64,000 nt of DNA from NCBI GenBank assembly GCA_965237955.1, contig OZ250169.1, positions 3,008,001 to 3,072,000 of the forward strand, given 5' to 3'. This stretch comes from Candidatus Marinacidobacterales bacterium (GTDB lineage Bacteria > Acidobacteriota > Vicinamibacteria > Marinacidobacterales > SMYC01). The position numbers and the translations under genes are program-made. A model generated the notes under the pieces. The model did no database searches. It was given only the letters and a program-made list of their open reading frames with translations, and had not been told where the DNA came from. This document shows, piece after piece, positions 1 to 64,000 of this stretch; position 1 is the stretch's first letter; each line of letters opens with the position of its first letter.

Positions 1-1179
1 GGCCGCGTACCGCTCGGCTATGAGAAGGACGGGCGCACGCTGCGCATCAACGAGGCTGAGGCCGAAACGGTCCGGACGCTCTATGCGCTGTACCGAAAGC
101 ACGAAACGCTCCGGCAGGTGAAGGCCGAGGCGGACCGTCTGAGACTGCGTACCAAGCAACGCTTCACCGCGGATGGAACCCGAACGGGCGGGCTGCCGTT
201 CCGTCGCGGACACCTCCACTGCCTGCTGACCAATCCTCTCTACGCCGGCCGCATCCGGCACCAGAGGCGTGTCTACGAGGGCCAGCATCCATCGATCATT
301 GCTCCGGAGCTCTGGGACGCGGTCCAAACGCAGCTGCAGGCAGGGGCTGCCAAACCAAGGAGACGCACGACGAAGGGCCGTGCCGCCCGTTCCCCACTGG
401 CAGGCAAGCTCTTCGACGAGACCGGGGACCGGCTGACGCCGAGCCACACCAAAAAGAAAAACGGGCAACGGCTCCGCTACTACGTCTCCCGGCGCCTCAT
501 CCAGCACAGTGGCCAAAAGGACCTCTCCGGCTGGCGACTGCCCGCCCCGATGCTGGAACAGACCGCCGTGCATCTCATCCGACAGCATGTGGATGCCACG
601 ACCTTCTCGGCCTCGTTGATCCACACTCCGACGATGCAAGAGCTCGCCTCGGTGCGTCGCTTTTTAGACGGGCTGTGTTCCGGTAGTAATGATGATAGTG
701 CCTCGGCAGCCCCCCTGCTCCGTCTTATCCGGCGGGTCGACATCAGCCCCGGCTCTGTGTCCATCCTGCTCGACCGCAATGCGTTCGCTGCTTGCCTCTC
801 TATGGGACCCGAACGCATTCGCGAGGATGCACTCCGCATCCTCGCACCGTTCCGCTTGCGTCGACGCAGCGTCGAGACCAAGCTCGTTCTGGGCAACCCC
901 ACGAAATCCGTCGACCGCACACTCCTGCGCAATATCAGAAACGCCCGCTCCTGGCTCGGCCGAATCAAAGCAGGCAAAACCTATGAGCAGATTGCCACCG
1001 AAAACGCCATCCCAACGGACCGCGTGCGCAAGGCAATCCGTTATGCCTTCCTGGCTCCCGACATCGTCCGCGCCATTGTCGAAGGCCGCCAGCCCGTTGG
1101 GCTGACCTCGAGCTACCTCTTGCATCATCCGCTTCCCGACGATTGGGAGAAACAGCGAGTGCTCGTCAAAACGCTGTGA
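1..1179 (+). CDS. Large serine recombinase, C-terminal part (gene begins before the window)
   Basis: Frame is open from base 1 (GRVPLGY...). It carries the recombinase-domain motifs LTNPLYAG and GQHPSII, plus SPLAGKLFD...RYY. Bases 1-56 nearly duplicate 6391-6446. Confidence 0.85.
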   Translation, partial: GRVPLGYEKDGRTLRINEAEAETVRTLYALYRKHETLRQVKAEADRLRLRTKQRFTADGTRTGGLPFRRGHLHCLLTNPLYAGRIRHQRRVYEGQHPSIIAPELWDAVQTQLQAGAAKPRRRTTKGRAARSPLAGKLFDETGDRLTPSHTKKKNGQRLRYYVSRRLIQHSGQKDLSGWRLPAPMLEQTAVHLIRQHVDATTFSASLIHTPTMQELASVRRFLDGLCSGSNDDSASAAPLLRLIRRVDISPGSVSILLDRNAFAACLSMGPERIREDALRILAPFRLRRRSVETKLVLGNPTKSVDRTLLRNIRNARSWLGRIKAGKTYEQIATENAIPTDRVRKAIRYAFLAPDIVRAIVEGRQPVGLTSSYLLHHPLPDDWEKQRVLVKTL

Positions 1180-2038
1180 GCCTGCCAGCGCCCACTTCGT
1201 GAATGGGCTCGGTTAGCAGCAAGCTGCTCTCCGACACTGGCCTCCACCAATCAGCCTCAAACTGGCCCAAATTCCCTGTCATGGTTTCCAGACTCGGATA
1301 GCTCCTTGTACTGGACCGTCTGCGGAGTCATCTTCGTTTCCTCCGTAAAACTCCGCTGGATGAATTCGAGGTTTGGCCAATTCGAATTCCGCTATTCGCC
1401 TTCTCCTCAGGCGCGATCTAGGCGTTAAGCGTCTTCTCATTATCTGCGCGATTAAGTAGAAAAACGGCCCGATAAGCCCCAAAATCGCACCAAATTGCAC
1501 GTTAATGGCCTGTTTAGCTCTGTTTCTGATCGTTTCCAGCCAAGAATCGGAAGCTCCACTCGAGCCTCCTGACTGCGATAGCCGGAAAGATGTTCCCGTC
1601 GACGAACATTCGCTGATGAGACGTAAAGCCTTTTGCGACAATGAGTAACGGTCGGAGCCGCCTCCGGAGGGTTTACGACACGGCCCTCTTTCAGGCGTCC
1701 AGGAGGTTGAGATTGCCGTATAGAAAATTTGATTAAAGCAAATTCGATTCCGGCTCGGAACGAGCACCCGTCGATGATGCGTGCGGGGACCAGCACGTGA
1801 CAGCGGCCGTTAAATCACTGTAGAAAAATAGGATAGAAGGAAATGGGCACCAAGGTTGAAACCCGAGAGCGCGTAAAACAGCCTTCTCGCCAAACCTGCG
1901 TACGCATCAAAAAACTCAAGAAATGCGCGAAACTCGAAACCTCCTGAATCTCCACTGACTTTTCTGTTTGAGGATTTCCGCCAAAAGCTGGACCACCTTT
2001 TGCCGAGACCGGATAGCTCCAACCTGCACCATCCGCCA

Positions 2039-2100
2039 CCCCGTCCTGTGCCAAAACTCGGCCCTTTTGAAATAGACCATTAATCAGCAGCTTAGTGTCT
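2039..2100 (+). mobile_element. Isolated terminal repeat of rve-integrase element 'A'
   Basis: CCCCGTCCTGTGCCAAAACTCGGCCCTTTTGAAATAG matches the ends of the full element at 60850-62283. Confidence 0.8.
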
Positions 2101-2102
2101 GT

Positions 2103-2294
2103 TGTGCCTTCTATTTATTCATCCGCGCGTCCCGAACTTGATTGATCTTCGGTCTACCAGCACCATGCCGGCATGATTTCGTCGTTGGTTCCCGCTCTCA
2201 TCTCTGCCTTCAAGGTTCGTCGCGAGCTAGCTCTCGAGAATGTCACTCTTCGGGAGCAGCTCGCCGTCCTCCACCATTCCGTGAAACGGCCGCT
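2103..2294 (+). mobile_element. Left end and 5' remnant of a second integrase-type IS ('C', TGTGCCTTCTATTTATTC end)
   Basis: The same end recurs at ~28946, ~40001, 40550-40706, 48135 and 48409. It is followed by a degenerate MISSFVRAL...ELALEN...LRQQL reading frame. Confidence 0.65.
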
Positions 2295-2529
2295 GGTTTT
2301 GGTGCCGCGTAACCCGCTCGTGTGCTAGAGTTTGAGCCTGATTTCGAGAGACGCAGTTCTTTCGGCGATGCGGGCTGGGCTGACCACACGGTGCCTGACG
2401 TTCAGAGACACCTTCGTGTGCACGCCGACATCCTTAATTAATGGCGTTCGCCGACACAGGCAGACCAGCTGACACTAGCATTCAAACACGGCGTAGCAAC
2501 ATATCTGGACTCCTCTAGTCAAGCCCCTT

Positions 2530-2810
2530 TCTTAATAAATCTTCCATCGAAGCTGCGCATCCATCGCGTCGTGACGAGTGGGTCAGACTGCAAACGTATC
2601 TTCGGCCTCAGTGAGGAGCGTCTTGGGTGCTCCGGGCCATGATGGAAAATCCGCGCGCGAGGAGCCAATCACTTTGAACGACCTCTTAGGGCCAGTGTTG
2701 CTATCGGCTTGACCCCGCGCCGGTCCGACCGGTACGCCATCAGTTGGATGGGTATCGTCGCAGCCTCTCTTTTGGAAGGGAAAAAGGAAAACACGAAAGT
2801 GGAGCCTCTA
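2530..2810 (-). ncRNA. Predicted bridge/seek RNA of IS1111 (boundaries approximate; 9 copies in the window)
   Basis: The stem-internal loop-stem at 2663-2709 carries target matches. The one at 2590-2654 carries donor matches. Confidence 0.8.
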
Positions 2811-2813
2811 AGT

Positions 2814-3845
2814 CTAAGCGGCCATCGGCGACTGGAATTCACTCTCGCGGGTGGAGACGGCCCAGACGATCCGGGCGAGTTTGTTGGCGACAGCAATCAC
2901 GGCCTTGTTGTGTCCCCGCGAGCGGTGGACCTTCCGAGCCCAGGCGCGGAGCTTGTCGGGCGGGCTCTTACTGACGTTCGCCGCGCGGAGCACGGCGCGC
3001 CCGCCCTGGGTGAGGAGCATACGGAGGTAGGAGTCGCCACGCTTGGTGATGCGTCCGAGGCGGCGAATGTCGCCACTGGAGTTTTCCTTGGGAACTAGGC
3101 CGAGGTAGCTCGAGAAGCGGCGCCCCGATGGGAAGCGGCGAAGATCGCCGACGAAGCCCACGATGGCGGTCGCGGTCAGAAGTCCGATGCCGGGAATGGC
3201 GAGAAGTCGTTGGACTTCAGGAAGCTGCTTGGTGAGCGCCTTGAGCTCGTGCTCGATGCCAGCGCACTTGTCCTTGAGTTCTCGAATCTCGGAGCAGGCA
3301 TCACGGAGATGCGAACGGAGCACGTCGGGCAAATCAGAATCAGCGTCTTCGACGAGTTCGAAGAGGGCGGGCACGACGAAGTGAGCGCCCTTTGGGATGA
3401 TGAATCCGAGTTCGCGCAGGATCCCGCGTACGGCATTGATGCGTGCGGTCCGTGTGGAGAGCCATCCTGAGCGCAGGCGATGGAGCGCGGCGAGGCTGTG
3501 CTGGTGCACGGACTTAATGGGCACGGGAAGAATCTCCTCGTTCCTGTAGGCCTCGAGCAACGCTTTGGCGTCGGCGCGGTCGTTCTTGCTCCCGCGTCGA
3601 TAGGGCCTCACGAGGTGAGGTGGGAGCAGGACGACGTCGTGTCCCAACCTTCGGAACGTCCTTGCCCAGAAGTGAGCAGAGCCGCAGGCTTCGAGAAGCA
3701 CGGTGGCAGCGCTCTGTTTGGCAAAAAACGACACCAACTTGGGTCGACTCACACGGAGTTGCTTGGACACCTTCCCCGCTTCTCCCGAGATGGCAATCTC
3801 GAAGACGTTCTTTGCAAGATCCACAGCGATCGTCGTATCTTTCAT
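2814..3845 (-). CDS. IS110-family DEDD recombinase/transposase (343 aa)
   Basis: Motifs AVDLAK, LEACG, KNDRAD and YLGLVP..SSG. An AGGAGG RBS precedes MKDTT. Confidence 0.95.
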   Translation of the reverse strand: MKDTTIAVDLAKNVFEIAISGEAGKVSKQLRVSRPKLVSFFAKQSAATVLLEACGSAHFWARTFRRLGHDVVLLPPHLVRPYRRGSKNDRADAKALLEAYRNEEILPVPIKSVHQHSLAALHRLRSGWLSTRTARINAVRGILRELGFIIPKGAHFVVPALFELVEDADSDLPDVLRSHLRDACSEIRELKDKCAGIEHELKALTKQLPEVQRLLAIPGIGLLTATAIVGFVGDLRRFPSGRRFSSYLGLVPKENSSGDIRRLGRITKRGDSYLRMLLTQGGRAVLRAANVSKSPPDKLRAWARKVHRSRGHNKAVIAVANKLARIVWAVSTRESEFQSPMAA

Positions 3846-3973
3846 TCGGACTCCTCCTTTTCGATGCGTATTCGACTGACTTTGGCACATCGATGCCGTC
3901 TATGTCAGCGGAGGAGTCCATTCCATCACTTGATGGCGGAAGCACTTGATGGCGGAAGCACCGAATAGAGTCC

Positions 3974-5455
3974 ATGCCGACGGCAAGAACCAGCGAGAGC
4001 CACCCACTGCGCATCACGGCGATGACCCTGGGCGACGGCCGGGGCCGGATCGGCTTCTCGCAGTGCCCCGGTAGGATCGATCGCTACGCAATATCCGGGC
4101 CCTGGAAGCGGGATCTCGACACCGACCTCGACGCGATTCAGCGCTGGGGAGCGACTGCGGTGGTCAGCCTGATCACCCACGAAGAGATCCCCGATCTGAA
4201 GGTGCACGATCTCCCGAGGGCGGTTCGAGACCGGCACATGGAGTGGTGGCATGCCCCGATTCCCGACGGAGAGGCACCGGAACAGGACTTCGAGCACGCC
4301 TGGAAGGCCACCGGCGAGTCCATCCGGAACCGGCTGCGGCTCGGCTTCGACGTGCTGCTCCACTGCCGGGGTGGTCTGGGACGCGCCGGGACCATCACAG
4401 CCCGCCTGCTGGTGGAGTTGGGCGTGCAACCGGACGATGCGATCCGCCGCGTGCGCGACGCCCGCGAATGGACCATCGAGAACGGCTCCCAGCTGGCTCA
4501 CGTGAGGCAGTGTTCGGCACAAGCACCATCGGTTCCATCCCGGACCGCGGACGACATCCACGACCGGGCGCTCGGGGCCTTCCTCGGTCTGGCGGTGGGC
4601 GACGCGGTCGGCACGACGCTCGAATTCTGCTCCCGCGATACGCAGCCGCGTCTAGAAGACATGGTCGGTGGCGGCCCGTTCGATCTGCCGGCCGGCGCTT
4701 GGACCGACGACACGGCCATGGCGCTGGCCCTGGCCGACAGCCTGGCGGAATCCAAGACGCTCGACTGCCGGGACCTGATGGACCGTTTCGTGAAGTGGTG
4801 GCGAGACGGAGACTACTCGTGGAGCGGAGACTGCTTCGACATTGGAAACACGACCTGCCAAGCGCTCACCCGGTACCTACGGACGGGTGACCCGGTCGCG
4901 GGTTCGACCGATCCCTTGAGCGCAGGCAACGGCTCGCTGATGCGGCTCGCCCCCGTTGCGCTCCGGTTCAGGCACGACCGGCCGCGCCTGCTCGCGGCAG
5001 CCGCCGACCAGTCCCGGACGACCCACGGAGGCGAGGAAGCAGTGGACGCCTGCCGGGCGTTCGGCGCACTCCTGGCAGACGCCATCGCCGGGTCACCGTT
5101 CTCGGACGTTCTGGCTCCGAGACGGTTCACGGGAGCGGCGGCAATCACTCAGGTCATAGCCGGCAGCTGGCGAGGACGGACACGGGATACGATCCGCTCC
5201 AGCGGGTACGTCGTTCACACGCTCGAAGCCGCCATCTGGTCAGTCGCCCGCACCGGAGACTTCCGCGGCGCGGTGCTGCTCGCGGCCAACCTGGCCGACG
5301 ACGCCGATACGGTAGCAGCAGTGACGGGGCAGCTCGCCGGCGCCCTCTACGGCCTGAACGCCATCCCCGACCACTGGCGGGAACGCGTTGCCTGGAAGGA
5401 TCGACTCCTGGCAGCGGCGCGGCGGTTGCTGTCGGAACCCCTTGCCGACCGGTAG
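3974..5455 (+). CDS. Cys-phosphatase (CDKN3/PTP-like) fused to ADP-ribosylglycohydrolase, allele 1
   Basis: HCRGGLGRAG P-loop. ARH motifs GDAVG, WTDDT, GNGSLMR and DADTVAAVTG. Confidence 0.9.
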   Translation: MPTARTSESHPLRITAMTLGDGRGRIGFSQCPGRIDRYAISGPWKRDLDTDLDAIQRWGATAVVSLITHEEIPDLKVHDLPRAVRDRHMEWWHAPIPDGEAPEQDFEHAWKATGESIRNRLRLGFDVLLHCRGGLGRAGTITARLLVELGVQPDDAIRRVRDAREWTIENGSQLAHVRQCSAQAPSVPSRTADDIHDRALGAFLGLAVGDAVGTTLEFCSRDTQPRLEDMVGGGPFDLPAGAWTDDTAMALALADSLAESKTLDCRDLMDRFVKWWRDGDYSWSGDCFDIGNTTCQALTRYLRTGDPVAGSTDPLSAGNGSLMRLAPVALRFRHDRPRLLAAAADQSRTTHGGEEAVDACRAFGALLADAIAGSPFSDVLAPRRFTGAAAITQVIAGSWRGRTRDTIRSSGYVVHTLEAAIWSVARTGDFRGAVLLAANLADDADTVAAVTGQLAGALYGLNAIPDHWRERVAWKDRLLAAARRLLSEPLADR

Positions 5456-5475
5456 AAGTTGGGTGGGTAGCCGAA

Positions 5476-5564
5476 GCACGGCTCTTGACCCGGTCGCAAA
5501 CACAGACACTAAGCTGCTGATATTATGCTCTGTTTCAAAAGGCCGAGTTTTGGCACAGGACGGG
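5476..5564 (-). mobile_element. Element A terminal repeat abutting the ARH gene 3' end
   Basis: ...CGCAAACACAGACACTAAG...CCGAGTTTTGGCACAGGACGGG. Confidence 0.8.
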
Positions 5565-5906
5565 CAGCTCCGCCAAGCTCGCTCTCGCGTATCTTCATGC
5601 GCCGCGTTCTCTTGCACGAACGCCAGTGCCGGACCCATGGCGGGCTTTCGGCCGCAACCCGGCGCTCTCTGGCCGCTATGGCGAACGAGACACCAGGCAA
5701 CGCCGCTCCCGCAGGGTCCGTTTCTACCGGCACCCATCTCGTCCGCGAGTGGAATGGCCGGACCTACCAGGTCGAGGTAGTCGACAACGGCTATCGGTTC
5801 GACGGCAAAACCTATCCGTCCCTCACCGCCATCACAAAAGCGAATCACCGGCACCCACTGGTCAGGACCACGCTTTTTCGGTCTGACGCCCAAGCGCAAG
5901 GCCTAA
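5565..5906 (+). pseudogene. DUF2924-like protein, 5'-truncated and frameshifted near 5838
   Basis: LVREWNGRTYQVEV...YPSLTAI, then ITGTHWSGPRFFGL in another frame. This family typically sits upstream of serine recombinases. Confidence 0.75.
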
Positions 5907-5907
5907 C

Positions 5908-6450
5908 ATGAAGAAAATCCGCTGTGCCATCTATACGCGAAAGAGCGCGGAAGAGGGTCTCGAGCAGGAGTTCAACTCCCTCGATGCGCAGCGAGAAGCC
6001 TGCGCCGCGTATGTCGCGAGCCACAAGGCGGAGGGCTGGGTGCTGCTGCGGACTGTCTACGAGGACGCGGGACTCTCGGGAGGAACCCTGGAGCGCCCGG
6101 GCCTGCAGCGCTTGCTCGCCGACATCGATGCCGGTCTCGTCGAGCAGATCGTGGTCTACAAGGTCGACCGGCTGACCCGTTCCCTCTCCGACTTTGCGAA
6201 GCTCGTCGAACGGCTCGAGGCGGCCGGCGCGGTTTTCGTCTCGGTGACTCAGTCCTTCAACACCGCGACCAGCATGGGACGACTGACGCTGCATATGCTG
6301 CTGTCCTTCGCACAATTCGAACGCGAGGTCACGGCCGAGCGGATCCGCGATAAGGTCGCTGCCTCCAAGCGCAAGGGACTATGGATGGGCGGCCGCGTAC
6401 CGCTCGGCTATGAGAAGGACGAGCGCACGCTGCGCATCAACGAGGCCTAA
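5908..6450 (+). pseudogene. Serine recombinase N-terminal catalytic domain, truncated duplicate
   Basis: CAIYTRKS and VYKVDRLTRS motifs. It stops at INEA*, where the copy at 1-1179 continues. Confidence 0.85.
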
Positions 6451-6812
6451 CTCCGGATCCCGATTGAACCTCTGCTCGGGGGCCGATACAATCCCCTACA
6501 GGATTTCCTCGTTAGTGCCTGGCGACTCGACACGCTTCGCTTAGACCAGATGTTCGACGACGAAGTGCTGCGGGGGATACTGACATCAGTAAGACGATCA
6601 GTCTCGAAATCCTCCGACAGTTGTGTCCCGGCTCGACCTCATGAGTCTGATGGAAGAATCGTTTGTCACTTATTCGGAGGGCGGCGTCAAAACTTGTTTT
6701 CTTGGGATGGATTCTTGAGCGGGCACTGATTTCGAGTTAGGTGTCTGCCTCTACTGCATCTCCGAAATCATTGCGTTGTGAGGCCCTTCGAGATTCGAAA
6801 AAGGGGTTAAAG

Positions 6813-8855
6813 ATGTCTAGACGATCAATTACCGTTTCTTTCCTTATTTTTCTCCTGCTCGTTCCGGTCTCAAGCCTGCCGGTATTCGGCCAGGCCTCAT
6901 CGAACGACCAGGAGTTGAAACTTAAAAAATATGATGTGGAGCCCCTACCCCACGTCTCCCCAGTGTCGTCCCCGGCATTATCACCGGACGGCAGCAAGAT
7001 ACTATTCGCCAGATCCACCGTGAACATGGAGAAGAACGGATACGAGTCCCATGTCTGGATAGTCCCCTCTGCGGAGGGTGAAGCCAGACAGCTAACCTAC
7101 AGCGACGGCGCTGAATCGGCCCCCTTCTGGTCACCTGACGGGGAGACCATCTACTTTAACTCAAGCCGCGCCCTCGGTGGCATCAAGAAGGACAGGCTGT
7201 GGGCTCTGCCGGCAGCCGGCGGTGAAGCCAGACCTGTCTTGGAGGGATCCATACAAATCCCCGAGTTCAGTCCGGACGGGAAGAAGCTCCTGTACTCTAG
7301 TAGAGTCGAGGAGCCCTCAGAGACGCCGGAGGAGCATGTGGAGGATGTAATGTGGATAACCAAGCTCCGTTACAAGAGGGACGGGCAGGGCTACTACCCC
7401 TACACACGTACCCATGTATTCATCGCAGACCTGAAGACAGGTATGAAAGACCAGATAACCAGCGGTCGCTACGAGGTCTCCTCACCCAGCTGGGCCCCAG
7501 ACGGGAAGGGCATCGCCTACGTGGCTAACCCTGAGAACGGGGACTACTCCAGAGTCAGGGACATATACATTCACCCCCTGGGCGGTGAACCCCACAAGGT
7601 AACCAAGGGGGACTCTATGATCAGCTCAGTAGCATGGTCCCCCAACGGAGACCGGCTGCTATACACAGGGCGGAAGCCCGACGACCTCGTACATCCCCCC
7701 TACATGAACACGGATATCTGGGTCATGCCCAGCGGCGGCGGAGAAGCCAAGAACCTTACGAAGGATTTTGACAGGACTGTGGGCCGTAGCAGTGTGGACT
7801 GGATCAACCCAGACTATACCTACTTCAGGGCTCCCCATCATGGAACGTACCAGGTCTACAAGTTAGACATTAACACAGGGGCTGTTGAGCAGATCACCGA
7901 AGGCCAGATGAACCTTGGCGCGTTCAGCGTGAACTCGGACTACACAAAGTTCGCATACGTCGCCTCGGATGCCAGCTGGCCCAGCGAGATCTACATGTAC
8001 GACGGCTCAACGCAGACGCGGATAACAAACATGAACGAGGAACTCATGGAGAAGTGGGTCGTAAGCCTCCCAGAGGAGTTCTGGTTCACAGCCAGCGACG
8101 GCGTGAAGGTTCAAGGATGGATAGTGAAACCCCACAACTATGAGGCCGGCGGCAAGTACCCCATGATCCTTGAGATACATGGAGGCCCCCACGGAGCCTA
8201 CGGATTCAAGCTGGACACCGCGGAGCACGAGTTCCAGCTCCTAGCCAAGAACGGCTACGCAGTCATATACACCAACCCCAGAGACAGCATCGGCTACGGA
8301 GAAGAGTTCGCAGCGCTCGCTGAGGGCACATGGGGTGGCAGAGACTGGGATGACCTCATGGAGGCCGTTGACTACGTCCTGGAGAACTATGACTACATCG
8401 ACGCTGACAGGCTGGGAGTCGCAGGCGGCAGCTTCGGCGGATTCATGACCAACTGGACCATCGGCCACACCGACCGGTTCAAGGCCGCAGTCACCATGCG
8501 ATCCGTCAGCAACTGGTACAGCCAGGTCGGATACAGCGACATGAGCTGGGGCTATTCAGGGATAGGCAACTACCGAGAGCCATGGGAGATACCGGACAAG
8601 TACTTGAAGCATTCACCCATCACGTACGCTGATAAGATGACCACCCCCCTACTCATCATACACTCAGAGTTCGACTACAGATGCCCCCTCGCTGAGGGAG
8701 AGCAACTCTACTACGCACTCAAACGGCTCAAAAGGGACGTCGAGTACATCCGGTTCGCCAACAACAGCCACGGACTCAGCAGAGGCGGTAAACCAACCCA
8801 CAGGACAGCACGGCTACGGCATATCCTGCGTTGGTTCGACAAGTACCTCAAATAA
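6813..8855 (+). CDS. S9 family (prolyl/acylaminoacyl) peptidase with beta-propeller and signal peptide
   Basis: WSPDG repeats, IHGGP, GGSFGG nucleophile motif, DYRC and HGLSR. The N-terminus is hydrophobic. Confidence 0.92.
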   Translation: MSRRSITVSFLIFLLLVPVSSLPVFGQASSNDQELKLKKYDVEPLPHVSPVSSPALSPDGSKILFARSTVNMEKNGYESHVWIVPSAEGEARQLTYSDGAESAPFWSPDGETIYFNSSRALGGIKKDRLWALPAAGGEARPVLEGSIQIPEFSPDGKKLLYSSRVEEPSETPEEHVEDVMWITKLRYKRDGQGYYPYTRTHVFIADLKTGMKDQITSGRYEVSSPSWAPDGKGIAYVANPENGDYSRVRDIYIHPLGGEPHKVTKGDSMISSVAWSPNGDRLLYTGRKPDDLVHPPYMNTDIWVMPSGGGEAKNLTKDFDRTVGRSSVDWINPDYTYFRAPHHGTYQVYKLDINTGAVEQITEGQMNLGAFSVNSDYTKFAYVASDASWPSEIYMYDGSTQTRITNMNEELMEKWVVSLPEEFWFTASDGVKVQGWIVKPHNYEAGGKYPMILEIHGGPHGAYGFKLDTAEHEFQLLAKNGYAVIYTNPRDSIGYGEEFAALAEGTWGGRDWDDLMEAVDYVLENYDYIDADRLGVAGGSFGGFMTNWTIGHTDRFKAAVTMRSVSNWYSQVGYSDMSWGYSGIGNYREPWEIPDKYLKHSPITYADKMTTPLLIIHSEFDYRCPLAEGEQLYYALKRLKRDVEYIRFANNSHGLSRGGKPTHRTARLRHILRWFDKYLK

Positions 8856-8976
8856 CCCTATTTTTTACATTAGAGAGGGAAGTACTTTTCCCAAGTATAC
8901 TCCAAAAAGGCAGGTCAGGTGCGTATTCCAGCCATCGTGAACGCCGAATCCAGAGCAAGCTGAACAGCGAATCCGG

Positions 8977-10076
8977 TGCCTTGGTGCACAACTCGCGATC
9001 TCGGTCCACAATTGTCCTTTACTCACGGATTCGAGGTTCCCCATGAGCATTTTCAAACGCACTCAGCGGAAGTATGTGAAGAAGGCCTATCGCGTGAGGA
9101 ATTGGCGTGAATATAAGGCGGGTCTATGCAACCGTGGGAGTCAACCGTGGGAGCCTGACCGTCTGGATCTCGCTCACCGTCGGCAAGCTTGTGAACTGGG
9201 ACGCGCCCCGGCCGAGGAGGAGGAAACCGGGCCGTCAACGCAAGTACTCGAACCACGCCATCGAGACGGCTGTCACCCTGGGCATGGTGTTTCATCTGTC
9301 ATCTAGGCAGAGCGAGGGATTGCTGCGATCGTTGTTCGCTCTGATGAAGCTAGACAATGATGTGCCCGATCACACCACGATTTCGAGGCGCAAGGCGAAG
9401 CTGGGTAAGGTCCCCTTCTACCAAGACAAGCAGAAGACGCCGTTGCACATCTTGATCGACAGCAGCGGTCTCGCTGCCCACGCCGGCCAGCTGCGCAGAG
9501 CACCAAAGAGCAGGGACTATCGCAAGCTCCATCTGTGTGTCGACGAGCAGAGTGGCGAAGTCGTCGCCGGCGAGCTGACGAGCAAAAGAGCCCGCGATTC
9601 ATCGCGGGTTGCATCGCTTGTCGGACAGATCGACAGTCCCATCTCATCGGCCAGAGCTGACACCGCATACGACGCCAGCGGCGTCTATGAGGCGATCGAG
9701 AATCACAGCGCTCATCGCTCGCCGAGGGTGCTGATACCGCCGCGCAAGGGCGCCCAGCTCGCATCGGGGCCGGCGAGCAGCCGACAGCGCAATCGCAACA
9801 TTGCAGCACAAGCTCGGCTCGGCAAACGAAAGTGGCACACAGAATCGGGCTACAGCAAACGGAGCAAAGTCGAGACAACGTTCCATCGCTACAAGGCTAT
9901 CGTGGGCTCAGCGATGCGAGCGAGAGGGTTGGCGGCACAGAGAGTCGAGGCAAGGATCGGGTGCAAGATTCTCAACACGATGACGGCGCTCGGGATGCCT
10001 GATAGCGAGATGATCGGATGATGGGAGTCGGGGCCAAGCGAGCTCTCGGCCTCTATCGGAGTTGTGCACCAAGGCA
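8977..10076 (+). mobile_element. IS5-family element type 1, transposase frameshifted
   Basis: IR TGCCTTGGTGCACAACTC. Motifs VRNWREY, PDHTTISRR and IDSSGL. A 13-bp duplication near 9130-9154 shifts the frame. Confidence 0.88.
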
Positions 10077-10842
10077 TCGGCATGACGTCTCCGTTCGAGT
10101 CATGCCGCCCACGTTACTGCGTCCCAAGCGAGGAACGCGCGACCTCGAAGCTGTCGGTGATGACGCGCTTGCAACAGGTGTCGTCCGACGCGGAAGAGGT
10201 TTTGGACAAGTCCATGAACGGACAAGAATCGCTGGGCTTGACCCGGAGATTTGAACCGTCGCATTTGCCGTTCACGTTGCCGCGTCGGCTCGTGCGAGAC
10301 CTCGGCTCTATTGTTTTGGTACTGGTCGGTGCAGTGGACGACGGATGGCATGACCTCGCGGTGAGCGGCGCTGTAGCTTCTCAGCTTGTCGGTGACGAGC
10401 CGCCAGGGTGGCCGGCCCTGCCCCTTCAGCAGCTTACAAAAGAAGCGTTTAGCGGCTCGCCGATCGCGTCGAGGCTGGACGAGGATATCGATGACGTCGC
10501 CATCTTGGTCCACCGCACGCCAGAGATACTGCCGTTTGACCCTGGATGGTTACAAACACCTCGTCCAGGTGCCACGTATCGCCGAGGCGACCTTGCCGTC
10601 GCTTCAGCCCGCGAGCGTATTCTGGACCGAACTTGATGCACCAAAGTCGGATCGCTTCATACGAGACGGTGATCCCGCGCTGGGCAAGGAGGTCCTCTAC
10701 ATCTCGAAAGCTCAAACAAAAGCGATGGTAGAGCCAAACGGCGTGGCTGATGATCTCCGGTGGAAATCGATATCCGCGGTAGCTCGGCGACTTGCTGTTC
10801 ATTGGCTCATTCTGTCAGTTAGAGGCCCAACTTGACAGTACC
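10077..10842 (-). mobile_element. IS6-family element, frameshifted, right end lost
   Basis: YRFPPEII, WHLDEVF, VTDKLRSY and NNRAEVSH motifs. Left IR is GGTACTGTCAAGTTG. Confidence 0.88.
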
Positions 10843-11069
10843 TACCGGTCTTGTCGGCCTTCCAGTTCGCGATTGCCTCCTCGTCAAACCAGACTGTCAA
10901 ATCGCCCCGGCGGCGCAGCCCTTCGTTGTATTCCGCCCAGTTGCGAACGTGGTACTTCTTCTGCTTCGCGTGCTTGTACTGGCAGCGCTTGGTATACTTC
11001 ATGCTCGAACATACCTCGGCCACCACCATAGGCGGATTTCGCTCTCAGCCAGAGCGGTGCAACAACGCC
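10843..11069 (-). mobile_element. IS5-family type 2, 5' fragment
   Basis: GGCGTTGTTGCA end, near-identical to the start of 22169-23253. Confidence 0.85.
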
Positions 11070-11082
11070 GCCCGAAGCGGAG

Positions 11083-11370
11083 ATGATGGACATGATGTGG
11101 ATGATGATGGTGAGCGGGGCAGTCACGATGTTTGCGTTCTGCTACATCTTCACGATAGGTTATCAAGGCAAGGGCATCATGGAAGGCGTGCGCTTCGGTA
11201 CGATTGTCGCGTTTTTGATGGCGGGGCCAATGGCGGTCGATCCTTACGTCATCTATCCGGTCCCGGCCGACGTGGCAACAATTTGGCTCATCAGCGGCTT
11301 GGTTTCGTTTATCGTCGCCGGCGCGCTATTTGCGGCGATTTACAAGCCTGAGACCGCGAGTCAGCAATAA
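11083..11370 (+). CDS. Small membrane protein, probably 5'-truncated
   Basis: Three hydrophobic segments. It begins directly after an IS end. Confidence 0.55.
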   Translation: MMDMMWMMMVSGAVTMFAFCYIFTIGYQGKGIMEGVRFGTIVAFLMAGPMAVDPYVIYPVPADVATIWLISGLVSFIVAGALFAAIYKPETASQQ

Positions 11371-11461
11371 GGGATTATCGGGTAGGCTTTGACCGAACCG
11401 AAAAGGCAGTCCGGTCACGGGCGCCCGCACACTTGACTCCTCAAACGAAAGGCGGCGGCAA

Positions 11462-12370
11462 ATGAACTCCCATACCTTCCTTACAATCTTCGGAGCGCTG
11501 GCGCTCAGCCTCGTCGCCTGTGCCCCGGCCGACGAAGCAACGCCACCTGCGGAACGTGCGGGCGCAAGCGGGCCGGAAAGCAGGCTTGGAGAAGGCCTCC
11601 TGTTTCACGCGTCCTTCGATCACGGTCCAGACGCGGACTTTGCTCGCGGTGACGACGTCCTCTACACGGCGCCGTCTTACGATGAGCTCGATCGGGCGAG
11701 ACCGGGCATCGGCAATCCGGACGTTACGATCGCGGCCGGTGCGGGTCGTTTCGGCGATGCGCTTCAGTTCGCCAGAAAGAACGTCCACGCTATCTTCTAT
11801 CGCGCCCCGGGAAATACGGCTTACACGACGTCCGAATGGTCCGGAACCATCTCGTTTTGGCTGAGCCTCGATCCCGCGGTCGATCTGGAGCCAGGCTTCT
11901 GCGATCCCATTCAGCTCACCGACTCGGCCTATAACGACGCCGCGATCTGGGTCGACTTCATCGGCGAGAACGCCCGCCAGTTTCGGCTCGGGATCTTCGG
12001 TGACTTGAGCGAGTGGAATCCGGACGAACTCTCTCCCAACGACAATCCGTTTTTCACGGATCGTCTGATCGCGGTCGACGAACCGCCGTTCGAGAGCGGC
12101 CAGTGGACCCACGTAGCCATCACCTTTTCGGGAATCAATACGGCGTCGGGCGGAACGGCAAACCTCTATCTGAACGGCTCTGCCCGGCCCAAGACCATGG
12201 AGGGGCTGAACGAGTCCTTCACTTGGGACGCGTCTCGCGGCGAGGTCCGCCTGGGCATCAACTACGTGGGGCTCTTCGACGAGCTCTCCGTCTTCGGCCG
12301 CTCCTTGAGCGCGGACGAGGTTGGTGAGCTCTATCGGCTGGAGGCGGGCGTTGCTTCACTCCACCCGTAG
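11462..12370 (+). CDS. LamG/concanavalin-like jelly-roll lipoprotein
   Basis: Lipobox LVAC, plus GTISFW, QWTHVAITF, LYLNG and FDELSVFGRSLS. Confidence 0.8.
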   Translation: MNSHTFLTIFGALALSLVACAPADEATPPAERAGASGPESRLGEGLLFHASFDHGPDADFARGDDVLYTAPSYDELDRARPGIGNPDVTIAAGAGRFGDALQFARKNVHAIFYRAPGNTAYTTSEWSGTISFWLSLDPAVDLEPGFCDPIQLTDSAYNDAAIWVDFIGENARQFRLGIFGDLSEWNPDELSPNDNPFFTDRLIAVDEPPFESGQWTHVAITFSGINTASGGTANLYLNGSARPKTMEGLNESFTWDASRGEVRLGINYVGLFDELSVFGRSLSADEVGELYRLEAGVASLHP

Positions 12371-12691
12371 CTCAGTCGGCCGCAATCAAAGTAGTCTACA
12401 ACGCAGGCTTGCGTTCAATCTTGAAGGTGAAAGCATGCTCGCAAGGTTTTTTTTGTCCGGCGTTTTGATCGTAAGGCCGTCTTCAGTCATCGTCCATTCC
12501 AGTTCTTCATCAACACCAAGCATCTTTATGGATTCGATCTCTGATTCATGTAGTCTAAATGCTTCGCCAGGCTTTGCCTTCCATAAACTCGATCCGTGAC
12601 TCTTGGGCTGTCGATCTCGTCACGAGCGAAGGGATCCGGAATGCGTCCGTTGGCACTACGGCTATCGCGCATCGAGGAGGCAGCTCAATAG

Positions 12692-13778
12692 TGCCTTGGT
12701 GCACAACTCGCGATCTCGGTCCACAATTGTCCTGTACTCGCGGATTCGAGGTTTCCCATGAGCATTTTCAAACGCACTCAGCGGAAGTATGTGAAGAAGG
12801 CCTATCGCGTGAGGAATTGGCGTGAATATGAGGCGGGTCTACGCAACCGTGGGAGCCTGACCGTCTGGATCTCGCTCACCGCCGGCAAGCTTGTGAACTG
12901 GGACGCGCCCCGGCCGAGGAGGAGGAAACCGGGCCGTCAACGCAAGTACTCGAACCACGCCATCGAGACGGCTGTCACCCTGGGCATGGTGTTTCATCTG
13001 TCATCTAGGCAGAGCGAGGGATTGCTGCGATCGTTGTTCGCTCTGATGAAGCTAGACAATGATGTGCCCGATCACACCACGATTTCGAGGCACAAGGCGA
13101 AGCTGGGTAAGGTCCCCTTCTACCAAGACAAGCAGAAGACGCCGTTGCACATCTTGATCGACAGCAGCGGTCTCGCTGCCCACGCCGGCCAGCTGCGCAG
13201 AGCACCAAAGAGCAGGGACTATCGCAAGCTCCATCTGTGTGTCGACGAGCAGAGTGGCGAAGTCGTCGCCGGCGAGCTGACGAGCAAAAGAGCCCGCGAT
13301 TCATCGCGGGTTGCATCGCTTGTCGGACAGATCGACAGTCCCATCTCATCGGCCAGAGCTGACACCGCATACGACGCCAGCGGCGTCTATGAGGCGATCG
13401 AGAATCACAGCGCTCATCGCTCGCCGAGGGTGCTGATACCGCCGCGCAAGGGCGCCCAGCTCGCATAGGGGCCGGCGAGCAGCCGACAGCGCAATCGCAA
13501 CATTGCAGCACAAGCTCGGCTCGGCAAACGAAAGTGGCACACAGAATCGGGCTACAGCAAACGGAGCAAAGTCGAGACAACGTTCCATCGCTACAAGGCT
13601 ATCGTGGGCTCAGCGATGCGAGCGAGAGGGTTGGCGGCACAGAGAGTCGAGGCAAGGATCGGGTGCAAGATTCTCAACACCATGACGGCGCTCGGGATGC
13701 CTGATAGCGAGATGATCGGATGATGGGAGTCGGGGCCAAGCGAGCTCTCGGCCTCTATCGGAGTTGTGCACCAAGGCA
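12692..13778 (+). mobile_element. IS5-family type 1, copy 2, premature stop at 13466-13468
   Basis: Near-identical to 8977-10076, with TCG changed to TAG. Confidence 0.88.
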
Positions 13779-14636
13779 GTACCCCGGCCACTTCTCGAGC
13801 GCTTTCGTCAGCCCCTTGTGGCCATCGCTAATCACTAGCTTGGGAGCCCGGAGTCCTTGAGCCTGGAGTCCCTCCAGCATGGAGCCCCAATGCGTCGAGG
13901 CTTCGCTCACCGCCAGACGCAATGACAACAGACGTTTCTGCCCGTCTGGCGTGACCCCGAGCGCGGCCAGTACGGGTACGCTGATCACACGCTTCGCCAT
14001 CCGCACTTTCAGGTGGAAGCCGTCCAGGTAAACGATCGCGTAGACCTCCTCGCTGAGAGCACGGTTCTGCCATTCCTCGAAGCGCTCCTTCAGCCGACTA
14101 ACCACGCGAGACACCGCGCTCTTCGATAGGTGCTCCTCACCGAGCAGTGGTTTCAGCGCTTTGCGGATCCGGCGGCTATTCGCGCCCGACAAGTACGTCC
14201 CCAAGATCGCCTCGTCGACCTCACGAGTCCGGCGCGCGTACCGGGGCAACAGCTCGCTCCTGAACTCTGTCGTTTCTCCCGTTTCCTCGTCTCGCACGCG
14301 GGCTCGTGGCACTCGGAGCTCGCGAGTTCCCACCGATGTCGTCACGCGACGGGTTTCGGCTCCGTTGCGATACCCACGGCGGTCTTCCGCACGCTCGTAG
14401 CTACGACACCCCAGCGCTTGGTCGACTTCTTCCTCGAGCACGACCTCGATCGCCTCCAGTACCCGCTTACGCAGCCGAAGTTGGACGAACTCCCGGTACT
14501 CGCTTACAGACTCCTTCGATATGGTGGTAGGCTTCTTCATGGCGTAATCCTCCTCCTCGCCTTTACAGGCGTGGTTTGGTTTTTCTTAACCGGAGGTTAC
14601 GCCATTCTTATTTCCACGGGAATCGGGACAGATCCC
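13779..14636 (-). mobile_element. IS256-family element, 5' half (ORF starts at 14540)
   Basis: GYRNG, LSKSAVSR, VYLDG and VISDGHKGL motifs, with a GGGATCTGTCCCGA end. A matching C-terminus lies at ~40111-40393. Confidence 0.88.
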
Positions 14637-15820
14637 GACCGGGCCAAGGGCCGTGGGCTTTACAATCGTCTTGGGCGGGCGGGTCGTCACCATGCAGATG
14701 ACCACCTAGTCGAGAGCGAATATCGAAGCGTGTTCCTGAAGCGGTTTCCACGCTACGCCGGTCGAGCCCGCCGAGGGGCTACCGTCGCCGGCGACAATCT
14801 ACGCGGCACGGCAGTAGTAGTTGAGAATGCCCCCAAGTCGCTCTCGCGACACGATGGGGCCAGCGTCATTCGCGCTTGCCGGCAGAGGTGTGAGGAGCTC
14901 GTTGCCGAGACCTTGGTGGTTCCGTTCTGTGTGATAGTGCACTACGTATTCGGTTACCGCTGTGCGCAGGTGTCGCTCACTGAGAGGTACGAAGCGGTCG
15001 AGACACTCTCGACGTATGGAGAGAACGAATCTTTCCGCATATGCGTTCAGATTCGGACTATTAGCGGGAAGGCGAAGGGGCTTCACGCCTGAATCTCTCA
15101 ACAGCCCACGTACCGCCTCGGTGAATAGCGGGTCCCGGTCGTGGATGAGGTATCGCTTGCCAAGGAGGAAACCATCCCACATGTCAGTGAGGTTTCTTGC
15201 CACCTGCTTCATCCACTCCCCGTTGGGGTCCGACGTTATCCCACCGATGCACACGCAGCGAGTGGCGATATCGATGACAAACAGGACATGGTAGCGGACG
15301 AGGCCGAACGGGTTCACAACCTCGACGGTGAACAGGTCTGTCGCAGCGATGGCGCCCCAATGAGCCTTGATGAAGGTGCTCCACGACATGCTCCTGCCCC
15401 GCTCCGGCGCAGGAGCGATACCGTGCTCGGCGAGGAGCCTCTTGATAGTGTTGCGTCCGAGTTCATGTCCTAGGTTCTTGAGTGCGCCTCGCAGGCGCGT
15501 ATATCCCCACGTCGGGTTCTCCCGCGCCACGCGCACAATGAGCTCACGGATGTCCTTCGCCGTCGGAGGTCGGCCTGGACTCCGGTTCTTGCTGCCATCG
15601 TACTTGGCTGCGATGAGGTGGCGGTACCAGCGCAGAAGCGTAGCGGGTGTGGCAACGGACGCAATCTGGGCCAGCGCCTCGCGGCCCAAAGCCTGGGCCT
15701 TGACGGCGAGCCTGCGCCGGTCGTCGTCAGAGAGCCTGAGACGCTTGCCCCGAAGCCCGGCTCGGAGCACACGGTTCTCCTCTTGCAGGTAGTCGATCAC
15801 ATCCTGCTGCTGGCGGTTGA
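14637..15820 (-). mobile_element. Element A copy (rve integrase-core transposase), both ends truncated
   Basis: Near-identical to 60981-62051. Motifs ATDLFTV, LIHDRD and NAYAERF. Confidence 0.88.
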
Positions 15821-16143
15821 CCCCGTCCTGTGCCAAAACTCGGCCCTTTTGAAAGACCATGGCTGTAATTTAATGCACTGTAAAGTCTTAGTGTCATTTT
15901 GCCAACACTTAATGGCGGAAGCACCCATGAGGTCTGTGTGAGCGGCAGGGCTGCCCGATCGAACAACGGCTGCCTGACCAACAGTAGGAATTGCACATGG
16001 TACGTCATGATGGATCCGAAGATAACACCCTCGGGCCAGACGATTGTAAAGGCCACGGCCCTTGGTACCATCGCAAAACACAGACGCTAAGCTGCTGATT
16101 TATCGGCTATTTCAAGAGGGCCGAGTTTTGGCACAGGACGGGG
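15821..16143. mobile_element. MITE with A-type ends and an internal B-type IR
   Basis: Inverted A ends. A second copy lies at 57178-57498. Confidence 0.8.
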
Positions 16144-16150
16144 TCAGGCG

Positions 16151-16843
16151 TTAGCTTTGGAGGCGGTGGATGCGCTCCAAGTAGGTCGTCGAAACCTGAT
16201 CTTCGTCGAGCCCGAGACAACGGGCAAATTGCCTGGTGAAATTGCGCAAATAGACCGCGGCCGGGAGGCGATCGAGTCTCTCGTTCTCGATATATTCGAG
16301 CATGGAGCAGCCGATTTTCGTTTCTTTAGAGATGGTTGCCAACTCGAGTCCCATCGCCTGTCGCGCCGCCTTAAGAAACGCTCCAGTCGCTTCTGCGGAC
16401 GTCTCGAGTTGTAGCGGGCACTCGCGCACGGAACTCTCCGAGCCCGCCGCTTTCTCGGGCGTCTCGACATCGTCGGCGGAGACGTGCTCCCGCTCAGCGT
16501 GGGCCTCGGACGGAGCGACGTCGCCATTCGTGGACGTCGCCTCGACGTTGTCGGCGGTGGCGAACCTCGACCCTTGCTCCCGGCGCACGACCGGTTCCGG
16601 AACCCCGAGCCTCTTATCGTAGAGACGGCGGCTTTCTTCAGCAATGAGCATCTGATACGCCTCCGAGATCCGGTGGAACGTGCGACGGCGCTCGCGGTCC
16701 GACAGAATCAAGCTGGAAACGAGCGCTTCGTGAGAGTAGATGTCGCGGGCCGTCTCGAAGGCCGACTGGATCTCTTCGGAGCTCGCGTCGTACGAAACCT
16801 CGAGAACTTGATAATGGTCTTGCTCGCTGAGCCGTCTTAGCAT
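16151..16843 (-). CDS. J-domain-like plus RodZ-type HTH protein
   Basis: DHYQVLEV...ISEAYQML...RRLYD, then GAFLKAARQ...YIENE...YLRNF...LGLD. Translationally coupled (TGATG) to the upstream ATPase. Confidence 0.75.
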   Translation of the reverse strand: MLRRLSEQDHYQVLEVSYDASSEEIQSAFETARDIYSHEALVSSLILSDRERRRTFHRISEAYQMLIAEESRRLYDKRLGVPEPVVRREQGSRFATADNVEATSTNGDVAPSEAHAEREHVSADDVETPEKAAGSESSVRECPLQLETSAEATGAFLKAARQAMGLELATISKETKIGCSMLEYIENERLDRLPAAVYLRNFTRQFARCLGLDEDQVSTTYLERIHRLQS

Positions 16844-17937
16844 CAACTTCGTCTCTCCGTGCGCGCTAAAGTGGGTGGCCCGAACATCAAAGCCTGTGCC
16901 ACACGCTCGAGGGAGCTTCCTGCTGCGGATTCGGGAAAGTCGAGCATGAAAGGTCTGCGTTTGCGGGTCGCCTTCCAAACGCTCTCGTCGAAGCGCACCG
17001 AGCCGATGGCGTCGATAGCGATTCCGAGATGGCGACGGCAGACGCTGGCCATCGACGCGCCGAGACCCTCGTCCTCGGGGTAGCGGACCTGATTGATCAG
17101 AAGCCGCGGCCGAAACGAGAAGGCTTGCTCCTTGAGATAGCGTCCGGTAGCACTGTCGCGACGCTCCACAGCGTCGAGAAGATCGATGGGCGTGCGGATG
17201 CCGTCGCGATTCTTTTGGTCCATCGCTTGCTCAACTACTTTGCGCACCGGGCTCGACTTCAAAGCGCGCCACAGATGACGGTAAAAACTCATTTTCAGGA
17301 AGCGGTAGGCGTTCTCGATCGAGCTCGGCTCGGGGATCGCGACGAGGAGCCCTTGCTCCGCAATGAGAAAGAAGTCGACGATGTTGAACGAGATCCCAGC
17401 ACCGATGTCGAGCAAGACGAAATCGGCGTCCACGGCAGCGATACAGGACAAGAGTCGGGTTTTCTGACCATATTTCAGATTCGACGCGGCGAGATGGTCG
17501 TGTGCGCCGCTGATGAGTCCGAGGTTCTTGACGCCAGTCTCGAGAATCACGTCGTCAATCGACTCGACGCGCCGACTGATGAAATCGCTCAGCGTGAGCG
17601 ACGGTGTGGACAAGCCCAAGCAAGTATGGAGATTCGCTCCGCCGAGGTCGGCATCGATAACCACCACTTTCTTGCCGTGCCGTGCAAGGGAGATCCCGAC
17701 GCTGCTCGTAATGATGCTCTTGCCAACGCCGCCTTTGCCGCCGCCAACCGCAATGATACGGCCTTTGCTAGGCTGCGCCTTCTTGCGCGCTGTCGCCGCA
17801 ACGACCGGATGCACCACTGGCGCAGGAGAGGATTCGGCAAAGGGCGCGACCGCGCTAGCGGCTTTGAGCTCTGGGTGCGCGCCCCACGAGCCAGTTGGGT
17901 CTGAAGCCGAGAGAGACTGTTTCGGATCCGAGTCCAC
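16843..17937 (-). CDS. MinD/FlhG/ParA-family ATPase
   Basis: GGKGGVGKS deviant Walker A, IDADLGGANL and LLDIGAG. Confidence 0.9.
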   Translation of the reverse strand: MDSDPKQSLSASDPTGSWGAHPELKAASAVAPFAESSPAPVVHPVVAATARKKAQPSKGRIIAVGGGKGGVGKSIITSSVGISLARHGKKVVVIDADLGGANLHTCLGLSTPSLTLSDFISRRVESIDDVILETGVKNLGLISGAHDHLAASNLKYGQKTRLLSCIAAVDADFVLLDIGAGISFNIVDFFLIAEQGLLVAIPEPSSIENAYRFLKMSFYRHLWRALKSSPVRKVVEQAMDQKNRDGIRTPIDLLDAVERRDSATGRYLKEQAFSFRPRLLINQVRYPEDEGLGASMASVCRRHLGIAIDAIGSVRFDESVWKATRKRRPFMLDFPESAAGSSLERVAQALMFGPPTLARTERRS

Positions 17938-18049
17938 GGTACGTCCCCCTTTTTAATAAGTTGAACGATCTAAGGATACCGGCAGGACTACCAAACAAGA
18001 ATCTAAGACAGAAATTAAGGGTCCACAAGAATAAGTCGTTAGTAATAAG

Positions 18050-18721
18050 GGGTCTACGCGAATTCGTGTGGGTAAGTCCTGACGGAAAACAGTGTAACTC
18101 ATTGTGTGGAAAAGGTATCGAGTACTTCATCAGGTGCTGAAAAGTGGTCCATTTTTAAGATAGGCTAACCGAGTGAAAAATTCCCAGTCGATCCGCTCGC
18201 TGTTTGCGCTGCCAGGTTTCTTGGCTGGTGCCGGATTGAAGGGTGTATTCGATGACCGATACGCCCGCATCATCCAGCTCAAGAGGCGAAAAAAACAGCT
18301 GTGTGCTCTTACTGTGGGCAACGGTGCCGGGGGCGCTATGACAAGCAAGTGTGCCGGGTCCGCGACCTGTCGTTGGCAGGCTGGCGGATCTATCTGGAAT
18401 ACGAGCGTTGGCGCGTCAACTGTCCTGGGTGCGGCGGTTTGCAGGTAGAACACCTGGACTGGCTGGCGAACAACTCGCGCTACACCCAGCGTTTTGCGAC
18501 GCATGTGGGCAAGCTGTGCCGGGATATGCCGGACAAGGCGGCGGCCGAGATGGAACGTCTGCGCCTCCTAGTTGAAGGGGTCAACAACAAAATCCGTGTG
18601 CTGCAACGACGCGCCTACGGCTATCGCGACGAGGAATATCTCAAGCTGAAGATCGTGGCGGCATTCCTTCCGCCATTACCCAGAAATGCCGTCTTCAACC
18701 CACACGAATCCGCGTAGACCC
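18050..18721 (+). mobile_element. ISL3-family element, internally deleted, with intact 8-bp TSD
   Basis: 23-bp IRs GGGTCTACGCG(A/G)ATTCGTGTGGG and TSD GTAATAAG on both sides. A zinc-finger N-terminus is joined to the EGVNNKIR...AYGYRD tail. Confidence 0.9.
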
Positions 18722-19298
18722 GTAATAAGGATAGTAGCGAACGCGCCCGAACCGTGTCAAGTGGTCTAGCATTCGGCGTTCAAGTTCACGCTCCGAATCC
18801 TACGGTGCTGAACTTTCGCTCGGACCGATTCGGCACGGCGCAAAGTGCTGGTTGCTGAATGCTTACGACTGAACGCTGATCTACTGTACGCGCATCGGCG
18901 AGCCCAGCGACACGATAGCAGGGATTGGGACCCCGTCCTGTGCCAAAACTCGGCCCTCTTGAAATAGACCACAAATCAGCAGCTTAGACGCCCTTGGAAT
19001 CCGCCAACCCTTAGGCTGCGTGGCGAGCTACGGGCAGTGAACTTCGCACCCGGAAGTCCCTCATTAGACGGTGCTTCCGCAATCAAGTGTTGGTGGCTGC
19101 CGCGTAACTCGCTCGTGTGCTAGAGTTTGAGCCTGATTTCGAGAGACGCAGTTCTTTCGGCGATGCGGGCTGGGCTGACCACACGGTGCCTGACGTTCAG
19201 GGACACCTTCGTGCGCACGCCGACATCCTTAAATTAATGGCGTTCGCCGACACAGGCAGGCCAGCTGACACTAGCATTCAAACACGGGGCGTAGCAAC

Positions 19299-19774
19299 AT
19301 ATCTGGACTCCTCTAGTCAAGCCCCTTTCTTAATAAATCTTCCATCGAAGCTGCGCATCCATCGCGTCGTGACGAGTGGGTCAGACTGCAAACGTATCTT
19401 CGGCCTCAGTGAGGAGCGTCTTGGGTGCTCCGGGCCATGATGGAAAATCCGCGCGCGAGGAGCCAATCACTTTGAACGACCTCTCTTAGGGCTAGTGTTG
19501 CTATCGGCTTGACCCCGCGCCGGTCCGACCGGTACGCCATCAGTTGGATGGGTATCGTCGCAGCCTCTTTTGGAAGGGAAAAAGGAAAACACGAAAGTGG
19601 AGCCTCTAAGTCTAAGCGGCCATCGGCGACTGGAATTCACTCTCGCGGGTGGAGACGGCCCAGACGATCCGGGCGAGTTTGTTGGCGACAGCAATCACGG
19701 CCTTGTTGTGTCCCCGCGAGCGGTGGACCTTCCGAGCCCAGGCGCGGAGCTTGTCGGGCGGGCTCTTACTGACG
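19299..19774 (-). repeat. Extra IS1111 right-end unit (bridge RNA plus transposase 3' tip)
   Basis: Starts ATATCTGGACTCC and breaks at TTACTGACG, where TATCTGGACTCC restarts. Confidence 0.9.
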
Positions 19775-21197
19775 TATCTGGACTCCTCTAGTCAAGCCCC
19801 TTTCTTAATAAATCTTCCATCGAAGCTGCGCATCCATCGCGTCGTGACGAGTGGGTCAGACTGCAAACGTATCTTCGGCCTCAGTGAGGAGCGTCTTGGG
19901 TGCTCCGGGCCATGATGGAAAATCCGCGCGCGAGGAGCCAATCACTTTGAACGACCTCTTAGGGCCAGTGTTGCTATCGGCTTGACCCCGCGCCGGTCCG
20001 ACCGGTACGCCATCAGTTGGATGGGTATCGTCGCAGCCTCTTTTGGAAGGGAAAAAGGAAAACACGAAAGTGGAGCCTCTAAGTCTAAGCGGCCATCGGC
20101 GACTGGAATTCACTCTCGCGGGTGGAGACGGCCCAGACGATCCGGGCGAGTTTGTTGGCGACAGCAATCACGGCCTTGTTGTGTCCCCGCGAGCGGTGGA
20201 CCTTCCGAGCCCAGGCGCGGAGCTTGTCGGGCGGGCTCTTACTGACGTTCGCCGCGCGGAGCACGGCGCGCCCGCCCTGGGTGAGGAGCATACGGAGGTA
20301 GGAGTCGCCACGCTTGGTGATGCGTCCGAGGCGGCGAATGTCGCCACTGGAGTTTTCCTTGGGAACTAGGCCGAGGTAGCTCGAGAAGCGGCGCCCCGAT
20401 GGGAAGCGGCGAAGATCGCCGACGAAGCCCACGATGGCGGTCGCGGTCAGAAGTCCGATGCCGGGAATGGCGAGAAGTCGTTGGACTTCAGGAAGCTGCT
20501 TGGTGAGCGCCTTGAGCTCGTGCTCGATGCCAGCGCACTTGTCCTTGAGTTCTCGAATCTCGGAGCAGGCATCACGGAGATGCGAACGGAGCACGTCGGG
20601 CAAATCAGAATCAGCGTCTTCGACGAGTTCGAAGAGGGCGGGCACGACGAAGTGAGCGCCCTTTGGGATGATGAATCCGAGTTCGCGCAGGATCCCGCGT
20701 ACGGCATTGATGCGTGCGGTCCGTGTGGAGAGCCATCCTGAGCGCAGGCGATGGAGCGCGGCGAGGCTGTGCTGGTGCACGGACTTAATGGGCACGGGAA
20801 GAATCTCCTCGTTCCTGTAGGCCTCGAGCAACGCTTTGGCGTCGGCGCGGTCGTTCTTGCTCCCGCGTCGATAGGGCCTCACGAGGTGAGGTGGGAGCAG
20901 GACGACGTCGTGTCCCAACCTTCGGAACGTCCTTGCCCAGAAGTGAGCAGAGCCGCAGGCTTCGAGAAGCACGGTGGCAGCGCTCTGTTTGGCAAAAAAC
21001 GACACCAACTTGGGTCGACTCACACGGAGTTGCTTGGACACCTTCCCCGCTTCTCCCGAGATGGCAATCTCGAAGACGTTCTTTGCAAGATCCACAGCGA
21101 TCGTCGTATCTTTCATTCGGACTCCTCCTTTTCGATGCGTATTCGACTGACTTTGGCACATCGATGCCGTCTATGTCAGCGGAGGAGTCCATTCCAT
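19775..21197 (-). mobile_element. IS1111 copy 2
   Basis: Near-identical to 2501-3926. Confidence 0.93.
20085..21116 (-). CDS. IS110-family recombinase
   Basis: Protein is identical to 2814-3845. Confidence 0.95.
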   Translation of the reverse strand: MKDTTIAVDLAKNVFEIAISGEAGKVSKQLRVSRPKLVSFFAKQSAATVLLEACGSAHFWARTFRRLGHDVVLLPPHLVRPYRRGSKNDRADAKALLEAYRNEEILPVPIKSVHQHSLAALHRLRSGWLSTRTARINAVRGILRELGFIIPKGAHFVVPALFELVEDADSDLPDVLRSHLRDACSEIRELKDKCAGIEHELKALTKQLPEVQRLLAIPGIGLLTATAIVGFVGDLRRFPSGRRFSSYLGLVPKENSSGDIRRLGRITKRGDSYLRMLLTQGGRAVLRAANVSKSPPDKLRAWARKVHRSRGHNKAVIAVANKLARIVWAVSTRESEFQSPMAA

Positions 21198-21390
21198 CAC
21201 TTGATGGCGGAAGCACCTCCCGGACTCGACGACGACCTCCTCGGCCATGGTACAGTATCGACGCTGGCGCCGCCTGGTGATCCCAGGCTGGACACATGGT
21301 TGGCGCTTTACGCTCGGACATTGTTCGCGGACGAGATCGCAGAGTGTGTGGCTTTCTGGACAGCATGCGAGACCTGCAACAGACTCTCTG

Positions 21391-21629
21391 GTAGCCGTGG
21401 CTGTTGTGGAGATCCACCCGGAGTCGATTCGCGGCCCTTGGATCGATGGATTCGTGCTAGATCGGCATGTAATCTCGAGCGCGCCTCTCGGGTACGTTGG
21501 CGAGCACATGCAGTTCGACACAACGCGTTCACCTCTTGGCGAACTCGTTTATCAGTTGAAATACAAGGACGGTAGGCCGGACGATATCGTCGAGACCGCC
21601 ACTGCCTTTGCGGAAGAGCATTGGAGGGG
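21391..21629 (+). pseudogene. ComF-like phosphoribosyltransferase N-terminal fragment
   Basis: GPWIDGFVLDRH...FDTTRSPLGELVYQLKY, cut by a MITE. Confidence 0.55.
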
Positions 21630-21743
21630 TGCCTTGGTGCATAAATACAGGTAAGTCATTGATTCCATCGACTCTGCTATTTTTGCACCAAAAACGTAAC
21701 CTGCTGATTCCTTTAGAGTTGTCCAGAGTTATGCACCAAGGCA
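21630..21743. mobile_element. 114-bp MITE with IS5 type 1-like ends
   Basis: TGCCTTGGTGCATAA ... TTATGCACCAAGGCA. Confidence 0.8.
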
Positions 21744-22168
21744 GGCTTCCGGCCTATCGCGGATGATGTCGATGACAAGAAGCTGCGAACGTGCAAATAA
21801 AACCCTGTGTTGCACGTTCGCATGTGGGAGGCTGGGTGTACGGCATTTTCACCCGCCTTCCCTCACAAGGGCGTCGTTGGGTCTTCGTCATACCCGCGAC
21901 GCTATCAAGGGGCGCGGCGTCTCCCTGTTTCTCCTTAGGCGCTGCGCTCCTACCCCCTCTTGAAAGGAGAGTCGAATGATGAAACGTGAGGAACGCGATC
22001 TACAGCAAGTCCTTGTAGGTGACGGTGTGGAATCGGCTGTGTTCGACAAGTCTCGAGCAATAGAACACAAGGTCGAACCGGGGACCGGGTTCGATCACAC
22101 TCCGGGCGAGTCCCTTTGGGAAACCGAGTTTCACAATTATGTGCGCCCGGCCGACGGCAACGTGTGGG

Positions 22169-23253
22169 GGCGTTGTTGCACGGCCCGGAGCAAATCGCTG
22201 ACCTCCCTGTGCCGGTTGCAGAGTCACCCGGCGCAGTACGTATCGGGCATCCCGAGCGCAGCCATCTTGTTGAGTATCTCGCACCCAATTCGGTGTTCAA
22301 CTCGTTGCCTCGCCAACGTTCGAGCCCGCATCTCCGGCCCGATGATCGCCTTGTAACGATAGACCGCGTTCTCCACCATGCTTCGCTTGGTGTAGCCTGA
22401 GAGCTTGTACCATTCACGTCGGCCGTGTCTTTCGATTGCACGAATATGGCGATCGCGCTCCTGCATGGCGGTGTTCGAATTCTGACTGAGCGTCGCGTTT
22501 CGTTGCGGCGGAATCACCACGCGCGTCCTTCGTCCAGGACTGTGCGCTTCGATGGCTTCGTAGACCGCTTCCTTGTCGAATGCACTGTCCGCCGCCACCG
22601 ACACTAGAGGTGCTTGAATCTGTGTTAGCAAAGCGGGGACTCGGGTTGCGTCGCGAGCGCGTGACGCCGTCAGTTCGGACGCAACAATGTTCCCTGTCTC
22701 GCGATCAACGGCGATGTGCAACTTGCGCCATGCGCGCAGCTTTGGCGGTTTGCGGGCGTTTCCAACATGAATCCTCAAGCCCGTGCTATCGATCATCAGG
22801 TGGATGGGTTGAGTGCTCGCGGCTTTCGGAATCCGCAGCTTCTTGCGGAGCAACCTCGAGCGCCGACACAACGTCGAGTAGTCCGGGATCTCGATACCGA
22901 GCCCAAGAAGCGAGGCGATCGAGTGCAAGAAGCCTTCGGTTTGTCGGTAGGCGAGCTTGTACACCATCCGGACAACCAGGCCCGTTTCAATCGCCATGTC
23001 TGAATAGACCCGTTGACCGCCAGGCTTACCGGTCTTGTCGGCCTTCCAGTTCGGGATTGCCTCCTCGTCAAACCAGACTGTCAAATCGCCCCGGCGGCGC
23101 AGCCCTTCGTTGTATTCCGCCCAGTTGCGAACGTGGTACTTCTTCTGCTTCGCGTGCTTGTACTGGCAGCGCTTGGGATACTTCATGCTCGAACATACCT
23201 CGGCCACCACCATAGGCGGATTTCGCTCTCAGCCAGAGCGGTGCAACAACGCC
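22169..23253 (-). mobile_element. IS5-family type 2, complete (transposase 22224-23186)
   Basis: IR GGCGTTGTTGCAC. Motifs IDSTGL, WRKLH and RSMVENAV. Confidence 0.92.
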
Positions 23254-23816
23254 CCTCCAGGGCGCGGTCCGTGGACGTCGATTCAAGACGACGAAGCCGG
23301 ATTCGAGCGGCGCTCGCCCGATGGACCTCGTGGAGCGCGACTTCAACGCCACACGCCCGAACGAGCTCTGGGTCTCGGACCTGACCTACATCGCTACGTG
23401 GCGCGGCTTCGTGTATGTCGCCTTCGTCATCGACGTCTTCGCTCGACTCATCGTCGGTTGGCGAGCGACGACATCGTTGACTGCAGGCATCGCTCTCGAT
23501 GCGTTGGAGCAGGCGCTGCACGAGCGCCGACTAGACCCAGAAGATACATTGGTGCATCACAGCGATCGCGGCGTGCAGTACGTCTCGACCCGTTACACCG
23601 AGCGGCTCGCCGAGGCGGGCATTGAGCCGTCCGTCGGCAGCCGAGGCGACTCCTACGATAACGCTTTGGCTGAATCCATCATCGGCCTCTACAAGACCGA
23701 GGTGATCCGTCGACGCGGGGCCCCTGGCGTGGTCTCGAGGATGTCGAGTTCGCCACCCTCGAGTGGGTGCATTGGTACAACACGCAACGACTCTTGGAGC
23801 CGATCGGAAATGTCGC
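23254..23816 (+). mobile_element. IS3-family OrfB fragment
   Basis: WVSDLTY, HHSDRGVQY and SYDNALAES motifs. Confidence 0.88.
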
Positions 23817-23926
23817 CCCCGTCCTGTGCCAAAACTCGGCCTTTTGAAACAGACCATAATATCAGCAGCTTAGTGTCTGTGTTTGCGACCGGGTCAAGAG
23901 CCGTGCTTCGGCTACCCACCCAACTT

Positions 23927-25116
23927 CTACCGGTCGGCAAGGGGTTCCGACAGCAACCGCCGCGCCGCTGCCAGGAGTCGATCCTTCCAGGCAACGCGTT
24001 CCCGCCAGTGGTCGGGGATGGCGTTCAGGCCGTAGAGGGCGCCGGCGAGCTGCCCCGTCACTGCTGCTACCGTATCGGCGTCGTCGGCCAGGTTGGCCGC
24101 GAGCAGCACCGCGCTGCGGAAGTCTCCGGTGCGGGCGACTGACCAAATGGCGGCTTCGAGCGTGTGAACGACGCACCCGCTGGAGCGGATCGTATCCCGT
24201 GTCCGTCCTCGCCAGCTGCCGGCTATGACCTGAGTGATTGCCGCCGCTCCCGTGAACCGTCTCGGAGCCAGAACGTCCGAGAACGGTGACCCGGCGATGG
24301 CGTCTGCCAGGAGTGCGCCGAACGCCCGGCAGGCGTCCACTGCTTCCTCGGCTCCGTGGGTCGTCCGGGACTGGTCGGCGGCTGCCGCGAGCAGGCGCGG
24401 CCGGTCGTGCCTGAACCGGAGCGCAACGGGGGCGAGCCGCATCAGCGAGCCGTTGCCTGCGCTCAAGGGATCGGTCGAACCCGCGACCGGGTCACCCGTC
24501 CGTAGGTACCGGGTGAGCGCTTGGCAGGTCGTGTTTCCGATGTCGAAGCAGTCTCCGCTCCACGAGTAGTCTCCGTCTCGCCACCACTTCACGAAACGGT
24601 CCATCAGGTCCCGGCAGTCGAGCGTCTTGGATTCCGCCAGGCTGTCGGCAAGGGCCAGCGCCATGGCCGTGTCGTCGGTCCAAGCACCGGCCGGCAGATC
24701 GAACGGGCCGCCACCGACCATGTCTTCTAGACGCGGCTGCGTATCGCGGGAGCAGAATTCGAGCGTCGTGCCGACCGCGTCGCCCACCGCCAGACCGAGG
24801 AAGGCCCCGAGCGCCCGGTCGTGGATGTCGTCCGCGGTCCGGGATGGAACCGATGGTGCTTGTGCCGAACACTGCCTCACGTGGGCCAGCTGGGAGTCGT
24901 TCTCGATGGTCCCTTCGTGGGCGTCGCGCACGCGGCGGATCGCATCGTCCGGTTGCACGCCCAACTCCACCAGCAGGCGGGCTGTGATGGTCCCGGCGCG
25001 TCCCAGACCACCCCGACAGTGGAGCAGCACGTCGAAGCCGAGCCGCAGTCGGTTCCTGATGGACTCGCCGGTGGCCTTCCAGGCGTGCTCGAAGTCCTGT
25101 TCCGGAGCCTCTCCGT
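23927..25116 (-). pseudogene. Phosphatase-ARH, 5'-truncated
   Basis: Begins at GEAPEQD at the IS5 junction. Confidence 0.85.
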
Positions 25117-26201
25117 GGCGTTGTTGCACCGCTCTGGCTGAGAGCGAAATCCGCCTATGGTGGTGGCCGAGGTATGTTCGAGCATGAAGTATCCCAAGCG
25201 CTGCCAGTACAAGCACGCGAAGCAGAAGAAGTACCACGTTCGCAACTGGGCGGAATACAACGAAGGGCTGCGCCGCCGGGGCGATTTGACAGTCTGGTTT
25301 GACGAGGAGGCAATCGCGAACTGGAAGGCCGACAAGACCGGTAAGCCTGGCGGTCAACGGGTCTATTCAGACATGGCGATTGAAACGGGCCTGGTTGTCC
25401 GGATGGTGTACAAGCTCGCCTACCGACAAACCGAAGGCTTCTTGCACTCGATCGCCTCGCTTCTCGGGCTCGGTATCGAGATCCCGGACTACTCGACGTT
25501 GTGTCGGCGCTCGAGGTTGCTCCGCAAGAAGCTGCGGATTCCGAAAGCCGCGAGCACTCAACCCATCCACCTGATGATCGATAGCACGGGCTTGAGGATT
25601 CATGTTGGAACCGCCCGCAAACCGCCAAAGCTGCGCGCATGGCGCAAGTTGCACATCGCCGTTGATCGCGAGACAGGGAACATTGTTGCGTCCAAACTGA
25701 CGGCGTCACGAGCTCGCGACGCAACCCGAGTCCTCTCTTTGCTAACACAGATTCAAGCACCTCTAGTGTCGGTGGCGGCGGACAGTGCATACGACAAGGA
25801 AGCGGTCTACGAAGCCATCGAAGCGCACAGTCCTGGACGAAGGACGCGCGTGGTGATTCCGCCGCAACGAAACGCGACGCTCAGTCAGAATTCGAACACC
25901 GCCATGCAGGAGCGCGATCGCCATATTCGTGCAATCGAAAGACACGGCCGACGTGAATGGTACAAGCTCTCAGGCTACACCAAGCGAAGCATGGTGGAGA
26001 ACGCGGTCTATCGTTACAAGGCGATCATCGGGCCGGAGATGCGGGCTCGAACGTTGGCGAGGCAACGAGTTGAACACCGAATTGGGTGCGAGATACTCAA
26101 CAAGATGGCTGCGCTCGGGATGCCCGATACGTACTGCGCCGGGTGACTCTGCAACCGGCACAGGGAGGTCAGCGATTTGCTCCGGGCCGTGCAACAACGC
26201 C
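25117..26201 (+). mobile_element. IS5-family type 2, complete (transposase 25184-26146)
   Basis: Same IRs and protein as 22169-23253. Confidence 0.92.
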
Positions 26202-27391
26202 ACGGAGAGGCACCGGAACAGGACTTCGAGCACGCCTGGAAGGCCACCGGCGAGTCCATCAGGAACCGGCTGCGGCTCGGCTTCGACGTGCTGCTCCACT
26301 GCCGGGGTGGTCTGGGACGCGCCGGGACCATCACAGCCCGCCTGCTGGTGGAGTTGGGCGTGCAACCGGACGATGCGATCCGCCGCGTGCGCGACGCCCG
26401 CGAATGGACCATCGAGAACGGCTCCCAGCTGGCTCACGTGAGGCAGTGTTCGGCACAAGCACCATCGGTTCCATCCCGGACCGCGGACGACATCCACGAC
26501 CGGGCGCTCGGGGCCTTCCTCGGTCTGGCGGTGGGCGACGCGGTCGGCACGACGCTCGAATTCTGCTCCCGCGATACGCAGCCGCGTCTAGAAGACATGG
26601 TCGGTGGCGGCCCGTTCGATCTGCCGGCCGGCGCTTGGACCGACGACACGGCCATGGCGCTGGCCCTTGCCGACAGCCTGGCGGAATCCAAGACGCTCGA
26701 CTGCCGGGACCTGATGGACCGTTTCGTGAAGTGGTGGCGAGACGGAGACTACTCGTGGAGCGGAGACTGCTTCGACATCGGAAACACGACCTGCCAAGCG
26801 CTCACCCGGTACCTACGGACGGGTGACCCGGTCGCGGGTTCGGCCGATCCCTTGAGCGCAGGCAACGGCTCGCTGATGCGGCTCGCCCCCGTTGCGCTCC
26901 GGTTCAGGCACGACCGGCCGCGCCTGATCGCAGCAGCCGCCGACCAGTCCCGGACGACCCACGGAGCCGAGGAAGCAGTGGACGCCTGCCGGGCGTTCGG
27001 CGAGCTCCTAGCGGACGCCATCGCCGGGTCACCGTTCTCGGACGTTCTGGCTCCGAGACGGTTCACGGGAGCGGCGGCAATCACTCAGGTCATAGCCGGC
27101 AGCTGGCGAGGACGGACACGGGATACGATCCGCTCCAGCGGGTACGTCGTTCACACGCTCGAAGCCGCCATCTGGTCAGTCGCCCGCACCGGAGACTTCC
27201 GCGGCGCGGTGCTGCTCGCGGCCAACCTGGCCGACGACGCCGATACGGTAGCAGCAGTGACGGGGCAGCTCGCCGGCGCCCTCTACGGCCTGAACGCCAT
27301 CCCCGACCACTGGCGGGAACGCGTTGCCTGGAAGGATCGACTCCTGGCAGCGGCGCGGCGGTTGCTGTCGGAACCCCTTGCCGACCGGTAG
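26202..27391 (+). pseudogene. Phosphatase-ARH, 5'-truncated
   Basis: Same breakpoint as the mirrored copy. The ARH domain is intact. Confidence 0.85.
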
Positions 27392-27679
27392 AAGTTGGGT
27401 GGGTAGCCGAAGCACGGCTCTTGACCCGGTCGCAAACACAGACACTAAGCTGCTGATATTATGCTCTGTTTCAAAAGGCCGAGTTTTGGCACAGGACGGG
27501 GTAGGCGTCGATACTTACAACTCTGTAAATTTCAAGACAAAGTCTCACAATTTTAATATGCCTCTTCCGGTCATTCATTCTGTTTTGCTCAATAGGTCAA
27601 CGCAGTACAGCAAAAAATCTAGCAAAGCATTTGGCGCGATGTTCGATGAGATCAAGAAGCGCACACAAGCACTACAGAC

Positions 27680-27799
27680 GGTACTGTCAAGTTGAGGTCT
27701 CGAGCTCGGACCGGGCCGCTAGATAATGGGGCTCGAGTGCACCGCGTTGCCAACATCTTGGGGTCGGATCGGCCCTCAATGCCTCAACTTGACAGTACC
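27680..27799. mobile_element. 120-bp IS6-type MITE
   Basis: 18-bp IR GGTACTGTCAAGTTGAGG, sharing its first 15 bp with the IS6 end at 10842. Confidence 0.82.
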
Positions 27800-28172
27800 G
27801 ATTGAACAGCTACTTTACGAGTTCGACACCCTTTCGAAGTGGAGTCGGCCCGTCACCGACGAAGAGCTTGCCCACGCGCAGGATAGCCTCGTCCGTGGTT
27901 TCGCCCAGCGTTTCGAGACGATGTCTCAAGTAGCCGGCGAGATAGCCGAGCTCGAGGGGTACGGTCTTTCCACCGACGAGCTCGGTCGCTACCCCGAGCG
28001 CATCGAGTCCATCACCAAGGATCAGCTCGAAGCTGCGGCCGCAAAATACCTGAACACGGACGAGGCCATTCTTTTGGTGGTGGGCGACGGCGAGAAAGTC
28101 GCGGACGGGTTGAGCGCGCTGGAATTCGGAAGCATGAAGCGGCTCGACGTAGAAGGAGAGTTGCTGGATTAG
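27800..28172 (+). pseudogene. M16 peptidase C-terminal fragment
   Basis: PVTDEELAHAQ...FET...IESITKDQLEAAAAKYL...LLVVGD. Confidence 0.7.
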
Positions 28173-28294
28173 ATTCGCCCGTCTGGTGCAGAAGATAGGT
28201 TGGAAAGTCAGCTCCACCCTTGCCCTCTTGCCGGTCCCGGACTTAGAGTGTCGCGATGAGCTGGCGGCCATACCTCTACGCCGAGACTCAGCGT

Positions 28295-28946
28295 CCCCGT
28301 CCTGTGCCAAAACTCGGCCCTCTTGAAATAGACCACAAATCAGCAGCTTAGTGTCTGTGTTTGCGACCGGACCAAGGGCCGTAGGCTTTACAATCGTCTG
28401 GCCCGAGGGCGTCCTGTGCCAAAACTCGGCCCAGCCGGCATCGACGAAAGAACTGCGCTTCTCGAAATCAGGCTCAAACTCTAGCAGGCGAACGGGTTAC
28501 ACGGCAGGCGCCAACATTTGACTGCGGAAGCACCCGAGTTCCATTCTTCGCCGCTGTACGCTACTAGGTGGAGGACCGCGATATGCGTCTCCATCGCGCG
28601 CAATCGACCGAGAGAACGACGGCATAGCCTGTGAGAGGTAAGATAAGATGCGACACTTCCCCATTCCCGTATGGATCGCTGTGCTCGCCACGGGCTCGTG
28701 GCACAACCCCGCCACGGCCCAGACGTCGTGGCGGGGCTTGGTGGTTGCCCCCGAATCCCGTTGCTCCCCGTCCTGTGCCAAAACTCGGCCCTCTTGAAAT
28801 AGATCATAAATCAGTAGCTTAGTGTCTGTGTTTGCGGAGGTGCCAAGGGCTGAGCGCGAACAAACGACGAAATCATGCAGGTATGGTCCCGGCAGACCGG
28901 AGACCGATCAAGTTCGGGGCGCGCGGATGAATAAATAGAAGGCACA
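28295..28946. mobile_element. Pile of nested element ends
   Basis: A ends at 28295, 28410 and 28766, a B-type IR at ~28510-28534, and a C end at ~28946. Confidence 0.75.
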
Positions 28947-28997
28947 ACCAGTCGACTTGCTTCCGCATCCCTCTTTGTCGCCCCTTGTTGGGCCCGA

Positions 28998-29348
28998 CCC
29001 CGTCCTGTGCCAAAACTCGGCCCTTTTGAAACAGACCGCAAATCAACAGCTTAGAGGCCCTTGGAATCCGCGCAGAATCCAGGGTATTTCGCGCCGCAGG
29101 GCTGGCTTCCGACCCCTGGGCTGCGGGTGGCGGGCGACAGGCCCACCGGGGGTGCGCACGGCCGGCTCAAATCGGCTGCGGGGCGAGCTTGCAGGCAACG
29201 AACTACGCACCCGGAAGGAATACGTATCCGACCGCGATGCCGGATTCAAGCAGCCCTTGGAAAGGTGCAAACTGCTGACCCGCTGGGCGTTCGAGTATTT
29301 TGACCAGACGGAATGTCGTGGCTGTCCGAGTTTTGGCACAGGACGGGG
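28998..29348. mobile_element. 351-bp MITE with A-type ends
   Basis: Inverted A ends. Related pieces lie at 18931, 40433 and (inverted) 63838-64000. Confidence 0.82.
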
Positions 29349-29442
29349 AATAGGCGAGATCCCGCATGCCACCACATGCGGTTCGTTGTGACGAACTGGC
29401 CCGGTGACCAATTCACCGTCGCCGCATCTTTGGAGGTGATCA

Positions 29443-30996
29443 GTGCGTATTCTACCCGCTTTGTTTCTGTTTTTTACTTTCCATTCGGTTCTGAGCGCTC
29501 AACCGTTCCGTGAGTCCAGGACCTTGTGGGCTAGCGACCCCGCGGAAGTGCCAGCGCTCGCCAGTGAGATCGACCGGATGCTGGACACCGATCAGCTTCA
29601 GTTCAAGCGTTCGCAGACGGACGGCACTTTCCCCGGCCGGACCCACGAACGAATGAACCAGTACCATCAAGGCGTCCGGGTTTTTGGCGGACAACTCGTG
29701 TGGCAGAAGCAGTCCGGGTTGGTGCTGTCGGCAACCGGCAACATCTACGAGGCTGTCGATGTCGGCGTGACCCCAACTCTCACGGTTGCCGAGGCGGAAG
29801 CGCGTGTGCTCGCACTTGAGGGACCGGAAGCGTTCATCGGCGGCGAGACCGAACTGGTGATCCTGCCACTTACCGATAGATATGCGCTCGCGTACTACGT
29901 TCGGACACGCAGTCCAGGTGCACTCCAGGTGTCGTTTATCGACGCCCATTCGGGCGAGCGACTTCTCACGTGGAACGATCTACATACTCAACATGAGGGC
30001 GTTGGCCTCGGGATCGGCACATGGGGAGACAGGAAGAAGATGACCTCTCAGGAGGCCGTCGGCACGTTCAGAGCCGTCGATACCATCCGGCCGTTCGGCA
30101 TCAAGACCTATGACGTGAACTTCAATGCCTATGCTTGGAATAATTACATGGCTGACACCGACGCATTTCTAGCGACCGACCGCGACAATGAGTGGACGGA
30201 TGGAGCCGTCGTGGATGCCCATGTGTATTCCGGGTACACATACGACTACTACTTCAAACGCTACAACCGGTACGGCATTGACGACCTAGGGCTCGTCGCT
30301 ACCAACTACGTTCACTTCTTACCGCAAAGCGCGGGGTTCAACAATGCCTTTTACGACTCATACGACAACTCAATGAACTATGGCGATGGGGACGGCATAG
30401 AGTCCACCTTCAACTCAGCAGCTCTTGATATTGTCGCGCACGAGATCACTCATGGAGTGACGAATCACTCCTCAGATCTGATCTACCGCAACGAGTCCGG
30501 GGCGCTCAACGAGGCGATATCCGACATCATGGGAGTGGCCACGGAATTCTTCTTTCAGCCTGTCGGGGACGGGAGACTGCAAGCTGACTGGGTAATGGAC
30601 GAGGACACTTTTATTAACTTTGGAGAGTATATCCGGTCTTTCTCCGACCCATTAAGCGCAAGGTACCCGAAACCGGATCACTACAGAATCCGGTACCTCG
30701 GAGACCTGGACCGTGGGGGTGTACATATCAACTCCAGCATTGTGAACCACGCTTTCTACTTGATGGTCATGGGCGGCACCAATCGGGTGTCCGGCATCAG
30801 CGTCAACGGCATCGGGTTCGAGCAAATGGACCGGATGGAACAGATCTTCTACAGGGCCTTCATGTACTACTTGGTCCCGAGCTCCAACTTCTCCGATGCT
30901 CGTGAAGCCACGATTCGCGCCGCAAGGGAACTCTACGGCGCCGGCGTCGAAGAACAGACCGTCCGTGCCGGATGGAATGCGGTAGGTGTCCAGTGA
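29443..30996 (+). CDS. Thermolysin-like M4 metallopeptidase (signal peptide, FTP/PepSY propeptide)
   Basis: NNAF, HEITH, GALNEAISD and GGVHINSS motifs. Confidence 0.93.
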   Translation: MRILPALFLFFTFHSVLSAQPFRESRTLWASDPAEVPALASEIDRMLDTDQLQFKRSQTDGTFPGRTHERMNQYHQGVRVFGGQLVWQKQSGLVLSATGNIYEAVDVGVTPTLTVAEAEARVLALEGPEAFIGGETELVILPLTDRYALAYYVRTRSPGALQVSFIDAHSGERLLTWNDLHTQHEGVGLGIGTWGDRKKMTSQEAVGTFRAVDTIRPFGIKTYDVNFNAYAWNNYMADTDAFLATDRDNEWTDGAVVDAHVYSGYTYDYYFKRYNRYGIDDLGLVATNYVHFLPQSAGFNNAFYDSYDNSMNYGDGDGIESTFNSAALDIVAHEITHGVTNHSSDLIYRNESGALNEAISDIMGVATEFFFQPVGDGRLQADWVMDEDTFINFGEYIRSFSDPLSARYPKPDHYRIRYLGDLDRGGVHINSSIVNHAFYLMVMGGTNRVSGISVNGIGFEQMDRMEQIFYRAFMYYLVPSSNFSDAREATIRAARELYGAGVEEQTVRAGWNAVGVQ

Positions 30997-31745
30997 GAAA
31001 AACATGCCTTGCTTTAGCGATAGTGCTTGCGCTCCCGGCGCTTCTTCATGCTCAGGAAGCCGAAGAACCAGAGAAGAAAGAGAAACGGGCTCAGTTCATC
31101 ATCCACGCGAACTACCTTCCGACGCTCCCGAACCTTGACGAGACCACTAGCTTCACGAGGTTCCTTGAGCAAGGTTCAACCAGCCGAGTGTACTCTGGAG
31201 GCAGCGGTACAGCTATCGAGGTTGGCGGAATGTACGCGCTGGCGTCGAGGTTTTCGTTCGGATTTAGCTTCGAACTCCTTCCAGCCTTGCAGGACGGGAC
31301 TCTGGACGTCTCGGAGCCGCACCCGCTGTTGTTCAACCAACACCTAAAGGCCAGCCAGACGCTCGATGAACTAGACTACTCAGAGTTCACGGTTCACACC
31401 GCTTTCGCGTACCGTATTGCGTCCGAGAGGATAGAGGTCGAGTTGTTCGCCGGTCCGAGTGTCTTCACAACGGAAATAGAATTGATCGACAAGGTTGTCC
31501 CGAAATCGGAGTACCCGTTCGACGAGATATCTCTAACTGGCGTTAGTAGCGTGACCCTGAACAACACCGCCATCGGCTTCAACGCTGGTGCTGGCTTGGC
31601 GTACTATTTCACGGAAACGTGGGGCGCGTCCTTCCTGGTACGCTTCAGTCAGGCTGACATTGAGGTCCAACGCGAGGGCGGGGAGCCTCTCGGTTTCAAA
31701 GCCGGCGGGTTACGGTTTGGAGGAGGAATCAGGATCAGGTTTTGA
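30993..31745 (+). CDS. Outer-membrane beta-barrel protein
   Basis: Signal peptide, alternating beta strands and a terminal IRIRF. GTGA overlap with the peptidase. Confidence 0.75.
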   Translation: MRKTCLALAIVLALPALLHAQEAEEPEKKEKRAQFIIHANYLPTLPNLDETTSFTRFLEQGSTSRVYSGGSGTAIEVGGMYALASRFSFGFSFELLPALQDGTLDVSEPHPLLFNQHLKASQTLDELDYSEFTVHTAFAYRIASERIEVELFAGPSVFTTEIELIDKVVPKSEYPFDEISLTGVSSVTLNNTAIGFNAGAGLAYYFTETWGASFLVRFSQADIEVQREGGEPLGFKAGGLRFGGGIRIRF

Positions 31746-31802
31746 AGCTGCTTCCCGGAGCTTCCCTTTTATACTTGAGGATGGGAGGCTGTGGAGAAAC
31801 CG

Positions 31803-31982
31803 ATGAGCGCAGAATTGATCGCAATCCTAGCGGTTGGCGTGACGATCGGAGGTCTACTCTTTAGCAATAACCGGAAACTTCGCCGTGACATTGCTGATCT
31901 CCGTGAGCGGATGGCTCGCCTTGAGGGGCTATTTGAGGGATTCATCACGGGAACTGGGAAGAAGGGCAGCGAGGTAGCTTGA
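31803..31982 (+). CDS. Small membrane-anchored coiled-coil protein
   Basis: N-terminal TM helix followed by IADLRERMARLEG. A GGAG RBS is present. Confidence 0.6.
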   Translation: MSAELIAILAVGVTIGGLLFSNNRKLRRDIADLRERMARLEGLFEGFITGTGKKGSEVA

Positions 31983-32000
31983 TGGTGTAGGAAGCCGTGG

Positions 32001-32543
32001 ATGGAGCGCGTCTTGGCGCGTCGCTCCAATACGTTTCGGCTCGAAACCGAGGCCGAGAATCGTTTCCTTCGCGTCGATAGCCGGAACTCTGCGTCGGCGC
32101 TTTGGCGGCGAGTCGATGTCACCGGCGAGCTCATCCTTTCGTGGCGATGGCGGGTGTCGACGAGCCTCGGGCACATTGACGACGTGCGGCGGCGGAGAAG
32201 CGACGACTATGCAGCAAGGGTCGCCGTCATGTTCGACGGGACGCCGTTCGCGCGCACGACGCCGCTTCTCATGTACGTGTGGGCGGGGAACGAGAGTGTC
32301 GGGAACGTGTACCCGAGCCCTTACAGCGACCAAGCGGCGACCATCGTCTTGAGAAGCGGGGACGTGGATAGCGGCGAGTGGTTCATGGAAGAGCGCGACG
32401 TGTCGGCGGATTTCGAGCGCTACTTCTGTCGACCTGCAGAGCGAGTCACCGGGGTCGTGCTCATGGTCGATACCGACAACACGGACTCGCAAGCCACCGC
32501 TTGGTTCGACGAGCTCGTGCTCCACCGCGACGCGGAGCCTTGA
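32001..32543 (+). CDS. DUF3047-like protein (start uncertain)
   Basis: LSWRWRV, DDYAARV, LMYVW, W..EERDV and LMVDTDNT. Confidence 0.75.
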   Translation: MERVLARRSNTFRLETEAENRFLRVDSRNSASALWRRVDVTGELILSWRWRVSTSLGHIDDVRRRRSDDYAARVAVMFDGTPFARTTPLLMYVWAGNESVGNVYPSPYSDQAATIVLRSGDVDSGEWFMEERDVSADFERYFCRPAERVTGVVLMVDTDNTDSQATAWFDELVLHRDAEP

Positions 32544-32551
32544 CCGCGCGT

Positions 32552-32876
32552 GGCGTTGTTGCACTGCTCTTGGCTGAGAGCGAAATCTGCCTATCGTGGT
32601 GGCCGGGGTCGGAGAGCAGATGATGCAAGAGGTAGCTTGAGGTCAGCCCAACAGGCTGGCGGCCGTCGACAATGGCACGGACGATGTCGGGTGCCAGGAA
32701 AGCATAGCGGATTGCCTCGATATTCGCTCTCGACTAGGTGGTCATCTGCATGGTGACGACCCGTCCGCCCAAGACAATTGTAGAGCCTACGGTCCTTGGC
32801 CCAGTCGCAAACACAGACACTAAGCTGTTGATTTATCAGCTATTTCAAAAGGGCTGAGTTTTGGCACAGGACGGGG
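32552..32876. mobile_element. IS5 type 2 left end joined to an element A right end
   Basis: GGCGTTGTTGCAC at 32552 and an A right-end block at ~32700-32876. Confidence 0.75.
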
Positions 32877-34223
32877 TCGGCACGGGTTGTCGATTTTGTT
32901 CGTTCGCTCGGATTCTCAAGCGAATGGGCTGGGGAGCGGAACAGGCGCCGTCCTCCCTTTTTGGAGGTTGAAGGCCCCTACGCGCTCCCAGAACTCCACG
33001 ACTATCAAAAGAAGATCGTCACCAAGGTGCGGAGGATGCTCCACAATGGGCGCGTGAATGGTGCCGAACGGCGCGGGATGATCAGCATGCCGACCGGCTC
33101 GGGCAAGACGCGCGTCGCCGTGCAGGCAATCGTCGAGGCGATGTGTCGCGATGGCTTCGAGGGCGGTGTTCTCTGGGTCGCGGACCGCGACGAGTTGTGC
33201 GAACAAGCAGTCGAGGCATGGCGGCAAGTGTGGTCGAGCATCGGCGCGCATGGATCGCGGCTGCGTGTCTCCAGAATGTGGGCCGGACAGCCAAGCCCGC
33301 AGCAGACGAGCGACCTGCATGCTGTCGTCGCCACGATCCAGACGCTCACCGCGAAACTTTCCAAGCAGTCCAGCGAGTACGGCTTTCTGGTGGATTTCAA
33401 GCTCGTCGTTTTCGACGAGGCGCATCGGTCGATTGCTCCGACCTTCACTTCCGTCATGGAAGAGATTGGATTGACGCGCTGGAAGAGGGCGGACGAGCCG
33501 TTTCTGCTCGGTCTCACCGCAACGCCCTATCGGGGGCACAACGAGGAAGAAACCTCCAGACTGGCCGGCCGTTATGGCAGAAACCGGCTCGATGCCGAGG
33601 CTTTCGCGAGCGACGACCCACAGGAAGTCATAGCCGGATTGCAGGATATGCGCGTGCTCGCACGAGCGGATCAAGAACCCATCGAAGGCGGCGTGTTTTC
33701 GCTGAACATCGAAGAGTTGCGGCAAATGGCATCCGCGCCGTGGCTCCCTCGAAGCGTGGAAGATCGCATCGCCCAGGACTCCGCTCGCACCAAGCGCATC
33801 ATCGAGGCGTACGAGACACATGTCGATCCGAGCTGGCCCACTCTCATCTTCGCGACATCTGTAGAGCACGCGAAGACGGTAGCGGCCCTTCTGAATAGGA
33901 GAGGCATCAAGTCAAGGGCAGTGAGCGGAGATACAGAACCCTCGACACGCCGACGGGTGGTAGAGGAGTTCCGGTGCGGCAGGATCAAGGCACTCGTGAA
34001 CTACGGCGTATTCCGGGAGGGCTTCGATGCGCCAAAGACACGAGCCATCATCGTGGCCCGGCCAGTCTACAGTCCGAATCTTTATTTTCAGATGGTCGGC
34101 AGAGGCTTACGCGGCGTCAAGAACGGCGGCAACGACCGGTGCCTCATACTCAACGTCCGGGACAATATCGAGAACTTCCAGCAAGCGCTCGCATTCTCGG
34201 ACTTGGACTGGCTTTGGGGCTGA
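32877..34223 (+). pseudogene. SF2 DEAD/DEAH (Res-type) helicase, probably 5'-truncated
   Basis: PTGSGKT, DEAH, LTATP, EGFD and QMVGRGLR. It starts next to an A end. Confidence 0.8.
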
Positions 34224-34352
34224 TGACAAACCCAAGAGGAGGGCGCGGGATGAGCGTGTGCACGCTGACGCCCTTATTAGACGCGATGGCGTTCGCCGGC
34301 ACACGCAGGCCAACGGACACTAGCATTCAAATGCCTCTAGCGGCGTAGCAAC

Positions 34353-35776
34353 ATATCTGGACTCCTCTAGTCAAGCCCCTTTCTTAATAAATCTTCCATC
34401 GAAGCTGCGCATCCATCGCGTCGTGACGAGTGGGTCAGACTGCAAACGTATCTTCGGCCTCAGTGAGGAGCGTCTTGGGTGCTCCGGGCCATGATGGAAA
34501 ATCCGCGCGCGAGGAGCCAATCACTTTGAACGACCTCTTAGGGCCAGTGTTGCTATCGGCTTGACCCCGCGCCGGTCCGACCGGTACGCCATCAGTTGGA
34601 TGGGTATCGTCGCAGCCTCTTTTGGAAGGGAAAAAGGAAAACACGAAAGTGGAGCCTCTAAGTCTAAGCGGCCATCGGCGACTGGAATTCACTCTCGCGG
34701 GTGGAGACGGCCCAGACGATCCGGGCGAGTTTGTTGGCGACAGCAATCACGGCCTTGTTGTGTCCCCGCGAGCGGTGGACCTTCCGAGCCCAGGCGCGGA
34801 GCTTGTCGGGCGGGCTCTTACTGACGTTCGCCGCGCGGAGCACGGCGCGCCCGCCCTGGGTGAGGAGCATACGGAGGTAGGAGTCGCCACGCTTGGTGAT
34901 GCGTCCGAGGCGGCGAATGTCGCCACTGGAGTTTTCCTTGGGAACTAGGCCGAGGTAGCTCGAGAAGCGGCGCCCCGATGGGAAGCGGCGAAGATCGCCG
35001 ACGAAGCCCACGATGGCGGTCGCGGTCAGAAGTCCGATGCCGGGAATGGCGAGAAGTCGTTGGACTTCAGGAAGCTGCTTGGTGAGCGCCTTGAGCTCGT
35101 GCTCGATGCCAGCGCACTTGTCCTTGAGTTCTCGAATCTCGGAGCAGGCATCACGGAGATGCGAACGGAGCACGTCGGGCAAATCAGAATCAGCGTCTTC
35201 GACGAGTTCGAAGAGGGCGGGCACGACGAAGTGAGCGCCCTTTGGGATGATGAATCCGAGTTCGCGCAGGATCCCGCGTACGGCATTGATGCGTGCGGTC
35301 CGTGTGGAGAGCCATCCTGAGCGCAGGCGATGGAGCGCGGCGAGGCTGTGCTGGTGCACGGACTTAATGGGCACGGGAAGAATCTCCTCGTTCCTGTAGG
35401 CCTCGAGCAACGCTTTGGCGTCGGCGCGGTCGTTCTTGCTCCCGCGTCGATAGGGCCTCACGAGGTGAGGTGGGAGCAGGACGACGTCGTGTCCCAACCT
35501 TCGGAACGTCCTTGCCCAGAAGTGAGCAGAGCCGCAGGCTTCGAGAAGCACGGTGGCAGCGCTCTGTTTGGCAAAAAACGACACCAACTTGGGTCGACTC
35601 ACACGGAGTTGCTTGGACACCTTCCCCGCTTCTCCCGAGATGGCAATCTCGAAGACGTTCTTTGCAAGATCCACAGCGATCGTCGTATCTTTCATTCGGA
35701 CTCCTCCTTTTCGATGCGTATTCGACTGACTTTGGCACATCGATGCCGTCTATGTCAGCGGAGGAGTCCATTCCAT
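34353..35776 (-). mobile_element. IS1111 copy 3, in a more diverged MITE-B-like end
   Basis: Junctions GCGTAGCAAC-AT and AT-CACTTGATGGCAGAAGCACC. Confidence 0.93.
34664..35695 (-). CDS. IS110-family recombinase
   Basis: Protein is identical to the other copies. Confidence 0.95.
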   Translation of the reverse strand: MKDTTIAVDLAKNVFEIAISGEAGKVSKQLRVSRPKLVSFFAKQSAATVLLEACGSAHFWARTFRRLGHDVVLLPPHLVRPYRRGSKNDRADAKALLEAYRNEEILPVPIKSVHQHSLAALHRLRSGWLSTRTARINAVRGILRELGFIIPKGAHFVVPALFELVEDADSDLPDVLRSHLRDACSEIRELKDKCAGIEHELKALTKQLPEVQRLLAIPGIGLLTATAIVGFVGDLRRFPSGRRFSSYLGLVPKENSSGDIRRLGRITKRGDSYLRMLLTQGGRAVLRAANVSKSPPDKLRAWARKVHRSRGHNKAVIAVANKLARIVWAVSTRESEFQSPMAA

Positions 35777-35796
35777 CACTTGATGGCAGAAGCACC

Positions 35797-35890
35797 GCTT
35801 CACGAGCACGTCATCTCGAACGCGCGCGAATCCCGCACCCTCGCCGTTCCGCGGGACACGCTACTTCCCAGGCTTCATTTCCGACGAGCT
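35797..35890 (+). pseudogene. hsdS: Type I R-M specificity subunit C-terminal remnant
   Basis: NARESRTLAVPRDTLLPRL resembles the conserved HsdS tail. Confidence 0.55.
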
Positions 35891-36099
35891 GCGGGTAAAG
35901 GGAAATCACAACCCTTCGGAGCAACGCCTCTAGTCCAGTTTGACAGCCGGGTAACGAACGAACATGGGAATACGCTGTCGCGGGGTTTCTTTCGGGCGCC
36001 TGACCTCAACCTTAGAAGTATTGCACAGACCATTCACCGCCAACCGTTTACAGGCTTATCGGGGGGAAACATGAGGACTGCCAGCAGCTCGGAACATCG

Positions 36100-39000
36100 A
36101 TGAACTATCCCTTGAGACACATCTCCATCCGCGTCCCTTGGCACGATACCGGATGGGACGGGCGCGTCTGCGCCGCGCCGCGGCTGAATGGCGCTTGCCT
36201 TAAGCTGAAGCGCATTGCAGAAGACCGAGACGACGATGCAGAGGAATCCGTTGCGGGAAGGAGCATCAAGGATCTCCTGCAGGCGAAGTGGCCATCGTGT
36301 ATTGCCGAGCGCTCGAGTTTCATGGCGCCCTTTGAGTATGTCCGCGAGGCCGATCATCCTTACAACCGCGGCCCTGAGACAAGCCACGGCCACTTCAAGC
36401 GAACTCCTCTGCGCCATCCACCCTACTCTGCGCCGGCGGTACCCTTCGCCTGGGTGCTTCGCGAGGCGATGGAAGCCTTTGGCAAGGAGCATGCGCTGGA
36501 TGTTCAGGCCGAACGTGAACCCGACCTGGGCTTCAAAACCCAGTGGGTTCAGGAGCACCTGAACCAGACTGTTCTGCTCGACTGTTTCGCCAGCCACCTC
36601 AAGTCCGAACACTCCCTCTGCTTCTTCTACGCCAAGCAGGTACCATTCGTGGAGGCCTCAGCCGGCGTCCGCATTCTGATCGGCGTCGGACGCGTGCTGC
36701 ATGTCGGTGCCGCGCAGGAGTACGCCTACACTACGAAGGATCTCAAAGGCAAACTGCGCTCTATGTTGTGGGAGCGCATGGTTCAGCACTCCATTCGTCC
36801 CGACTTCAAGGATGGCTTCTTGCTGCCGTATCACGCGGCCATCGAGAAGGCTGCTGAAGACTCAGAGTTCGATCCGGCAGAGATCGCTGCTTTCTCACCC
36901 ACCGATCGACTCCTCGAGTTCTCGCATGCCTCGCAATTGGTCAGCCATGACGGTGCCATTGCATCGTTGCTCGCGTGCGCCGAATCGCTTCGCAAGGCCA
37001 AGGGAGTCCTGCTAGGGCCGTGGGACCAGTGCCTGCAGTGGATCGACGCGCGTCTCGGTGAACTATGGAAGGCGCGAGGCCCGTGCCCTGGACTCGGCTC
37101 GGCGCTGTCCGCGTTCGGGTTGCAGTTCGGCACTTTCGTCGCCCGCGCCCTCGCCGAGAAGGCGGGTGCCAACACCGATCCCTGGCCGTTGGTTGACAAG
37201 ATGTTTGCCGATCCCAATAAACACCTGCCAGACCCACTGGCCCAGAGCGTCGGCAAGACGCTGTGCAGCAAGTGGTACCGTCTACCCGATGATCGCCGTG
37301 CGCTGCTCAAACTCGTCAGCCGCTTCGAGATCACACGGGAGCAGGCGACCGCTCTCTACGTTCAGGAGGAGCGTGCCAAGGCGGGAATCGACACGCACGA
37401 CACAGCCATTCTCGCCAACCCGTACCTGTTCTACGAATTGACGCGCTTGACTGGCGACCCCGTCAGCGTCTGGACCGTCGACCGGGGTGTCTTTCCGGAC
37501 GAGGTCATCCGAGAGAAGCACCCGTTGCCTGCGCCGACGGCTTTGGACGCCGGAACGGATGCCCGACGGGTCCGCGCGTTCACCGTCAAGGTTCTTGAAG
37601 ACACGGCCGGCGTCGGCAACACGCTCCTTCCGCAGGATCAGGTGGTCCTCGGCATCCGCGGGCTCACTCTCCAGCCACCTTGTGAGGTGGACGCCGACCT
37701 GATGAACGTCGCCAAGGACGACTTCGAGGATTCAGTCGACGAGCTCGCCATGGCCAACGGAGCTCCGGCCCTCCAGTTGGGTCGTCTGGCGCAGGTGGGA
37801 GCGACCATCCGCGTGGCGATCGATAAGCGGGTCAAGGGCAAGCGCATGACCGTCGCGGCCGATTGGCGAAAGCTCCTCGACGCCCACCTCGCCGCGCAGT
37901 CAACTGGAGAGCCCGACGAACTAGAAGAGAGCGCCCGGGCGGAGAAGACTGCGGCGCTGACTGAACTTGCAGAGGCGCGGCTCTCAGTGCTGATCGGCCC
38001 CGCCGGAACAGGCAAAACCACCTTGCTGTCGGTGCTCTGTTCACACCCAAAGGTCGCGGCGGGCGGAATCCTGCTACTTGCGCCTACCGGAAAGGCGCGC
38101 GTGCGCATGGAGCAGTTCACCCAGGGCCTGAAACTCAAGGGCTACACTATCGCCCAGTTCCTGAGTCCGCACCGCTACGACGGCACCACCGGCCGCTATC
38201 GGCTTTCGGACAAACCAATCGAGGCCGGCGAGCAAACGGTCATCATCGACGAGGCTTCGATGCTGACCGAAGAGATGCTCGCGGCGCTGATCCAAGCGCT
38301 CAAGGGCGTGCACCGGCTCATTCTCATCGGTGATCCGCGCCAGCTCCCGCCCATCGGCGCGGGTCGCCCGTTCGTGGATATCGTCAAGCGCCTCACTCCG
38401 CAAGACGTCACGGAGAAGTCCCCGCGCGTCGGCCCGGGCTATGCTGAATTGACCATCCGCCGCCGCCAGGCAGGAGAGGATCGCGAAGACCTGCAGCTTG
38501 CGGAATGGTTCAGCGGCGCACCTATTGCGGCGGGCGAGGATGAGGTGTTCGACAAGGTGGTGCACACCGGCCGAAGCCAGCACGTTCGCTTCGTGCAGTG
38601 GGAGACCGCTGACGATATGCGCTCAAGCCTCATCGACGTCTTGGTGAGTGAACTGAAACTCCCCGACGGCACGCTGGCTCTCAATGGCCCCGATGACATC
38701 GCTGGCTTCGATGCCACGCTCGGGGGTGAGGCCTGGAACGACATGCGCTTCTTCAATCCTCGCAGAGACGAGAAGGCCGGTGCCGCCGAGACGGCCGCGG
38801 GCTGGCAGATCCTCTCGCCGGTACGGTCCGCGGCTCATGGTGTGCCCGACCTGAATCGCTTCATCCACAAGCAGTTCCGGCAGACGATGATCGATGCCGC
38901 GCGCGAGGTGGGGTGGCGGCGCAAGTATCCCAAGCCCATGGGGGCCGAGGAGATCGTATACGGGGACAAGGTCATCAACCTAGTGAACACCGACCCAAAA

Positions 39001-39861
39001 CTCTGGTGGAACAAGCACCGCAAGGTTTACCCGGCGAAGGATGACGCCTACATCGCCAACGGCGAAATCGGTATGGCTGTCGGCTTCTTCCGTAAGAGGG
39101 GGGGGCCGGACTTTCGCTGGAAACTCGAGGTCGAGTTCTCTTCGCAACCTGGCTTCAAGTACGACTTCACCAGTCGTGACTTTGGGGAAGAAAGCAATGC
39201 GGTCCTTGAACTCGCCTACGCGCTGACGGTGCACAAGTCCCAGGGCAGCGAATTCGGTACGGTCATCCTCGTGTTGCCGAACCCTTGCCGCCTGCTCTCG
39301 CGCGAGTTGCTCTATACTGCACTTACTCGCCAGAAAGATCGCATCGTCATCCTGCACCAGGGCCCGCGCACCGAGTTGCGTAAGTATTCCTCGGACGACC
39401 GCTCGGAAACCGCGCGGCGCTTGACCAACCTCTTCGTCGCGCCGTCACCCGTCGAAATCGATGGCCGCTTCTTCGAGGATTACCTGATCCATCGCACCGC
39501 GCGCGCCGAAATGGTGCGATCCAAATCTGAAGTGATCATCGCAGACCATCTTGCCAACAATGGCGTCGCGTACGGCTACGAACAGCCGCTCACCATCGAG
39601 GGCATCACCAAGTACCCTGATTTCACCATTGAGGACATAGAGTCAGGGTTGACGTTCTATTGGGAGCACTGCGGAATGCTACATGTGCCCAGCTACCGCC
39701 GCCGTTGGCAAGAGAAGCTCGGGTGGTACCGAGCCCACGGCATTCTGCCGCTGGAAGAAGGGAGCGGCAAGAACGGCACACTGATCATTACGCGCGACGA
39801 AGCCAATGGAAGTATCGACTCCGCGAAAATCAATACCCTCATTACAGACGTGCTCAATTGA
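36100..39861 (+). CDS. RecD-like SF1 helicase with C-terminal nuclease-like domain (1253 aa)
   Basis: GPAGTGKT, IIDEASM, GDPRQLPPI, AYALTVHKSQGSE and LLYTALTR. The tail reads RSKSE...PDF...YWEHCG. Confidence 0.88.
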   Translation: MNYPLRHISIRVPWHDTGWDGRVCAAPRLNGACLKLKRIAEDRDDDAEESVAGRSIKDLLQAKWPSCIAERSSFMAPFEYVREADHPYNRGPETSHGHFKRTPLRHPPYSAPAVPFAWVLREAMEAFGKEHALDVQAEREPDLGFKTQWVQEHLNQTVLLDCFASHLKSEHSLCFFYAKQVPFVEASAGVRILIGVGRVLHVGAAQEYAYTTKDLKGKLRSMLWERMVQHSIRPDFKDGFLLPYHAAIEKAAEDSEFDPAEIAAFSPTDRLLEFSHASQLVSHDGAIASLLACAESLRKAKGVLLGPWDQCLQWIDARLGELWKARGPCPGLGSALSAFGLQFGTFVARALAEKAGANTDPWPLVDKMFADPNKHLPDPLAQSVGKTLCSKWYRLPDDRRALLKLVSRFEITREQATALYVQEERAKAGIDTHDTAILANPYLFYELTRLTGDPVSVWTVDRGVFPDEVIREKHPLPAPTALDAGTDARRVRAFTVKVLEDTAGVGNTLLPQDQVVLGIRGLTLQPPCEVDADLMNVAKDDFEDSVDELAMANGAPALQLGRLAQVGATIRVAIDKRVKGKRMTVAADWRKLLDAHLAAQSTGEPDELEESARAEKTAALTELAEARLSVLIGPAGTGKTTLLSVLCSHPKVAAGGILLLAPTGKARVRMEQFTQGLKLKGYTIAQFLSPHRYDGTTGRYRLSDKPIEAGEQTVIIDEASMLTEEMLAALIQALKGVHRLILIGDPRQLPPIGAGRPFVDIVKRLTPQDVTEKSPRVGPGYAELTIRRRQAGEDREDLQLAEWFSGAPIAAGEDEVFDKVVHTGRSQHVRFVQWETADDMRSSLIDVLVSELKLPDGTLALNGPDDIAGFDATLGGEAWNDMRFFNPRRDEKAGAAETAAGWQILSPVRSAAHGVPDLNRFIHKQFRQTMIDAAREVGWRRKYPKPMGAEEIVYGDKVINLVNTDPKLWWNKHRKVYPAKDDAYIANGEIGMAVGFFRKRGGPDFRWKLEVEFSSQPGFKYDFTSRDFGEESNAVLELAYALTVHKSQGSEFGTVILVLPNPCRLLSRELLYTALTRQKDRIVILHQGPRTELRKYSSDDRSETARRLTNLFVAPSPVEIDGRFFEDYLIHRTARAEMVRSKSEVIIADHLANNGVAYGYEQPLTIEGITKYPDFTIEDIESGLTFYWEHCGMLHVPSYRRRWQEKLGWYRAHGILPLEEGSGKNGTLIITRDEANGSIDSAKINTLITDVLN

Positions 39862-39873
39862 TCTTTTGAGTTT

Positions 39874-40706
39874 GATCCAGTTTCGTGGACACCTTCTGAA
39901 AGGCGGATACGATGTCCACGATGGCAAAGACAACGCAGCCCCGGCGACGTCGCCTGGAGTTTGATGACGAATTCAAGATGGCTGCGGTCCGGCTGGTTGA
40001 GCCTTCTATTTATTCATTCGCGCGCACCGAACTTGATTAGTCTCCGGTCTGCCGGGACCATGCCGACATGATTTCGTCGTTTGTTCGCGCTCTCGTCTCT
40101 GCCTTCAACCCCCTCGTGTCATGTGGAAATCGATTCGCACGACCAATACTCTGGAGAATCTCAACCGCGAGTTTCGACGCCGGACGAAAACCCAAGCGTC
40201 GTTCTCCAGCGAGGAGTCCGCGGTCGCTTTGCTGTTTGGGCTTATCGCCTCTGGCCAGATTCAACTACGGCGCATCGACGGCTACCAACGTCTGAGTGAG
40301 GTTCTCGAACACGCGGAGGTTGCCGCCTGATCTGATGCCCTGATGACAGAGTGGAGGGCGCCGTTCTTTTTCCACGAACCTCGGGACACATCCAGCGCCC
40401 AAGTCTCTGCGCGTGCGTGGCAGGGTGGGACACCCCGTCCTGTGCCAAAACTCGGCCCTTTTGAAATAGACCACAAATCAGCAGCTTAGACGCCCTTGGA
40501 ATCCGCGCAGAAGCGAGGGTATCTCGCGCCGCAGGGTTGTCTTCCGACCTGTGCCTTCTATTTTATTCATCCGCGGGCACCAGCTCGCGACGAGCCTTGA
40601 AGGCAGAGATGAGAGCAAGAACAAACGACGAAATCATGTAGGTATGGTGCCGGTAGACCGAAGACCAATCAAGTTCGGGGCGCGCGGATGAATAAATAGA
40701 AGGCAC
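39874..40706. mobile_element. Stack of IS remnants
   Basis: IS3-like left end with OrfA start, a C end, an IS256 C-terminus and right IR (to ~40393), an A-MITE piece, and a C-type MITE at 40550-40706. Confidence 0.7.
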
Positions 40707-40731
40707 AGGAGCTTCCGGTTCTTGGCTGGAA

Positions 40732-42400
40732 GGTGCTTCCGCAATCAAGTGTTGGTGACTGCCGCGTAACCCGCTCGTGTGCTAGAGTTTGAGCCTGATT
40801 TCGGGAGACGCAGTTTTTTCGACGATGCGGGCTGGGCTGACCACACGGTGCCTGACATTCAGGGACACCTTCGTGTGCACGCCGACATCCTTATCAATGG
40901 CGTTCGCCGACACAGGCAGGCCAGCTGACATTAGCATTCAAACACGGCGTAGCAACATATCTGGACTCCTCTAGTCAAGCCCCTTTCTTAATAAATCTTC
41001 CATCGAAGCTGCGCATCCATCGCGTCGTGACGAGTGGGTCAGACTGCAAACGTATCTTCGGCCTCAGTGAGGAGCGTCTTGGGTGCTCCGGGCCATGATG
41101 GAAAATCCGCGCGCGAGGAGCCAATCACTTTGAACGACCTCTTAGGGCCAGTGTTGCTATCGGCTTGACCCCGCGCCGGTCCGACCGGTACGCCATCAGT
41201 TGGATGGGTATCGTCGCAGCCTCTTTTGGAAGGGAAAAAGGAAAACACGAAAGTGGAGCCTCTAAGTCTAAGCGGCCATCGGCGACTGGAATTCACTCTC
41301 GCGGGTGGAGACGGCCCAGACGATCCGGGCGAGTTTGTTGGCGACAGCAATCACGGCCTTGTTGTGTCCCCGCGAGCGGTGGACCTTCCGAGCCCAGGCG
41401 CGGAGCTTGTCGGGCGGGCTCTTACTGACGTTCGCCGCGCGGAGCACGGCGCGCCCGCCCTGGGTGAGGAGCATACGGAGGTAGGAGTCGCCACGCTTGG
41501 TGATGCGTCCGAGGCGGCGAATGTCGCCACTGGAGTTTTCCTTGGGAACTAGGCCGAGGTAGCTCGAGAAGCGGCGCCCCGATGGGAAGCGGCGAAGATC
41601 GCCGACGAAGCCCACGATGGCGGTCGCGGTCAGAAGTCCGATGCCGGGAATGGCGAGAAGTCGTTGGACTTCAGGAAGCTGCTTGGTGAGCGCCTTGAGC
41701 TCGTGCTCGATGCCAGCGCACTTGTCCTTGAGTTCTCGAATCTCGGAGCAGGCATCACGGAGATGCGAACGGAGCACGTCGGGCAAATCAGAATCAGCGT
41801 CTTCGACGAGTTCGAAGAGGGCGGGCACGACGAAGTGAGCGCCCTTTGGGATGATGAATCCGAGTTCGCGCAGGATCCCGCGTACGGCATTGATGCGTGC
41901 GGTCCGTGTGGAGAGCCATCCTGAGCGCAGGCGATGGAGCGCGGCGAGGCTGTGCTGGTGCACGGACTTAATGGGCACGGGAAGAATCTCCTCGTTCCTG
42001 TAGGCCTCGAGCAACGCTTTGGCGTCGGCGCGGTCGTTCTTGCTCCCGCGTCGATAGGGCCTCACGAGGTGAGGTGGGAGCAGGACGACGTCGTGTCCCA
42101 ACCTTCGGAACGTCCTTGCCCAGAAGTGAGCAGAGCCGCAGGCTTCGAGAAGCACGGTGGCAGCGCTCTGTTTGGCAAAAAACGACACCAACTTGGGTCG
42201 ACTCACACGGAGTTGCTTGGACACCTTCCCCGCTTCTCCCGAGATGGCAATCTCGAAGACGTTCTTTGCAAGATCCACAGCGATCGTCGTATCTTTCATT
42301 CGGACTCCTCCTTTTCGATGCGTATTCGACTGACTTTGGCACATCGATGCCGTCTATGTCAGCGGAGGAGTCCATTCCATCACTTGATGGCGGAAGCACC
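40732..42400. mobile_element. MITE B carrying IS1111 copy 4 (40957-42380)
   Basis: Both MITE IRs are present and the insertion point is the same. Confidence 0.9.
41268..42299 (-). CDS. IS110-family recombinase
   Basis: Protein is identical to the other copies. Confidence 0.95.
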   Translation of the reverse strand: MKDTTIAVDLAKNVFEIAISGEAGKVSKQLRVSRPKLVSFFAKQSAATVLLEACGSAHFWARTFRRLGHDVVLLPPHLVRPYRRGSKNDRADAKALLEAYRNEEILPVPIKSVHQHSLAALHRLRSGWLSTRTARINAVRGILRELGFIIPKGAHFVVPALFELVEDADSDLPDVLRSHLRDACSEIRELKDKCAGIEHELKALTKQLPEVQRLLAIPGIGLLTATAIVGFVGDLRRFPSGRRFSSYLGLVPKENSSGDIRRLGRITKRGDSYLRMLLTQGGRAVLRAANVSKSPPDKLRAWARKVHRSRGHNKAVIAVANKLARIVWAVSTRESEFQSPMAA

Positions 42401-42420
42401 ACAGCGGGTACACGCCGTGG

Positions 42421-42617
42421 ACCTCCTCGTCAAACCAGACCGTCAAATCGTCCCGGCGGCGCAGGACCTTCGTTGCATTCCGCCCAGTTGCGAACGTGGT
42501 ACTTCTTCTGTTTCGGGTGTTTGTACCGGCTGCGCTTGGGATACTTCATGGTCAAACATACCCCGGCCACCACCATAGGCAGATTTCGCTCTCAGCCAAG
42601 AGCGGTGCAACAACGCC
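42421..42617 (-). mobile_element. Diverged IS5 type 2 5' fragment
   Basis: GGCGTTGTTGCACC end and YHVRNWAE-like coding. Confidence 0.75.
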
Positions 42618-42679
42618 TCGGGAGCTACGAGACCTGTCCTGGGCCACTCGTGGAGGGCAGGCGGTATTGTCGCACCCTT

Positions 42680-43525
42680 CTACTTTTTCTTGCGCGTCCC
42701 GGCGCGAGCCGTCGGCTTCCTGAACGGGGTAGAACGCCTATCTGGTTTCCTTCCGGTCTGCCCAGCGCGACGACTCTTCTTGGCGACCGGCGCAAGATCG
42801 TCATCAGAGACCCCACCCATATCGATGTCGACGCCGAAGACCGATGACAGCCTGTCGGATTTGAGCACCCTGCCACTCCGGGACTTGTCTCCAGTCGGTG
42901 GCTGGTCGACGGCGGCCTCCACCATCTCGGCTGGGTCGACACCTCGCAAGGTGAACAGCAGCTCCGGCTCGTGGTCGAGGCGTGCGCCTACGCCGTAGAG
43001 CGTCGCCGCCACGTGCTTGCACATGGTCGCCCAGTCGGGGCACGAGCAACTCAGCGAGATCTCCCGAGGGGCAGGAAACAATCCCTCTCCCTTGCAGGTC
43101 ACGATCTCCATCACGCCCTTGGAGATGGAGCCCTGCAGCAGCTCGACCAGCGAGTCGATTTTGCCTGCACATTGGCCCTTGATGTTGGTCCAGCGCTTCT
43201 TCGCCAGGCTTTTGATCTGGGTGTCCACCTCATAGATGTCGGAGCCGCTGACGAGAGATCGCACACGCCCCGCCTCGATCTGAAGATCGATCACCGAACC
43301 GTTGTGCACGTAGGTTCGGCCGCGAGGCAGGCGGTTCGAGTAGTCGCTGTACGACTCGAGGTTCTTGCACCAAGCATCACCCCAGAAGGTGGTTGCGATC
43401 TTGCGGCCCACGATCTCGATCGGTGAGATCTCGCGTCCGGCTTTTTTCATCTTAGCGACCCTCTTCGCGGCATGACGGCGGCGCGCTGCCACGGAGACGT
43501 AAGGGCGCCACGAGTACCAGCCCAT
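42680..43525 (-). CDS. SWIM zinc-finger protein
   Basis: NRLPRGRTY and CSCPDWATMCKHVAA. Confidence 0.9.
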   Translation of the reverse strand: MGWYSWRPYVSVAARRRHAAKRVAKMKKAGREISPIEIVGRKIATTFWGDAWCKNLESYSDYSNRLPRGRTYVHNGSVIDLQIEAGRVRSLVSGSDIYEVDTQIKSLAKKRWTNIKGQCAGKIDSLVELLQGSISKGVMEIVTCKGEGLFPAPREISLSCSCPDWATMCKHVAATLYGVGARLDHEPELLFTLRGVDPAEMVEAAVDQPPTGDKSRSGRVLKSDRLSSVFGVDIDMGGVSDDDLAPVAKKSRRAGQTGRKPDRRSTPFRKPTARAGTRKKK

Positions 43526-43570
43526 GAGCTCACCTCACGCTTTCTTGTGACGAGCGCGTTCGTGCATCTT

Positions 43571-43673
43571 CTATTCCTCCAAGGCGCTGCTCAAGTCGAG
43601 GGACACCATAGAGATCAAATCCTCGTTGCTCATCTCCGTCAAGGCCGACTCCGCACCACCTGAAAGGAGCTTG
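43571..43673 (-). pseudogene. SNF2-family helicase C-terminal tail
   Basis: KLLSGGAESALTEMSNEDLISMVSLDLSSALEE*, directly upstream of the SWIM gene, which is a typical pairing. Confidence 0.6.
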
Positions 43674-43910
43674 CCCGTCCTGTGCGGTGCTTCCGCAATC
43701 AAGTGTTGGTGGCTGCCGCGTAACCCGCTCGCGTGCTAGAGTTTGAGCCTGATTTCCAGAGACGCAGTTCTTTCGGCGATGCCGACTGAGCTTACCACGC
43801 GGTGATTGACGTTCAGAGACATCTTCGTATGCGCGCCGACATCCTTATTTATGGCGTTCGCCGACACAGGCAGGCCAACTGACACTAGCATTCAAACGCG
43901 GCGTAGCAAC

Positions 43911-44994
43911 ATATCTGGACTCCTCTAGTCAAGCCCCTTTCTTAATAAATCTTCCATCGAAGCTGCGCATCCATCGCGTCGTGACGAGTGGGTCAGACTG
44001 CAAACGTATCTTCGGCCTCAGTGAGGAGCGTCTTGGGTGCTCCGGGCCATGATGGAAAATCCGCGCGCGAGGAGCCAATCACTTTGAACGACCTCTTAGG
44101 GCCAGTGTTGCTATCGGCTTGACCCCGCGCCGGTCCGACCGGTACGCCATCAGTTGGATGGGTATCGTCGCAGCCTCTTTTGGAAGGGAAAAAGGAAAAC
44201 ACGAAAGTGGAGCCTCTAAGTCTAAGCGGCCATCGGCGACTGGAATTCACTCTCGCGGGTGGAGACGGCCCAGACGATCCGGGCGAGTTTGTTGGCGACA
44301 GCAATCATATCTGGACTCCTCTAGTCAAGCCCCTTTCTTAATAAATCTTCCATCGAAGCTGCGCATCCATCGCGTCGTGACGAGTGGGTCAGACTGCAAA
44401 CGTATCTTCGGCCTCAGTGAGGAGCGTCTTGGGTGCTCCGGGCCATGATGGAAAATCCGCGCGCGAGGAGCCAATCACTTTGAACGACCTCTTAGGGCCA
44501 GTGTTGCTATCGGCTTGACCCCGCGCCGGTCCGACCGGTACGCCATCAGTTGGATGGGTATCGTCGCAGCCTCTTTTGGAAGGGAAAAAGGAAAACACGT
44601 ATCTGGACTCCTCTAGTCAAGCCCCTTTCTTAATAAATCTTCCATCGAAGCTGCGCATCCATCGCGTCGTGACGAGTGGGTCAGACTGCAAACGTATCTT
44701 CGGCCTCAGTGAGGAGCGTCTTGGGTGCTCCGGGCCATGATGGAAAATCCGCGCGCGAGGAGCCAATCACTTTGAACGACCTCTTAGGGCCAGTGTTGCT
44801 ATCGGCTTGACCCCGCGCCGGTCCGACCGGTACGCCATCAGTTGGATGGGTATCGTCGCAGCCTCTTTTGGAAGGGAAAAAGGAAAACACGAAAGTGGAG
44901 CCTCTAAGTCTAAGCGGCCATCGGCGACTGGAATTCACTCTCGCGGGTGGAGACGGCCCAGACGATCCGGGCGAGTTTGTTGGCGACAGCAATC
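43911..44994 (-). repeat. Three tandem extra IS1111 right-end (bridge RNA) units of 396, 293 and 395 bp
   Basis: (A)TATCTGGACTCC restarts at 43911, 44307, 44600 and 44995. Confidence 0.92.
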
Positions 44995-45307
44995 ATATCT
45001 GGACTCCTCTAGTCAAGCCCCTTTCTTAATAAATCTTCCATCGAAGCTGCGCATCCATCGCGTCGTGACGAGTGGGTCAGACTGCAAACGTATCTTCGGC
45101 CTCAGTGAGGAGCGTCTTGGGTGCTCCGGGCCATGATGGAAAATCCGCGCGCGAGGAGCCAATCACTTTGAACGACCTCTTAGGGCCAGTGTTGCTATCG
45201 GCTTGACCCCGCGCCGGTCCGACCGGTACGCCATCAGTTGGATGGGTATCGTCGCAGCCTCTCTTTTGGAAGGGAAAAAGGAAAACACGAAAGTGGAGCC
45301 TCTAAGT

Positions 45308-46339
45308 CTAAGCGGCCATCGGCGACTGGAATTCACTCTCGCGGGTGGAGACGGCCCAGACGATCCGGGCGAGTTTGTTGGCGACAGCAATCACGGCCTT
45401 GTTGTGTCCCCGCGAGCGGTGGACCTTCCGAGCCCAGGCGCGGAGCTTGTCGGGCGGGCTCTTACTGACGTTCGCCGCGCGGAGCACGGCGCGCCCGCCC
45501 TGGGTGAGGAGCATACGGAGGTAGGAGTCGCCACGCTTGGTGATGCGTCCGAGGCGGCGAATGTCGCCACTGGAGTTTTCCTTGGGAACTAGGCCGAGGT
45601 AGCTCGAGAAGCGGCGCCCCGATGGGAAGCGGCGAAGATCGCCGACGAAGCCCACGATGGCGGTCGCGGTCAGAAGTCCGATGCCGGGAATGGCGAGAAG
45701 TCGTTGGACTTCAGGAAGCTGCTTGGTGAGCGCCTTGAGCTCGTGCTCGATGCCAGCGCACTTGTCCTTGAGTTCTCGAATCTCGGAGCAGGCATCACGG
45801 AGATGCGAACGGAGCACGTCGGGCAAATCAGAATCAGCGTCTTCGACGAGTTCGAAGAGGGCGGGCACGACGAAGTGAGCGCCCTTTGGGATGATGAATC
45901 CGAGTTCGCGCAGGATCCCGCGTACGGCATTGATGCGTGCGGTCCGTGTGGAGAGCCATCCTGAGCGCAGGCGATGGAGCGCGGCGAGGCTGTGCTGGTG
46001 CACGGACTTAATGGGCACGGGAAGAATCTCCTCGTTCCTGTAGGCCTCGAGCAACGCTTTGGCGTCGGCGCGGTCGTTCTTGCTCCCGCGTCGATAGGGC
46101 CTCACGAGGTGAGGTGGGAGCAGGACGACGTCGTGTCCCAACCTTCGGAACGTCCTTGCCCAGAAGTGAGCAGAGCCGCAGGCTTCGAGAAGCACGGTGG
46201 CAGCGCTCTGTTTGGCAAAAAACGACACCAACTTGGGTCGACTCACACGGAGTTGCTTGGACACCTTCCCCGCTTCTCCCGAGATGGCAATCTCGAAGAC
46301 GTTCTTTGCAAGATCCACAGCGATCGTCGTATCTTTCAT
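45308..46339 (-). CDS. IS110-family recombinase
   Basis: Protein is identical to the other copies. Confidence 0.95.
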   Translation of the reverse strand: MKDTTIAVDLAKNVFEIAISGEAGKVSKQLRVSRPKLVSFFAKQSAATVLLEACGSAHFWARTFRRLGHDVVLLPPHLVRPYRRGSKNDRADAKALLEAYRNEEILPVPIKSVHQHSLAALHRLRSGWLSTRTARINAVRGILRELGFIIPKGAHFVVPALFELVEDADSDLPDVLRSHLRDACSEIRELKDKCAGIEHELKALTKQLPEVQRLLAIPGIGLLTATAIVGFVGDLRRFPSGRRFSSYLGLVPKENSSGDIRRLGRITKRGDSYLRMLLTQGGRAVLRAANVSKSPPDKLRAWARKVHRSRGHNKAVIAVANKLARIVWAVSTRESEFQSPMAA

Positions 46340-46486
46340 TCGGACTCCTCCTTTTCGATGCGTATTCGACTGACTTTGGCACATCGATGCCGTCTATGTC
46401 AGCGGAGGAGTCCATTCCATCACTTGATGGCGGAAGCACCGCACAGGACGGGGTCAAGAGCCGTGCTTCGGCTACCCACCCAACTT

Positions 46487-47968
46487 CTACCGGTCGGCAA
46501 GGGGTTCCGACAGCAACCGCCGCGCCGCTGCCAGGAGTCGATCCTTCCAGGCAACGCGTTCCCGCCAGTGGTCGGGGATGGCGTTCAGGCCGTAGAGGGC
46601 GCCGGCGAGCTGCCCCGTCACTGCTGCTACCGTATCGGCGTCGTCGGCCAGGTTGGCCGCGAGCAGCACCGCGCTGCGGAAGTCTCCGGTGCGGGCGACT
46701 GACCAGATGGCGGCTTCGAGCGTGTGAACGACGTACCCGCTGGAGCGGATCGTATCCCGTGTCCGTCCTCGCCAGCTACCGGCTATGACCTGAGTGATTG
46801 CCGCCGCTCCCGTGAACCGTCTCGGAGCCAGAACGTCCGAGAACGGTGACCCGCCAATGGCGTCTGCCAGGAGTGCGCCGAACGCCCGGCAGGCGTCCAC
46901 TGCTTCCTCGGCTCCGTGGGTCGTCCGGGACTGGTCGGCGGCTGTTGCGAGCAGGCGCGGCCGGTCGTGCCTGAACCGGAGCGCAACGGGGGCGAGCCGC
47001 ATCAGCGAGCCGTTGCCTGCGCTCAAGGGATCGGTCGAACCCGCGACCGGGTCACCCGTCCGTAGGTACCGGGTGAGCGCTTGGCAGGTCGTGTTTCCGA
47101 TGTCGAAGCAGTCTCCGCTCCACGAGTAGTCTCCGTCTCGCCACCACTTCACGAAACGGTCCATCAGGTCCCGGCAGTCGAGCGTCTTGGATTCCGCCAG
47201 GCTGTCGGCAAGGGCCAGCGCCATGGCCGTGTCGTCGGTCCAGGCACCGGCCGGCAGATCGAAGGGGCCGCCACCGACCATGTCTTCTAGACGCGGCTGC
47301 GTATCGCGAGAGCAGAATTCGAGCGTCGTGCCGACCGCGTCGCCCACCGCCAGACCGAGGAAGGCCCCGAGCGCCCGGTCGTGGATGTCGTCCGCGGTCC
47401 GGGATGGAACCGATGGTGCTCGTGCCGAACACTGCCTCACGTGGGCCAGCTGGGAGTCGTTCTCGATGGTCCCTTCGTGGGCGTCGCGCACGCGGCGGAT
47501 CGCATCGTCCGGTTGCACGCCCAACTCCACCAGCAGGCGGGCTGTGATGGTCCCGGCACGTCCCAGACCACCCCGGCAGTGGAGCAGCACGTCGAAGCCG
47601 AGCCGCAGCCGGTTCCTGATGGACTCGCCGGTGGCCTTCCAGGCGTGCTCGAAGTCCTGTTCCGGCGCCTCTCCGTCGGGAATCTGGGCATGCCACCACT
47701 CCATGTGCCGGTCTCGAACCGCCCTCGGGAGATCGTGCACCTTCAGACAGGCGAGCTCTTCGTGGGTGATCAGGCTGACCACCGCAGTCGCTCCCCAGTG
47801 CTGAATCGCGTCGAGGTCGGTGTCGAGATCCCGCTTCCAGGGCCCGGATATTGCGTAGCGATCGATCCTACCGGGGCACTGCGAGAAGCCGATTCGGCCC
47901 CGGCCGTCGCCCAGGGTCATCGCCGTGATGCGGAGTGGGTGGCTCTCGCTGGTTCTTGCCGTCGGCAT
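46487..47968 (-). CDS. Cys-phosphatase-ADP-ribosylglycohydrolase fusion, allele 2
   Basis: Full 493 aa. It differs from allele 1 in patches (EELACLK vs EEIPDLK; HEGTIEND vs REWTIENG). Confidence 0.9.
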   Translation of the reverse strand: MPTARTSESHPLRITAMTLGDGRGRIGFSQCPGRIDRYAISGPWKRDLDTDLDAIQHWGATAVVSLITHEELACLKVHDLPRAVRDRHMEWWHAQIPDGEAPEQDFEHAWKATGESIRNRLRLGFDVLLHCRGGLGRAGTITARLLVELGVQPDDAIRRVRDAHEGTIENDSQLAHVRQCSARAPSVPSRTADDIHDRALGAFLGLAVGDAVGTTLEFCSRDTQPRLEDMVGGGPFDLPAGAWTDDTAMALALADSLAESKTLDCRDLMDRFVKWWRDGDYSWSGDCFDIGNTTCQALTRYLRTGDPVAGSTDPLSAGNGSLMRLAPVALRFRHDRPRLLATAADQSRTTHGAEEAVDACRAFGALLADAIGGSPFSDVLAPRRFTGAAAITQVIAGSWRGRTRDTIRSSGYVVHTLEAAIWSVARTGDFRSAVLLAANLADDADTVAAVTGQLAGALYGLNAIPDHWRERVAWKDRLLAAARRLLSEPLADR

Positions 47969-47989
47969 GGACTCTATTCTCTAACGGGG

Positions 47990-48085
47990 CTGTGCTCCGC
48001 AAAAAAGAAGATTGGCCAGAAGCAGCCAAACATAGTAGGTCTAGAACGTGCAATCAACGCCGGATCGATTTATTGCGGAGCACAG
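47990..48085. repeat. 96-bp MITE-like element
   Basis: 13-bp IR CTGTGCTCCGCAA / TTGCGGAGCACAG. Confidence 0.55.
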
Positions 48086-48109
48086 GGCAACAGTAAACGA
48101 AGCAAGCAG

Positions 48110-48666
48110 CCGCGGATGAATAAATAGAAGGCACAGGCGATTGATCAGCGCGAGCGCAGCGTAAAGTCTTAGCGTCATCTCACCAACACTTAATGGCGGA
48201 AGCACCCGCAACGAGAGCCGCGGCCGTTTCACCGAACGGCGGAGCACGGCGAGCTGCTGCCGAAGAGCGACATTCTCGAGAGCCAGCTCGTGGCGAGCCT
48301 TGAAGGCAGAGACGAGAGCGCGAACAAACGACGAAATCATGCCGGCATGGTGCCGGCAGACCGGAGACTAATCAAGTTCGGTGCGCGCGGATGAATAAAT
48401 AGAAGGCACAACTATCGCGGCTCCGATCTGAACGTTTTCGTCTCGGCGCTGAAGGACAAGTCAAACATTGAGGTTTGCGTTCGCGAGTGGTACGGGGGCT
48501 CCTCGAACTAACACCCATTGGCGATCGTCGAGAACCCTGTAGCGAAACTTACCAACGCCACACCTCACCGATGTTCTCGATCCGGGCCAGTCCGTCGCTT
48601 GATCTGATAGCATGATAAGGAAGTGGAGGAGCGCCGTTCTTTTTCCACGAACCTCGGTACACATCC
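48110..48666. mobile_element. C ends, a B-type IR and an IS256-like right end
   Basis: AATAGAAGGCACA ends at 48135 and 48409. CACTTAATGGCGGAAGCACC lies at ~48187-48206. TTTTCCACGAACCTCGG lies at ~48641. Confidence 0.7.
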
Positions 48667-48703
48667 GGGGATGGGGATTATTTAGACTGTCAGAGGGAAC
48701 GAC

Positions 48704-50345
48704 ATGGCTACACACTCTGAGTATTTGGCAGGCCTGACATTAGAGGACCGCACTGCGCTTGAAGGTCGCCTGCTCGAACGGCAGTCCGGAAAATGCTTCA
48801 TTTGTGACGACACCATCGATCCCGTACTCCACCAGGATCAGCTCGACGTTGACCATACCGTCCCGCTGGCCGAGCAAGGCGCAGACGACGAGCACAACTT
48901 CGCTCTGACTCATGCGAGCTGCAATCGGAGCAAGGGCGCGTCCGACCTGCGAGTGGCACGCCGCATGGCGGAATTCGAGAAGCTCCAGCAGCAAGCCCTT
49001 GAGCGTGGCGAACGCGGAGCGAACCTGGGACACGTGCTTGCCAAGCATGGCGGGGCCAAGGCTGCCATTCGACTCCGGAATTCGGGTGGCAGGATCGAGT
49101 TCACTCTGTCGGCCGCCGGTGACGAAACGATTCAGAGTGTTCCCCTGTATCAAGATCCCATGAGCGGCATGATGTACTTCTTTAGCGTGTTTCCGCTGGA
49201 GTACATCCACCACGACGACTGTATCAACCCGCGTTCCATTGGGAGAAGCATACGCCCGCTGATCGAGGAGTTCTTGCGGAAGCGACCCCAACTGCACGTT
49301 GGCCTGGCGTGGTGGGCACCGGAAGAAGACGGCACAGGAAAGATCAAGATGTTTGACGGACAGCACAAAGCGGCGGCCCAGATTCTCATTGGCAGCCGAG
49401 AGCTTCCGGTGCGCGTATTCGTCAAGCCAGATCTTAACGTTCTGGTCCAGGCAAACACCAACGCCGCTGATAAGCCAAGGCAGGTCGCGTTCGACACGGC
49501 GGTTCTGCGGCACCTCGGCAGCACCCTGTACGCCGAACGAGTCAAGCGGTACCGGGAGTTAAAAGGACTCATAGATGACGATGATTCCTTCAGCGAAAAG
49601 GACCTCGTAGCGTTTTTCCACGGCGAGCGCAGAGAGGTACAGAAATACATCGTCGACTGGGTGCGGGACTCGGTGAACTACCACCGGGACAATCGCCTCA
49701 AGGAGTATGTGGAATGGGCCGGCAAGAAGGGAGATAGGTCGCTCGCTTACGCGACCCTGGAACGAACATTCTTCGCGGAATTTCTTTGCAAGTACGCCCT
49801 CGACACGCCGATCGGACTCGGCATGGACCGTGGAGACAATCCGCGAATGATCGAGCGAGACCAGCTGGTCCGGCTGATGAGTCTGTACGCCGACATCTTC
49901 TTCGTGGGTCAGTGGGATCCGGACCTGGGCGGACGACGTCTGGAAGGGCCGCCTCCAGAAAGGGGAAGTCATCGCCGAGGGACACCTTCGGGCGTGGCGC
50001 GTTACGCGCGAGGAGATTCTGGCTATGATCATGCAGCACGTCCGGCTTGCGATCGAGAACTACTTCGCCTGGCAAGGCAAACTAATCGAAAAGGACCGGT
50101 TGATGCAGTACCGGCTTCCAGAAGACGTCTGGGCGCGGGTCGAGACATTTCTCCGCCGTCTGTCAGGTCTGCCGGCGTGGATCGACAAGAACCTCAGCAA
50201 CACGGTCTTCGGTGCTAAGCAGAATCGAGATTTCTGGGCGGAGGTCTTCAAAACAGGAAGAAGCACGACCGGTGTTCAGGTTTTCACAGGGCCCATTAAC
50301 GTCATCGACATGATGCAAGAATCAGGCTCAGGGCGGACACGATGA
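48704..50345 (+). CDS. HNH endonuclease fused to a DGQH (ParB/DndB-like) domain; one frameshift near 49947
   Basis: CFIC...DVDH...HN...HASCNRSKG, then FDGQHK. Removing one G joins 48704-49947 to the 50025-50345 frame. Confidence 0.75.
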
Positions 50346-50878
50346 AGATCCCCGGCAAAGCAAACGTCAACAAATCGCTAGTGGACCTCAGGAAGAGTCT
50401 CAAGGAGTGTCTGGCCCAGGTCAATCAGGAGGCAGGGATGTTGCTCTCCAAGGGCAGCTATGCGCGCGCCGAATCGCTAGTCAAAGTCGCGAAGTCCGTC
50501 GACACTTTCCGCGTCGACGTTGAGAGCCTCCACACACGGTGGAAGGAGATCAAAGGCGGACCTCAAGGTACCGCCAAGACGCCACAAACTCCGCTCTGGG
50601 AGTACTACCAGCCAATCCTTCAGGCCCTTATAGATCTCGACGGTGCTGCCAAGTCCGCTGAGATTGAGCCAGCAGTCGGACTCCTGCTGAAGGGTCGTCT
50701 TGTTGAAGGCGATCTGAGCATCATGGCCAATGGGAGCGCGCGCTGGCAGGCCATGATTCGCAGAGCCAGAAAACACATGGTGAAGGAAGGCCTTCTCGAC
50801 AGCGATACGGGGATGGACTGGAAGATCACGCAACAGGGACGCAAGGCGGCCGCAGCCAGGAAGAACGCAAAGGGTTGA
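50342..50878 (+). CDS. Mrr N-terminal-like winged-helix protein with a helical N-terminus
   Basis: YYQPILQALIDLDG...RW...IRRARKHMVKEGLL...WKITQQG. ATGA overlap with the upstream gene. Confidence 0.75.
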   Translation: MKIPGKANVNKSLVDLRKSLKECLAQVNQEAGMLLSKGSYARAESLVKVAKSVDTFRVDVESLHTRWKEIKGGPQGTAKTPQTPLWEYYQPILQALIDLDGAAKSAEIEPAVGLLLKGRLVEGDLSIMANGSARWQAMIRRARKHMVKEGLLDSDTGMDWKITQQGRKAAAARKNAKG

Positions 50879-51063
50879 GGCCATTCCCTACGAACGTTTG
50901 AGCGGTCCTCTCTGAAGACTGTATGGCTGAGGCTTCGGCATTGACGCGGCCGGATGGGCGACACTTGGCATCGGGCTCTAACGGTACCTGTGGCGCGCGG
51001 TGTTTGAGGCCGGCGACGTCATGCGACCTCTTGCCCGGGCAACCTGTGAGTATCGGATAGACA

Positions 51064-52497
51064 ATGGCCAACCCATTCTTCGATCACCCCATCCTGAATT
51101 CGCCCTATGAGTGCCCACAGCGGCACTGGGAGTTGGACTTCGAGGGGCAGCCGACGCATCAGGTCTTGGACCGCCGTCGGCGCGCCGAGTTCATCACGCC
51201 GATTCCAAAGCCGAAGAAGCGGAAAGACCGGCAGCAGGCCGAGATAGTCTTCGACGAGGGGAAAGGCCTCTCCACCAAGGAACAGCAATACGATCCGACC
51301 TCCATCATCAATGAAGTGCGTCAAAACGTGGATGTGTGGCGGGACTTGCCTAACCCCAACCAGTGGCAGGTCAGCCCGGAAACCGCGCGCCTGCTCCAGC
51401 ACTGGCGGCGCCACCCGTTCGGCAGCATCCGCCCGTTCTTTTGTCAGGTGGAAGCCGTCGAAACTGCGATCTGGCTGACCGAGGTCGCGCCACAATCCAA
51501 GGGCGGTAAACGGTTGCTCAACCACTTGGCCAGAGCCAACAAGGACGCCAATCCCGAACTGATGCGCCTCGCGCTGAAGCTGGCCACCGGGGCCGGTAAG
51601 ACAACTGTCATGGCCATGCTGATCGCGTGGCAGACCATCAATGCGGTGCGCCGCCCCGGCAGCAAGTCCTTCACCCGAGGCTTCCTGGTCGTCGCACCAG
51701 GTCTGACCATCAAGGATCGGCTCCGCGTCCTCCAGCCGAACGACCCGGACAGTTACTACGCCAGCCGAGAGCTCGTGCCGCACGACCTGCTCGATGACGT
51801 GAACCGTGCCAAGATCGTTATCACCAATTACCACGCCTTCAAGTTACGCGAGCGCATCGAGCTGTCTGCCGGCGGACGCGCGTTGCTCAGGGGCCGCACC
51901 GGCGACGAGCTGAACACCACTGAAACCGAAGGGCAGATGCTCCAGCGTGCCATGCCTGACCTGATGGGCATCAAGAACATCCTGGTGCTCAACGACGAGG
52001 CGCACCATTGCTACCGCGAGAAGCCACCGGAGCCGGACGATGCGCATCTGAAGGGCGACGACAGAAAGGAGGCCGAAAAGAACAACGAAGCGGCCCGCCT
52101 CTGGATCTCCGGTCTCGAAGCTGTGAATCGTAAGCTCGGCCTCTCCCGTGTGATCGACCTGTCCGCCACGCCATTCTTCCTGAGCGGGTCCGGCTATGCC
52201 GAGGGCACGCTCTTCCCATGGACGATGAGCGACTTCTCGCTGATGGACGCCATTGAGTGCGGCATCGTGAAACTGCCACGCGTCCCGGTCGCGGAAAACA
52301 TTCCCGGCGACGAAATGCCCGTCTATCGCGACCTTTGGAAGAACATCCGCAATAAGATGCCTAAGAAGGGGCGCAGCCAGGGCGGAGAGCTTGATCCGCT
52401 CAAACTGCCCACTCGACTGCAAACCGCTCTTGCGGCGCTCTACGGGCACTACGAGAAGACCTTCACGCTGTGGGAGGCAGGGGGCATTCGTGTGCCA
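51064..52497 (+). pseudogene. Type III restriction (Res) subunit, truncated by element A
   Basis: PILNSPY, LATGAGKT, DEAHH, LSATP and DAIECGIVKLPR. Confidence 0.85.
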
Positions 52498-53597
52498 CCC
52501 CGTCCTGTGCCAAAACTCGGCCCTTTTGAAATAGCCTATAAATCAACAGCTTAGAGTCTGTGTTTTGCGACCGGGTTAAGGGCCGTGGGCTTCACAATCG
52601 TCTGGCCCGAGGGTGTTATCTTTGGAGCCATCATGACGTACCACGTGCAATTCTTACTGCTCGTTCTGGCGGGCTGGGTCAACCGCCAGCAGCAGGATGT
52701 GATTGATTAGCTGCGAGAGGAGAACCGTGTGCTCCGAGCCGGGCTTCGGGGTTGCGCCAGAGTTTCACTTCAACCACCACCAGATGCCCCTCTGGCGTGA
52801 TGAACAGGTTGTCCACCGACCCAACGTGGAGCGGAAGTTCCATACAGACGGGCACGAGAGGGCCGATACCCGGCTCGATCTGGTCCATGGGCAGACACGT
52901 CGGATGCTGGTGGATGAGTTCTTGCAACCAGCGCTCGTCCAAGTTGGAGGCTTGGTGCAGGCGCGTGGATTCGCCTTCCGACACCAGAATTGGCGTTCCG
53001 CTCGCGGTAGTCAATTCGTGCTCCAGGGTTGATCTCGCCGGTCGGGTCGGCCTCGGCCGACGTCGGCAGGTTCTTGAGTGCGCCTCGCAGGCGCGTATAT
53101 CCCCACGTCGGGTTCTCCCGCGCCACGCGCACAATGAGACTCACGGATGTCCTTCGCCGTCGGAGGTCGGCCTGGACTCCGGTTCTTGCTGCCATCGTAC
53201 TTGGCTGCGATGAGGCAGCGGTACCAGCGCAGAAGCGTAGCGGGTGTGGCAACGGACGCAATCTGGGCCAGCGCCTCGCGGCCCAAAGCCTGGGCCTTGA
53301 CCGCGAGCCTGCGCCGCTCGTCGTCCGAGAGCCTGAGACGCTTGCCCCGAAGCCCGGCTCGGAGCACACGGTTCTCCTCTTGCAGGTAGTCGATCACATC
53401 CTGCTGCTGGCGGTTGACCCAGCCAGCTAGAACGAGCAGTAAGAATTGCACGTGGTACGTCATCATGGACCTGAAGATAACACCCTCGGGCCAGACGATT
53501 GTAAAGCCTACGGCCCTTGGCCCCGGCGCAAACACAGACACTAAGCTGCTGATTTATGGCCTATTTCAAAAGGGCCGAGTTTTGGCACAGGACGGGG
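52498..53597. mobile_element. Two inward-facing A left ends enclosing a PD-(D/E)XK/NucS-like gene fragment (~52752-53066)
   Basis: Transposase 5' pieces on opposite strands. The internal fragment reads ERWLQEL...SVDNLF...VVEVKLWRNPE. Confidence 0.7.
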
Positions 53598-53682
53598 AAC
53601 AGGTTTATTGGCAGACCTATTCTTAGGCCGGCCAAGGAGCCACCGCTACCCCAAATTCAACATCCGGCGGGACATCCCCGTC

Positions 53683-53829
53683 CATTGGTACAACACGCAA
53701 CGACTCTTGGAGCCGATCGGAAATGTCTCCCCCGTCGAGTACGAGATGAACTACTATCGGTCGCAGGAAGGCTCGCTGGAGATGGCGAGACTCAACTAAA
53801 ACAGTCTCCGGAAAACCCGGAGCGGTTCA
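53683..53829 (+). mobile_element. IS3-family right end
   Basis: HWYNTQRLLEPIGNVSPVEYE and terminus ...GGAAAACCCGGAGCGGTTCA. Confidence 0.8.
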
Positions 53830-53885
53830 GACACCGAAGACCTTGAGTGTCGGACCAATACTAAACTTGTACATTCGGCCACCTG

Positions 53886-54860
53886 TTAGCGTGCACGATA
53901 CAAGACCTCTGATACACGAAGGGATACGGCACTAGGGATTATTGCCGAACCTTTAACCAACTCCCGTAGAGAGTCTCTCGCATTATCGGATTCGGGCACA
54001 TTAGATCCAATCGTGATCTGACTACCAGTATTAAGAATCGACTCGCAATTCAATTCTGGAATCTGAACGTACTGTCTAACACGACCATATTGTACATGCT
54101 TTCCTCGAATGGCGTCCTGCACGTCCTTTTCATCATCCTCTGACAGAAATGCGACAGCCCTATATTCCCGTTCCATTGCATAGTGCGACCTTTTCCGAAG
54201 AAATCTTTGTCTAAACAGAGGATCACACGCCGCAACAACCCCCAGGCAAATCTCTGACCAGAGGTTCGCATCCAACGCACGACTGTGTAGGTCCTCAAGA
54301 TCTCTCAAGAACGTCGAGAACACTGATAAGTCCATCTGTATTGGCAACTCATCAGCGTACGTGATCTTTCCGACAATTGTATTGTCAACTAGTTCTCTCG
54401 ATAAATGAGGGGGAATTGTAATAGACACACCGCGGCAGTCACTACCATAAAGTCTCCAAAACAGGAGATCATCCCCCGCATCTATCGTTTGCCCGTCTGT
54501 GTGCTCAATACCAACAAAACAGCAAACATTCGCTGCGCCGTAGCGTTTCCACACCCATGACTCTTTGCCCAATTTTTGCAGCAAACATGAAATGAAACTA
54601 CCTTCAGACGTAACGCGGCCCTCTTCCGGGTCATTCATTGTTGACGTGTCTGAAAGTCTGAGCCCCCCATCTGGTGCTTGGAGCATGGAAACGATTACTT
54701 CCAAAGAAGTGTAGTGAGCCAAGTGCAACGTCACTGGCGGGTCATCTCCCGACCGCGAGATAGATTGTACGTCGTTCCATCGTCGTTGAAGCTCGCGCGC
54801 TTGCGCGGTAATGTCGACAGCTTTCTGGCGCAAGACTTCGAATGTTTGAGACCTACTCAT
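53886..54860 (-). CDS. DUF2971-like protein
   Basis: LAHYTS, MNDPEEG, DDLLFWRLYG...GVSI and KRSHYAMEREYR. Confidence 0.75.
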   Translation of the reverse strand: MSRSQTFEVLRQKAVDITAQARELQRRWNDVQSISRSGDDPPVTLHLAHYTSLEVIVSMLQAPDGGLRLSDTSTMNDPEEGRVTSEGSFISCLLQKLGKESWVWKRYGAANVCCFVGIEHTDGQTIDAGDDLLFWRLYGSDCRGVSITIPPHLSRELVDNTIVGKITYADELPIQMDLSVFSTFLRDLEDLHSRALDANLWSEICLGVVAACDPLFRQRFLRKRSHYAMEREYRAVAFLSEDDEKDVQDAIRGKHVQYGRVRQYVQIPELNCESILNTGSQITIGSNVPESDNARDSLRELVKGSAIIPSAVSLRVSEVLYRAR

Positions 54861-54863
54861 GAG

Positions 54864-56270
54864 TCAGCAAGCGTCGGCGTTGAGCAGAAGCCACGCAGGT
54901 TCACCAAGGTTGCCTTGGCTGCTTCGAGCGTGAACGTCACAATAGGGTTTGCAAATCTCTGTGTCCGCTTGCTGAGAAGCTACGCTAAGGTGAAAACGTT
55001 GTTGATACACGGGAGGCCACCATTTCGGGCCGAGTATCAACCTTGTGAATAGGGCAAGTTGCTGTGATGAAGCCATCAAGCTAGCTGGGAAAATGTTGGC
55101 CGTATTCGGCCGTTGATGCATCAGTTGGCTTCGGATGTACTCCGGATCTTCCAAAAGACCCTCCAGCTCCAGGCTCAGTTGGTCGGTCGTGTATTGCCGA
55201 GTGCATCTAAGACACCTACTGTCGGGTGTGACGACCTGAGAGACAATATGCCCCTTGTGTAAATGACCTTCACGACTTCGAAGAGCGACGCCAGCTTCTA
55301 TTGTCGGGATCAAATGGCATACAGCCAAATGATTAACTAGATCACGTGCAATGGGTTTGTCTGCACATGCTAGGATGACATCGCAATCTGCGAGAGACCG
55401 ATATGCTTTGGATTCACGAAGGGAGAGTGGGAAAGCGAGAAGCTCGCGAAAAGGATAAGCCGCTGTCCGTTCTAAGTGTTCTGCAGCAACGTCAACTTTG
55501 TATCGTCCAACATCCCAGCGACCGGCGTTAATGAGGCGATCTAAGTTATGTCGCTTCACGCGGTCCATATCTATCATGACCAGCCGCCTAACGCCCATGC
55601 GTCCCATGGCCTCGGCCGCCAGAGCTCCCACGCTGCCTAGACCGACTATTCCGACCTTCAGCCGTTCAAGAAGTTCTTGACCTCCAACACCCCATGTCTC
55701 GATCGAACGCCGAAATCTATCGAAAACTGGCCCCGTCAAGTAAGACCTACATTCGTGCGGATTTGTTTGGAGAGACAAGTGGCTAGGAGAAACTATGCGG
55801 ATCGAAGAGCACCAATGACGTTCGTAATCTCGCCCCTTTCGAATCCAGAACCGAGCGCTCCATGTTCCGTCTGTGCCTAGCGTCAACCCCAATGCAGGTA
55901 GTCCAGTAGCCCGAGCAGGATTAGAGACGCTCCTTTGCTCCATCACAACGTCGTCCGAACTCATTTCCTGCCAACCCGGACCGAGATGATTGTGCATTAC
56001 CGCCATCCCCGCACCCTTCGATAGCGCTCGCTCGCGACACCGACGCAGAAAATCGCGAGTCATTTGGACATTGCCCTGAAGAATACGTTCATCTTCATTA
56101 GGCAGAAGCACTTCATCAATGATTGCCGTGTAGCGATTGGCACCATCGGCCGGATACCAAGTGGCTAGCGCAATATCCTCTTGTAGATCGCCACGTTCGT
56201 AGTGCTGTAGTAGGTGCTGCCGGGCAACCGATTCGATTTCGGAACGCCAAGCTACTGAGTACGTGGTCAT
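54864..56270 (-). CDS. JAB peptidase-ThiF/E1 fusion
   Basis: QED...MHNH...SSDD (JAMM motif), then VGLGSVG, DMDRV...NLDR, K, D and CLRC...C-x3-C. Start MTTYS overlaps the upstream stop (ATGA). Confidence 0.85.
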   Translation of the reverse strand: MTTYSVAWRSEIESVARQHLLQHYERGDLQEDIALATWYPADGANRYTAIIDEVLLPNEDERILQGNVQMTRDFLRRCRERALSKGAGMAVMHNHLGPGWQEMSSDDVVMEQRSVSNPARATGLPALGLTLGTDGTWSARFWIRKGRDYERHWCSSIRIVSPSHLSLQTNPHECRSYLTGPVFDRFRRSIETWGVGGQELLERLKVGIVGLGSVGALAAEAMGRMGVRRLVMIDMDRVKRHNLDRLINAGRWDVGRYKVDVAAEHLERTAAYPFRELLAFPLSLRESKAYRSLADCDVILACADKPIARDLVNHLAVCHLIPTIEAGVALRSREGHLHKGHIVSQVVTPDSRCLRCTRQYTTDQLSLELEGLLEDPEYIRSQLMHQRPNTANIFPASLMASSQQLALFTRLILGPKWWPPVYQQRFHLSVASQQADTEICKPYCDVHARSSQGNLGEPAWLLLNADAC

Positions 56271-56671
56271 TTCGCGGCCTTCCAGAAACGTGCTACGGTT
56301 GATCGCATCAGCTTTTTGGGAGTTCGGTACGGTGCTACCCACGACAGTCCAATTGGGCGGCTCCGTGCCAACCACAACGTGTCATTCTCGTCGTGATCTT
56401 CTTCACTCGCGCCCCCTTTTCCATCGTCATACCTCCCCGCTATATGGAACCAATGGGGAGCGTATTCAGGAAACGGTTGCGAGTCATCTGGAAAGCTCCA
56501 TCCAACCCGCTGGGTGGATCCAGCGTATCTGCCAGTATGCACGGGAACTCGAGCACGTAGCATGTGTCGCTGAAGCCATGAGCATATCTCTAGCTCAGCG
56601 ACACTTATTTCGGAGAGTGCGTCTCGTAGCCGGACAAGATTCGGCGGGAAAGAGTCGGTTAGAGGCTTCAC
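56267..56671 (-). CDS. Prokaryotic E2-like protein
   Basis: PFPEYAPHWFHI resembles the E2 YP..PP motif, and W.ARSRP follows. It lies between the Ubl and E1 genes. Confidence 0.65.
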   Translation of the reverse strand: MKPLTDSFPPNLVRLRDALSEISVAELEICSWLQRHMLRARVPVHTGRYAGSTQRVGWSFPDDSQPFPEYAPHWFHIAGRYDDGKGGASEEDHDENDTLWLARSRPIGLSWVAPYRTPKKLMRSTVARFWKAAK

Positions 56672-56703
56672 CAGTCAATATTCTTGTTTAGGCAGTACGA
56701 GAC

Positions 56704-56961
56704 CTATGAAGCGGGCCCCGGTTCATTTTCCGTCGCAAAGAACACATTGATCTTATCCAGATCAACTACAGCATCGGGGGCGAAGGTGTTGCCCTTGCCA
56801 TCCTCCAGTGTGTACCCGTCCGGAACAGGATCAAGCGCTTTGAACTCCAATGCGATGTCGATAAGCTCTGCAACCGTCATCGATTCGCGCGGAGCGTACA
56901 GCTGCTCACCGTCGATCTTGAATTCAAAGCGCCCGTCCTTGGCGACTTCATCTTTGTCCAT
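56704..56961 (-). CDS. Ubiquitin-like (multi-Ub type beta-grasp) protein
   Basis: FKIDGEQL...MTVAELI...YTL...DAVVDL...FF pattern. An AGGAG RBS is present and the tail is EPGPAS. Confidence 0.7.
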   Translation of the reverse strand: MDKDEVAKDGRFEFKIDGEQLYAPRESMTVAELIDIALEFKALDPVPDGYTLEDGKGNTFAPDAVVDLDKINVFFATENEPGPAS

Positions 56962-57177
56962 GTCTCTTCTCCTAAGGCTGCGACCAGCCGATGAAATTTG
57001 TGGTCCGATCCAACGTTTGGGGGTTCAGTACCAATGCGGTCCCCCCTCCGCCATCGGCAAGCTCAACCATGTATGCTAGTGTTTCCGCGTAGTTTAGGCA
57101 AACCTTCGGGTAGTTGCGGATCCAGCGTTGATTGCACGGTTTAGACCTGCCACGATCGGCTGCTCCGTGCCGGTCGA

Positions 57178-57498
57178 CCCCGTCCTGTGCCAAAACTCGG
57201 CCCTTTTGAAAGACCATGGCTGTAATTCAATGCACCGTAAAGTCTTAGCGTCATTTTACCAACACTTTAATGGCGGAAGCACCCATGAGGTCTGTGTGAG
57301 CAGCAGGGCTGCCCGATCGAACAACGGCTGCCTGACCAACAGTAGGATTTGCACATGGTACGTCATGATGGATCCGAAGATAACACCCTCGGGCCAGACG
57401 ATTGTAAAGCCCACAGCCCTTGGCACCGTCGCAAAACACAGACGCTAAGCTGCTGATTTATCGGCTATTTCAAGAGGGCCGAGTTTTGGCACAGGACG
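57178..57498. mobile_element. A/B hybrid MITE, copy 2
   Basis: Close to 15821-16143. Confidence 0.8.
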
Positions 57499-57595
57499 CC
57501 CTCGGCCAGACGATTGTAAAGCCTACGGCCCTTGGTCCGGTCGCAAACACAGACACTAAGCTTCTGATTTATGGCCTAGAGTCAAGCCCATTCTC

Positions 57596-58986
57596 CTAAG
57601 AAACTACCGCCTGAACGACGTCGCCCGTTTGAGTGTCGATGATAGCGAAACCGAGGTCAGCGGCGCGTTGGGTCAGGCGGCGCACGGCACGGGAGCGATC
57701 TTGAGCGTTGTAGGCGGCGGCCCCGGGGTCTTGATAGACGAGCCCATCCTTGAGAGTGCGGTAGACGAGAATGGCGAGCTTTCGAGCGGTGGCGGTGATG
57801 GCTTTGGATTTACCGACGCGATAGGCGAGACGTCGATAGTAGGCGCCGAGAGCGGTCTGTGTACGCCCGAGGCTGAGTGCGGCCATGCGGAGAATGCCAG
57901 CGGCGCGGTTTGCAGAGGGTTGTGTTTTCGAGCTGAGGAGTCGCCCGCCGGAGATTTTGTTATTGGGCGCGAGGGTAAGCCAGGAAGTGAAGTGCTTTTC
58001 AGTAGGCCATCGGTTCATATCGGTCCGATCTCGGCGAGCAAGCGAAGCGCGGAATAGGGTCCGATGGCGTCGATCTGGGAGAGGTCGACCCCGGCGATCT
58101 GGTGGAGGAGAGGCCGGAGCTCGAACCGAGGTTCGTTCACTCGGGGCTTGCGCGATTTTCGAGGCGGTGGCAAGGAGGTGTTCGGGGTTGAGCGTTGAGC
58201 TAGAAGCTGCAGGTGCGATTCGATGGCCACGTCACAGGTTTGGATCTGGAGCTGAAAAGCATCAAAGAGTTCGAGGTTCTGCTTGAGAGCGAAGAGGTGC
58301 TCGGGGCGATAGTTGCCGGTGAGTGCAGCGGCGATCTCGGCCTCGGAGGACTGACAACGGTGGTCACGGTGCTTGGCGAGCCGATGGGGGTCGGTTTGTC
58401 CGGCAACGATGTCTCGTAGAATCCGCATGCCAGTGACACCCGTGATATCAGTGACCACAAGGTGGAGTTGAAGATTCATTTGCACGAGAGCCTTCTGCAT
58501 GCGCTGGATATGGGTTACCGCACTCTGAACGAGAGTCTCTCGGTGGCGGAGGTAGCCACGCAGGGCGGTGATGGCTGCTTCGGGTCGAAAGCTTCCGCGG
58601 AGCAACCCCACGCTGTGCAACTCCCGGAGCCATTCGCAATCGCTGACATCGCTCTTGCGCCCCGGGACGTTTTTGACGTGGCGCGCGTTGACCAAGAGGA
58701 CCTGGAAGCCACGGGCTTCGAGGATTTCATACAGGGCGATCCAGTAGACGCCGGTCGACTCCATCGCGACGCTCGTCACGCCGCAAGTCGCGAGCCGATG
58801 AAGATCGGCCGTGAAACTCCTGAAGGAACGGACCGGTTTAGGATCGCGCTCCGGTGGAACTGCGACGAAATGCTCGGCCGAGCCGCAATCGATCCCAGCG
58901 ACATTCACGTTGATTTGCTTCAGGATGGAAGGAGAAGTCCGCTTCTTGGGTTGACGACGATTGTGCTTCATCAGATGCTCCTTCAT
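57596..58986 (-). pseudogene. Second IS110-family transposase (long type), frameshift near 58020
   Basis: GIDCG, MESTG, KSDVSD, ISGG and ATARKLA motifs. Confidence 0.88.
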
Positions 58987-58996
58987 ACTTCGTGAA

Positions 58997-59149
58997 GCAT
59001 CCGGGAACAGGGATTGGCATTCGTTACATTCTCCTAAACGGGATCACGCTCACGCGTGTCACCACTGACAGTGCCGAAACATCCCCGGGCCATGCTTAGT
59101 TACGGGCTGGATCGCACCAGTGTTGAGTCGGCCTCGGTTCCCGGATGCT
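58997..59149 (-). ncRNA. Candidate 5' bridge RNA of the second IS110
   Basis: Closed by a perfect 13-bp stem AGCATCCGGGAAC / GTTCCCGGATGCT, with internal hairpins. TACAAT lies just upstream on the minus strand. Confidence 0.6.
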
Positions 59150-59232
59150 CCCGCTATTGTATGAAACGGACGCTCCGTGCAGCACTGGAGTTTCTACCCA
59201 GATAGATCGCGAGCCCTGCGCGTACGATGCTT

Positions 59233-59328
59233 AGTTGAAACTCTCCACGGCTCACGTTTAAGCGACCTTTCTTCTTGAGTTTTTCTAGTTTCGCAAGGCT
59301 GTTTATACGCGCTCTCGGGGTTTCAACT
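59233..59328. repeat. Small MITE-like element
   Basis: IR AGTTGAAAC / GTTTCAACT. A related sequence lies at ~1855-1925. Confidence 0.5.
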
Positions 59329-59390
59329 GTTCATTCCCACTTCCAGGCATTACGCGGCCATTCGTCTGGTCCACGGAATGGTCGGTCGCG

Positions 59391-60849
59391 CTACGCCTTG
59401 TCGAGCTTCGCGTCATAGACCAGCGCGAGCTTTGCTTTCCCGACTTTCCGGCGATACTCATTTCGGAGAGCACCGATCCTCTGCCACTCGCCGCTTGCGT
59501 CGCGGCAGTACCAGTAGTCCCACCCGTTCCCCGATTTGCTGGTCACGGCAGAGAAGGCCGTGCTCGGGCTGTCGTGGCACTCGTTGTTTACCTCCAGTTG
59601 TCCGTTGCTCTTAATGCGGCCCCGGACGACTTCGCCCTTGAACGATAGACGCCACTGGTCACCGTAACGGACGAGTCCGGCCTTCAAGAGATCCCCGATA
59701 GTAACGCGCTGGCCGTGCACACTGACCGGTCCCCCCTTGGCCCGATTGCCGCCTTCCGGCCCGCTGTCCTGGACAGCATCGTCGGTGTGAATTGCCTTGG
59801 CCCCGAGATCCACCGGGGTCCGGACCAGCGCGAGCTTCGCTTTTCCGACTCGCCGGCGATACTCACTTCGGAGAGCATCGATCCTCTGCCATTCGCCCCC
59901 AGCGTCGCGGTAGTGCCAGTAGTACCACCCGTTGCCCGGCTTGCTGGTCACGGCAGAGAAGGCTTTGCTCGGGTTACCGTGACCCTTGTTGTTAACCTCC
60001 AGCTGTCCGTTTCTCTCAATGCGGCCCCAGACGACTTCGCCCTTGAGCGATAGACGCCACTGGTCACCCTCACGGACGAGTCCAGTCTTCAAAAGATCCC
60101 CGATAGTAACGCGCTTGCCGTGCGCACTGACGGGCCCTCCCTTGGCCCGATTGCCGCTTTCCAGCACACTGTCTTGGACCGCATCGTCGGTGTGAATTGC
60201 CTCGGCCTCAAGATCCACCGGGATTCGGCCGGCTTCGTCTGAGATCGATTCCACATAAGCCTTGATGTGCTTCATGCTGATCTTGATCCCATCAGGCAGC
60301 CCAACTCGTTCTTCCTTGAACTCTCGCTGAATTGCCTTACACAACGTGTCGAAAGGAGTGCTGAGCAGGCTATCGAGAGCCAGTTTGATCCGGCTGTGAA
60401 TCATGTGCTCTTCGTACGCGTGCTGGATCTCTTCGTTCTCCAGACACTCGCGTGACAGCAGGCTGGTGAGATGCTTGAGGAACTCGTCCATCGTAAACCC
60501 GCTGTCGGTGTCCACCGTCTTGATCTCTAGCGTGAGGAACTTCTGTTCCTCGAAAGACTTGCCACCGCGGGAGTTGTAGAGGACGTACCGGTTGCCGTCA
60601 GATAGAACGCCCCATTGAACCCCCATCGCGCCGAGGTAGGAGGTGAGCTGCTTGACGTGGTTCTTGTGGCCGATGTTGCTACCGAGTCGCTTGGCCTCCA
60701 AGAGCAGGATGGGTTTCGCAGACTTTTTTTTCGAGCTGTAAAACGCGTAGTCGACCGGCTCGTTGAATTCGGGCACGCGTGGCTCACTCTTGATGGAGTC
60801 AAAATCGGTAAAGTCCCACTGGAGCGCGCGAAACAACGAGTTGATGAGA
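59391..60849 (-). pseudogene. HsdR_N-type PD-(D/E)XK nuclease with two tandem RAMA-like domains, 5' end cut by element A
   Basis: PVDYAF...LLEAKR...QL..Y...WGVLSDG. A 405-bp repeat encodes TIGDLL..GL...G.I..NGQL...NGW.YW. Confidence 0.75.
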
Positions 60850-62283
60850 CCCCGTCCTGTGCCAAAACTCGGCCCTTTTGAAATAGGCCATAAATCAACA
60901 GCTTAGTGTCTGTGTTTGCGCCGGGGCCAAGGGCCGTAGGCTTTACAATCGTCTGGCCCGAGGGTGTTATCTTCAGATCCATGATGACGTACCACGTGCA
61001 ATTCCTACTGCTCGTTCTAGCTGGCTGGGTCAACCGCCAGCAGCAGGATGTGATCGACTACCTGCAAGAGGAGAACCGTGTGCTCCGAGCCGGGCTTCGG
61101 GGCAAGCGTCTCAGTCTCTCGGACGACGACCGGCGCAGGCTCGCGGTCAAGGCCCAGGCTTTGGGCCGCGAGGCGCTGGCCCAGATTGCGTCCGTTGCCA
61201 CACCCGCTACGCTTCTGCGCTGGTACCGCCACCTCATCGCAGCCAAGTACGATGGCAGCAAGAACCGGAGTCCAGGCCGACCTCCGACGGCGAAGGACAT
61301 CCGTGAGCTCATTGTGCGCGTGGCGCGGGAGAACCCGACGTGGGGATATACGCGCCTGCGAGGCGCACTCAAGAACCTAGGACATGAACTCGGACGCAAC
61401 ACTATCAAGAGGATCCTCGCCGAGCACGGTATCGCTCCTGCGCCGGAGCGGGGCAGGAGCATGTCGTGGAGCACCTTCATCAAGGCTCATTGGGGCGCCA
61501 TCGCTGCGACAGACCTGTTCACCGTCGAGGTTGTGAACCCGTTCGGGCTCGTCCGCTACCATGTCCTGTTTGTCATCGATATCGCCACTCGCTGCGTGTG
61601 CATCGGTGGGATAACGTCGGACCCCAACGGGGAGTGGATGAAGCAGGTGGCAAGAAACCTCACTGACATGTGGGATGGTTTCCTCCTTGGCAAGCGATAC
61701 CTCATCCACGACCGGGACCCGCTATTCACCGAGGCGGTACGTGGGCTGTTGAGAGATTCAGGCGTGAAGCCCCTTCGCCTTCCCGCTAATAGTCCGAATC
61801 TGAACGCATATGCGGAAAGATTCGTTCTCTCCATACGTCGAGAGTGTCTCGACCGCTTCGTACCTCTCAGTGAGCGACACCTGCGGACAGCAGTAACCGA
61901 ATACGTAGTGCACTATCACACAGAACGGAACCACCAAGGTCTCGGCAACGAGCTCATCACACCTCTGCCGGCAAGCGCGAATGACGCTGGCCCCATCGTG
62001 TCGCGAGAGCGACTTGTGGGCATTCTCAACTACTACTGCCGTGCCGCGTAGATGGTCGCCGGCGACGGTAGCCCCTCGGCGGGCTCGACCGGCGTAGCGT
62101 GGAAACCGCTTCAGGAACACGCTTCGATATTCGCTCTCGACTAGGTGGTCATCTGCATGGTGACGACCCGCCCGCCCAAGACGATTGTAAAGCCCACGGC
62201 CCTTGGCCCGGTCGCAAACACAGACACTAAGTTGCTGATTTATGGCCTATTTCAAAAGGGCCGAGTTTTGGCACAGGACGGGG
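60850..62283 (+). mobile_element. Element A, full-length, with ~105-bp imperfect terminal IRs
   Basis: CCCCGTCCTGTGCC...TTTACAATCGTCT is mirrored at the right end around a single transposase gene. Confidence 0.9.
60981..62051 (+). CDS. rve integrase-core DDE transposase
   Basis: ENPTWGY, ATDLF, HDRD, NAYAERF and [10 protein letters not shown]. Confidence 0.9.
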
Positions 62284-62354
62284 TAACGGAGTCGTCGAAG
62301 GTTGCTGCTTCCTGAACTTTTTTTACACGCCTATTGACAAGAGCTCGTACATGC

Positions 62355-63590
62355 CTAGGAGGACGCATTACGCGACTGTGTTGCTCTAGACTTGGCGCCC
62401 ACAATTGCTTCGAACAGGTGATCGAGAAGCAGTTCAAGCTTCGAAGTGTCGTAGGCCGAAGGCAAAGGCCGAGACTCCAAGAACCGCTTCGTGTATCGCT
62501 CCTTTGCGATCAATTCACCCTGATACAAATCGATATTGGAATTGTAGGAAGTCCACCTGACGCAAGGCTCCGGGCCCGTTCGGAGATCAAGGAACGACTC
62601 AATGGAGATCGCTCGACCGTTGATGTCTTCTTGGGCAGATCCGTTCGGCCCATTCGTACGAAACAGTCTGCATTCAAGAATGTCTGGCAGTCTGACGACC
62701 ACCATGTTTGACGGCAGCAGCAACCGTTTGACCTTGCGCTGCGCCTCGAGTCCTGCGGCATCGTTGTCGAAAATAACCACGATTTTGTTCTGGACCTTGA
62801 TTTGTGCAAGGCCTTGGCAGAATCGAAACAGATTACCGGCACCGGTAAACGGGTAGTTCTCTGACATGTCGACAAAATGGAAAAAATCTACAATGTCCGG
62901 CCGGAGTAACTCCATGGCTTTGCGAATGATCGCACCGTCGGAGCTGCCCTCGGTAACGATCAAGTACCGGTCAGGCTCACTTAGGCCTTCACAGAATGAC
63001 GATTCCTCCACCCACCCGCCTTCCACTAGGTCGGCAAAGCGCCACTGAACCTCTAAATCAAGATTAGTGGGATTCTCGGCCAGAAGCCGAAGAGTGACGT
63101 ACGGGTCGAGATTCTCGAAGAAGATACCATCGAATCTGCTCAAACCTTCTAGTTTCTTGACCGTCTTTGTGAACTCGGGATCCCTCAAGATCGATCGAGC
63201 AGCGAACCCCCCCGGACTGTGGTCCGCAAACCAGGGGTCGAACTTTATCTTGTGCACATCGACAGCCGCGAGCGCTCCGGCGAACGCGTCGAAGCTCACG
63301 TCGGGCACTTCGTAGAAGTCTGATCCCCACGACAGATCTTCTTTGAAGCACCGCTTGGCTTCCGAAAGGGTGTAGCCGAGTAGCTCGAGTCTGCGCTTTA
63401 TGCTGCGCAAGGGGCGTGCTAGGCCAGGTTTAAGCTCCTCGGTAACCTTTTCAGTCTCCGGGTCGAAGTAGTGGTAGGAAACAGGCTTGACGTCACCTGG
63501 CAGGAAAAGCTTCGAATGACTGGCATAGTTCCAGTTCTTGCCCCAATCAATTTCCAGCTGACCGAGCCCAAGCGTTACGATAGAACCCAT
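62355..63590 (-). CDS. HEPN/Toprim-associated N-terminal domain plus Toprim domain protein
   Basis: MGS...EIDWGKN...HSKLF...RRLELLGYT, then LIVTEGSSD and IFDNDAAG. Confidence 0.75.
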   Translation of the reverse strand: MGSIVTLGLGQLEIDWGKNWNYASHSKLFLPGDVKPVSYHYFDPETEKVTEELKPGLARPLRSIKRRLELLGYTLSEAKRCFKEDLSWGSDFYEVPDVSFDAFAGALAAVDVHKIKFDPWFADHSPGGFAARSILRDPEFTKTVKKLEGLSRFDGIFFENLDPYVTLRLLAENPTNLDLEVQWRFADLVEGGWVEESSFCEGLSEPDRYLIVTEGSSDGAIIRKAMELLRPDIVDFFHFVDMSENYPFTGAGNLFRFCQGLAQIKVQNKIVVIFDNDAAGLEAQRKVKRLLLPSNMVVVRLPDILECRLFRTNGPNGSAQEDINGRAISIESFLDLRTGPEPCVRWTSYNSNIDLYQGELIAKERYTKRFLESRPLPSAYDTSKLELLLDHLFEAIVGAKSRATQSRNASS

Positions 63591-63837
63591 CGGTTCAAAA
63601 AAGCCAACCTCTCTCGTAAAAGCGGAATTTCCTAGTGTAAGACATTTTCCAGCGGATTTCACGAGTCAAGATTCTGAAGGAGGTGAACAACGAGGTCCGG
63701 GATACGATGACCGAGACTGTTGCTCACCCGATTAAGAAGACGCTAACCAAGCACAGCCTAATGCGCGGTTCCCGGCTTGCGGGCGCTCCGGTCTTGAGTT
63801 CGTTTGTGTTTTTGGACACGACCGGAATCACCTCGGA

Positions 63838-64000
63838 CCCCGTCCTGTGCCAAAACTCGGACAGCCACGACATCCCGTCTGGCCAAAATACTCGAACGCC
63901 CAGCGCGTCAGCAGTTTGCACCTTTCCAAAGGCTGCTTGAATCCGCCATCGTGGTCGGATACGTATTCCTTCCGGGTGCGTAGTTCGTTGCCTGCAAGCT
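63838..64000. mobile_element. A-type MITE running off the window
   Basis: Inverted copy of ~29185-29348. Confidence 0.8.

Follow-up and report, generated by a model that had tools for sequence, protein, structure and literature searches.

The long non-coding region that follows the recombinase gene of an IS110-family element raises the question of whether it encodes a bridge (or seek) RNA and, if so, at which base this RNA would direct recombination. The element lies in the 64-kb window (the whole stretch of DNA analysed here), within an 8.13-Mb genome assembled as one contig (G000); the relatives with which it is compared include genomes A and B, and the unpublished genome G327 was left out of all claims. 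Our best explanation, which we hold to be very likely as a whole, is that the locus is an IS1111 insertion sequence (2502–3928) whose 3' region probably acts as a bridge RNA and sends the recombinase to one end repeat, which an IS1-like element shares with its MITEs.

A sequence-only reading of the locus had proposed an intact 343-aa recombinase, recent activity and a bispecific RNA encoded 3' of the gene. The recombinase is indeed intact: ORF 3845–2814 carries both IS110 Pfam domains, PF01548 (DEDD RuvC-like) and PF02371 (Transposase_20), scores 308.9 bits against the NCBIfam model NF033542 (cut-off 140) and has the DEDD residues and catalytic serine of the IS1111 group (Table 1), S257 being the SSG serine of an ENSSG motif that aligns with the ESG serine of IS621. 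Activity is borne out in the sense of recent multiplication: the genome contains 17 full copies, 16 of them at 97.8–100% identity and one at 91%, besides many fragments, and the identical protein is encoded at 14 places. Five full copies lie in the window; the earlier reading gave neither the identity of the target, nor the four other copies, nor the duplications anchored at its cut site. Close relatives are present in five assemblies labelled Candidatus Marinacidobacterales, mostly with 89–100% protein identity in the best segment.

The ends of the element can be read from sites that it has not entered. The core first proposed was AT, with the target TAGCAAC-AT-CACTT, the donor CATTCC-AT-ATCTGG and two simple internal loops, and one copy taken by itself would formally allow an AT (or CAT) repeat at both junctions. 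But this 14-nt joined target has no exact and no one-mismatch match in the 8.13-Mb genome, where unfilled repeat ends read ...GCAA-CA-CTTGATGG, and four contigs of an independent run (X1) track the window up to position 2501 and then continue into CTTGATGG. IS1111 subterminal inverted repeats have 7-bp and 3-bp extensions (PMC11187229), and only a CA core gives these here (3922–3928 and 2502–2504, respectively), together with a left end that is the ISPa25 left end in 19 of 20 nt. Because the empty sites, the end rule and the ISPa25-like left end concur, we take CA as the core and 2502–3928 as the element. The crossover falls directly after this dinucleotide, which reads TG on the transposase strand, and the reconstructed sites become TAGCAA-CA-CTTGA for the target and TTCCAT-CA-TATCT for the donor. 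The left guide matches also lengthen under CA, from 8 to 10 nt for the target and from 6 to 9 nt for the donor. The AT core is thus refuted by the empty-site sequence and retains practically no probability, even though the 7-nt match at 2668–2674 that speaks for it is real. Comparison of empty and filled sites also reveals a fixed target and orientation without target duplication, as expected for the IS1111 group, the CA at 3927–3928 being the element's and that at 2500–2501 the target's; likewise, 312 bp of non-coding DNA lie 3' of the gene versus 83 bp 5' of it, the long 3' region typical of IS1111. The circle junction was absent from the genome and from the joints of four contig runs, contigs being prone to drop rare forms; the promoter that it would create is a weak match (TTGACT, 18 bp, TGGAAT, the latter 4/6), and a sigma-70 scan of the linear element returned no site. 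Contigs of the RNA libraries X17 and X18, which as contigs cannot show an RNA, cover parts of the element. The corrected junctions are a precondition for bench tests, any of which would fail with the earlier ones.

Table 1. Positions, strands and supporting evidence of the features of the element, its RNA, its target and the other full copies in the window.
Feature	Position	Strand	Basis or remark
IS1111-group IS110 element, 1427 bp	2502–3928	-	empty/filled sites; 7- and 3-bp extensions; ISPa25-like left end
Subterminal inverted repeat, RNA end, 3 bp inside end	2505–2515	.	sequence
Subterminal inverted repeat, gene-start end, 10/11 match, 7 bp inside end	3911–3921	.	sequence
DEDD recombinase, 343 aa; D9, E52, D89, D92, S257	2814–3845	-	Pfam, NCBIfam, alignment
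Predicted bridge/seek RNA region	2584–2768	-	ends inferred from fold and conservation
Left target guide	2694–2703	-	10/10 identical to target positions 2–11 (6-nt arm, CA, 2 nt beyond)
Right target guide	2670–2677	-	pairs with CA, and with CTTGA given one bulged A (5/5 bulged, 3/5 unbulged)
Target-loop handshake guide, AU	2668–2669	-	complementary to donor positions 6–7 (AT)
Left donor guide	2639–2647	-	9/9 identical to donor positions 2–10
Right donor guide	2595–2601	-	5/5 to TATCT; core pairing is G:C plus a C:A mismatch
Donor-loop handshake position, UU	2593–2594	-	complementary to target positions 6–7 (AA)
Left target half with its CA	2494–2501	+	precedes 18/25 RNA-end junctions genome-wide
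Right target half and first unit of 16-bp tandem duplication, starting at first base past crossover	3929–3944	+	
Second 16-bp unit and outer end of host terminal repeat	3945–3962	+	
Body of ~244-bp MITE-like host element, far end lost	2303–2501	+	empty copy at G000 704979–705222
Second full copy (19775–21199), preceded by a 473-bp RNA-end duplication with junction dinucleotide CG	19300–21199	-	
Third full copy	34354–35778	-	
Fourth full copy, within complete host MITE	40958–42382	-	
Fifth full copy (44996–46422), preceded by three tandem RNA-end units (396, 292, 396 bp)	43912–46422	-	

With these junctions, the guides match the target and the donor beyond chance: among 20,000 Markov-resampled 3' non-coding regions, a target match of at least 10 nt arose 41 times, a donor match of at least 9 nt 155 times, and both together never. 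The letters quoted for the guides in the earlier reading are all present (2696–2703, 2668–2674, 2642–2647 and 2597–2601). Its 7-nt match to the right target half, at 2668–2674, stands as to the letters but has to be divided, because it arises from a right guide that pairs with the core and the right target and from the next two bases, AU, which pair with donor positions 6–7. The latter would be a handshake guide, a type of dinucleotide pairing described in PMC11208158 and PMC13626964, and both sides of the handshake pair in the window element.

The predicted fold contains, within a long stem, a target-binding internal loop whose stems covary in 40 homologues, with 92–97% of the cells paired in helices 1–3. 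The donor guides, for their part, flank a GGCC hairpin. The stem previously thought to close the donor loop has a predicted pairing probability of 0.0, versus 1.0 for a competing outer stem; in 30 homologues it is pairable in 88.5% of the cells but does not covary (337 of 500 shuffles reach it), whereas the outer stem and the donor hairpin do (0 of 500 shuffles on four of five measures), which leaves the earlier stem unsupported rather than excluded. According to this folding model, the donor guides of the window element likely lie in a multiloop, as described for many IS1111 RNAs (PMC11208160). Note that the 3' GC of the RNA (2584–2768, minus strand) has two conserved, mutually exclusive pairings, with the outer stem or with the stem first proposed; these alternatives could constitute a switch between a long and a processed RNA. 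A search of Rfam returned no relevant family, only two chance matches.

If the guides direct recombination, they should change in step with the flanking DNA, a check that the sequence-only reading had named. We pooled 123 homologous loci, cutting the window lineage to three representatives; 108 of them had enough downstream DNA, and all 108 match the RNA profile (99 distinct RNAs). Both ends were called by script in 69 of the 99, and one miscall was dropped, leaving 68, among which some calls may be off. Guides agree with their cognate DNA at 4.89 of 6 left-arm positions versus 2.58 ± 0.14 after permutation (54 distinct guides, the best of three registers being used for both) and at 4.02 of 5 right-arm positions versus 1.51 ± 0.15 (49 distinct guides); within the clade of at least 45.5% identity, the values are 4.86 versus 3.50 on the left (28 guides) and 3.58 versus 1.88 on the right (26 guides). 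In each test none of 10,000 permutations reached the observed value, a significance that is overstated insofar as kin are not independent. Guide–target covariation is thus found across about 50 guides, which bears out a bispecific RNA 3' of the gene: as expected of a bridge or seek RNA, unpaired guides match both target and donor strands and covary with the DNA. On sequence grounds, we regard this covariation, the boundaries, the four guide segments, a crossover after CA and the 18 perfect filled sites described below as established. The 91%-identical copy offers a case within the same genome, its changed guide being accompanied by a matching changed flank. This copy (G000 5245814–5247238, L208) has a reprogrammed target loop with a 7-nt left arm and sits in an unrelated site, which fits its own guide at 8 of 9 left and 4 of 5 right positions.

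The homologues also delimit which parts of the scheme are general. Of the two handshakes, that of the target loop pairs with donor DNA in 59 of 68 loci and that of the donor loop with target DNA in just 9 of 64. Among 35 clear cases, 22 left arms have 8 nt, 10 have 7 nt and three have 6 nt, two of the latter being the window lineage and one doubtful; the guide of the window lineage also has a junction in the 7-nt register (L031). A bulged right guide is better by at least two pairs in 7 of 30 loci. Finally, the junction dinucleotides of the two ends differ in 52 of 64 loci; therefore a shared 2-bp core is not required.

As its target the IS1111 element uses a repeat that terminates an IS1-like element and its MITEs and is present at about 200 ends (216–219 matches in the genome). 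These repeats form inverted pairs, 48 of them within 8 kb, many 165–167 or about 240 bp long. One pair, 1197 bp long, encloses a transposase that matches the IS1 model NF033558 at 78.8 bits (cut-off 100) and PF03400 at 21.2 (cut-off 24.1); because these scores fall below the cut-offs, we call the host IS1-like only. IS1 duplicates 8–9 bp of its target, and none of the 48 host pairs displays a target-site duplication of at least 4 bp. One IS1111 copy interrupts the end of an IS1-like element (G000 7864835). The possibility that the target is an attC site was rejected, the repeat being an inverted terminal pair that encloses transposase genes or MITEs.

Occupancy of these ends follows the guide closely. 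In the main lineage, a perfect left half precedes all 18 outward junctions, in 13 distinct left flanks, and a perfect right half follows all 24 other ends, while none of 192 empty ends is perfect and 15 have one mismatch; the one exception is a perfect 13-mer left unfilled in a truncated end. Genome A is equally strict (25 perfect, one other). In genome B, with the same left guide, one of 11 RNA-end junctions outside the element is perfect and four of the 10 others are short self-duplications; target fidelity is thus not general. The many off-target junctions of genome B (L028–L036, L046) accompany an RNA whose right donor guide has UG for CG and whose left donor guide has wobble changes; these differences are candidate determinants of fidelity.

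Several other features of the host repeats and of the surrounding DNA were noted. The family shares a terminal repeat of about 24 bp around very varied interiors, many of exactly 165–167 bp (e.g. G000 3086457–3087653, L211). A second repeated end, starting CGTCCTGTGC (window 2043–2080, with many flanks), often adjoins the host repeat on one or both sides and cuts off several IS1111 copies at one position (1121–1122); it probably belongs to another IS. At G000 289216, 7884667, 3137927, 3087636, 7927003 and 7995397, what adjoins the right target half at CA is unrelated or shortened sequence, possibly through one-ended deletions made where the recombinase cuts. At window positions 118–1179, 5525–6450 and 3974–5455, a serine-recombinase module (Recombinase, DUF2924, Resolvase) is present in pieces around a phosphatase/ADP-ribosylglycohydrolase fusion.

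The best plasmid match, ISPa25 of the IS1111-attC group, is 46% identical in protein and has the same RNA scaffold and guide positions; its seekRNA was predicted in PMC11187229. ISPa25 differs in its attC target, 8-nt left arm and CG/CA junction dinucleotides, whereas the window element has a transposon end-repeat target, a 6-nt arm, CA/CA and a bulged right guide. The ends and RNA scaffold of the window element are those of the IS1111-attC clade, but it does not insert into attC and was not filed in that group. Because ISPa25 and most of the clade (25 of 31 homologues) have an attC-like left flank of the YYAAC type, sequence comparison suggests that the window lineage was likely retargeted from attC-targeting, ISPa25-like ancestors through guide letter changes and a slip of 1–2 nt in the left guide. 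Elsewhere among the homologues, a sub-clade (L083, L118, L120) is retargeted to another conserved site, TAGCAGCC-CG-TGGTGA, and a relative of 65–69% identity from the same family (L222, L223; G309) occupies a different, palindromic target.

That IS1111 elements target other mobile elements is already known: IS4321 and IS5075 are members that target Tn21-family terminal inverted repeats. The window element resembles them in parasitizing the terminal repeat of another element and differs from them in its host, an IS1-like element and MITEs with about 200 ends on a single chromosome, of which only the guide-matching type is used. With IS621 it shares the four guide segments, the 14-position frame and the predicted cut after position 9 (PMC11208160, PMC11208158, PMC13626964), as well as the target-loop handshake dinucleotides (AU versus donor AT) and a bulge in a right guide. 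IS621, however, belongs to the IS110 group, has its RNA upstream of the gene, a CT core common to target and donor and a simple donor loop, as described in these sources; its protein is distant (E = 2e-8), and the RNA of the window element lies downstream of the gene and is oriented opposite to the target.

By analogy with IS621 and CazIS110-1, the RNA would be made and bound by the enzyme, which would cut the strand resembling the left guides just past CA (after position 9), hold position 10 as a 5'-phosphoserine and then swap strands, the swap being driven by the handshake pairs (two before exchange and four after). For this step, PMC11208158 describes a cut after position 9 that leaves position 10 linked as a 5'-phosphoserine. 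Most likely, only the cut strand would be moved, host replication completing the reaction (copy-out, paste-in). When the junction dinucleotides were assigned to target or donor guides, the single-strand pattern prevailed by 18 to 5 with 22 ties among loci that, as kin, are not independent; this strand-direction test modestly favors single-strand transfer, in agreement with the top-strand copy-out reported in preprints (bioRxiv 10.1101/2025.10.25.684509, 10.64898/2026.08.31.748434).

The junctions contain a second record of the reaction. We found 15 distinct tandem duplications, nine in G000 and six in relatives, that start at the first base past the predicted cut, and an element junction is where three of the window's five tandem arrays begin. 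The G000 units are of two sorts: those of 292, 338, 396 and 473 bp begin with the first RNA-end base, and those of 16, 48, 61, 62 and 79 bp, among them a seven-unit array (G000 2861924), with the first base of the right target half; the RNA-end units of relatives measure 29, 46, 284, about 390, 565 and about 800 bp. In G000, 9 of 44 primary junctions carry anchored duplications, versus none of 150 empty ends and 2 of 2000 randomly chosen places. All duplications found near G000 junctions start at position 10; about five near junctions in relatives do not. Three 16-bp cases share one origin; the count of 15 does not include the composite L028 junction. The window segment around the IS and the serine-recombinase pieces was copied, since the element and its 16-bp duplication are found again, with an unchanged right flank, at G000 2974143 and 7874094. 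Repeats of 116, 119, 509 and 602 bp were dropped, being separate repeat ends rather than tandem units, and a 405-bp two-copy tandem repeat of 87% identity at window 59418–60222 is unrelated to the element.

The other boundary of the units follows a rule as well: every one of the 15 has C-N at its end (CA in nine, CG in two, CC in two and CT in two). This rule bears on a reading in which the guides are the same but movement follows the Holliday-junction model of IS621, both strands recombining conservatively across a 2-bp core common to the two sites, and the duplications result from slippage or unequal crossing-over. CA at both junctions in the window lineage, the exchange of both strands seen in IS621 structures (PMC11208158), the 2-bp microhomology of the nine units that end in CA and the unanchored duplications of some relatives would all fit it. 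But the six units ending in CG, CC or CT place the break exactly at the predicted cut, and microhomology therefore cannot explain them; moreover, none of the 150 empty ends is duplicated despite the same CA and right half, and junction dinucleotides mostly differ among the homologues, as seen above. We therefore consider two-strand exchange unlikely. That the arrays are assembly artefacts of a repeat-rich genome is more improbable still, although all of them do come from assembled genomes: unit lengths differ between loci, the anchoring is exact, the C-N rule holds, arrays occur in three assemblies (G000 and genomes A and B), and one short-read contig from another study has a joint returning to position 2502 (depth 5). 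We also rejected the idea that the self-junctions are guide-directed off-target insertions, as past the C the unit ends barely match either the target or the donor arm, and no leftover part of a split copy turned up.

The likely source of the duplications is a one-ended reaction at junctions that are already filled. In our preferred route, the free 3' end would be extended past the junction by strand displacement and then, at a downstream C-N gripped by the G of the right guide, be ligated again to position 10, which the enzyme still holds; we put this extension and re-ligation at somewhat below an even chance. Enzyme-made duplication by another route, either one-ended transfer to the sister chromatid or excision of a partial circle that re-enters at the same junction, has close to an even chance, these two together being about as likely as extension. 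Units made in either way should likewise begin at position 10 and have an end resembling a core, and precedents exist: one-ended top-strand transfer for CazIS110-1 (bioRxiv 10.1101/2025.10.25.684509), half-match recombination for IS621 (bioRxiv 10.64898/2026.08.31.748434) and partial circles reusing a terminus in Hu et al. (bioRxiv 10.64898/2026.08.14.744561). On the other hand, units of 16, 29, 46 and 48 bp would seem very small for a circle, or for two sites to join in one complex in cis, unit ends have little guide match beyond the C, and no reciprocal deletion was seen at 18 left or 25 right junctions. Taken as a whole, the extension scheme amounts to a base-precise scar, which we propose tentatively: a nick, a hold on position 10, polymerase extension over 16–800 nt and re-ligation at any C-N held by the right guide, such that guide-independent overshoot would amplify the guide-RNA gene and duplicate target-side host DNA, while the same element may read its target in more than one guide register.

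How much of this is new can be delimited. Bridge or seek RNAs 3' of IS1111 genes are already established (PMC11208160, PMC11187229), and the RNA itself was expected. Tandem non-coding units beside IS110 elements were reported by Hu et al. (n = 468; bioRxiv 10.64898/2026.08.14.744561), whose units keep left-donor matches, an asymmetry called unresolved there; by contrast, window-lineage units start at base 10 of the right donor or right target and uniformly end in C-N, and some of them are located outside the element. Single-strand copy-out and one-sided reactions are likewise described for IS110 (bioRxiv 10.64898/2026.08.31.748434, 10.1101/2025.10.25.684509), and the word IS1111 is absent from the main text of both 2026 preprints (10.64898/2026.08.14.744561 and 10.64898/2026.08.31.748434). 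ISPpu9 and ssr9 are similar in having extra, at times tandem, RNA-module copies beside an IS110 transposase (PMC12288879), but ssr9 is described as a separate MITE with its own end boxes, whereas each window unit repeats part of the element's own end, up to an internal breakpoint that varies. Thus, tandem expansion and single-strand copy-out are known from preprints of 2025–26, while the window element and base-level anchoring at position 10 in an IS1111 were not found in the openly available running text of the literature.

For the study of guide fidelity, this genome is a natural specificity screen, offering about 200 near-target sites of which only perfect ones are filled, together with a promiscuous close relative that differs by few RNA changes. 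The cut-anchored duplications, in turn, are a product class that users of bridge editing should check for at insertion junctions, and a simple readout of one-strand versus two-strand transfer in the little-studied IS1111 group. If the proposed scheme is true, overshoot builds arrays of the element's own guide-RNA gene, as before the fifth copy of the window, where each of the three RNA-end units holds the whole RNA region and the gene is present in four copies (43912–46422).

Follow-up and report, generated by a model that had tools for sequence, protein, structure and literature searches.

Tandem copies of a predicted bridge-RNA end ahead of an IS1111-group element, a probable by-product of one-ended recombination

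Tandem non-coding units next to IS110 transposases are already in print, as a preprint, since Hu et al. (bioRxiv 2026, 10.64898/2026.08.14.744561) describe 468 such expansions, each defined as two or more neighbouring units on one strand, of ≥50 bp and ≥95% identity, beside a transposase. In the sections of that preprint considered here, tandem partial modules have one-sided donor matches, tandem units retain almost only LD matches, and partial circles reuse a terminus, with the unmatched side no better than chance. For CazIS110-1, Sun et al. (10.1101/2025.10.25.684509) report one-ended top-strand transfer (LT-RD to nLT-RD) and, as transient by-products in 3 of 96 excision colonies, tandem repeats; for IS621, Xie et al. 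(10.64898/2026.08.31.748434) report half-match recombination, for which one matched arm and the core suffice, as well as single-strand copy-out in which the donor stays intact. In ISPpu9 (PMC12288879), RNA-only ssr9 minicircles form via the transposase, and the RNA module lies beside the gene or apart from it. The original prediction that arrays such as the one described here were new to the literature is thus overtaken by the 468 cases of Hu et al. Papers on arrays of whole bridge RNAs with diverged guides, or on target shortage, were not found in a search of mainly the open literature and the text of preprints, and arrays of whole bridge RNAs with diverged guides are likewise absent from the passages considered from 10.64898/2026.10.21.760802 and 10.64898/2026.03.19.712850.

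Our array lies in the genome of a Candidatus Marinacidobacterales bacterium, within a stretch of 64,000 nucleotides (the window). At 43912-46422, three partial end copies (396, 292 and 396 bp) precede one full IS1111-group element, an arrangement that falls within the definition of tandem non-coding expansion used by Hu et al. (2026). The terminus motif TATCTGGACTCCTC starts four times, at 43912, 44308, 44600 and 44996, so that the predicted restarts are real, although of the predicted positions (43911, 44307, 44600 and 44995) only the third was exact, and of the predicted lengths (396, 293 and 395 bp) only the first. The array and its surroundings comprise the following features.

43686..43909, no strand assigned: left part of the host element, a ~245-bp non-coding element bounded by inverted repeats
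43904..43911, plus strand: left target half and core, TAGCAA-CA
43912..44307, minus strand: unit 1, 396 bp, with the terminus, the whole predicted bridge RNA and the last 28 transposase codons and stop
44308..44599, minus strand: unit 2, 292 bp, with the terminus and the whole predicted bridge RNA
44600..44995, minus strand: unit 3, 396 bp, equal to unit 1 in sequence
43912..44599, no strand assigned: higher-order repeat of units 1 and 2, 688 bp, equal to 44600-45289 except for a 2-bp insertion
43916..43925, plus strand: subterminal inverted repeat TGGACTCCTC, repeated in every unit, with its partner at 46405-46414
44996..46422, minus strand: full IS1111-group element, with non-coding end, transposase, short left end and CA core at 46421-46422
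45308..46339, minus strand: IS110-family DEDD recombinase gene, 343 aa, open frame

The recombinase matches Pfam PF01548 (E 2.6e-12) and PF02371 (E 6.2e-25) as well as NCBIfam NF033542 (309 bits; cut-off 140), combining a DEDD RuvC-like domain with a C-terminal, serine-containing Tnp domain as expected of the IS110/IS1111 family. It carries D9, E52, D89, D92 and S257 within the expected motifs, whose roles are those assigned in IS621. The 10-bp subterminal repeats (TGGACTCCTC / GAGGAGTCCA, 4 and 6 bp inside the cores) and the long non-coding stretch downstream of the gene (312 bp at 44996-45307 versus 81 bp upstream) place the element in the IS1111 group, following the group's description in PMC11187229 and PMC11208160. 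Its nearest named relatives, at 90-98% identity, are in Candidatus Marinacidobacterales. The genome is a single contig of 8.13 Mb with ~17 near-full copies of the element and its end motif at 19 loci, five of them inside the 64-kb window; the five full IS copies within these 64 kb share one orientation. Several genomes have IS copies interrupted at position 218 and near 1121 by another element, with ends GTCCTGTGCC... (for example at G000:C1:3192939 and L007, G000 being the window genome), and short end remnants of the same type flank the array's host element at 43674-43685 and 46441-46452. The surroundings of the array at 36100-54860 resemble a defence island, with genes for a RecD-like helicase, a phosphatase/ADP-ribosylglycohydrolase fusion, an HNH protein, an Mrr N-terminal domain and a type III restriction subunit, and a separate two-copy tandem of 405 bp (87% identity) lies at 59418-60222.

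The target is the right inverted repeat of the host element (46421-46440), which is itself abundant, with 22 near-full matches in the genome; a longer relative of the host element (L052) encodes an IS1-like transposase, its match to NF033558 reaching 58.5 bits, below the cut-off of 100. Across 57 distinct element flanks, the core is CA in 54, and 45 match the left-target guide described below at 6-7 of 7 positions. The empty-site joint was seen in three of four runs, and the element thus has a specific target for which empty sites exist, as is typical of IS110/IS1111 elements. The host repeat also carries a 16-bp duplication that starts at the CA core on the element's far side (window 3927-3961, and also G000:C1 near 2974145 and 7874096), possibly the same type of slip on the target side. 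In several distant relatives (L082, L108, L113, L120, L135 and others), the RNA-end dinucleotide is GG or CG and that of the far end CA; since the two differ, the CA belongs to the element and there is no duplication, a pattern that would fit single-strand joining.

On the gene's strand, four predicted guide segments follow one another in the order TAGCAACAC, the complement of AT-CA-CTT, TTCCATCAT and AGATACG. By the strand rules of Sun et al. (10.1101/2025.10.25.684509), these are LTG, RTG, LDG and RDG, with RD as the end that is duplicated. In unit 1 they lie as follows.

44105..44113, minus strand: predicted left-target guide, TAGCAACAC on the RNA strand, equal to the left target half plus core
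44077..44084, minus strand: predicted right-target guide, complement of AT-CA-CTT
44049..44057, minus strand: predicted left-donor guide, TTCCATCAT, equal to the element's far end plus core
44005..44011, minus strand: predicted right-donor guide, AGATACG, complement of CG-TATCT

The left-target guide has the same offset in every unit and co-varies with the target in relatives. Together, the four segments match the target and donor halves, as expected of a bridge RNA. Among the 15 distant relatives listed, the right-donor guide is present in 13, and the left-target guide matches its own target at 7-9 of 9 positions in 12, the latter by a best-match search run without a shuffle control. A 91% paralog at G000:C1:5245812-5247240 has altered target guides and an altered target, which match each other; its left target (ATAACAAT-CA) and the position-398 breakpoint described below (ACAGCAAT-CA) are alike at 6 of 8 positions, which makes cross-talk between the RNAs of the paralog and of this element possible. 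The predicted RNA has a fold z of -2.3, a search of Rfam with its region returned no match, and a promoter-consensus scan of 43600-46600 gave 0 sites against 0.8 expected; the public RNA runs, compared as contigs only, have a word share of at most 0.14.

Element position 398 (...CAGCAAT-CA) is where units 1 and 3 stop, and position 294 (...GAAAACA-CG) where unit 2 does, in line with the prediction of one inner breakpoint for the outer two and another for the middle one. None of the three departs from the genome's common allele (0 differences in unit 1), and each contains all four predicted guide segments, which bears out both the claim that each unit keeps its guide loops and the judgement, made by eye, that the guides are identical. 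The idea that one breakpoint is always the exact core holds for the terminus and fails for the dinucleotide, CG having replaced CA at the joint of unit 2. Beyond the far end of the element comes the ordinary right target half and, as had been predicted, the remainder of any copy so interrupted is missing. A 2-bp insertion near position 269 sets the final full copy apart from the three units and is common only to it and to the copy at window 2500. Because 43912-44599 equals 44600-45289 apart from this insertion, two events would suffice for the array, a 396-bp duplication followed by a 688-bp duplication, and the breakpoint shared by units 1 and 3 reflects a single event that was copied rather than two; a hotspot reading of that breakpoint is unnecessary.

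The array is real in the assembly and very likely real in the cell, a wholesale assembly error being unlikely because terminus-anchored units recur at three further loci of the genome and in two of five relatives. Its joints are absent, among the matches listed, from the contigs of eight public runs that do contain the element (X1, X2, X7 and X9 compared with a single element copy; X3, X5, X11 and X14 with 44205-44645). The runs look like other strains (best word share with the window, 0.71), so that the missing joints carry no weight either way. An apparent joint leading back into the element in the 44205-44645 comparison proved to be a normal element running past the reference's cut edge.

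One recurrent unit lies in the window itself.

19300..19774, minus strand: further unit, 475 bp, terminus-anchored, with a CG joint, ahead of another full copy

This unit has a 2-bp insertion and one substitution in its target-loop hairpin, with intact guides. Elsewhere in the same genome, 338-bp units at G000:1133673 and G000:7864835 share their breakpoint and have different flanks, which means that a composite of the 338-bp unit and a full copy occupies two different target sites. Sixty relatives were screened for the element end, eight matched, and the five with most copies were checked. More than one terminus is present at 4 of 19 loci in the window genome, 4 of 11 in G012 (up to seven termini) and 1 of 31 in G033, compared with 0 of 4, 0 of 8 and 0 of 7 in G008, G015 and G018, so that tandem ends occur in two of the five relatives. 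In distant relatives, the terminus was found at 27 of 55 loci and a tandem end at none, most of these being short contigs with little room beyond. Neither stand-alone units nor reciprocal deletion products (target joined to interior) occur among the 34 genome matches. Other rearrangements were seen in the relatives: many G033 copies (L017, L018 and others) have a 20-bp internal duplication of positions 15-34, adjoining the subterminal repeat and with a possible effect on the junction promoter, and in L024:1805-1980 (G018), a mini-element, the far-end repeat is fused to position 340, which serves twice as a breakpoint in the window genome.

All 17 extra termini, at nine loci in three genomes, run straight into the interior of the element itself, and every unit begins at the same base, the exact element terminus. 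Unit lengths range from 19 to 565 bp, and the 12 distinct inner breakpoints span positions 21 to 795, with 11 in the element's proximal half and seven supplied by G012, whose loci hold many small rearrangements not anchored at the terminus. The first core position is C at 12 of 12 breakpoints (background 0.28-0.29; P ~4e-7) and the dinucleotide is CA at eight (background 0.04-0.05; P ~7e-8); the other four are CG, CG, CT and CC, and the dinucleotide therefore comes from the inner site, as would be expected if one strand were cut and joined behind the core. A far end running into the element interior was found in 0 of 139 occurrences, a count in which overlapping loci recur and to which distant relatives, for which the test is blind, contribute at least 26. 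On the inner side, the guides play little part: of 7 positions of the left-target guide, inner joints match 0-4, and most true flanks 6-7. The inner sites lean toward the left-donor guide (31 matches versus 20.6 expected, P 0.005 under a same-core null), though this was one of six features tested and the signal comes mostly from G012, and toward the real far end (29 versus 21.5, P 0.05). That they are near-targets is unsupported (left-target guide, 25 versus 19.0 expected, P 0.10; right-target guide, 9 versus 9), and for the four breakpoints of the window genome alone no measure of guide-likeness is significant (P ≥0.24). Two further ideas were dropped. A tie between CG joints and a CG-reading donor guide involves too few cases to use (2/5 versus 0/7), and the joints do not rebuild a circle-junction promoter, since the conserved TTGAC is kept but TGGAAT stands as the hexamer at 17-18 bp in the true circle joint alone; this last rejection was by inspection only.

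Taken together, we consider the array to be a by-product of the element's own recombinase, which would have joined the non-coding end to loosely chosen inner sites (probability about 0.72). In such a reaction, the complex of recombinase and bridge RNA would grip the terminus through one donor guide only (a half-match, at the RD end), and one strand would be cut beside the core and joined, 20-800 bp into the same or a sister copy, behind a dinucleotide resembling the core. The proposed contribution of a dinucleotide by the partner strand would explain why some joints have CG, CT or CC. Replication or repair would then fix a tandem duplication, either in place or after a partial circle had left and returned by homology, and a repeat reaction from the outermost terminus would copy earlier units as well, so that use of position 398 and then of position 294 of the full copy would give 396+292+396. 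We infer the half-match RD engagement, the single-strand transfer and the tandem fixation (by replication or partial circle) from the joints, and each step has experimental precedent in other elements. The units are not simple self-insertions, the terminus being joined to the interior with the rest of the copy absent, and the predicted recombinase-made duplication or circle reinsertion, in place or through a partial circle, is the best explanation. Several observations count against it or against parts of it. Unit 2 lacks the final copy's 2-bp insertion, which speaks against purely local two-step copying, so that either the insertion came later or the units derive from another copy; this slightly favours a route via another copy, or later slippage. 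Hu et al. report almost only LD matches in tandem units, whereas ours keep RD by guide geometry, although their labels may follow gene orientation. The joints of the array are absent, among the matches listed, from the eight runs, guide-likeness is not significant for the window genome's four breakpoints taken alone, and G012, with its other rearrangements, supplies seven of the 12.

A full copy might instead have inserted into a resident one by both ends, with the resulting long direct repeat then collapsing in a RecA-type process. This would yield the same final structure and account for the differing allele of the final copy, and position 398 does match the left-target guide at 6 of 7 positions with a 1-nt slip. 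We nevertheless regard it as quite unlikely, because insertions into the distal half should leave duplications anchored at the far end, of which the 139 far-end occurrences contain none, because no nested copy was found, and because 11 of the 12 breakpoints are proximal and most inner sites match the target guide poorly. An assembly artefact, in the entire array or in the number of units, is suggested by the identity of the units, the near-perfect 688-bp duplication and the absence of the joints, among the matches listed, from the eight runs, yet it is very unlikely: the same type of joint recurs with 12 different breakpoints in three separate assemblies and obeys a core rule that no assembler would impose, the genome is in one contig, and sequence differences set the final copy and the 19300 unit apart from their neighbours. 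Least probable of all is replication slippage or microhomology-mediated duplication without the recombinase. It could draw on the 2-bp microhomology of the CA joints and on other small duplications, not anchored at the terminus, at G012 and G033 loci, but it leaves the identical starting base of 17 of 17 units unexplained, and four of the 12 breakpoints (CG, CG, CT, CC) lack even 2 bp of identity.

The original prediction saw in the array a set of guide RNAs that would raise RNA dose or free spare guides to diverge; that it is purpose-built is not supported. Only 11 of the 17 hold all four guides, with changed guides in 0 of these 11; six have none (units of 19, 29, 29, 46 and 46 bp and one internally deleted), and the target-loop hairpins of three are damaged (window 19300, L011:2105 and L014). 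Unit length is irregular, the genome already holds its many near-full copies, and the inner joints fail to restore the -10 part of the predicted junction promoter. On the other side, all six spare units of the window genome retain the whole predicted RNA, the composite of the 338-bp unit and a full copy occupies two different target sites, and none of the 12 breakpoints falls between positions 83 and 265, the guide region, although a gap of this kind is within chance for 12 points (~0.04-0.16 by hand estimate, for a window chosen afterwards). A selected guide array is thus very unlikely; judged from sequence, the pattern fits decaying by-products better than an array of alternative guides, and the spare guide genes are likely neutral.

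The supply of targets may nonetheless matter. Exact empty targets (TAGCAACACTT) number 3 in the window genome, 1 in G012, 15 in G008, 23 in G015, 55 in G018 and 80 in G033, the one in G012 being no real site because it falls within a damaged guide loop. Of the 30 loci in the window genome and G012, 8 have units, against 1 of 50 in the other four (Fisher P 0.0013, the loci not being independent), and empty sites per locus correlate with unit frequency at rho -0.94 (n = 6; raw counts, -0.58, P 0.23), in a post hoc contrast among six related genomes, three with few copies, that is carried by G033 (31 loci, 80 free sites). In G000, most unoccupied host ends of the targeted type have a substitution inside the target motif, as if all perfect sites had already been filled. 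As a hint only, the one-ended reaction may be commoner where free targets have run out. A bolder and rather unlikely reading is that an IS1111 element whose targets are filled builds multi-bridge-RNA elements that move whole, so that spare guides could evolve new targets while the old ones are kept; it rests on the contrast of 8/30 and 1/50 loci, the composite at two unrelated sites and the six whole-RNA spare units. If true, this would be a natural route from a single guide to a guide array and, should target shortage drive the units and composites move whole, retargeting of bridge RNAs without a dead intermediate would become testable; otherwise, the array is a known by-product.

Set against known systems, the array offers a clean trace, left in nature, of one-ended recombination by a bridge recombinase of the IS1111 group. 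The 12 breakpoints keep the first core base C and on their inner side owe little to the guides, a finding of relevance to bridge editors and their off-target and self-target events. Among systems with several guide units beside the gene of one Nop-domain protein, TIGR-Tas (PMC12045711) has short, regular, processed units with different spacers, whereas ours are long (292-396 bp), irregular and identical in their guides, and the protein is a transposase; a TIGR array was rejected on these long, identical units and on the Tas profile NF052498, which scores 25.6 bits, below the cut-off of 100. ISEc11, ISPa11 and IS4321/IS5075 (PMC11187229, PMC11208160) share with our element the DEDD recombinase, the subterminal inverted repeats, the long non-coding end downstream of the gene and a target in the inverted repeat of another mobile element, but they have a single non-coding end, and the portions of these articles considered here do not mention tandem ends. 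The ssr9 modules of ISPpu9 have dedicated A'/B' boxes and insert alone; the inner boundary of our units varies, and 0 of 34 genome matches are closed by the right half of the target. IS621 half-match recombination is documented in vitro and by editing data with a full donor on one side, whereas here it would follow from joints with one fully matched donor arm only. CazIS110-1 is similar in that the best explanation here likewise has the RD end acquire a new left partner, the second end often staying unmoved, but it is an IS110-group element with matched targets and whole-cargo repeats in E. coli, while our array involves an IS1111-group element and weak inner sites and is fixed in a natural genome. 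The loci of Hu et al. share with ours the tandem accumulation of non-coding units, the one-sided donor match, recurrent inner endpoints and reuse of one terminus. Their units keep mostly LD, and ours would be RD by guide geometry and LD by gene orientation, which their end labels may follow; the sections of that preprint considered here make no statement on whole bridge RNAs in the units or on target supply.
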